Assembly (NCBI GenBank): GCA_050230475.1 | Contig: JBFLGF010000194.1 | Location: 1-60,954 of the forward strand | Origin: Ancylonema sp. | Taxonomy: Eukaryota | Reading direction: 5' to 3' | DNA: 60,954 nt | Part shown: positions 1 through 60,954 of the stretch, one piece after another | Numbering within the stretch: position 1 is the first letter of the stretch | How the letters are laid out: each line of letters starts with the position of its first letter | Notes under the pieces: model-generated | What the model was told of the DNA's origin: nothing | Databases searched by the model: none | The model's input: only the letters and a program-made list of their open reading frames with translations | Program-made: the position numbers and the translations under genes

Positions 1-708
1 TCTTGCCCATATTCATTTTTTTGAGGAAGGCAGAGAAGGATATTGGTGTGAGGGTAGGAGATTAAAATTGTGATGACTTCTTAGATGAGTAGTGTAGGTG
101 AGTGACACTTTTCGCACTTTATTTTTTAAGGGAGCACTATATCAGGTTGAAAGAAGCTCGTGTGTCAGATGGTTTGAGAAGCTTGGGAATCGTTTTTGTT
201 CTAAGGAGGAACGTATCATGTCGTTCTAATCACAGAAGACAGAATTGGACTGAAGTCATCACACAGGATATTCATATTTATCTTTCTTGGGTCCCTCATG
301 AAAAGATGTGGAGTCCATCTATATCTACAATCAGAGTCTTGTTCACCAACATCATAGTCATCTTGTGTGATTGCGTGTGAGCAACGTGAGCGATGTGACC
401 AAGGAGAGGTTCTTCAGATGCAAGTCCACACACTTCGTTGAAAATGACACAGTTTCAATGTGTGACGACCGTAGTGGTGATGTGTTGCATGTGATTCTTA
501 TTTTTCATATGCAAATACAAAATAAACTTTTGAGATGATGTGTGCATAGTGATGACCCTCGAGCATCGCAGAACACGAGTGGAACCTTCTCCTACCTACT
601 ACCTCCACCCAAGCACATAGCATTCTGCTTGACAAATCAGTTTACATGACAGTGGCAATACACATAGAGGCTCCAATCATAACCCCCACGAACGAATACT
701 AAAGTCCC

Positions 709-2161
709 TTAATCGACAACATTATTTCGCCTCTCCTTCCGTTTCTTCTTCTTTGTTGGAGATGTGCTTCTTCTCCTCGACTTTTTCCTTTTCCTCCCCC
801 CACTCTTCTCTTCCTTCCTCTTCTTTTCTTTGTCACCGCTCCGAGACGCACTCTTACACACCTTCACTGCAGCTAACCCCTCATCAAGCCGATCCTCTCC
901 TTGCCTCCTGGCTTTACCACTGCCTCGTGGCATGCCAGGTGGCAATGCTGGTAGCATTGGTCTGGCTGCCCGAGTAGCCGTACCATCCTCCCATTCCTCC
1001 CGTACGCGATCTATAAGCAGGTCAGAGACTGCGTAGGGCCCGGTAGCATCCATACGGGCTCCCACAGCGCCCCTTCCCCTCTTCTGCCTGCAAGCCCCCG
1101 CAACCGAATCACAGCTCACGAAAAATAGTAAGAAAACAATCCGCTTCGCATGAGAACTATCGGCGCTCCCTCTTTCCCGCTTTCCACGCTCTCTCACCTC
1201 TTGTGCAGGAATCCCTCCATGGAGGTATCATCCAGACCGTTTCCCAGCGCCTCTGCAGGTTCACCTCCCCTGTCCTCTTCCCCTCTCTCCCTTGCTTCAT
1301 GTGGCGATTTCTCGCAGGAACCACATTCTCTTGTCATGCCTTCCTCTCTGCTCTCCCCTCCTCCCTCCTCGTTCCGATGACGTCGCCACATGGCCTCCAT
1401 TTGTGCTGTGCGATTGGCTGAACGTGGACAGCAGAAAGCATTAGGCACTCAACCTGCTACTTCCGCCACGTTCACATTTCCTGTACTCTTACATCAGGCC
1501 TCCCAGTGGCCCGTTGATGCAATGCAACACGTGGAGCAGTCAGCGCCAATTTCGCCCCTAGTGTAAAACATATTTTGAAGCCCGCACACAGACCACTGAG
1601 GCTCATACAATCCGAAACAATATAATCACTGAGAGACATTGGTGGTCGCGGCGACTGGAAGGATGATACAAAAGCAGTCAGGGCTGCATGATTTTTCAGC
1701 AATCCAGATACCACCATTCACCAACACCAAGATACAGGTGATGATTACTTGTTCTGAGACGTGATTCTGTTCTTTGATTTGTGATATACTTCTATGTGCA
1801 GCAACACCCTCCAGCGCCGCCATTTGCGCTGATATGTACGAAAAGTGGTACGTTTGAATGGCTCATCAATACAGAAAACAGATTCACAGATTCACAGATT
1901 TACATATTCACAGGCCAAGCAATCGGCATCTCATGCAGGCAGGACGTGCGTGCACGCGTGTAAGGAATGTAATTTCTTTCTGGCGTGCGTTATACCTTGC
2001 TGCACACTGGTCACCGTTGCCTGCAAAAATCTCGAATTGGGGCGATGGCGAACTTGCGGATGCAAGTAGGCGCTCACACCACGCTCCTCTACCTGGCGCT
2101 GCAATTTCGCCACTTCGCCCAGAATAATAGCAGCTAGACGCCGTTCAGTGACCCCGTCCAT
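709..2161 (-). CDS. Conserved uncharacterised plant protein with Lys/Arg-rich C-terminus (3 exons: 2161-1996, 1417-1198, 1087-709)
   Basis: GT-AG introns join three ORF pieces in phase: MDGVTERRLAAIILGEVAKLQRQVEERGVSAYL..RPNSRFLQATVTSVQQ|ANR...GFLHK|RQKRGRGAVGARMDATGPY...KKKKRKERR. These blocks resemble a conserved land-plant hypothetical protein family as I recall it. Confidence 0.75.
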
Positions 2162-2480
2162 GCCTGAACCAGTTACGTGGCGTAGGAAGGAAGCAAAAAG
2201 CAGAATTTATTATTATTGATCGGGCTCTTCACAACATATATGAGCGGCTCCTACAACCTACCAACCTGCATCTTTGTCAGCCATGCTACATGTGTAGATA
2301 AGCCGCTGTACCACTCATTATATTTCCCACACCGACTCTCCACAACATCCCGTTAGATCGGTTCAAATCTCGCAGGAAAACAATAAAATGAAAAGAAAAA
2401 AAATGGAAGGTTGAGTAGAGGTAGGCAACCCTGCAATTTTCTTGTAATTTTCGCACTGCACGCTAAGATACCGTACCAGA

Positions 2481-2816
2481 TACCGTACTGGTACGAACTC
2501 ACCGCGCCTTATAAAACGAATTATTTACACGCGTTTTTTTATTCGCGCCTAGAAATCAATTAAAAACGCCGGTAACCGCGCGACAGGCCGCTTTTTTTTT
2601 AACACGGAAAAACGCCGTGACTCAGCCCTGTTTTTGTTGTGTTGTTGTGAAAACTGAATTAAAACCCTTCCGCGCCTTCTGCCGCGCCAGAAATTTAATT
2701 ATTAAATCTATCGTGTTTTGCCTAATGCGCCAACAGAATAATAAAAGAGCTAACCGCGGGGTCAACCGCGCTGTTTTTGAATTATTTAGGCGCGGTGAGT
2801 TCCCGCCAGTACGGCA
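2481..2816. mobile_element. MITE with ~30-bp imperfect TIRs (TA-CCGTA terminus, Tc1/mariner-pogo-like)
   Basis: Left taccgtactggtacgaactcaccgcgcctt (2481-2510) versus reverse complement of 2787-2816, tgccgtactggcgggaactcaccgcgccta. No credible ORF. Confidence 0.7.
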
Positions 2817-3187
2817 CGAATGTACATGTACGAATTGTACGAATCCGAGTCCGAATGTACGAATCCCCGTCACCACATCATATTCGTCTGCACGCGGAAA
2901 TGCGTATTATTCCCTTGCACGTTAATATGCACGTTAATATGCACTAAATATTCCGATATACGGAAATCTATGTGCGAAAATTCTCGGTTCCAGCGCGTCA
3001 TCTTTGTGGTGTAGCCGCATTATCTCCAAGTACGCCAACCCTGAATTGCATCACGCACCAATGCCAATTGCATCACGGAGTTACGTCTTTACTACCTAAC
3101 GTTTCACTGCGTCAGAAATCGCAACAGAGTCCGTTCCTGTGATAGACGCTACATGCAACAGCTGTCTACAAGCATACGAGAACCGCC

Positions 3188-4832
3188 ATGGAGCCTACGT
3201 GCGGGGTTCTCTCAGGTCCCTGTCAGCTTCGCAACGCCTTCTGTCTTTCCAAACGCATGCTTCTTCCTTCCAGCATACTTCTCTCGCAGCAGATCATATT
3301 TCACAAGAAAACTACACAGTCTGACTCGAGATTGACGAGCCAGTCGCTTTCATTCTGCCCACACGTCCGAAGAGTGTCATTCCCACGAAACGCACGTTTT
3401 CGATCACAGGCTTCCCCCGTGGATTTGGTGCAGCTAGTCACCAAACCTTTTCAGGTCTCTCCTCACAGGCTTCCCCCGTGGATTTGGTGCAGCTAGTCAC
3501 CAAACCTTTTCAGGTCTCTCCTCACAGGCTTCCCCCGTGGATTTGGTGCAGCTAGTCACCAAACCTTTTCAGGTCTCTCCTCCAACGTGGGGATCATCTG
3601 TTCAAACAATGCTGGCTGTTTTTATCGTGGGTTCGCCGTTGCTTTTGGCTGGCTTGACCGGTCCCGCTGTGGGAGCTGCATTCCTACTTGGGGCAGTCAC
3701 CTGGCGGGCGTTTGGCGCCGACGGGCTGGCAGTCGTTATTGTCTACTACCTACTGGCAAGTGCGACTGCCACTCTTACGTGTGGTAGCTGGATTCCCATT
3801 GTCAGAGTCCTAGTTTTTTAATGTTCCAGTTCTTGTGTCAGAGTGTTTATTGGCGACACTGATGAACTATCTGCATCTATGATGCCTTCGTAAACTTCGG
3901 GTACAGAACCGATTCTACAATGTGCACGAGTCACCGCGGATGAGTGCTGGCTTCACCTTTCGTGTGATATGAATGACCCATGTACCGCTCGACATGGGCG
4001 TAGGTCTCTTATCCCCTGCATGAGAAATTCGGTGTCTCCGTGAGGGGCAGCCCTGACCTCGGGTTGTGACATGGACATCGTCGCAGGGTTCCGCAGTGAC
4101 CAAGGTCCGCCTGAAGCAGAAAGAAGCGGAAGGGATTGCAGAGAAGCGGAGTGGCCGTCGCGGTCCCGGCAGCGTTTGGGGTTCAGGTGCAGCGGGTCTG
4201 GCATGTGCGCTGCTCGCGAGTTTAGAGGACAGCAAACTGCCTCTGGCACTGCTGCGACTCGGTTTCGTGGCCAGCTTCTGCACCAAGCTCTCTGACACGT
4301 CAGCTTCAGAGATCGGCAAAGCTTTCGGACGAACTACGTAGGTGGGCACTGGCGATGGGGGCTTGGGGGCTGCAGGGCTGCAGGGCTGCAGGGCTGCAGG
4401 GCTACAGGTTGTGTTTACACTGTCTCTCACACTTGACTGTCCAGATATTTAGCCACCACCTTTTCGGCGGTCCCCCGCGGCACAGAGGGTGCCGTGAGTG
4501 CGGAGGGCACGCTGGCAGGCCTCTGTGCAGCAACCCTCCTGGCTGCTTTGGCTTTTGGCATTCAGCTGGTGGACAGAAGAGGTGCGCTGCTGTGTGTGGT
4601 GGCGAGCCAGGTGGCGAACTATGGGGAGAGTCTGCTGGGGGCCACTCTGCAGGACCGCCCCGGATTTGAGTGGGTGAGGCGCTGCGGAACTGCGGAACTG
4701 CGGAACTGCGGAACTGACTCGTACTCATTCGCGGGTTTTGAGTCTTTGTTGCAGCTCAATAACGATCTCGTGAATGTGCTCAACATCACTCTGGGCGCTG
4801 TGCTGGCCATGGCTCTTGCGGTCGTCACATAA
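3188..4832 (+). CDS. VTE6: DUF92/TMEM19-family chloroplast membrane protein, phytyl-phosphate kinase VTE6-like; frame disrupted by a tandem repeat unless an extra intron is spliced
   Basis: Transit-peptide-like N-terminus. Exons end at 3755 (GC donor), then 4087-4337, 4445-4673 and about 4755-4832, giving GSAVTKVRLKQKEAEGIAEKRSGRRGPGSVWGS, FCTKLSDTSASEIGKAFGRTTYL, VPRGTEGAVSAEGT and LNNDLVNVLNI. Confidence 0.88.
3404..3580 (+). repeat. Three exact tandem copies of a 59-bp unit inside VTE6 exon 1
   Basis: Unit tcacaggcttcccccgtggatttggtgcagctagtcaccaaaccttttcaggtctctcc starts at 3404, 3463 and 3522. Confidence 0.97.
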
Positions 4833-5267
4833 CACGAACTTGGGCAGGCTGCATCCGCGGGATTGAGGTGTGCCTCTCTCATACACGTCTCTGTCTCCTC
4901 GGCAGATGAAAAGAGTGGGCCTGTGCACCAGAGCTACCTCAGGGTGTGCTCCGTTGCAGGCCCTTGCACATACTTTGTACATTTCGGATCCAAGTGTTTA
5001 GCGTCATTGTGTCCCACACGTGTCATCATCAAACGTGCAAGTTAAACAGCACCCACTGCTACTAATTTGCAGAATGTGACGCAGAATGAATTTCGATTGT
5101 TCCTAAACATTCCGCTTTTTATCCCTCTTCGTCTTTTGAAAGTTTGGTGGAACGAAGGGAGCGATAGCATGTCACATTAGAAACTGCCCCACTATGTTTG
5201 TGCACAAAAAGCACGAATCTTTGCAAAAGGCTGGCATTTTATATGGCGATAAGTTATCCCACGGGAC

Positions 5268-6404
5268 TTAAGGGGCATTGTCCAAACCGCACGAGGCCTC
5301 AAGATTAAGAAGTTGCAAAAGGTCAAAAGTGTCACTTGTACATATAGATAACACCCCCATTAGCGGTGAACAACGGCAAAACATCTTCCATTTTTTTCTC
5401 TATGTAACCTCGTCTGCCAATATGTCGTTCGAGTGGGTGGAGATGAGTACATGAAGCGTTTGTTTGAAGGTCTCCAGCTTAGTGTTGTGCTTCCTTTAAC
5501 AAATGACTTGTGGTTGGTTATATGGATATCGAATGACGGTCTTACAATGAGACCATCACTCATTGCCGTTAACAAATAAAAATCCTTAGTTGAGCCTTAT
5601 AATTCACCTCCACATGTGGAGGCTTCTCTTAACGTATTGCCCTTCTAGTAAAGGCAAACATTCTGTTAGTAGTTGACGAATTTCGTCATACACATATGTC
5701 GTTTTGGTTCGAACATTTGGCAAGAGTGCACTTGAAGTATTTATTCAGAAGGTTGATTGTACGGTCTATTATATACGTGTAAATTTCGGTGGATATCTTG
5801 ACCATTTGAGCAGCAGTACTAAGGGCGCATGCCACTGTGTGTCAGAGCATTTGTGTTTGACACATGGGACACGTGGCATTTTTGTATGGAGTAGATCGAG
5901 TGTGATATGCATCAAAGGTAGAGAATTGGCAAGACCATAAGTGCTAAAAAATACATTTCAGAATCTTGGATCTGATTTATCAAAGTTTGCAATTATGTGT
6001 CTTTGACTGTATGAGATGAGAAAGTGCAATGTTTGGGCAATTTTTTTGATACGCAGAATACATTGTGTTGTCGGTTAGGACTCCGTTCTCTTGATGAACG
6101 CCACAACCCTCTGCAAAGCCTTGGCCATGACGGAAATATTAATTTGATATCCACAATACAACTCACACTCTTGCAAGGCTTTCTTAAAACGAAGGCAGAT
6201 AACTTTGAAGAATCGCTTCACATACTCTTCTTCCACCCACTTGAATGACAAACTGACAAACAAGGTTGCCTAAATAAAAAGTTCAAATATGTATCGCTGT
6301 TGTTCACTGTTAACAAGGGTGTCACCTACATGAAAAGGTGACAATTTCGACTTTCTCCAACTAGTTAATTTCAAGGCCTCGTGCGGTTTGAATAATGCTC
6401 CTTA
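5268..6404. mobile_element. Decayed non-autonomous DNA transposon with long (~115 bp) imperfect TIRs
   Basis: 5269-5385 (taaggggcattgtccaaaccgcacgaggcctcaagattaag...gtgaacaacggc) aligns with the reverse complement of about 6285-6404 (taaggagcattattcaaaccgcacgaggccttgaaattaac...gtgaacaacagc). Flanks are TTAA and TTAG. Confidence 0.75.
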
Positions 6405-7699
6405 GAATCCTTGTGCCTGTATATTATTTTTTGTGTTATGGGTTCCTTTGCTACGCTTTTGAGCGTTTTAGCATACACTTGTTTCTTGTTCGAGACGCTC
6501 TTCTTTTGTCACCTTTGATTATTTTGCATGTTCGCTTCTCTTGTTATCAGTATTCAAAATCCGTGAGTCGGATTTGGGGTGTGCTCGGTGGGCATTTAAT
6601 GTGGTAAATGTGATATGTGGTGTGTGTATTACTGTGGTATATAGGCTAATGTAGTCAATGTGCTTACCTCGCGATCCTCAATATTGAACGATACTCTTTA
6701 CCAAGTTACAACGAAATGCATCGATATGACTTCACATGAAGACATAAAAATACATGTTGATGTTAAAAAATGGGAGACCGCGCGATATTGGCGAGCGCTT
6801 CTGTCATGATGAACGTTTGCCTCCACGTCTACACATCAAAATTGTGCGAAACGTAATGAAACGCAATGCGACATAAATGAAACGCGACAAACACGCGGAT
6901 TCATTCATATAGATGAATGAAATGTGACTCAATTTTCGTCAAATTTATGCGACAAAAGGAAGCAATATGCAATATGTCAATATGTCAATATGTCAATATG
7001 CACATTCAGAGGTCCTCTACTGACACTTCTCCTCTTCTACATCAAACCTCTCCTTGAGTGACTGCAAATTGGCGAAGAGCAATCGATGAATCAATCCCAA
7101 TAAAAAAAAACTAATATTATTTTACATGTTATTTTAGTGGTCCGAGGTGGTGGTACAGCTGCCTCCATAGAATAGCGTCCCGAGAGGCCGCCACCTGGAT
7201 TGACATGAGCGAAGAGAGTGTCCTCTATGAGTATACAAAAACTCTGATTTAAGAGTTTTTGTATAATATTCATTCTGTTTCATCGCAAGGGTGGTGTCGT
7301 CCTTTCCCGTATTAACCAAACATGATCGTGATTTCCAGTATGCCAAAAAAAGTACAATCGGATCTGTGCTGTTCTTTTTGGGGTGTAAGGTGCCACTTGC
7401 GCTGCCTCACTTTTGCCCGCGCGGAAACGAGCTCTTCCAAAGATGCGCCAGGGAGCGGCAAATCTCTTCCGCTCTGCGCTTGTTGGTGTATCCGCAGGAA
7501 CAAGGAAGCTTCCTCTGCCTGCCACACCCCCCGTCTGGTTTCAGCATTGCAGAAGTGCAGTATGCTCATGTCAGTACGTCGTGTACGTTGTGCTGATGTC
7601 ACCACTCGAAAGAAGCATTCAATGCAATGGCTGGGCGGCGGGAAGGGGAGTCTAGAAGCAACCACTTTCTGCAAGTATCGAATTGCATACGGCCATCAT

Positions 7700-7912
7700 A
7701 GATATGCATGTATGCAAGCATGTATGTTTGTATGTATCGAGGCATATTTGTATGTATGTATCTTTATATGTGTATATGTACCCGTTTGTAGGTGTGTTTG
7801 TATGTATGATTGTTGTATATTGTGTGTGTGTACATACGTATATAAGTACAGACTTATGTATAATGGTTTGTATGTATCTGTCCATCCACGTACATATCCA
7901 TGTACGCGTGTG
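7700..7912. repeat. Degenerate (TATG/TGTA)n low-complexity tract
   Basis: Runs such as tgtatgtttgtatgtatc, tgtatgtatgta and tgtgtgtgtg. Confidence 0.8.
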
Positions 7913-10309
7913 CACAAGAAATGATCGACTGGATGCCACCTGTCCAACCTGCTCACTGCCACACTGAACTGCTGACTCAGCGCTCACCTTTGCAGCCTGC
8001 CAGCCCTCAGTGGCCCTCCATGTCCGCCCATCCACGCGCTGACACCTCACCCCTGCGTCGGCATGCAGCCGCACCTGCCCCGCACGCACCGCTGGCGTGA
8101 GCAGGCACACAGGCGGGAGGAAAGTTCCGGGAGGTTGCTCACCATCTTGGTCAGCAATGACGACGTCAGCGGTCGGTCAGCAGTGCAGACGACGGTGACG
8201 GCCTCTCCGTGGGCGCCCAGACTGCCAACTGTAGCGTGCCAGCTGTCCACCGATTCTCGCAGAGAGAACTGCTGGTGTGGCTGCTGACGTGGCGGATCGT
8301 TGCCCTCTTGCTTCCGCAGCAGTTCCGCCACCTCAGCCACTCTGCCACCTCAACCAGAGCGGTGCTGACGTCAGCATCAGGTGTGGCGCATGCAGCGCAG
8401 GTAGGTAGGCAATCACTTGTGTAGGTCTGAGTGCTCCTTCCCCCAGCTGCCACCTGGCAGTGGAGGTGCTGAGGTGGCAGCCTGGAGGAGCAGACACACG
8501 TGTGGGAGGACCAGCTTTAGCCACGGCAGGCGAATGCAGTCGGGACACCTGGCAGAGTTGACTGGAGTCAGAAGTCAATGTTGCGTCCGTTGACCATATC
8601 GTGGACTCCTGGGAACCGACCGCTCTCCGGTCCTGACTGGCTATAAAGGCTTTTGTTATACAGAGGTCCCGAACCTTCTGGGAGCAGAGCCTCCAAGCAG
8701 CTTGCAGCGAGAGCAGGTCTCGGAGGAACTCCCGACCTGAGACCTTCTGATGTGGCGAGGGAGGAGGTGGAAGGTACAGCCGTCACCAAAGCTGAGGAGG
8801 AGGGAGGGAAGGCAGAGGGCATCTTTCCTGCGAGCAGGAAGGGTCGACTACGGTTGTAGTTGACTATGGTTGACCAGTTTGACTTGTGTTAGAACTCAAC
8901 CTTCGGATCGTCAATGAATCTTTGGCATCTAGGAACCCGTTCATCCATCCATTCACCGTCCATCCACTGCTTTACTTCGAGCTATCCATTCCTGCCTCGC
9001 TACAACGAAAGCAGAACTGAAGGCATGACTGGGATTGATGATTCGGCGAAGGTTGGTTCCAAGCATGTTGGAGACGCACCTATCAGACACTTGTTGACAT
9101 GACATGGCCTCATCCTGAGCCCTTCGCAGCAACCCGACCTTCACAGCCTGTCACGTCACCGGATGACATGTAGGTTGGTTGGTTGGTTGGAAACTCAATC
9201 CGTACACTTTCTGTTCGCAGTGTTGTACAGCTACGAAGGTACCGATATTCAGCAGGTTTGTTAGGTGGCAGCTTCTTTCGGGTAGAGGTTTACGACACTG
9301 AAATATTTACTCACCAGCAGGGAATGAGCATCCGAATCAATGAAGCGCAACGTTGATGCTGAGGAAGGTATGGGTGTGAGTTCGGCGGGAGTGTCTAAAG
9401 TTGCGCCATACTGCTGGCGCAAGTCCAAATGAAAGGACGCCTTCCCCGAGAACAGCCATTGCAGGTCTAGAAGAGAAGGAAGAGAGGAATGTGACTCATC
9501 CCCGTTCTCGTTCCATGGCCGCAGCCACGACTGGGAATGTAACCATTCTTGAGCTTCCATATCACTGTGTAAATTATTCAATCGTCCCTATCTCATCTTT
9601 TTATGAAGAGAAAGACCACGATTACGAGGAAACATTAACGGGAAGGCTGTAGGTGTGCGCGTGCAGTTCTTCCCGCTGTCAGATTTGAAATAGGTTGTCG
9701 TATCAATGCAACAGTGAGATTCATTTTAGTCACCAGAGAATCTACACGCATCAGAGCACTTTCTAAGCCTGGTCTGCCAGTTACGACATGCATTTCGTCG
9801 ATAATTGTTCCAAAACTATGAGACTTTGTGACGTGACGGCCACCTGACATGGCATGGCGACGTGCTCTGTAAATTAAAATTTTGTCCCGGTCTCTTGTGC
9901 GGATTGATTCGACTCTGACATATTCGACTCTGACAAATGTCAGGGTTGACCACTCTAAAGTTTTGAGTAAAATTGACAGGTGCAATTACAAGTGCTACGG
10001 AGAAACGTATGAGTTGATCCCCCTGTCTTTGGCGCCAAAAATCAATCTCTGACGGCGTCAGGCTGACGCATCATGGCCATGTTGGCCTCACGTCACTAGG
10101 CTCCAGCCGCGGGGGCGGTCAGTCTCCAACTGGAGACTGGTCACCATGCTAACCGGAATCAGTACACACCAATATTGGCTCCGAAATTTCCCGAGAAAGT
10201 CTTGAATTGTATCTGGAGTCAAGTTCTGTCGTCGATGCTTCTGAATCGTGATATAGGTGTTCGATATACGCGACCTCGGCAAGTGCCTCTTATTGAAAGA
10301 AGAAGTGTA

Positions 10310-10647
10310 TACCGTAGAGGCGCTTGATTAATGCGCGTAAATAATAAAAAAGTTGGGGTATTGGGCTTTTAATTACCTTTGGCCGCGTATTAGGGAGTTT
10401 TCCACCGCCGCGTATTAGACCATTTTTATTACTTTTCTACGCGTATTGGGGTAATTTACCAAGTTTACACGTGCGAAACCGAAAAAAACCGTGAAAAAAA
10501 CCCCCCAAAAAAACCCAAAAAGTGCCACGTGGCGTATTGGAGCAACGTATTGGAGGTTTATTAATTATTTTTTTGGCGTATTGGGTCCGCGTATTGGGTT
10601 TATTAATTGTTTTTTGGGTCGCGCATTAATCAAGCGCCTCTACGGTA
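10310..10647. mobile_element. MITE with perfect TIRs and TA target duplication (Tc1/mariner-pogo-like)
   Basis: ataccgtagaggcgcttgattaatgcgcg (10309-10337) is the exact reverse complement of 10620-10648. Internal repeated cgtattg motif. Confidence 0.9.
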
Positions 10648-10957
10648 TTATAGAAAACGACGGGAACCCCATCTCATTACAAAATCGTGCCTGTGTAGAA
10701 ACTACATAACCTTAAAAACGACAAATATGCGAGCCAATCGTTCTAGCCAAAGCTAGCACATTATAATCTAACTTGTCGAAGTTACACCCGGACGAAGACA
10801 TCTTCCACTCGCCATTGCATACGCCTCCATCCGCATATCCGGTTACTTCGTAACATTGGTTTGTCATTGTTACCGGCCGTGTGCCTTCGCCGAGCATTGT
10901 ATCGAAATAGCACTTGTTCGACTCATTGGCATACTCGCCTTGAAATCCTTAGAAATA

Positions 10958-11080
10958 GAAAATCAAGCATTGGTAGATCGGTTTAGCATTTGGGGGGGGA
11001 GCATGACCAAGAGACATAATGAATACATATTCAGGGCATTTAAGAAAAAATAGGGCACTATTAATAGCAAGCGGGTTGCG
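10958..11080. repeat. Short dispersed repeat with an inverted copy at about 21296-21435
   Basis: ttggtagatcggtttagcatttggggggg...accaagagac...gggcactattaatagcaa matches the reverse complement of ttgctcttaatagcgccc...gtctcttggt...ccaaatgttaaaccgatctaccaa. Confidence 0.7.
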
Positions 11081-11513
11081 CCGGGTGTTGTGCCACACGA
11101 CTAGATATTGTACCACACACAACTCGTGAGGCAAGGTTTGTAACCGAAGATTTGGAATGGTTTAGATATGTCAAAATACCTTTATTGCTTTGTGCAACGG
11201 GTGCCATATTCCGCAAATGGCATTGCATGCCTGCCAATTCCTATCAAACACATATACACATACAATAAGGCAGCGTCAAGCTAGGCTGTCACCCAAATTG
11301 TAAGGGGGAGGCTTGTATGTACTCTCTAAATGTCAAGGCTACTCCATGACCCAAAAAAACAACAAATAGCAGAACATGTCTACGTGTACATGAGCCGCTA
11401 AATTTACACGTTCAGGACGGAAGTGGCATCTGCACCTACAATAGCGACCTGGGCTGCCAGTATTTGTGTGCTTGCTACCCTTTGTGAGGACTGTACACCC
11501 CGATTTGAGACTA

Positions 11514-24897: not shown

Positions 24898-25236
24898 GGT
24901 AGAAGGGCTGATGGCGCGATTACCGCCAGGCTGACACGTGGCCAAGGTTATGCCCACGTGCCCAGTCACTCCAGGCTGTGTCGCAGGCCATTGTGGCATG
25001 GAATGGGATACACTAAATACTCGTTATAGGCTCACTCGTTATTGACATAGTCGCGTCATAGGCCCCAAAATATTGTTCGCCGACTTTTCCCCGCCAAATC
25101 GGCTTCATTATAGGCACTAGCACACCATGTTATAGGCACCAAAAAAAAGGCGATTCGCAGTGAGCCTCCCTCGGAGCTCTGATATGCAAATATTCACATA
25201 TATCACAGGGTGCCAGCTTTTCCTTGCGCACAGGCC

Positions 25237-27719
25237 ATGAGCCATGGCACTCATGCCCTGACGCTCATCATGAGCACCTTTGAGAGTCCGCATCTTCTTT
25301 CCGCTCTTTTCGCGACATTTGGTCTCGTATCAGCTGGAGTGATACTCTGGCACGTGTATCCCAGAAGTGCAATCAAGCGTGCCAGCAAGGGGAAGGACGT
25401 CAAGAAAGTTCGCGTTTTTCTTGATGGTTGCTTTGACGTCATGCATTACGGACACGCGAACGCTCTTCGCCAGGCGTAGGCTTTGGGTGACGAGCTTTTC
25501 GTCGGAGTGGTCGCAGATGACGAGATCAGAGCCAACAAAGGGCCTCCAGTCATGGCTATGGATGAGCGGTTAGTGCATTGACTGCTACAACGAATAACGG
25601 ATTATGCGGATATTCCACAGTGCCGTTAGAGAATTTTGGGAAATAGAAGACACATCATTTCAACTTGTTTCCTGGTGCTTTGGGGGGGGCAGCTTGACTC
25701 TTGTGGAATCCGTGAAGTGGGTGGATCTGGTTATCCCCGCCACCCCCTACTGCATCACCGAGGCCTTCATGAACCGTTTATTTAACGATTACGGCGTGGA
25801 TTACATCATCCACGGCGATGACCCCTGCATCCTTCCTGACGGCTCTGACGCCTATGCTTTAGCGAAGGCAGCTGGTCGCTACAAACAGATAAAGCGCACT
25901 GAAGGCGTTTCAAGCACAGACATCGTAGGCAGGCGCCTTCCTCCGGGACCATATTTTATATGTCCTCAAGAATTCTGCCTATCATTCAGAGTTGTTTCAA
26001 CCCATTTTGAAGCCCATGTGATCTCATATTCGACTGCTCCCTTTTGCCATCATATTGAAGGGAGTTCTAACCTACCAGGGTGTTTGATGTAGCGAGGTCA
26101 CTAACCAGCTAACCAGCCAACACCTCTGTGGGATGCCTAGGTCGAATGCTCCAATGTGTGAGCAGCGGACAGGTGGCAGGCAGCGATAATCTCCTTCCTC
26201 AGGTGGAAAGAACAGAGACCTCAGAGCAAATCTCGCACTTCCTCCCCACCTCTCGACGCATCGTGCAATTTTCCAACAACCAGGTCAAGCTTCCAACAAT
26301 AAGGATGACAGGATCGTTCCAATAGCTCCATAGCTCCATAAATCCATAGGACTATAGTTCATTCATGTTTTCTACATGCTGACATCAAGTCGTAAGCAAT
26401 GACTCACGAGCCAATCAGTGATTTTATTATTAACTCGCATACGGGGTATCCTTAACACAACATTTAGCGTGAAGGGTTGTGTGCCACGTGTCAATGTACT
26501 TGAGCACCATGTGTATACGTAAACGTATACGTATATGTGCAACATGGCAAAACGCGTAGTGTGTGCGCGTCCACCTTCATGTTTTCTTGGTCAAAGAGAA
26601 AGGAACATACAACATTTTTTTCTTCTAAGACCCTTCATTAAAGTACCCTCCACTTCAAACATCTCTCAAATATTGTTTCCGACGAATTCCGCAGCACAGA
26701 GTCCCCCACCGGGCGCGCGTATCGTATACTGCGCGGGCGCCTTTGACCTCTTCCATGCGGGCCATGTGGAGGTATGCCACTAACGAGTAGAAAGAAAAGT
26801 GGGGTCCACAACTTATTTCAAAATGGGGGAATGGGGGATGGGGGATGGGGGGTGGGGTTCCTGGGCAGACTTTAAAGGAGGCCCGAGCTCTCGGAGACTT
26901 TCTTCTTGTGGGCCTCCTCACCGACGCCACCGTGAGGTACCCATTGGTACCCAATGGTCACCATGGTTGCTAAAGGGGGTTGGGGGTTGGTTCGTGACAC
27001 CAGCTCTCGTCGTGGATCGAATCACCCCATCATGACCCTCCACGAGCGTGCACTTAGTGTGATGTCATGCCGCTATGTGGACGAGGTCATCATAGGAGCA
27101 CCGGGAGTTGTGACCCAAGATATGGTCGGTGCGGATGGCAGAAATATGGGATGACATGATCAAATTTATCAACAATGGTTGCGTTGTTGGCTTGTGCAGT
27201 TGACAACGTTCAACATCTCGATCGTGGTCCACGGCTCTGTAGCAGAATCCAATCCGCTCGAAAGTGTGAGAATCGGATACTCGTAATCCGGTCGAGTCTA
27301 GCCTTGCCTGGTGATGACAAGTGGCACATGAATGCATGGGTGTGACAGGAGAGGGTAGATCCCTACGCTGTTCCCCGATCGGCTGGCCTCCTCAGAATTA
27401 TTGAGAGCAAACACACCATTACTGGCTCCGTCATAATGAAACGAATCGCAGCCAATCGCGAAGCCTACGTGGTACGAATATCTCATCTTGATGTGACGCA
27501 GGGCTGACCAGGGTGGAGAGTACAATTGTACCACCTTTCGTATTTGCAAAAACAAAAAGGCCATCTTTCCTGGGATTTGTCGGATTTTGTAGAATCAAAT
27601 CTAGAAAGTCTTTAAGGCGTCCTAACGCTTGTTGTGCGCTTGTTTTGCAGGCGAGAAACAAGAAGAAGGTGGCAAGTGAGAACAAGTACTACGAGAACAA
27701 AGAATTTGTAGCCGACTAG
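25237..27719 (+). CDS. PECT1: Ethanolamine-phosphate cytidylyltransferase (multi-exon) with an in-frame TAG at 25477-25479
   Basis: N-terminal hydrophobic anchor and two cytidylyltransferase domains: DGCFDVMHYGHANALRQA*ALGDEL..NKGPPVM, VKWVD, IIHGDDPC, IKRTEGVSSTDIVGRML, SHFLPTSRRIVQFS, GAFDLFHAGHVE, HERALSVMSCRYVDEVIIGAP; ends YYENKEFVAD*. Confidence 0.9.
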
Positions 27720-28064
27720 TATGCCACGCGCATTTGTTGTTCTCTCCGCATTTTTGCAAATACTATTTTGTGCATTGTTAGCTTGGCATCGAGGTTTTTA
27801 AGTCACTCATTTATGGTTTTTGGAGTCACTCACAACTTCGATTCTTCATACGACCGAATGCGAAAAATGGGAGAATGACATATGCTTGATATTGGGCGCC
27901 TTTCCAAAAAAAAAAAAAAAACATGGCTTATATGTGATTTCGCGCTACAGATGTCCAAACTTTCGGAAATCAAAATCTTCAGAATGGGATTGAAAAACGA
28001 GTTCGTTGGAAAACATATGGAACATCTAGTAGCTCATATTCTTAAAAGTGAGATCTTGCAGTAA

Positions 28065-28529
28065 GAGCATGTTTTATCGGCGAGCACTTCGAGTATCACT
28101 TTGACGCGATACCCACAGGTTAACCTCGAGTTGTGCAGAGTATCACTTCGAGGCGATAAGGCGTATATAATAAAAGTGATACCCAATCGTGTTCCGTATC
28201 GCAGCAAGTTTTTTCAGGAGTATCACTCCGAAGGATCATATGCGCGCGAAAAAGACACGTCACGTCACACTCCCTTCGAAAATTGCAGCGACGTCTACAC
28301 GCGACAAAAATGAAGCAGAAGGCTCCACGCCGACAGCAACGAGTGTCACAATTGTGAAACGAGTATCACTTTGTGATACCCAAATCAGAGTTGTGATACG
28401 GCGCTCAGAGCGTATCACTTCGCGAAATCTAAAACGCCACGATGTGATACCCCGTAAAACTTGAAGGGATACTCAAAATCAGGCGCAAATTCAAGTGATA
28501 CTCGAAGCGCTCGCCGATAAAACATGCTC
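28065..28529. mobile_element. PIF/Harbinger (Tourist-like) MITE with ~37-bp TIRs and TAA target duplication
   Basis: taa|gagcatgttttatcggcgagcacttcgagtatcactt ... aagtgatactcgaagcgctcgccgataaaacatgctc|taa, one mismatch. Many internal gtatcact / agtgatac motifs. Confidence 0.92.
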
Positions 28530-29728
28530 TAAGTCAATGCATGTCATCTTAAGATGGGCAGGTATTGAAATCCCAAAAAAAGGGCTTGTTCATGCGCTTT
28601 TCCTACAAATGTACCTACAAACGTAGCTCTAGCTTCCAAATCGAGGACATCTTGTCATGGAGTTTTAAGGTCCGTTTTGTCAATTGATGCTATCGAATGT
28701 AACATTGATCCCTCACACAATTAGGAGAGACCGTTCCACTGCTCACGGAAAAGTATGAGCATCGAATGGCAAAGAGCGTGATGGATGTAAACACTTCTTT
28801 TGATTGTGACACTCTTGCTCATTAACAAAAGCAATGTTTAGGACGGTGGCGTTAGCAGTGTAGTGGAGTAAAAGCGTTGTTGCTCAATGAAATATCATAA
28901 CACAATTTCAAATGAGTAACTATCCACTATTCTTGATCCATACTCTGCCAAGATGATATTTTTCTAATGTTTTATGTTTCCAAAAGTCCATATGTTGTAA
29001 AGAGGTTGGGGTATATTGACCTTGTCCCATGTCATGCTTTTATTATTCGGTTGAGTAGAGCCTTAGAAGTAAAGGAGTAACAAGTGAGCACAAATATATT
29101 GCCTTGCCGTGATTTAAGTATTCAGAATCCAAGCAAACATTTACTATCTCATGAAGTTCTCACATGGAATGATGAGTACATGGCTTTAATTGGTGTGGTG
29201 GTTGTATTGAATACATCAACACGGATTTTAGCAACCAAGTTGTAGCCATCATGGTATAGGAAACTAAGGGGTAGATTAAATTCAGCTTTGGTAATCGCAT
29301 CTACTAGTTTGTATGTAGTGATGTGATCATTATTGAGCTCCATGCACAAATCCGTACACATGCAATATGGTTGAATGAATAAATGAACTCATATGAAAAC
29401 CTATCACTTCAGTGAACATTGTTGTCAGCCTGAAGCAGAATCTATGAGAATCTGTGCAATAATATCTCCATGTGCTCAAAATGTGCACTAAAACCGGGTA
29501 TTCTTTTTCATTATCCCCCCTACAGGATTTTTTCTTCTTCTTCGGTCTTCTTCATCCACGGTCTGGGAACCTGTGGATCCTGGGAACGGATCCAGGTTCT
29601 GGTCGCAACCTGGGCCTCCCTCTGCAGCTTAGAATCCTGTTGCCACCCGTGTATAAAAACATGTCTTGCCGCTTTGTAAACATCTGTCTTCCATGCCGCT
29701 TACAATTCAGGTATGTACAACCGATCAT

Positions 29729-30402
29729 CTAATCTTCGTAGGTTCGGCACTCGTCAGTTTCTGGGTTGTCAGCGCAGAAAGCTTCCAAGGGATCGCTAGC
29801 CTCCTTTGCACGGAGCTTGGCATGCGCAGCCTCTGCAGAGATCTCCTCGACCTCATCCCAAGCAGCGGCGCACTCTCCTGTGGAACCTGAATCGCAAACC
29901 TCCTTGGCTTCAGCAATCTTTTGACCGATGCCCTCATCAACCTGGGCGAAAGAGGTAGGAAGAATAAGTAACAAATATTGCTCTATCTATAGACAACGGC
30001 AACTTCATGACAGCAATAGAATGCTCTCATACATTCACGATTGATTCAGGGCGAAAAATGAATTGATCGATACTTCCCGTGCCTAAACCCAAGGACGGTG
30101 TCCTTGGCGCAAACAGACTTGCTACTTGAAGGAAACTCAATATCACCTTATGAACCATGGTCTATGATCAATCACTGACACATACCGTGACAAGGATTGA
30201 AGATACTGCTACGATAAGACTACCTGAAACAGTACGAGAGAAATACCTTGGGGCCAGCGGCTCGCACAGCGAAAGATGCCCGGAGGATAGGCCTCTGGAC
30301 AACAGCCTTCAACGACACGCGTCGTCCAACCACTTGAGACTGAGATGCCGTCAGTACACCAACCGGAGTCCCCACCATGAGCGAGCAAGCAATGGCTGCC
30401 AT
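29729..30402 (-). CDS. CP12: Calvin-cycle regulatory protein CP12, chloroplastic (2 exons)
   Basis: Transit-peptide exon MAAIACSLMVG...AVRAAGPK, then ..EVCDSGSTGECAAAWDEVEEISAEAAH..DPLEAFCADNPETDECRTYED* with the AWDEVEE motif and both Cys pairs. Confidence 0.96.
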
Positions 30403-30556
30403 TGTCCCTCAGCGTCAACTGTGTGTCTTCGTAAGATCGTGAATGACTATATGACTGTTTTCGGCTGATGAGATGTTCAGTTTTTTGCGCGGGCTCTGGA
30501 TTTCCGAGAACGCACAACGGTACGTTGCACGTTGTTGTCGTTGTACGTTCTTCATT

Positions 30557-30648
30557 GATTGTTCGATTGTTCGATTGTTCGATTGGTCGGTCGTTCGGTT
30601 GTTCGGTTGTTCGGTTGTTCGTTTGTTCGATTGTTCGATTGTTCGATT
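30557..30648. repeat. 8-bp tandem repeat (gattgttc/ggttgttc) x11 upstream of CP12
   Basis: Directly visible; about 155 bp upstream of the CP12 ATG. Confidence 0.95.
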
Positions 30649-32769
30649 CAGCCTCAACTTTTACTTGGGAACAATCCAAGGCTGTGTTACCTCCCCACGC
30701 ACCGCGCGCTCCACTTTCTTGGCCGGAATGGCGTATCGCTGTTAGCTTTATTCAATACGGTCAGTTTGGTGATAATGATCATTGCATGAGCTGTTGTGTG
30801 TCATTTTCATCGGCTGCCGTATTTCACAAATTCAAACAAACTCATTCCGCATTCCTCGATTAAGTCAAATAGCATGTATTTACATATTTTATGCTGCCGT
30901 CAGCCAAGTATTGGCAATACTCAGCCTAAACGTTGGATCAACTTTGGCGCCGGTGGCTTTCTTACCGAGAGGTTGGGCACTACGGTTGAAATTATCGAGA
31001 GACCATTGCATGCTAGGGACGGCGCGATACATTGGTTTAGACATGAAGAAGGAGGCCATAGACGGGCCATCACAACGGGAGTGGCCACGCAGAATGCGGA
31101 AGTATAGGAGCCTTGAGCATTAGCAGGCCAGCACCTAAATACATTCCGTTCAATCAAAGGTACTTGACCCGGAAACTTCACTCTTGGGGCAGTAAGGGGA
31201 CTGTTCGCCAACATAGAAAGGTGGTGCATACTGCGGCTAGAGAGGGAAAGCGCAAGTTGGGAAGACTGGATGAGAATGGAGCAGCCTGGGCGAACATCAC
31301 TTGGATGGGTGAGGTTAGCATGTCAAGGGGGGGCCAAGATGTGCATGCAAGGGAAAAACCACAAGTGGTGAGTGTTGTGGTGAGGGTTGTTGGGGGGGTT
31401 GTGGGTGGGGTTGTGGGGAGAGTACCATATTAGGCAAAAGCATGTTCGCACCTAGGAGGGTGGTTAGGAGGTCTCCATTATGGATGGACAGAAGGATCGA
31501 GGAAACCGCAGAAACGTAAGGTGAAACGTTGTGGTCATAGGGAGGTGTGTATCACAATGGAGGGTGCGTTAAAAGAATCGATGATCGATGATCAATGTCA
31601 CAGAGTAATCGGCGGAGTTGCACCAATGTTTGCATTGGTTAGCAGAGACAGAACATGCTGAAGAGCAGTTGCAGCTGAAAATCGGAAGCTAGAAAAGAAT
31701 CCTAGGTGGCCCTGGTCAGAAAGAATGGCATGGGAAAACGACCAATGCGTTGGATGCTGCCTTCTCGGAGGAGGTGGCACCCGGGGAGTGCGTCACTTGG
31801 GATGGTGGGGGGGGCACGAGATGCAGGAAAGCAGACAGTATGAACCATGGGTAAGGGCTGTGGAGTTCTGCCCAGATGGGTGGTGGCAAAAGGCTGGAGG
31901 GGCTATTGAGCGGTGCAGACTATGCGATGCGGGCCAGTCGGGTCGGGCAGCCTCAAGGGTATGCCCACCAACAGATGGGTCCTCTGAGGGGTCTGGGGCT
32001 GTAGCCAAGTCAGCAAGTCATGTTGAGAAGGCTGGGGGGGGCTAAGGTAGCCGTCAGGTCAATGAGGGCAGTTGGGACGGCTAGAGGGGCTGGGGGAGGA
32101 GCCATGTCAGCAACATTAGATGGGTCAGTTGGGGGCCCAGGGGTGGCAGCGAGGTCATCAGGGTTCGGATGGAAGGCTGGAGGGGCCAGGGGGGGAAACG
32201 GGGTCAGCAAGTGTGGATGTGGTGGTTGAGAGGGCTGGGGGAGAAGTCAGATGAGCAAACAACAATGGTGCGGCTTGGGAGGCTGGGAAAGCGGGCGAGT
32301 GAGGAGAATGAGTTGGGGGTGGTAGCGTACTTGCCAGGCTGGTGAGGGCTTGCTGGTAAAGGATCAAGGATGGGATGTTGGAGAAAGAGGTGGAGACCGA
32401 ATACGAGATCATGGACCTGTATCCAAGTATCCGATCGAGAGTTGCCACAGCCGGAGCTGCAGTGATTCTCTTATCCTTCACTGAGTGTATGGGAATGACA
32501 GAAATGATGTAACTAGTCTCTGCAGTCTCATACCGCAGGCCAGATGCCAGCCTACATTGGCATGTGCAACCGGGAGTGCCTTTCACTGCAGCATGCAGGG
32601 AGGGCTCTCATGCATATGAAGTAGCGGAGTGCAAGGTATCCAAGAAAAATGACCCTTTTTCACACACCACAGAACACAAACGGCAGTTGGGCGATGATGT
32701 TTTCCACCACTTCCGATCCATATCTCCAGATCTCTCCAGATCTCTCCAGATCTCATTCAGAGGTTGCCC

Positions 32770-35700
32770 TCAAGTGGGTCTGGGAGCCGTCCATCCGACT
32801 GGCGGCGGGTCGGTGTCATAAATAATTTCTCGATGGCAGGACCACACCAACTGGATGGCTTCAGGCGATCCTATGCCGGCCGCGCGGGGATCCCCTGCAG
32901 GCCCAAACCTGAAAACAGCAAACAGCAGGGGGGGGGGATCCGCGTGAACACACATACTCTGGCGGCCACCCTTTCATCCGACTCAGGTTCCAGAGTTCTG
33001 TTCTGTTGTCACCAATGGTTCTGCGGGGCTCCGGTCGTTCGCGCTCGCAGACCCGCGTACGTGGTCCCGTTGCAAGTGGAGCCCAGCATTCTCTGCATGA
33101 CACGTGGCGCGTCCACAGGAAGCCACGTCATCGGTGGCCTCCAGAGAGACGAGAGCTTGCGCAGTCAGCCTTTGCAAACGTTGTACAGAAAATGCAATTC
33201 TATCATGATGCTATGATGTCATGACGCATTCATTTCCTTCTCCTAACGTTCAGAAAGGGGATGTCGTTGGAGACAATGGCAGCTGTCAGGTGTGCGTGCA
33301 TGCGCTCAATAGCTTCCAGAACCAGCCCCTCTTGATGAGACTGGTATGAGGTGAGCACCTGTTGGGGGGGGGATGTGGAAGTGGATACGGATCAGGGCTG
33401 TAGGCACCCCTCAAAGTCCCCAAACGGTGCAGGAACCGGGGAGCACCTGCAGAGGTCCGAAGATTTCTGTTGTGGCCAGGTGAAAGGCCTCAGGTGTCCG
33501 TAACATCTCCTCCAGAGGCACAAACCCGGCGGTGGGTTCGATGGCCCCATACACTGCTGGGATGGAATGCTTCCCCCCCCTCAAAGGCACCCCACCGAAT
33601 TCCAACCGCGCCCCGGGGATGGCCATCAGCTTCTCCACGTGGGACAGCATTTTCTCTGTGGTCACCTGCGACCACCGCCCAGCGTCCGATGAGATGATTG
33701 TACGCCGTGGATTGCACACGCGAGCCAATGTTCTGATCGCTTACAGTGAGCACGGGCCCCACAGACAGGTCATCCAGAGTGCGTTGGGAGGCGAGATACT
33801 TGAGGCGGTCGACGAACCCATTTTTGACCCAATTGTGGTGCATGAAGAGCATGGACTGAGCGGAGCATTTCTGACCGCTGCATGCGTACGCGTCTTGGTC
33901 ACAAACCCACGCAACATACTCCATGCACCCCTCATCAGGTCCCAACACCTTCCAGTCGAACCCCGCATCTTCCACTTTGCACCTCCCCTGCAGAGCAGTC
34001 GCCAGGTGTCCCGCCACGCGGGAGCTACCCGTGACGAGTGTCATCCGCGGCTGCGCTTGCATCAGCAGGTCCTCCATGACCGGCCCCGTGCAGTTGATCA
34101 TATCCGCATCCGTGAGCGGCAGCCCGCATGCGTGCAGGAGGCGCAGGAACTGCTCGAGCACCACGGCCACTTTGGTGTCGGATTTCACGACGGGCTTGTT
34201 GCCCATGTACAGGGAGCTCAGGAGCTGGAGGGCCGGGATTTCGAGGGGGAAGTTGAAGGGCGTGATCAACGCCACCTGGACAGGGGCCACAGGTGACACC
34301 TGTCTACTCGTCAGTGGTCCCGTACCGGCTTCTCCATTATGGGGTCATGAGGCTACGGTGAGATTCTGGGATGACTTTTGGGTTTAGGGTATCCCTGTTA
34401 TGGTATGAGATGGAGAGAGAGAGGGAAGTGGCAGGGGTGGGGTGGGGTAACCGGAGTGCTGACCGGGCCATAGGGCCATCTGTATCCATTGCTCTGCTGC
34501 CCCGTGTGGTTGCCAGGGACTCCAAACGACCGCGCCAGAAACCGCACCTGGAAGCAACAGAGAAAGCACCTGAGGGAAGAAGACACGATTCTGCCAGCTG
34601 TCATTGGCCCGGGCCGCAGGAGCGAGCAGGTGGTCCCCACTTCTCCACACTGCCCTCACTCGCCTGGTCTCCCGAGAAGTTTTCCAGAAACTTCTGCGTG
34701 ACGGACACCTCTGCGTCCGCCTGGGCGGTGCTCTTAGGAGACACGCGCTGAATGAGGCGGCTGAAAAACGAGTGCACCTGCGTCCGAAACTCCGAAACTC
34801 CGAGATTCAGCAGGCAGCAGACAGCACCCCTTCCCGCTGATAAAGGACGGATCACAGGTGACAGGTGGCGCCGTCTCCTCACCTTCGGTCGTCTCATGGC
34901 TTCTGCGGCTCGAGCTGACACGGCCCCGTATTGGAGGTACCTGCACACACAACCGGAGGAGGTGAGCCTGCCAGGCCACACTGTCACATGCGCGAGGGGT
35001 GGAGGGGAGTGGACGACCTTTCAGGGTTTTTGAGGGGATTGTGGAGACCGGACTTGGTGCACTGCTGCAGGCTGTCGCTGACTGGGTGCAGCTCCTGGGT
35101 GGAAGTGTTGGGGCCTTTCAGGAAGGGGTCCCCGTTGAGGGGGTCGATAACAGTTTCGGACACGCGAGTGGTCTTCCATTGGCCACCCACTGCACCTCAC
35201 TGACACAAAAACTGTTGTTTTCTCCGGCTGTATGATTCAGCCGCTGGCTGTTTGATCTTGTGGTTAATCTCCATTTTCTGTCAACAGGGTCCATGTGCTG
35301 AATATGAGATGTGGAATGGAATCCATGGCAGGCATTTTGATTGTTGCCATGGGTTCTAGCACAGCATTGCTTTCAGAATGGCGACGATGATGGTGTCGAA
35401 TTCGACATTTTGCGTCAAAAGACTATGGATGGTGGTAAAAAATATGATGCCAGTGAGCTTCCTGATGCTCCCTTCCTGTCACTGCACGCCGGTCACCATT
35501 CCTTGTCTTGTTCACACTCCTGTTCGCTTTCCCCTCGTTGAATAAAGTGGAATGTATCATATCGTATCACAAACACGTATCACAAACATTATTACTAAGT
35601 TCCAGAATTGTGTGATTCCTAGAGGTTGAATGCAGCATGAAACCATACCGAGATTGTAAAATTCTCCCGGATTGGCTGCTGTCAGATTATCCGGATCCAA

Positions 35701-36303
35701 GGTGGCAAATGATAGGTCCGTGCTAAACCTGCACCATATTGGCCACTAGATTATGTGAAAACACCCGAGTTTTTTGAAAACACTCGAGCATTCTTTGCTT
35801 CCTGATGCTTCTTGATGGATAGCACAAACTCGTGCGAAGACACTATGTGGTTTTTTGGGCAGCGTGATAATGTCGGGACGAGTAAGGAAAAGGTGGCGAA
35901 AATTTCTTCTCACGACAAGAGTATGACATACTCGATTCACATGACTTTTTCAAATGAATACCTTGCTCCCGACATCTTATTCGTTTCAGAGGTCAAAAGA
36001 GGACTAACGGGATTTGTAATAGGCACTATGCTTTCGTACAGTGCCCTCAACAATACCAAACAACTCCTACATTATCGAACTTGGTAACTCTGTATCCGTG
36101 CCGCTTTCTCAATCACGCGTGGGTTAAAAAATAATGTACGCTTCTAGAATATACTCGTTAAATTTTGTCGTTCTCTCTCGTCAAGGTTATCACCTGGCAG
36201 CAAAGCCGCTCCGGACAGTGGCACAAAATTCACCGACCAGCTCAGTTGATGTGAGCCGATGCTCTCGGCTGCAGCGCATCACCTGGCGAGCGTTAAGTAG
36301 CAT
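32770..36303 (-). CDS. P5CDH: Mitochondrial delta-1-pyrroline-5-carboxylate dehydrogenase (ALDH12A1, multi-exon)
   Basis: Presequence exon from ATG 36303, then FATLDPDNL (35729-35649), KSGLHNPLKNPER, FLENFSGDQ|VRFLARSF, ITPFNFPLEIP, EDAGFDWK, AYACSGQKCSAQS, TTEIFGP, NGTTYAGLRARTTGAPQNHW|FGPAGDPR..LVWSCHREII. Confidence 0.94.
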
Positions 36304-39300
36304 AGTAGTCACTTCCGTGCCACCCGGCACGCACACAAGACTTTTGCTACGAAGCAAACAGTCAACCCTGGCTTCCACCTAAGTACTTCCACGTGCTACT
36401 CATCGGTGACATTTAAATCTGCTATACGATACCTTTGCACAAAAAGGAGCTGGAACGGCGGATGGAGCAGCAGTACTTCTGCTGCAGATGTATGATTTTA
36501 CGTGCTTCTGCAGGAAGGCAACGTAGCTGATGTTGGTGAAGGACTTGGTGAAGCGCAAAAGAGGCGAGGACAGCAGGAAAACCCCTGATTCGAAGCCCGA
36601 CAATATTTGCATATCAGAGCGGTGAATCTCCGCGCGCGCGCAATGCTCTCCTTGGCTCTGGCAAACACAATTGCACGCACCCTGCGTTCACGATACCGAA
36701 TTTCAGTGTCTACCGGTATAAACCATGTCCGCCTTTCCAGTGTATGGAATGGTTGACACTCAGGGTCAACGTCAAATAGATTCGGATATGGCGCAATCGA
36801 GTCTGTTTTTCGTCACAGTTCTGCAGCTAATCGCCAGCACGCTTGTGAAATTCTCGCAGCGACGGAATGCGAACGCTTTTCTCACCCGCGTAGCTTCCCG
36901 GCTGGAGGTTTCTATACAAGGCAACATGCAGGGCAATTTTGGTCTTGGTGATTGCTGATGGCAGTCAGAACTGCGATAATATCTCTTACTTTTGCACCTG
37001 TCTTAATACTCTATGAGCCGCTTGCTTACAAGCGTAATGTGAAATATCAGCAAGTGCGGATTTCCAGTTCGGGTTGGAAACAGGAGGAAATCCTCTCCGG
37101 CGTACAGTAATTGAAAACAAAACGACAAATTGTGACCAAGTTTACAGGTTTATTTCGAGTGAACTGCAATGTAGTTCCTGAATTTTATCGGAAGCCATGT
37201 AATCAATAAAATATAGGTTCACACCATTCCTGCCCTGGGTAGTCCTCAGAACAGCAGCTCCTTGATTTCTCCATTTTGGTATCTTCACACCGAAATTTAT
37301 CTGCAAAAAAACGTCAGCAGGGAAGGTGCGCCGGGAGAGTTCTCTGTCTGGATGGTGAAAGTGACAGCTATGGCTGAATAGATTCGATATTTATTCCAAA
37401 ACAAATTCTGTGTGCTACAGGAGATAAGCAGAGTCTCAACAGGCAGAAAATGTTGAGACTATGACTATGACTATGCCTATGAATATGACTATGAGTATGT
37501 TTTTTCAGTGAATTTTCATCAATGCATTCATGCATCAATTTCAGATCGGTAAATCTACAGTTTAATTTTTGCTTATTTCATCGCCATCAGTAATGATTAT
37601 TTATGACCCTTGTCCCCCCTTGCTTTAAGTTTGCACTTAAAGCAGTCTTTATTTTGGCTTCAAGTCTGTGCCAACTTGTCCATGCATAAGATTGGCATGG
37701 TATAACCAGCCAGCCATAAACATCTTCAGAGGATATGCAGACATAATATAGCCTTACATATCGGTGATTCGCGTATTGCTAGGTTCTCTTTTGATAACTG
37801 TCCTTGGGCGTACAAACTTGTGAGGATGATGATGCTCACTTCACGACTCTTACCAGGGTTTGCAGGCTGACATTCACGTGCCAGCGCGGCCAATCCCACA
37901 ACCGCCAGACGTCTTTTGTCAGGTCCTTATGAGGGGACAGGACGTAGCCTGACTGTGAATTGTGCTCCTGAGGAGATATGGAAGTCTGAGTGTCATATGT
38001 TCTGTTGATCGTAATCGCTGCGTCCAGGTTGTCAAATGGGCCAGATGATCACATGTTATGTGGTGACCAAGCTACTCGGGCATGGCTCAGGTCGACGTTG
38101 GATAATGAGATTGCATACGGTCAATGAATTTTGGTGATAAGAAAAGGGCACATGACGGATATGGGATAACAGTATTTAAATCCATGCGAGTGTGTGAGGA
38201 TTCTAAAATGATGGCAAGAATAATAGAGGTCAGAGTTATGGGATGTATTTTGCGAATTTCCTACTCCTACACTGTATCTAGTATATGTGACATTAAAAAT
38301 GTTTATACACATCACCAATACACATTTTTGAAGCTCATGCTTAACTGTATGAAAAGTATGCAAAGTGATTAATCTTCTCTTTCTCTGGTTCAAGAGAGTA
38401 TGGAATGTACTTACGATATTGGGGACAAAATGATCAGCTAACAGCATATTAAAAAAAACCAATTTTTTTATCAACATCAAGCCAGTCTGCCCTACACATA
38501 AAAAAGAAAGCAGCTCTGGTTATCACTGGATAAACATTCTTTGACATCTCCCTGACCAACCTCTGAATAATCTGCTTACCCAGATACTTACAAGATGTCA
38601 TCTCCACAAGTATCGACGGAAGTAACATGAGTGACCAGGCAACAAATAGCTACACTACACGACACCGAAAAACAATCAAACATTTGGTAAAAGTCTTCTA
38701 CGGAACACACCTCACCACATACTCATCATTCTCGTGAAGAACTTTGTAGTGCACATTATCACCCTCCGCATTCCTGTTAAATTGTGTGCAAAACCATGAC
38801 GCATCTAGAGTTCAGAGCCATGTGTCGCACGTACGAGCAGATGCACGTGCAAATCACCTCATGCAGCTCGTGCAAATTGCAACATCCGTGTAGAGCAGCC
38901 GCAGGAAAAATGAGTATTGAGCGACTGCAGCCGAAGCACTTTTGAGCAGCTGTAAGCTCTTAAAGAGTCATTACACTTACGGGTTGCCTACACGCTGCAA
39001 GACAAGCACTAACGGGAACTATCCGAATAATAATTCCTCCGCCTTTCCTCCCCATCGTCCAAGCGTGTCTGACACGGTGAGGCGACTCATGTACTTCTTT
39101 CGCCGCGATATCACGGCCGTTGCGATAGTCGAAAGTTGGCGAGCGCGAGAAAGTACTCGGGCACACCGATATCACTGATAAGGATAATGATGCTGTATTT
39201 GGCTACATACATACGACATTATAGAATTTGCGAGCAGCTGAGAATATAAACATGACGCCCCTCTGTTTGCTAACACAGGTATGTGATTCCGTGCCACGTC

Positions 39301-41202
39301 GACCATTAATTGTATCACAATAACACACCACTTCAGGGTTATTTTTCCTGACTTGATTTCTTAAGCTGTCTTGTTTGCTTCTGCGTAGCTTCCGCTTCAA
39401 CTGTATGGATTTTTCCATTTATATTGAATAGACGGTGAGAGCAGCATGACCAAATCAGATCATCAATTGAGACTGGCAAGCAAGCCTTGACTGGGCTTAG
39501 TATGAATGTCATCAACATGATTGATTCGCGCATGAAGCAGCTGCAGGCACGACTGCAGGCTGATTACTGTGTATGGGTGACTCGGGAACAGTATGTCGTT
39601 CACTCCTACCACAGATATAGGGCAAGTTAAAAATGCTGATTCCAGTAGCCCTAAGGTGACCTCTCAAGCCTGTTGCGAATTTTGAATTTTGAATTTCATA
39701 GTCATGACAAGCGGTGTAGACCCATTCTTGTTGCCTTCTACTTGTAGTCGGAGCACTACTATGCAGCAATGGCAGTAGATATGAGCACTGACCGTTCTGG
39801 CTCAGTTGGGAAATGTCTATGTTATTTACGTCTTGATACTGTAAACATTGCTTCAATTGACAGAGGTCCAACGTGTTTCTATTTTAAATCAGCAATTGTC
39901 CTATTGCTTTTGTGCTCATTGCAAACTAAAATTGAGGTACATCCTTTTGCGCTCTCTTCCCATCAGCGTCCTGCAGGTGACCGCAGGTGATCGCAATTGA
40001 CTAGTACTGATGCCATAAATGTATGTGCTGTCCAAGAAATTGTTTCGACCTACATGCGCTGTTTTCGGTTTCTTGTGGATCATCATCATGTATTGGTTGG
40101 TGTATGTGGAGCTGTCAAGACAAACTACCTCAGTCCATGTTGCACATTTTTAGTTCCACTCATTTTCCATCATCAATTAGTTCCGTAAAAAATGCCAACG
40201 GATATGATACACCACGTTCACAATGTCTTGTGACAATGTCCTATCAAATTGCAAGTGCACGTCACCATACTCACGACCCATTTCATTAGTTAAATTCAAG
40301 CCTACCATGAAAAAAGTGTAGAAAACAGTGCATGGACATGTTGTTGTTGTGGTTCATCAATAATCATGTTGTGTAGAAGAAGCATTGTTAATCGTGTTGT
40401 ACATAAATGAATAGATGTATCTATCGTCTAGAAAATCTATGTCGGTGCACTTTTTTTAGTTGCGCATGTTCAACACGAAGGGAAATTTAACATAGAAACG
40501 TTTAACTATCGAAGTGATATTTTGCGAATATTTTGAAATGTTAACTTATTATTGTTATTTTTGAGATTGTAGAACAAGGTTATTGGTACCTTTAAGATGA
40601 AGCTCCTAAAATATTTCGAATAAGGCTTAAATTCGAGTTAAAACAGTTAATTTTGAAACAACTACAAGTTTGCCTCATGCAAGATAGGTAATCGTTCACA
40701 TATAAAAGTTGCCTTAATATCAGCAACTCTAGTAAAAGAATAAGTTCCACAACAGAGCCCCAAAATGTACACAATGTATAATGCCATGTTTGACTGATTT
40801 TGTAAAAATACACATATTTTGGATAGGGTACAATTCCCAAAATAACAAACTCGTCAGTCAAATTGAAGGCCCAATGACGCACTTGTGGCTTTAAGCTTTA
40901 AACTTTAAGCTTCACATTTTTGCACACGCAAATATGAGGCATGGTCTTGGTGAGCCATCATGTGAAAGCATTGACAATACGATTAAATACTCCTCACGTG
41001 CACAATCGTTAAGGCACACGCACGTTACAGATATCAAAATTGTGTGTACCTACGTGTCACCGCCAAATTATCTTCGCTGTCGACACTCGCACACCACGTT
41101 ATGAGTGCCAAAAAAATGGCGATTTCCTGCCTAATGCAAGTCATGATGTCATACCATGTGTCAAATGTGCCGACTAGAAACGGGGTAAAAAATTGACAAA
41201 TA

Positions 41203-41237
<35 letters not shown>

Positions 41238-41963
41238 ATTAAATTATGAGAGTTGTCAATACGAATTCGCATTTATTTACATGCAAATCGGTCAATAGGT
41301 CGAAGTTGTATGAAGAAAAAAGTAACGACATCCCCGTATTGCAGGCAAAGTTTTAGATTTCCCTCCTTTCAGGCATGTTCGAAATAGGAAACATGCCTGG
41401 CACGCATATACACATTTTAGACATAGCCACGTTATAGGCACAAATTTCCCATGTCCAAAGGTGTGTGTTACTGATATATATACTCAACATATTTTCCTCA
41501 TGAAAATGCAAGAAAATTCGTACTTTGTAATAAATATATACATGAATCGCATTCACTTCAAATAAATGAAACATTCACTAAATTTTGTCAACATGTCGAT
41601 AAAATATATAAGCGAACGCAACACGTCTCTACGACAATTACACAACTATGTTATTTTTGTGAGGACCATACTTCCTCAAAAAATCAAAAAACATACGACG
41701 AACTCTATTCTACCCGGAGGCTCAAACCAGTCATTATATCTCATCTAAATCCACGGTGTTTGTACAACGTATTTCAACAATACTAGACTTAAAATATCAG
41801 CGGGGTCATATTCATCTCCACAAATATACATCATTGGGCGTCAGACCATATGTGTAAGGCCAATTCTATAGAGGTATGGCAAAAAAATCCTGACTTGCAT
41901 ACTTTTTGCCACTCCCTTATCCCCCATGGCAAAGGTAAAGACACCGGCTACATATGCCCTTGC

Positions 41964-42551
41964 TCAAGCAACCGCCGCATTTTTAAATGCTCGTACAAAC
42001 GCTTCAGGCGGTTGTGCACCGGACAGCTCAGTATCGCCAATCTGCCACAGCCACGAGATAGTCGGTTAAGAGAAAGACACACAAATGGCAAACTCACATC
42101 CATGCTCACAAATCTTAACTGCCAACGTCTCAAACCACAAGGATTTTTTTTCAACCGAAAAATCGGAATATAAATCGGAGATGGATTTGGAAATGAAGCA
42201 AACTGCTTCAGAGAATAAAAAGGCAACAATCACTCATCGTCACCAAAAATCCGCACCCAAAGATTCATGCTTGCCCGTAATGCCCGTAAAAAGTAATGAG
42301 TAAAAAGTTAAAAGTATGATGTATCAGTGTTCAAGAATAGACTCAATCTCCCTTCCAGATCCCCGTGCCACGAAACTCACCCAAAGGGCGTTTCAAAAAA
42401 ATCCATTGGTTCAAATACTCACCCCTTTCTCAGATCGCATTTCCAGATCGAATTGTCGTTTCCATGCGGAACATAAGTTTCAGTTTGAACTCTCTCTGAA
42501 GTGAGGCACCCCTCGCACCCCTTTTGCGTACTTCTGCACCGCTCCCATCAC
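41964..42551 (-). pseudogene. Partial duplicate (last two exons) of the DsbA/FrnE gene, copy A
   Basis: 42551-42495 encodes VMGAVQKYAKGVRGVPHFR with the donor changed from gtgagt to gagagt; 42041-41964 encodes IGDTELSGAQPPEAFVRAFKNAAVA*. Part of a diverged duplication, about 40035-42754 versus 45523-47714. Confidence 0.85.
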
Positions 42552-42863
42552 CTGCCACCCCACAGTCACCCGCCATAACCCCTACCAATCAATATTCCAT
42601 ACCAATAGGTTGCTCCCGCCAAACCATTACATCTCCATCGTTGATCCTTCTATCAGACAATCTCTCATTTTTTCTTGTGACCACTTTTGGTTAATTGTGC
42701 ACGACAGCCAATACTCCCTTGCTCCACGCGTCAAACCCATCATACCATCATACCATCTGTGTCGGGCACGTTACGTCCAGACCTATAGCAATCCCTTGCC
42801 ATAGGTAAACTTGCAAGGACCGAATTTTTCCCCTTTCGATTTTCAATCGAACTACAAAAAAAA

Positions 42864-43215
42864 ATGGATTCGGTCAACGCAGTCAAGCTGTACGATGGAG
42901 ATGGGGGGAATGCTCAGACAGAGTTCATTCTAGATTCTAAAGTTGGCTGGGAGCAGGTCGTTAACAACCCCAATCTCCACGTGACTGAAGGAGTGTCGCA
43001 ATATGAGTATTCGAAAACACTCCTGCCCAAACTCACAGGGCAAGCGAAGAAGCTGCTCACGCTGTACTTAAAAGAATGGGATTGGAGGATCCCCACAAAC
43101 CCCAACTTACACGCTGCGAGATTACGTGAGAGAGATCGCATGGTTTGGCGTGCGTTTTACAAGCAGCGAGCAGTGCATGACATCAGGGCGACTACTGTTG
43201 TCAAGCAACCACCAC
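42864..43215 (+). mobile_element. Truncated ORF, possibly the N-terminus of a retrotransposon gag
   Basis: ATG ORF MDSVNAVKLYDGDG..FI...LLPKLTGQAK resembles the gag capsid pattern (YDG..F / LxGxA). It is cut by the duplication boundary at 43216. Confidence 0.35.
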
Positions 43216-44582
43216 TGTATGAAGAAAAAAGTAACGACATCCCCGTATTGCAGGCAAAGTTTTAGATTTCCCTCCTTTCAGGCATGTTCGAAATAGGAAA
43301 CATGCCTGGCACGCATATACACATTTTAGACATAGCCACGTTATAGGCACAAATTTCCCATGTCCAAAGGTGTGTGTTACTGATATATATACTCAACATA
43401 TTTTCCTCATGAAAATGCAAGAAAATTCGTACTTTGTAATAAATATATACATGAATCGCATTCACTTCAAATAAATGAAACATTCACTAAATTTTGTCAA
43501 CATGTCGATAAAATATATAAGCGAACGCAACACGTCTCTACGACAATTACACAACTATGTTATTTTTGTGAGGACCATACTTCCTCAAAAAATCAAAAAA
43601 CATACGACGAACTCTATTCTACCCGGAGGCTCAAACCAGTCATTATATCTCATCTAAATCCACGGTGTTTGTACAACGTATTTCAACAATACTAGACTTA
43701 AAATATCAGCGGGGTCATATTCATCTCCACAAATATACATCATTGGGCGTCAGACCATATGTGTAAGGCCAATTCTATAGAGGTATGGCAAAAAAATCCT
43801 GACTTGCATACTTTTTGCCACTCCCTTATCCCCCATGGCAAAGGTAAAGACACCGGCTACATATGCCCTTGCTCAAGCAACCGCCGCATTTTTAAATGCT
43901 CGTACAAACGCTTCAGGCGGTTGTGCACCGGACAGCTCAGTATCGCCAATCTGCCACAGCCACGAGATAGTCGGTTAAGAGAAAGACACACAAATGGCAA
44001 ACTCACATCCATGCTCACAAATCTTAACTGCCAACGTCTCAAACCACAAGGATTTTTTTTCAACCGAAAAATCGGAATATAAATCGGAGATGGATTTGGA
44101 AATGAAGCAAACTGCTTCAGAGAATAAAAAGGCAACAATCACTCATCGTCACCAAAAATCCGCACCCAAAGATTCATGCTTGCCCGTAATGCCCGTAAAA
44201 AGTAATGAGTAAAAAGTTAAAAGTATGATGTATCAGTGTTCAAGAATAGACTCAATCTCCCTTCCAGATCCCCGTGCCACGAAACTCACCCAAAGGGCGT
44301 TTCAAAAAAATCCATTGGTTCAAATACTCACCCCTTTCTCAGATCGCATTTCCAGATCGAATTGTCGTTTCCATGCGGAACATAAGTTTCAGTTTGAACT
44401 CTCTCTGAAGTGAGGCACCCCTCGCACCCCTTTTGCGTACTTCTGCACCGCTCCCATCACCTGCCACCCCACAGTCACCCGCCATAACCCCTACCAATCA
44501 ATATTCCATACCAATAGGTTGCTCCCGCCAAACCATTACATCTCCATCGTTGATCCTTCTATCAGACAATCTCTCATTTTTT
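43216..44582. repeat. Apparently identical 1367-bp direct repeat of 41307-42673, including DsbA exon copy B (44460-44404, 43950-43873); ends at an assembly gap
   Basis: Constant offset of 1909 and identical ORF translations in the track. Terminates at n44583. Confidence 0.93.
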
Positions 44583-46924
44583 NACGTGTCCCTTGGAAGT
44601 CTTTGTCATTAGCGGCTCGAATAGAATCTAAGGCCGTAGTTATTACGAACGGAATGATTTTTTCGCCACCTACAGCACTATTAACGGCACTAAAGGCGGA
44701 CTGTACTGACAGCTGCATTACCAGGCGGCTCTTGGATAGTTTACAATTTCCATTTCAGCGCCTAGCAATAGTCACACCGCGTTAACGGCGCCGTACATAA
44801 TTCTGCGAGGATGCGACAAGGCACGAAAGGCAGATTTGTAACTTATGTGAGTACTGGTCAGTAGCTTCGAGCGTACAACACTACTACAGTACCCATTTAA
44901 ATTATACTCAGCTGCAGGGAAGGGTGTAACGACGTTTGTCCTAGTTTACTCGTCTATGAGTGGTTTAGCCCATAAGTCGATCAGTTGAGGTGGCTGAGCT
45001 AGCGCCGCAAGTAGATACGGAAGGATCGGTAGCTTCCTAGCTACTAGCATGATTGGTTTGCTGAGCACTGTACATTCTATAACCTTTGTGATCAGACCTT
45101 AATCGGTCATATCACACCTCGGGAACCTGAACAAATTACCTCAAATCTTTGTGTAATTTGTCTTTGTGTTCGGCTTGCATTCATTCTTTGTGAACTGCTT
45201 TCGGTTAACGATCGATTGTGCATCACATCACTATACAATTTACAAGATTCGGGCACTCTACGCCCAGGCCGACGGCAATGCCTTGCCATAGGTGTACTCG
45301 AAAATAATAGTTGGCATATGATGGACTTGCATAATGTTTGTATAATGCTTTATATTGTCGCGCACGTGTGTGTTGCGAACCTCGACTAGGTCATGATTCC
45401 ATGCGTAGACATTTCATGTGATGACATGAAACGCGATTCGCACGTGAAGTACACATTACAACAATGTTCGTTATAACGAATGATTCACATGTGGGAATGA
45501 GGCACGATGTCAAATGGTGCAACAAAACTATCTCGACCTACATGCTTTGTTGTTGGTTTCTTGTGTATCATCATCATGTACTACTTGGTGTTTATGCAGC
45601 TGTCAAAAAAATTTACCGTTCTTGTGTAAAAATTGCCAACATGTGTGATAGACCACGTTAACAATTTCTTGTGACAATGTCTTGTCACAATGTTTTGTGA
45701 CAATGTCCTGTCAAATTGCAAGTGCACATTACTGTACCCATGGCACATTACGATTGTTAAAACATAAGCCTACCATGAAATAAGTTTAGAAAACACAACA
45801 TGTACATGTTGTTGTGGTTTATGAAGAATCATGTTTTGTAGAAGAATCGTTGACACTTGTGTTGTATGTGAATGAATAGCGCGACTATAAAGCTGTGAAC
45901 TGCGCATTTTTGCACATATAGATGACGATTTGATAGATGAAGGGAAAAGTTGAGGAATAGTATAATATCATTGACAATACAATGAGTACTCGTTACAAGC
46001 ACACTCGTTGTAGGCACAACTGCGTTGTAGATACCAAAATCGTGCGAACCGATATTTCCCTGCCAAATCGTTTTTGTTATACGCACTACCACATCTTGTT
46101 ATGAGTACAAAGAAAATGGCGATTTTGTGTCTATGATGAGTTACGGTATCATAACAGGTGTCAACGTCAACTAATTACTCGGGAAGAAATCGACAAATAT
46201 TGTATATTTTTGATGATAATATAAATCTGTATTTATTCAAGCGTATATCGGCCATAAAGTCGAAAGTACCAAAAAAAATGAACCGACATGGCAGACAATG
46301 TTTCAGTGCTGAAGGAATTTAGTCAGATTTCCTTCGTTACAGGTATGTTTGACTAAGTAAACATACTTTTAGGGTATATGCACGTTTCAAACACAACCAT
46401 AATGTTGGCACAATTTTCCCATGTCCCAAAGGTGTGTGTATAACGAGTATTTACTGTACAAACTTTCCTCTTGAAAATGCAAAAGAATTTTTGCTTTGTA
46501 ATATACACATGAGTCGCATTTCCTTCATCTAAATGATGCATTCACAACATTTTATCAACATACTGATAAAGATAGGGAACGCAACACATTTCCACGAAAA
46601 TTGCACAACTGTGTTATTTCTTTGGGGACCATACTTATCCAAAAAATCAAAAACGTACGACGAACTATATTCTACCCAAAGGCCCAAACTAGTTATGGTA
46701 TCTAGTCCAAATCCACGGTGTATGTACAATGTATTTCAACAATACTAGACTTAAATATCAGCCAGGTCAAATTCATCTCCACAAATGCATATTATTGGGT
46801 GGTAAACTATGTGTATAAAACAATCTTTGTAGAGGAGCGTCCAACAAAACCTGACTTGCATGCTTTTTACCACTCCCTTATCCCCCATGGCAAAGGCAAA
46901 GGCAACGGCTAGATATGCCCTTGC

Positions 46925-49705
46925 TCAAGCGGCCGCCGCATTTTTGAATGCTCGTACAAATGCTACGGGCGGTTGTGCGCCGGATAACTCAGTATCGCCA
47001 ATCTGCCACGGTCAAGGGATAGAAGATTAAGAGAAAGGCAAACAAATGGCAAACTCACATCAAACGTCACAAATCTTAACTGCCAACTAGTCAAAGCACC
47101 AAAGTTTTGTTTCAACCAAACTATCGGAATATGAATCGGAAATAAAATTGGAAATGAAATAATCTGCTTTAGAATTGAGTAAAAGTAGCCGACGCGTCAC
47201 TCATCATCACCAAAAATTTACACCCAAAGATTCATGCTTGTTCGTAAATCACCAAAAAAAAAGTAAAAAGTAAAAAGTATGATAAATTAGTGTTCAAGAA
47301 TCAACTCAATCTCCCATCCTCCACATGATACAAAACTCACCCGAAGGGCATTTCAACAAATTCCATTTGCTCAAATACTCATCCCTTTCTCAGATCGCAT
47401 TGACAAAGCGAGTTCTCATTTCCATGCGGAATGTAAGTTTCAGTTTGGACTCACTCTAAAATGAGGCACCCCTCGCACCCCTTTTGCATACTTCTGCACC
47501 GCTTCCATCACCTGCCCACCCCATAGTCACCCACCGTAAACCCTATCGATCAATATTTCACACCAATTGGTAGCTCCTGCCACATGAGTATACCTAAATC
47601 GTCAATCCTTCTATTAAACAATCTCTCATTTTTTCTTGTGACCTCTATTGGTTAATCGTCGATGCAGGGGTGCACTCCCTTGCTTCACGCGTCGTACCCG
47701 TCATACCATCATACCCTTGTTACAACAAACATATCTTCGCTACGAGAACACTCTTCCAAATACAAGGACGAAAATCGCACAATATAATGAACTAGTGCCA
47801 ACTAATTGTGACTAATATTTATTTCCTATCTTGATGTTACCCTCACACATACATTCAAACCTCACCTCTGGCAGCCCAGCATTCGGATCATCCAGCCATG
47901 CCTCCGCCCCATCCACCCCAACCTTCTGAGCAGCCGCTACCAGCACCTCCCTGAACCCACACGCCAACAAAGGGCGATCGTCAATTTTTCATTCCCTCTT
48001 TCCGTTTATAACAAAAAGCGAGTCGCCACAAACCAACCAATGCGTCGTAGCCATTATACATCCCAAACGAAATTTATGTCTTACAAACAGCTGCCACCAG
48101 AAATGCATATCCTCCCATCCCCTCTCTCACATTTACCTCCCCTGACACCTCGATTGAGATGTTTCCCCTTCTTCCCCTCTCTATAGGCACACCGGTGTGA
48201 GCCTCTCACCTGTCTCCAAGGTACTTCTCCTGAGTGAAGTAGTTCAGAAATAGCTCCTCTACCAAAGCATTCTGTTTCACCACACCTTGTCGTCCCGCAA
48301 GTTCCAAAAGACGATGGCTGTCCACAGTACTGCCACTGGGGGGGGCGAAGGAGGCAAAAAGATTGGAAGCAAGATTGTGAACAAGGGAAGTGAGGAGGCG
48401 CATCGCAGCAGCCATGTCTCCGGTGTACAACCAAAGTTTGAGAATAGATCTTGTTGGTCAAAACGGACGGTCAAGAAAGGTGTTGCACTCTCGAGGACAT
48501 GAAATTCGCGTCAGAGATAATTCGACTTTAGTCGACTATGCACACCGACCGATGAAGTGAATAGTGTGAAACACAACAGCAAGGACTCTTTTACTATGTA
48601 TTGTCATCATCGCCAAATCGATTGCATCATTAATATCGCGAATTTCCGATACTTATATCATTCACTATCAATACCATATACCATACAATCATCACCATTG
48701 ACACCAATCACTACGTCGCTGGTTCTCATCTGATCGACTGCCATACCAAACAATCACAGACAGACACACACGGCCACAAGATTCCGGAAAGACCCCTCAC
48801 GTGTTTCCCCCCATCCTGTACTCCTGCCCATGCCCCGCAAACAGCGCCTTCATGTCTGCCACCATGGACTCCACCCTCGCCTTCCCAAACTTGTGGTTAT
48901 AGTATGCCGCCTTGTTTTCACCCTTCTTGGGAGCTTCAGGGTTGAGGAAGAAGGGGTGCCACCGCACCTGTGTGCATGCGTAGGTGTGGAGATACATAAA
49001 CATGTAAGATGGGAGACTGAGAAAATAGACGGCACAGGCATGATACTTCTGGGCGGAATTGCACTAAAATCTTACCAAGTAAGCGCACTCAAGTGCGGAT
49101 AAGATGTTGCAAACACAATTTCGCATATCTCGTCCCATAATCCGTCTGATCTCCGAGCCATGATGTTTGAGGCACACACTGCTCTACATAGCCAGGAGCA
49201 CTGTCTTCGCTGAGAATCGTTTCCCTTCCACCACTGCCAGTCCACATCTTTTTTGCTCTCACACGAGAGCGCACCGACCTGTACGTCGTACTTGTCTTTC
49301 ACCTCCTCTATCGCCCGCTCGATGTTCTTCTTGCCCACGTAACACCACGGGCAAACCGTGTCTGACGTCACATCCACCTGGATGCTCGGTTTCGCCGCTG
49401 CCATGTGGCCTACACTGAAGGTCCTCGGGGCCACTGCCAGCTGGATCGCGCTCTTCAAGGCTGCACAAAAGGAATCAAATAACGGTTGGTACAGGATGGA
49501 TGAAGGAGTGCAATGATAGTACAAGTCGCTGGTGATATCCGTAGCCTAAATTCGATGTCTCTGTACAGGTCTGCGACTTTCTATCAGATCATTGGTTTCT
49601 ATGTCTGTCGGTGTCGTAACATTGAACGACTCGCACCATAGTCTGTGTACTACGCCACCTCCGACCTTTCAGCGTGGCAGATGAACGAATTGCAGGAGGA
49701 AACAT
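46925..49705 (-). CDS. DsbA/FrnE-family thioredoxin-fold protein (multi-exon)
   Basis: Exons 49460-49279 (VTSDTVCPWCYVGKK, ATG 49404), 48967-48801 (VRWHPFFLNP), 48335-48210 (DSHRLL), 47950-47866, 47511-47455 (GVRGVPHF, cis-Pro loop) and 47002-46925 (LSGAQPP). An in-phase upstream exon 49705-49666 is probable. Confidence 0.88.
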
Positions 49706-50535
49706 TCGAGGAGCAGCACGTGAAAGGAACCTGTCTGCACCTGCGTCAGCATTCAGCAACTCATGTTTCTATTCGGTGACGTGGCTTCCTCAGTCTGCAT
49801 CTCCTTGCATCACGTGGAGGACTGCATGGAAGGCGAAAAGCGCTCCTTCCCAATAGGTGGGCGGAAGGTTCGGACGTTCCTTCGTAGCGCAGAGTCAGCT
49901 TGCAGCCATACGGACCACTCCATCCTGATCTGGGAAAAACGAACCAAAACCAAAAGCGTCAAATAACCGCGCACTATTACGTTAACTTTGGCCGAACTAA
50001 CTAACACTTCATTATTATACAAATATGTTGCTGAATCTCCCACACCATGCATTGTACCTAGTTGCAATATTGATGTACATAACGTAGACATTGTAATACT
50101 TGGCTAGGGATGCATTAGCCTAGATGTCGATGCGGCCGCCTAGCGGCGCCGCAAAGAAGATGCTCATCCGATAGGATCATAACCAAATTGATGACTATAT
50201 AACTTGTACAACTTGTTCTAAGACCTTAACAGGTCTTTGTAGTCCTCGTGAACCGTTGATAAATTCTTGACTTATAATATAGTGTGTTGAGTATTTTATC
50301 GTGTTTCGGCTGACAATTACCAATCTCGCATACTTCTATATCAAGTGTGAATTTGCATTTGCATTTACCACACTAGTTCGGGCACCTTATGTTAAGTCCG
50401 ACATGCATTGTCTTGCCTTAGGAAACTAGAAATACATATTTGTCATATTGTATACGCATATGAGATGCTTGCAAGTGATGTATGATATCTCGCACGTGTG
50501 TAAGGCGGACCATGGCTATGTCCCGACGCTATGTG

Positions 50536-50847
50536 TGTTAGGACCACTCTCTCTAGTCACTAGTGTTCCTATAGCGAGTACTCCTAACCCGCACTTGTGT
50601 GCTTCTAGTCTAGTGTTCTGTTGTGGCTTTAGTCTATTGTTCAGTTGTGCTTTTAGACTAGTGCTTCTAGTTCTCTTATTAGTGTGTTGAGTGTTTATGT
50701 TTCATTTAGTATATAGCCGTGTTAGGAGCTACACTTCATTTGCTCCTAAAAACTCATGTTACTACTTCTACTTATTAATAGTGCATTTATTATTACTTCC
50801 ACTTGTGCTTTTATGTAAGTGCGCTTTCTTCATATCGCGCCATTACA
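50536..50847 (+). mobile_element. Solo LTR (312 bp) with 5-bp TSD ATGTG
   Basis: atgtg|tgttaggaccac...cattaca|atgtg. The uninterrupted site (ctatgtgggtacatcca) is seen in the family R copy at about 20466. The first 12 nt equal those of the chromovirus 5' LTR. Confidence 0.9.
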
Positions 50848-50862
50848 ATGTGGGTACATCCA

Positions 50863-53042
50863 ACATGGAATATTTTATGTAACCCCTTCCCAAAGATGTG
50901 TCAGAAGCTTTAACTTCACTTTGCAAAATCTTCTCAATTACTGCAAAGGCTTGATAATGAGGATCCACATCATCATTATTGTCAAACTTCGGAGCGACAT
51001 CCTTTTAAAAATAGTTAGAAATACGATTGTGGTGGTGTGTAAATCGTGTAGATGTTTTTATGCCAGTAGACACATCGTTGGTGTCATTACGTTGTTGTTG
51101 CGCGTACAAGAAAGCACCTAACCAACGCATTGTGTTCCCATCCATTGCTTGTCCCAGTCGTGAAATTCGTTGCTAAATTGTTGCATGTCCTCCAGTGGTA
51201 TCACCAATGTTATATCCCATTAGTTGTTCCTTTTCCTCAAGTGTTGGTTCTTCCCAACACTTTGTATTCCAAAGTTTTCCTTCTCCTGGTTTTCCACTAG
51301 CTTGCAATCTGTAAGCATGGCTTTTTGGAAAACTTACGATTGTTGGCATGCAAACCCCGTTGTGATTAACTTTGTTGTGTGCAACAAACGGAGAACTGGA
51401 AAGTCGAGAAGGCTTGGTTGGGACATGATGTTTGTGTAAAATTTGTTGCAATGTCGGATTTGGGAGAATATTTTTCGGCATTGCTTCTTGTAAAATTTTA
51501 GGATTACACCAGTTTTGCCAAAACAATCTCACACGATGTGCTGCTGATCCCAATCCAGCAGCGTCAACAACAATTGGAGCACCCAAGAAAGCTTCTATGA
51601 GTTTTGCAGCCTTGTCAACATTGGGATATTGTCCTGGTTTCCCAAGCCATGTATTTTCAAACAAGTACAATGGCGATGGGTATTGTTCGGCTTGGAAAAA
51701 AAACATTTTTTTTACCATGTCAAGGAATGGAGCAAATCTGTCATCATTTATGCCTTCATGCTTTCCAGCCATAGACATGGATTGGCATTCCCATCCCCCA
51801 CAAATTGAAATGTACCACTCCCTTGGATTCAACCAAATCCACCAAGTCAGATTGTGAGACAATTTGAATGTTTTGGGGTAATCTCTTATTATATCCGCGA
51901 TTATATCCGCGTATCGCGCTGTCAGGTAGTTGTCCTGGAAACTCTCTCAGGACTTCTCTAGCTATTGTACGAGAGATTTCATCTATCTCAATACTCGTAT
52001 AGCACTTGATTTTGTAACCACCTTCTAGAATAGTTCGTAATCCTCCACATGTTATTCCCGAAAACATGTCTAGAACGTGTATCCCGCCTTTTATTGTATC
52101 TGGAACAAATTTAGTAGTGTGTGTAGCAACTGAAATTGCACCATTGAAATCATCTCCTATCCACTTTATACGTGGCTCTAACACGGGAAGCCCTAACGCG
52201 TAGGTTGCCTCAAGTCGTGCTCCAGCGTTACTCCTCCTGTCAACAATCGTTTTGTGTGTGGAGTTGTGGTTTGATTTCATCATATGCGCAGTTATTGGAA
52301 TACAAGTGGCAGTCATAGGAGCTGTGTTAGCTGTTGTTTCCATGTTCACATTATAATCAAAATTCTATTGTAAAGATTCATCACCAAGAATTGCATCTTG
52401 TAAATCTGAAGAGCATGTTGTTACCTTGATTGTGTAAGCAATGTGGTGATCTTCTGCAATTCCACAACACGTGGCTGGCAGTCTTGCAAGACGAGATGGT
52501 ACCGCTTTTGTTTCACGACAGTCCACCCTCCATAAGAAGTCCTCTGTTAAAGGGTCCAGATACCCAAAAATCGCACCCAAGAAGTCCATCCCGAGAAGGA
52601 CGTCGTACGTGTCGGTATCGGCGATCATCGCATGAGACTTAATCGTAGTCTCCTCTGAAGTGCCCTTGGCAAGGGTGAATTCTAGAAATTTTTTTGTCCT
52701 GCCCAATGCTAGTGTGTCCTGTCCGGCGGCCGTGACGAACGAATCCCCAAAAGCGAGATACTTGTTTTGACATCTGTCAATAGAGTTTGCAAAAGATCGG
52801 CCCAAGATGATTGTACCTGCTCCAGTGTCAATTACTGCCACACGCGGTGTTCTTCCATCCACTTGCAGCTGCCCCTCCGAGGTGAGTAATGTTGCCATAT
52901 AGAATTTCATCCGATGCCGCCTCTGCGCCACACGGTATTTCTCCGCGATCATGTTGCCTTCGTTCAATTGCTGCACCACTTGTACTTGTATCGGAGCCTT
53001 CTCTTCGTCTGCCTTGGCTCTGTCGAAAAGGATGGCCATCAA
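50863..53042 (-). mobile_element. Decayed retroelement fragment A: aspartic protease plus C5 DNA methyltransferase in one frame
   Basis: Protease AVIDTGA (52829-52821)...YDVLLGMDFL. In the same frame after a TAG come DNMT motif I VLDMFSG, a 1-nt frameshift near 51806, IV CGGWECQ, VI YLFENT, VIII AHRVRLFWQN, IX EKEQLMGY and, after another TAG, X RISRLGQAMDG. Confidence 0.85.
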
Positions 53043-53527
53043 TGTTAGGACCACACTAGTGTGTGTCCCTAACTAGAGTGTAGCCCGCTACTCCGCCCGA
53101 CCGGGCGGGTGACCATTTAGTTTCGCTTAACTCGTTTCGCTTAACTTTTATTTCTTAGCTTTCAAGTTTTCGTACACTTAGTCATCATTACAACCCCGAC
53201 GTTATTTCCGTTAACATATTCGTTCGTTTAGCTCGCTTCATTAGTTACCGTTCTTACACTAGAGTTCCCTTCGTCCCTAGTTCACCATTTACCACTTATG
53301 CACGATAAGAACGTCTATTCTCTCGTTCTTATCAACTCATGTTAATTGTGATCTTTTAAGTGCTTCTCTTCCCATTCTTTTTTCCGTCACTCGTCCCTCT
53401 TTCCTTTCCCATCCATTTTCTTCTCTCCATTCAATCCTCTCCTCCTATTCCCTTCTTTCCTTCCAATCCTCCCTTAAATTCTCCTTTCTCATTCCTCTCT
53501 CTATCCGCACTAAGTCCAATTCTTACA
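53043..53527 (+). repeat. 5' LTR of the chromovirus
   Basis: tgttaggaccacactagtg...cactaagtccaattcttaca; homologous to 57572-58032. Confidence 0.92.
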
Positions 53528-54737
53528 CTTTGATAAGAAAATTAATTTGTTTTGGTTTTTTGGGACAATTTAAGCATGGCTTCGTTCGACGCGAGCGAAG
53601 CTCAAGCGGAGCAAGTGGGCCGCGTGGCATCTTTGGAGAACAACATGGGGGGTGTAATGGCTGAACTTCATAGATTGCGAACGGCGGTGGCACAAAATGT
53701 TCAAAATGCTCAAAATGTTCCATTACAACAAAATGCTCCACAATATGTTCCCCCCCCTCCCCCTCGTCCTAATCTAAACCTTCCCGAACCTCCTCACTTC
53801 TCGGGAAACCCATCTGAACTACCATCATTCAAATTAAAATTATCTCAATTCCTTCGGGGAAATTTTAATTTTAATACCTACTTTGACTCTCAGTCGCAAC
53901 TCATGTATGCAGGCAGCCTCCTAACCAGGGATGCCGACGAGTGGTACATGACTCTCGTCGACCAAAACTACAACCTACCCCCCCACTACGACTACGACCT
54001 CGACTCCTTCCTTCAAGCCATGACGGACTTCGGACTTCTTCGGGGGGGGCATCACCCTCGCCTCCCGCGAACGCTCCCTGGATACCCTGCGCCAAACCGG
54101 GACGGTTCAGCAATTATTAGCAATTGCATTTCAGAATATTACGAACACCCCTTCAACCCCCGGTGGACAAGATCACTCCCTCATTTACGTTCTGTCGAAG
54201 AAGATCCGGGAACCCATCCGCTTCGAGCTCGCCGCCCGGGGAACGGTCCCTATCCTCTTCCACGACTACGTTGCCGCCGCCATCTCGGTGGAACAGAACC
54301 AGGCAGCTGCAAACAACTTCAGGGGCCAACCACAACCCCAGCTTCCCCGTCTCCCCTACAAGCCCCCACCAGCCCTCCCTGCCCCGGCTCCCCGTCCCAA
54401 CCCCCCCCCGCCCACGTTTCCATGGATCTGGACGGCATGCGCGCCCGTAATGGTGGCGCCCTTTCCCACGAAGAGCGTCGCCGCCGAGCTGAAGGCAACC
54501 TCTGCGCCTATTGCGGCCAGCCAGGTCACATCATCACTACCTGTTTGCGGCGCAACGGGGGTCACCAGGCCAGGGGTATCTTTCCAGTTCCCCCCGGTTA
54601 CCCGTCAGACGCCGGTTATCACCCCCCCCCCGGTTTTCAATTAATATTAATTCCCTTACCTGGCACCTTTCCCACCCCCTGGACGCAAGTCCCCACCCCC
54701 CATACCCAGTTTGAAACCTACCTGCCTCAGACGCGTC

Positions 54738-54775
54738 AAAAAACGCTCGCCCCAGCCAATAGGGGCCTGGCTGGG
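54738..54775 (+). promoter_or_regulatory. Putative -1 programmed ribosomal frameshift signal at the gag/pol junction
   Basis: Slippery A AAA AAC (54738-54744), then gcccc/ggggc and agcca/tggct pairings. The zero frame reads SKNARPSQ*. Confidence 0.7.
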
Positions 54776-57571
54776 TGGCGTACTTCCCCTCCCCTCCCCC
54801 CTTAGCCGCCCCTGTCATGTTTGTAAAACGTCCAGACGGCAAGCTGAGGTTAGTTGTGGACTACCGAGGCCTCAACAAGGTCACTGTCAAGAATCTGTAC
54901 CCCCTCCCCCTCATACCTGAGATGCTGGATCGATTACATCGCGCTAAAATCTTCACAAAAATAGATCGACGCAATGCATATCATCAAGTTCGGGTTAAAG
55001 AAGGGGATGAGTGGAAGACGGCATTCAGATGCAGGGAGGGGCAGTATGAGTATTGTGTGTGCCCGCAGGGCCCTACTAACGCACCTGCAATGTTCCAGCA
55101 TTTTATGAATGATATCCTACGGGAGCGCCTGCATCTGGACCTTACCGCAGTCGGCATTCTTGATGATGTTATCATCTTCTCCGAAGACCCTGCCCTGCAC
55201 ACACAGCATGTTCGCGCCATCCTCCAGATCCTGCGCGAAAACAAACTCTACGCAAAGGTGGAAAAGTGTGATTTCGACAAAGACCACATGACTTACGTCG
55301 GTTATATGGTCTCCAAGGATGGAATCGGCATGGATCCCGCAAAGGTATCTGCTATCCTCGACTGGCCTGTTCCCGTTAAGGAGGTGCAGTCTTTTTTGGG
55401 CTTTGCTAATTTTTATCGAAAATTCATTTTACACTATTCTGCTCTTGCTACCCCCCTTACAACTCTGACTCGCAAGGGAGTGAAATTTACAAGGAACTGC
55501 AACATTCCTCCAGCTCCAGTCAGCCTTCACATTTGCCCCCATCCTTTGCCACTTCCAGCCCGAGCTCCCTCTGACTATCGAGGCTGATGCTTCCGACTAC
55601 GCCCTGGGGTGCATCCTGTCCCAACCTGCATCTGATGTGGAGCTACACCCGATCTGCTTCTATTCACGAACATTTACAGCTGCTGAGCTGAACTACCCCA
55701 TCTACCACAAAGAGCTCCTCGCGGTGGTCGAAGGTTTTAGGCAGTGGAGAGTCTACGTCGAAGGAGCGCAACACCCTGTCCAGGTCTACACCGACCACAA
55801 GAACCGGAGTATTTCTCCCAGGCCCGCACTACCTCCCGACGACATGCCAGATGGGCAGCTACTCTGGCAGCCCACGACTACACCATCAGCTACAGGAAGG
55901 GCGCCTCCAATGGCAAACCGGATGCCCTCTCCCGCCGTCCCGACTACATCCCTCCCCGCCTTCCCTCCCTCCCCATCTTTCCCCATTCATATCCCATTCT
56001 TAATTCCCCTCCCACCTCATCGAAGCAGCAGTTCTAGTCATGCCGAACGATCCTCTCCTGCCTGCCATCGCTGATGCCCAAGCCGCGGATCCTGTCCTGT
56101 CTGCACACATACACTTGCTGCAGAGGGGGCCTGGCGGGGAGTCAAACCCCGCACTGCCAGGAGGCAGCCCATCGGGCAGGTCACAAGATCCTGTCTACAC
56201 TCTTTGCGGCGGCATCCTCTACTCTCAGGGACGCATTCTCATTCCTCCTACCTCTTCCTCACTCATCCTTCAAATTCTGCAACAATATCATGACTCGCCA
56301 CTAGCTGGCCATTTCGGTGTCGCACGCACTCAAGCTCTAATTGCAAAGTATTTCAAGTGGCCAGGTTTAGCTACAACTGTTAGTAATTATGTTCTAAGTT
56401 GTGATGCATGCCAGCGCAATAAAGTTGGCATCCCTGTGGCCTGCTCTCACCCCTCCCTATCCCTGTCAAACCGTGGTGTAGTGTATCCCTCGATTGGATA
56501 ACCGACCTGCCTCCTAGTCACTACCACGACGCGATTCTAGTGGTCGTCGATCGCCTCACCAAGAGATGGCGCATTTCAGTCCAACCACCAAATCCATGTC
56601 GGCGCCAGACGTCGCGGCGCTCTTCATCCAGCACATCATCAGGGTTCATGGCCTCCCAGAAACCCTGGTCAACGACACCCGGTCTTCACCTCCCACTTCT
56701 GGGGAAGACTCCTCGAACTTCTGGGCATCCGAGCCAACCGATCGTCCGCCTTCCATCCCCAGACAGATGGCCAGACAGAAAGGCTCAACTCCGTCCTCGA
56801 GCAGTACCTGCGAATCTACTGCGATTACCAGCAGACCGACTGGGGGCCAGCCTCCTCCCCATGGCGGAATTCTCCTACAACAACTCCAAACACTCGGCTA
56901 CCACCCTATCCCCATTCTTTGCCAACTATGGCTTCCATCCCCGCATGTCCCTGCTCCCTCCATCCCCCGACTCCGCGACCCCAGCAGCCGACTCCTACGT
57001 GGCGCAACTTCGGAAAATCCAGACAACTCTTCAGACCGAGCTCCTCAAGGCCAGGAAAGCTATGGAGTTGTCCGCCAATCGGAGGCGTCGGCCGGCACCA
57101 GATTTCATACCAGGACAAAGTTTGGCTCCTGCGCCGACACATTTCGACCACGCGTCCGTCGTCTAAATTGGATGTTCGTCGCCTTGGCCCTTTTCCAATC
57201 ATTGAGAAAGTTGGCACTTCGGCTTTTCGCCTCGATCTTCCCCGCTCAATGCGGATCCACCCTGTTTTCCACGTCAGCCTTTTGGAACCTCATGTGGCCA
57301 ACACTTTTTTCCTGGTCGCAACGTGGCCCCTCCCCCTCCCCTCCATGCGGATGGTCTTCCAGAGTTCGAGGTGAACAAGATTCTGGACTCCAAGTTCCTG
57401 AGGCGCAAGCTACATTACTACGTCGATTGGGTTGGCTACCCCGTTTCGGACCAATCGTGGCAAACCTGCAATTAACTTGTTTAATGCTCAGTCAAAAGTC
57501 GATGCTTTTCTTCATTTAGAATTTCCATTATAGCCTCGTCCTCTTGTAATCTCCACTTAACGGGGGGGTAC

Positions 57572-58032
57572 TGTTAGGACTACACTAGTGTGTGTCCCTA
57601 ACTAGAGTGTAGCGCGCTACTCCGCCCGACCGGGCGGGTGACCATTTAGTTTCGCTTAACCCGTTTCGCTTAACTTTCGTTTCGCTTAACTTTCGTTTCG
57701 CTTAGCTTTCAAGTTTTCGTACACTTAGTCATCATTACAACCCCGACGTTATTTCCGTTAACATATTCGTTCGCTTCGCTCGCTTCATTAGTTACCGTCT
57801 TACACTAGAGTTCCCTTCGTCCCTACACCATTTAGTACTTATGCACGATAAGAACGTCTATTCTCTCGTTCTTATCAACTCATGTAAGTGACTTTTAAGT
57901 GCTTCCTTTCCCAATCTTTCCCGTCACTCGTGTTCCCTTTTCCATCTATTTCTCCCATTCATTCTTCTCTCAATTCCCTCCTTCTCAATTCTCTCTCATT
58001 TTCCATTATCCGCACTAAGTACATTCCTTACA
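57572..58032 (+). repeat. 3' LTR of the chromovirus
   Basis: Follows the PPT; tgttaggactacactagtg...cactaagtacattccttaca. Confidence 0.92.
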
Positions 58033-60164
58033 TTCCTCCCACTCTAGGCTGACAGTGTTGAACACCTCCCCCTCTCTTGGGTTCCCATATTCCTTTGGGC
58101 GGAAGGCGTTGGAGTGAAGGTAGGATACCACCGTTGACATGCAGATGCGCGCCCCACCCTGTTGATTGTGAGTCGCAAACGGAAGCCGATCAGAATGCCC
58201 AGGAGATGTGGGCACGTGATGAGGCTTCAGAATGGACGACAATGGCGGGGAGGGGAGGAGCATTCTTGGCATTGCAGCTTTCAGGATGGCCGGCTGGAGC
58301 ATGTTGGTCCAGAAAAGTCTCACTCGATGCGCGGCTGCTCCCAGATCCGCAGCGTCGATGAGTAGAGGTGCCCCGAGAAAAGATTGCACCAGGTTGTTTG
58401 CCTTCTGAATTGCTGCCGTGCATCGCTCACCAGGATACGTGGTCTCCAGCAGGTACACAAGGGGGATGGCCTGCCTCTGCTAGAAAAAGTTGGTGATGCG
58501 GACCAGGTCGTAGAAGAAGCGAAAACGGGAATGCATTGCGCCGCGCTGTCTTCCTGCCCTGCTGACGCTCTGACACTCCCAGCTGCCACCTAGCAGATCC
58601 ACTGGGCCGTTGAATTCGAGTAGTCTCTCCAGAAACATCAGCGAGCATTGAGAGATGTCTTGAGGCAGCCTCTTGTCGAATGATTTTATCGCTGCGTCTG
58701 GTAGTTGGGCGGGGTATTGTAGTTGGAGAGTGGTTAAGACTGAGCGCGCAATGTCATGGCTGATATTGTCCTTATCCACATATGTGTAGCAGCGTATGCT
58801 GTACCCTGCAACCAGTGCTGATCTTAACACTCCCAATCCCACTCCCGCAAACAACTCCATGACATGAAGCCCATTTTTGCATGACGTTTGGCTCAATTGT
58901 ACTGTTGATGTGTCCAATGGCAAAGCCCCCAAGATTGCACAACCCAGCCATTTGGATGATGGGAGCAGGGGTGGAAGGGAAAGAGGGGTAACGGATGAAA
59001 GCCGAGCTGCGGCATTTTCCCTTCGCAGCCGGTCGTCACCCCTCACCTCCTTCCCAATCCGCAGCTCGTTCTCCCGATCGCACACCTCCACACCAGAGCA
59101 GGTTGGCAGCTGCTAGCTAGAGTGGTGAGGTATGGAAACCGAAATCATCTTCTTCTAAGATCACGTCTTCAAAGCCACTCTGTACCTCATGCATGTCCTT
59201 CTCGTTGTCGATCAGGCCAGCAAAGCAGGCGTAGGCCACGACTGGCCGTGTGACGCCGTGGCAGGGTGCGTTGATGGTAGAGGAGCGTAGATGTCCACCA
59301 GCATCCATAGCTCGATATGTAAACCGCTCCGTGTATGAGCAGTAGCTCCCCTTCACCGCGCGGATAAACTCCATTCCCAGCAACACGTCGTAGGCGACCG
59401 TATCGACGACTGTAACTGCCATTTCCACTACAGAGAAGTTGTCACTACCATGGCCAAGGTTGAACTTCAACTTGGTTTTGGTGATCTCTAGAGGGAGCTC
59501 TACTGCCCCACTAGCAGTGACAAAAGCCTCTCCCCTATGCAACCGGCGCATGTCCACTCCTATGGCAGCTGCAAACTTTGCACTGCACATGGCCTTGGCT
59601 GCTCCTGTGTCGATGATGGCCTCTTTTGGGACGTAGCCCTCCACGTTCAGCATCATTGCGGCGTTATCCAGATACACCGGCGTGAAATGCACCAGTAATA
59701 GATCTGCGATAGAGATGGCGGGGACCAGCTCCTCTTCCACGGCTGGAAAGTGCTGGTTGGGGAAGCTCTTCTCCGTGTCTGTCGCCTTGTGCCACAAACT
59801 GCATGCCAGCTCTCCCGTCAGCTCCTGCACATTCTTGACAACGTCTTGCAGGTGGGACACAGCTTGGAGTGGCGTCTCCAACAGCAGCTCTGGACCGTCT
59901 CCTACCGGCGGGTCAGGAAAGAGGTATGTAGGCGGGTACTGTTGATCCGTTGTCCCTGGCTCCAAGCTGGATGGTGGCATGCCGTGTGGGAAGGATTGTG
60001 GCAGACGTTCTTTGTAGTCATCCTCGTCCGGAACTCTAGGCACATCTGGGTAGACTGAGTCATCAGGCGTGGCTAAAAGGGGGTCATTTTGGATCGGCTC
60101 TGAGATAGGGGCAGCTGCCACGTCTCCAACAAGCGGAGCAAAATGTACCCTTTTAGCTGGCGCC
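58033..60164 (-). mobile_element. Decayed retroelement fragment B: aspartic protease plus C5 DNA methyltransferase, cut by the chromovirus LTR before motif IX
   Basis: Protease AIIDTGA (59611-59603)...YDVLLGMEFI; DNMT motif I VMELFAG, IV LGGSWECQ, VI YLLETT, VIII AHRVRLFWTN. Colinear with fragment A. The 5' side ends at gap n60165. Confidence 0.85.
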
Positions 60165-60954
60165 NAGAGGATGTCGGGGTGGAAGAGTGGGAGGAAGAGA
60201 ACTTGGGGGTAGAGGGGGTGTTGGTAGAGGACGTGTAGAACTCGGCGTAGGAGGAGGAGGGAGAGGAAATGTTTTTTATGTGGTGCATGGTATGGTGTGG
60301 AATGTTCGTGTCTTAGGAAGTCTGTATGGTTAAGTAGCCCGATCCAAAAATCATTCCCAATCCTTGTGCAGTATCGACGTCCACCAGACATTAGACCTGA
60401 TTGAGCAATGTCGAGACCTTGATCAAAACTCAATGTCCATGGGAGTTTTTGCACTTTCATATTAATTTTCGAGGTGTGAAAAGTATATCGAGTTCTATGT
60501 AAAGCAAACAAATTTATTTTTTCGGAAGGATGCCCGCATGTAAGTTTCACATAATAAGCATCATCAAGTTATGAAAATAATACTTCCTCATGTAGTGTTG
60601 ACCACCACCATGCGCGATATCTGAAATACTCTTGAAGATCGCGGTATGTCATCCGTCTTCTTGTGTATAGCGCGATATCTTAAATCTCGCGAAGGATGCA
60701 TGATGTTATTCACATTCAGATATTGCGCAAGTGGGTTGCATAATGCTGTGACCACAATAATCTCATGTCATATATAATTGTTTGCATACCATGGAGGTTA
60801 AGCATCAATTCAGAAAGTAAACATCAATACACATGTGCATGTCGGAATCGGACCAAGAACGATAGAGTCAAACTTCAATAAGATTCTTGATACATCTGAC
60901 ACAGACACTATGATCAATCTTCGATTAGAGTCATTCATATGTTCACCATCATCG

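Follow-up and report, generated by a model that had tools for sequence, protein, structure and literature searches.

Copies A and B are two damaged retroelement fragments in the 60,954-nt stretch of Ancylonema sp. DNA analysed here (the window). With a probability of roughly 80%, they are dead fragments of two Ty3/Gypsy-type families that carry a DNMT3-type DNA methyltransferase (DNMT) after the protease, and the enzyme likely methylates the element's cDNA in the virus-like particle. A fusion of protease to DNMT3-like methyltransferase had been proposed for both copies from the sequence alone, and every motif named in that original prediction was found at its place. The features of the window are listed in Table 1.

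Table 1. Features of the window, with motif start positions where given
Feature	Position	Strand	Description
Copy A	50882..53042	(-)	Decayed middle piece of gag-PR-DNMT-RT-RH-IN-PHD element
Copy A protease	52575..52871	(-)	Retroviral-type aspartic (DTG); PF13975 E 2.9e-7, above cut-off; IDTGA 52832, YDVLLGMDF 52607
Copy A linker		(-)	RRSNAGARL 52238, PRIKWIG 52175
Copy A DNMT	51095..52085	(-)	DNMT3-type C5 methyltransferase; motifs I DMFSG 52070, IV GWECQS 51796, VI FENT 51661, VIII AHRVRLFWQN 51541, X RLGQAMDG 51160; PF00145 E 0.0036, below cut-off
Copy B	58033..60163	(-)	Decayed piece of gag-PR-DNMT-stop element
Copy B protease	59360..59650	(-)	Retroviral-type aspartic (DTG); PF13975 E 9.5e-8, above cut-off; IDTGA 59614, YDVLLGMEF 59392
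Copy B linker		(-)	RRENAAARL 59025, PSSKWLG 58962
Copy B DNMT	58033..58866	(-)	DNMT3-type; ELFAG 58857, SWECQS 58584, LETT 58449, AHRVRLFWTN 58332; PF00145 E 5.1e-5, above cut-off
Central element	53043..58032	(+)	Decayed Ty3/Gypsy element with chromodomain, unrelated to A and B (Pfam, LTR ends, RT tree)
5' LTR of central element	53043..53527	(+)	TGTT...TTACA
3' LTR of central element	57572..58032	(+)	G-run purine tract just ahead
Solo LTR	50536..50847	(+)	73% to central element; perfect 5-bp target-site duplication ATGTG
Non-coding repeat	50045..50862	(.)	79% to 19982-20482, solo LTR set aside

Structure and decay of copies A and B

In the relative P0021 (1845 aa), copy A corresponded to residues ~82-810; it ended in the spacer before the RT. 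Its identity to relatives was 55% and 65% in two frames (tblastn) and 59% when read through the breaks. Copy B spanned residues ~438-1130 of the relative P0073 (1183 aa), with identities to its relatives of 51% and 65% (tblastn). The extents first given needed adjustment, as homology of copy A ended at 50882 and not at 50863, while copy B was limited upstream by an assembly gap (a single N at 60165). The downstream end of copy B was cut by an LTR, and copies other than B extended beyond 58033 in four of four read runs.

The methyltransferase motifs followed the canonical order, as predicted, from I to X in copy A and from I to VIII in copy B. The protease profile PF13975 exceeded its curated cut-off of 28.2 bits on the broken pieces of both copies (31.4 bits for A, 33.0 for B). 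Of the proposed Pfam checks, the one that did not hold throughout was PF00145, which passed for B (23.3 bits against a cut-off of 22) and not for A, where 17.2 bits were reached on the C-terminal piece. A profile built from 12 relatives scored 807 bits on A and 630 bits on B; on reversed sequence it scored -2.6 bits for A and gave no reported match for B.

One frameshift and three in-frame stops were present in copy A, with the frameshift immediately ahead of DNMT motif IV and a stop ahead of motif X. Copy B contained one frameshift and two in-frame stops; its DNMT contained one stop and was truncated before motifs IX-X. Both copies are dead and neither is able to work here. For neither family did the window show an intact copy, an LTR or a target-site duplication, and Rfam gave no matches across 38000-60954. 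Read coverage of A/B-like sequence was deep compared with that of the adjoining host gene, depth here being summed contig depth and not a copy number.

The two proteins, with X at the breaks, were 37% identical over 552 columns (E 1e-101). As DNA they shared one 49-bp match. Copy A was nearest to P0021 and P0002 in the tree (support 96/98) and copy B grouped with P0073 and P0014 (support 100/100). A sister relationship of A and B was tried and ruled out (p-AU 2e-5). Judged by sequence, A and B are two families of one radiation, colinear as proteins, in agreement with the original prediction. The strong divergence of their DNA also stood, but the description of A as AT-rich was overstated; its GC content is 43% compared to 55% for B, so A is merely mildly AT-rich.

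Relatives and the short ORF of family B

The relatives were ENA proteins, known as protein sequences alone, without DNA context. The closest relatives of A (57-59% identity) were single ORFs with the order gag-PR-DNMT-RT-RNaseH-integrase-PHD; PR, DNMT, RT, RH, IN and PHD were each found by Pfam in P0021 and P0002. Family A has a Gypsy domain order and an intronless ORF in these relatives, the window copy being cut before the RT. The closest relatives of B (53-58% identity) were gag-PR-DNMT ORFs that stopped where the DNMT ends, and in P0073, P0074, P0015, P0079 and P0014 the ORF terminated at the last DNMT residue. P0073 encoded a zinc knuckle, protease and DNMT, its ORF being an intact gag-protease. 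The DNMT shared an ORF with RT and RNase H in the relatives of family A and not in those of family B. As the RT is absent from the ORF, co-translation of DNMT and RT fails for the relatives of B. The predicted radiation of pol polyproteins carrying a methyltransferase was borne out for A (RT, RNase H, integrase, PHD) and not for B, where the ORF ends with the DNMT.

At 50% identity (E<=1e-30) the family fell into 440 clusters; its named members come from Klebsormidium, Closterium, Marchantia and Haematococcus. The DNMT occupied two positions within Pol across the family, following either the protease or RNase H, and PR, RT, RH or IN lay beside it in 96 of the 150 best representatives. Among four full-length relatives of A the DNMT was 64-75% identical, compared to 53-69% for the protease, 40-52% for the linker and 74-80% for the integrase. 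Short gag-PR-DNMT ORFs formed two separate lineages in the radiation and recurred in Klebsormidium. None of four pattern matches for P0015 in viral contigs was confirmed, and the relatives' alignment gave 12 distant loci there (23-52% over short stretches). Metagenome contigs gave 38 loci, each a short distant match, and 0 of 35 were confirmed in prokaryote genomes; the DNA of a relative was not found in these three collections. Six ORFs from the viral and metagenome contig loci formed the outgroup of one tree.

The ORFs of B's relatives end right after the DNMT, so these elements are possible hitch-hikers that kept the methylase and lost the copying machinery. The chances are about even that the B family is non-autonomous, supplying Gag, protease and DNMT and borrowing RT and integrase from A-type elements. 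More tentatively, B may belong to a class of non-autonomous elements in which RT, RNase H and integrase were repeatedly dropped and the gag-protease-DNMT3 ORF was kept intact. An autonomous B family has a probability somewhat short of even. A second ORF, accessed through a frameshift, read-through or splicing, would then encode RT, RNase H and integrase, and the stop that ends the DNMT would mark no more than a gag-PR-DNMT / pol boundary. Some short ORFs lie on roomy contigs (P0054/P0061 6.9-8.6 kb; P0097-P0100 8.6-11 kb), many families share the exact stop position, as expected of a conserved recoding site, and the tree of the radiation has short ORFs as its basal state. However, the short C lineage is nested among full-length single-ORF elements (100/100), which suggests loss. 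The K. nitens elements described in PMC5890265 also keep the DNMT in the RT ORF, while the short K. nitens ORF P0096 (KFL_013780020), of gag-PR-DNMT order, has no RT in its ORF.

Central Gypsy element and layout of the window

The central element encoded gag-like, RT, RNase H, integrase, SH3 and chromo domains between two LTRs, with no DNMT or protease match in Pfam. Its ends coincided with the upstream cut of A and the downstream cut of B. Its RT and integrase were considered as part of A or B and ruled out, being on the opposite strand and 37% identical to the RT region of P0021. Compared with 57 RT rows from DNMT elements, the central RT reached no more than 39% identity, so none of the RT or integrase of A or B is visible, as originally noted; those between the copies belong to the unrelated element. 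The non-coding repeat stands in place of the RT-coding part downstream of A. The solo LTR was inserted in this repeat bordering A, and the empty site was present in a paralogous repeat near 20470. As a direct cutter of A the solo LTR was ruled out, since it is located in the adjoining repeat.

The order B - Gypsy - A may be a product of assembly, joined across a repeat of very high copy number, and not a real deletion or recombination between insertions; this is a minority possibility, though a substantial one. The central element had no target-site duplication (ATCAA vs TTCCT) and its LTRs, 93.7% identical outside gaps (415 matches), differed by 28 substitutions and 60 gap columns. Two single-N joins were close by, one of them next to a 1367-bp 100% duplicate, and no contig bridged 58032/58033 among the contigs listed. 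However, the same picture arises if LTR elements recombine at two sites, the neighbouring solo LTR, which is of the same lineage, is flanked by a clean duplication, and short-read contigs drop rare variants. The question touches the layout alone and not the identity of A and B.

Methyltransferase domain and its proposed role

The family profile matched DNMT3A best among solved-structure sequences (E 1e-25), with DRM at 6e-18 to 3e-15, M.HhaI at 1e-9 and no DNMT1 among the 55 matches. A structure model of the relative P0004 (pLDDT 87.8) matched DNMT3A/B/C in all 34 rows listed (best match E 8e-17, target TM 0.79). On this model the domain is predicted to have the DNMT3 fold, in line with the type first assigned. 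The motif order was not rearranged as in DRM.

The original prediction did not mention that the catalytic motif is WEC and not PC. This holds family-wide, which rules out WEC as a product of decay. Both copies, like 58 of the 150 best representatives, have Glu in place of the Pro before the catalytic Cys. Motif VI was ETT in copy B and ENT in its relatives. Retention of the domain as a catalytically inactive DNA- or SAM-binding module or decoy is unlikely. The replacement of PC by EC or QC in the radiation would fit such a role, as would KnitGypsy-Dnmt3 of Klebsormidium nitens (de Mendoza et al. 2018), the domain of which gave no methylation in yeast, a result called inconclusive by its authors (PMC5890265). 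On the other hand, the positions matching the catalytic Cys, the Glu of motif VI and the Arg of motif VIII were invariant or nearly so across 63 relatives, in which motifs IX-X were also conserved. PC versions were interspersed (WPC in 39 of the 150 best representatives; P0013 within the C lineage).

Cytosine methylation normally silences transposons. Under the favoured reading of A and B as remnants of elements with an active enzyme, the polyprotein would be packaged together with Gag and processed by the protease, and the DNMT would act on the cDNA ahead of integration. The target context would probably be CG, by analogy with SymbioDIRS-Dnmt3. A PHD finger on the integrase would recognise histone tails at the target site. 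The new insertion would come already methylated and would either resemble host DNA or be self-dampened. Descent of A and B from a domesticated host protease-DNMT gene is highly improbable; the window contains no RT, integrase or LTR that belongs to them, but both are intronless amid an intron-rich host region, many diverged copies are present in the reads, and the ORFs of the relatives also encode gag zinc knuckles or RT/RH/IN, P0021 and P0002 largely refuting the idea.

The precedent claimed for element-borne DNMTs is a published one, and by its sequence family A is of the kind described as KnitGypsy-Dnmt3, in which a streptophyte Gypsy-type element has, within its Pol ORF, a DNMT3-type domain that is intronless and not rearranged, and exists in many diverged copies (PMC5890265). 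DIRS-like repeats are also described for the published element. Unlike that element, family A has a C-terminal PHD finger, which is unmentioned in the PMC5890265 text or three supplements, and the ORF of family B stops after the DNMT. Family B, with no RT or RNase H in its ORF, is like a relative of the Gypsy-DNMT3 kind and not a full member. The K. nitens P0096 shares the gag-PR-DNMT order and the same broad after-protease group (support 80, FastTree without host DNMT3), but is merely 23-25% identical and has FPC in place of WEC. SymbioDIRS-Dnmt3 also carries DNMT3 in a retroelement Pol and is the sole case with activity shown (CG methylation in yeast), as reported in PMC5890265; it is a dinoflagellate DIRS with a tyrosine recombinase, whereas a DDE integrase and aspartic protease are found here. 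TR-GAG and other gag/protease-only non-autonomous LTR elements, as described in PMC13570524, resemble the B family in having gag and protease without RT, RH and IN; the B family, known from ORFs alone, adds a conserved DNMT. EpiLTRs are LTR elements that combine a DNA methyltransferase with a chromatin reader, but with DAM, a DNMT4-related enzyme and a chromodomain, and are treated as distinct from streptophyte Gypsy-DNMT3 (bioRxiv 10.64898/2026.05.21.726589).

Why some transposons carry their own methyltransferase has been an open question since 2018, and the one streptophyte enzyme tested so far, according to PMC5890265, was silent in yeast. The window adds no working copy but points to intact relatives suited to assay. 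The kind is already known, although far broader than the single alga described in the papers seen; the short gag-PR-DNMT form is the possible novelty. Should elements of this form be non-autonomous, their DNMT must do its work in the particle or at the insertion, independent of RT fusion. Such action, if true, runs against the argument in PMC5890265 that sharing an ORF with the RT is what makes the element DNMT work. To a hitch-hiking element, the methyltransferase would then be of greater value than replication enzymes of its own, and the radiation would be a green-lineage-wide one of DNMT3/PHD Gypsy elements with hundreds of families. Such element copies inflate DNMT3 counts in green-lineage gene annotations.

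Copies A and B and the central element

Fragments A and B each encode a retroviral-type aspartic protease followed by a DNMT3-like methyltransferase (DNMT). Both minus-strand fragments are real, with all of the protease and methyltransferase motifs of the original prediction found in place. The protease exceeded the curated Pfam cut-off in both. For PF00145 B's piece was above the cut-off and A's piece below it. As predicted, A and B are colinear as proteins (with X placed at each break, the 721 positions of A and 702 of B are 37% identical across 552 columns) and very different as DNA, with one shared match of 49 bp and GC contents of 43% (A) and 55% (B). In a 24-row tree they shared a clade with 100/100 support, which bore out their reading as separate families of one radiation. 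A has one frameshift and three in-frame stops, B one frameshift and two stops, and both are dead copies. Upstream, B is bounded by a single N. Downstream, homology in A breaks off at 50882, within the spacer that precedes RT, and adjoins a non-coding repeat; inside this repeat lies a solo LTR flanked by an exact ATGTG duplication.

B and A are separated by a decayed Ty3/Gypsy element of 4990 bases, with Pfam matches to RT, RNase H, integrase, SH3 and chromodomain. No protease or DNMT match was found in its six scanned ORFs, and no target-site duplication at its flanks. Its two ends coincide exactly with the upstream break of A and the downstream break of B, which leaves two explanations: recombination between two insertions, or an assembly that linked two loci by way of this repeat. 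Other B-like contigs run past 58033, in frame into motif IX, in four of four runs (by eye). No contig bridging the B/LTR junction was among the matches listed. Compared with 57 RT rows from elements carrying a DNMT, the central RT reaches no more than 39% identity, which rules it out as A's or B's own.

Full-length relatives and the short form

A search with A's DNMT half gave 17 proteins out of 610 candidates. The best full-length relatives, the unnamed ENA records P0021, P0002, P0006 and P0040, each encode protease, DNMT, RT, RNase H and integrase in a single ORF. The first three have a C-terminal PHD finger; P0040 has a gag-like N-terminus and terminates within integrase. P0021 matches A at 59% identity across 729 columns. 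Among the four, identity was 64-75% in DNMT, 53-69% in protease and 40-52% in the linker; integrase (74-80%) and RT (83-89%) were slightly above DNMT. Judged by protein identity rather than Ka/Ks, DNMT retention in these relatives is consistent with selection.

B is 58% identical to P0073, P0074 and P0015 and 53% to P0014, all gag-protease-DNMT ORFs stopping at the DNMT's last residue (in P0073, zinc knuckle, protease, DNMT). The predicted pol polyprotein thus held for A, whose relatives carry RT, RNase H and integrase in one ORF, and is unproven for B, whose relatives' ORFs end at the DNMT. Among 42 proteins picked for checking, the ORF ended within two residues of the DNMT domain end in 38, the exceptions being P0119, P0003, P0004 and P0007. 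The 38 take in a second lineage of the A/B radiation (P0054, P0061, P0011-P0013) and a group with the K. nitens protein P0096 (KFL_013780020). In the 24-row tree the second lineage nested with the full-length elements (100/100), with B's lineage as sister to both. Monophyly of all short forms was rejected (p-AU 0.015) for a grouping chosen after seeing an earlier DNMT tree. The short form would therefore have arisen at least twice, or its stop may be an ancient ORF boundary. B-type elements may be non-autonomous, having kept DNMT3 and lost RT and integrase (probability about 0.4). Alternatively, RT and integrase may lie in a second ORF.

Other features of the window

The genes of the window are compact, eukaryotic and intron-containing (INTS3, MFS, aldehyde dehydrogenase, DUF92, cytidylyltransferase and DSBA). 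Besides one organism, the stretch occurs in metagenomes from ice, from glaciers and of unlabelled origin, one ice metagenome covering 26 of 30 bins, flanking host gene included. The host is probably a streptophyte alga and may be a zygnematophyte of glacier ice. A gag fragment cut off by a duplicated block resembles B's relative P0073 and is a third remnant of the radiation of DNMT elements. The 1.8-kb repeat and 45-bp block could represent a terminal repeat of DNMT elements, either long or split. The 1367-bp duplicate probably arose during assembly, where two scaffolds were joined, and the two inverted-repeat pairs may be MITE-like elements.

Features of the window
Feature	Position	Strand	Remarks
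Fragment A	53042-50882	-	protease-DNMT
Fragment B	60163-58033	-	protease-DNMT
Central element	53043-58032	+	Ty3/Gypsy
Central element LTRs	53043-53527; 57572-58032	+	93.7% identical outside gaps
gag N-terminal fragment	42867-43262	+	39% identity to P0073 start, E 2e-23
1.8-kb non-coding repeat	40969-42754; 45969-47715		76% identity; first copy precedes gag fragment
45-bp block	42762-42806; 45249-45293; ~50378-50432		directly upstream of gag; again ahead of second 1.8-kb repeat
Pair listed with the 1.8-kb repeat and 45-bp block	40037-40414; 45525-45879		
1367-bp duplicate	41307-42673; 43216-44582		100% identical; ends at single N, 44583
Integrator subunit 3	11514-14420	-	one uninterrupted 968-codon ORF; surroundings otherwise intron-rich
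59-bp tandem repeat	3404-3582		three exact copies
8-bp microsatellite array	30551-30653		
Inverted-repeat pair, 173 nt	5269-6404		75%
Inverted-repeat pair, 38 nt	28064-28530		97%

Enzyme type, breadth of the radiation and proposed mechanism

Among solved structures the family profile ranked DNMT3A first (E 1e-25), then DNMT3B/C, with DRM (6e-18 to 3e-15) and M.HhaI (1e-9) lower and no DNMT1 among 55 structure hits. An initial, smaller profile hardly separated DNMT3A from M.HhaI. For the relative P0004, a confident structure model gave 34 displayed matches, all of them to DNMT3 structures. Across 63 relatives, the positions of the catalytic Cys and of the Glu and Arg in motifs VI and VIII, respectively, were invariant or near-invariant. 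Where the usual PC motif has Pro before the catalytic Cys, A, B and 58 of 150 representatives carry Glu; at least 39 keep the Pro, so the replacement is a family trait. Motif VI reads ETT in B alone, probably through decay.

The family profile search gave 440 clusters at 50% identity (E<=1e-30). Among the best 150, with domains called by home-made HMMs, DNMT lay after RT/RNase H or before integrase in 77, after protease or before RT in 19, and alone in 54. After-RNase H elements fell on one side of a branch in the RT tree (support 92); the same split was weak in the DNMT tree (support 59), which was built from 133 of 168 rows, leaving out 34 representatives with DNMT alone and a single short outgroup. 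By source name, members come from K. nitens, Closterium, Marchantia polymorpha and Haematococcus lacustris. The Atlas cluster nearest to a relative's DNMT was mostly Streptophyta (a lead only).

Retroelement DNMT3 was seen in a liverwort (P0108 and P0110, Marchantia MARPO_0204s0011 and MARPO_0020s0163), another zygnematophyte (P0106/P0107, Closterium) and a chlorophyte (P0085, Haematococcus). In Haematococcus, as in most of the long representatives, the DNMT is placed between RNase H and integrase. Upstream of their RT, the RT-RH-DNMT-IN-PHD polyproteins P0086 and P0084 show hydrophobic stretches resembling membrane segments (by eye).

Searches of full-text literature that included few subscription papers turned up nothing on the short form, on the two DNMT positions or on members outside Klebsormidium; the figures or supplement of PMC5890265 may show the PHD finger or short form. 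In their available text, PMC12344493, bioRxiv 10.64898/2026.05.21.726589, PMC6338049 and PMC13570524 cite streptophyte TE-DNMT3 solely via that 2018 paper. There, SymbioDIRS-Dnmt3 gave CG methylation in yeast and KnitGypsy-Dnmt3 gave none (PMC5890265). The polyprotein would be packaged together with Gag and cut by the element's protease. The DNMT would then methylate the cDNA ahead of integration, as in the model of de Mendoza et al. 2018 (PMC5890265), and the PHD finger may direct targeting. Architecture, fold and conservation are the supported part of this mechanism.
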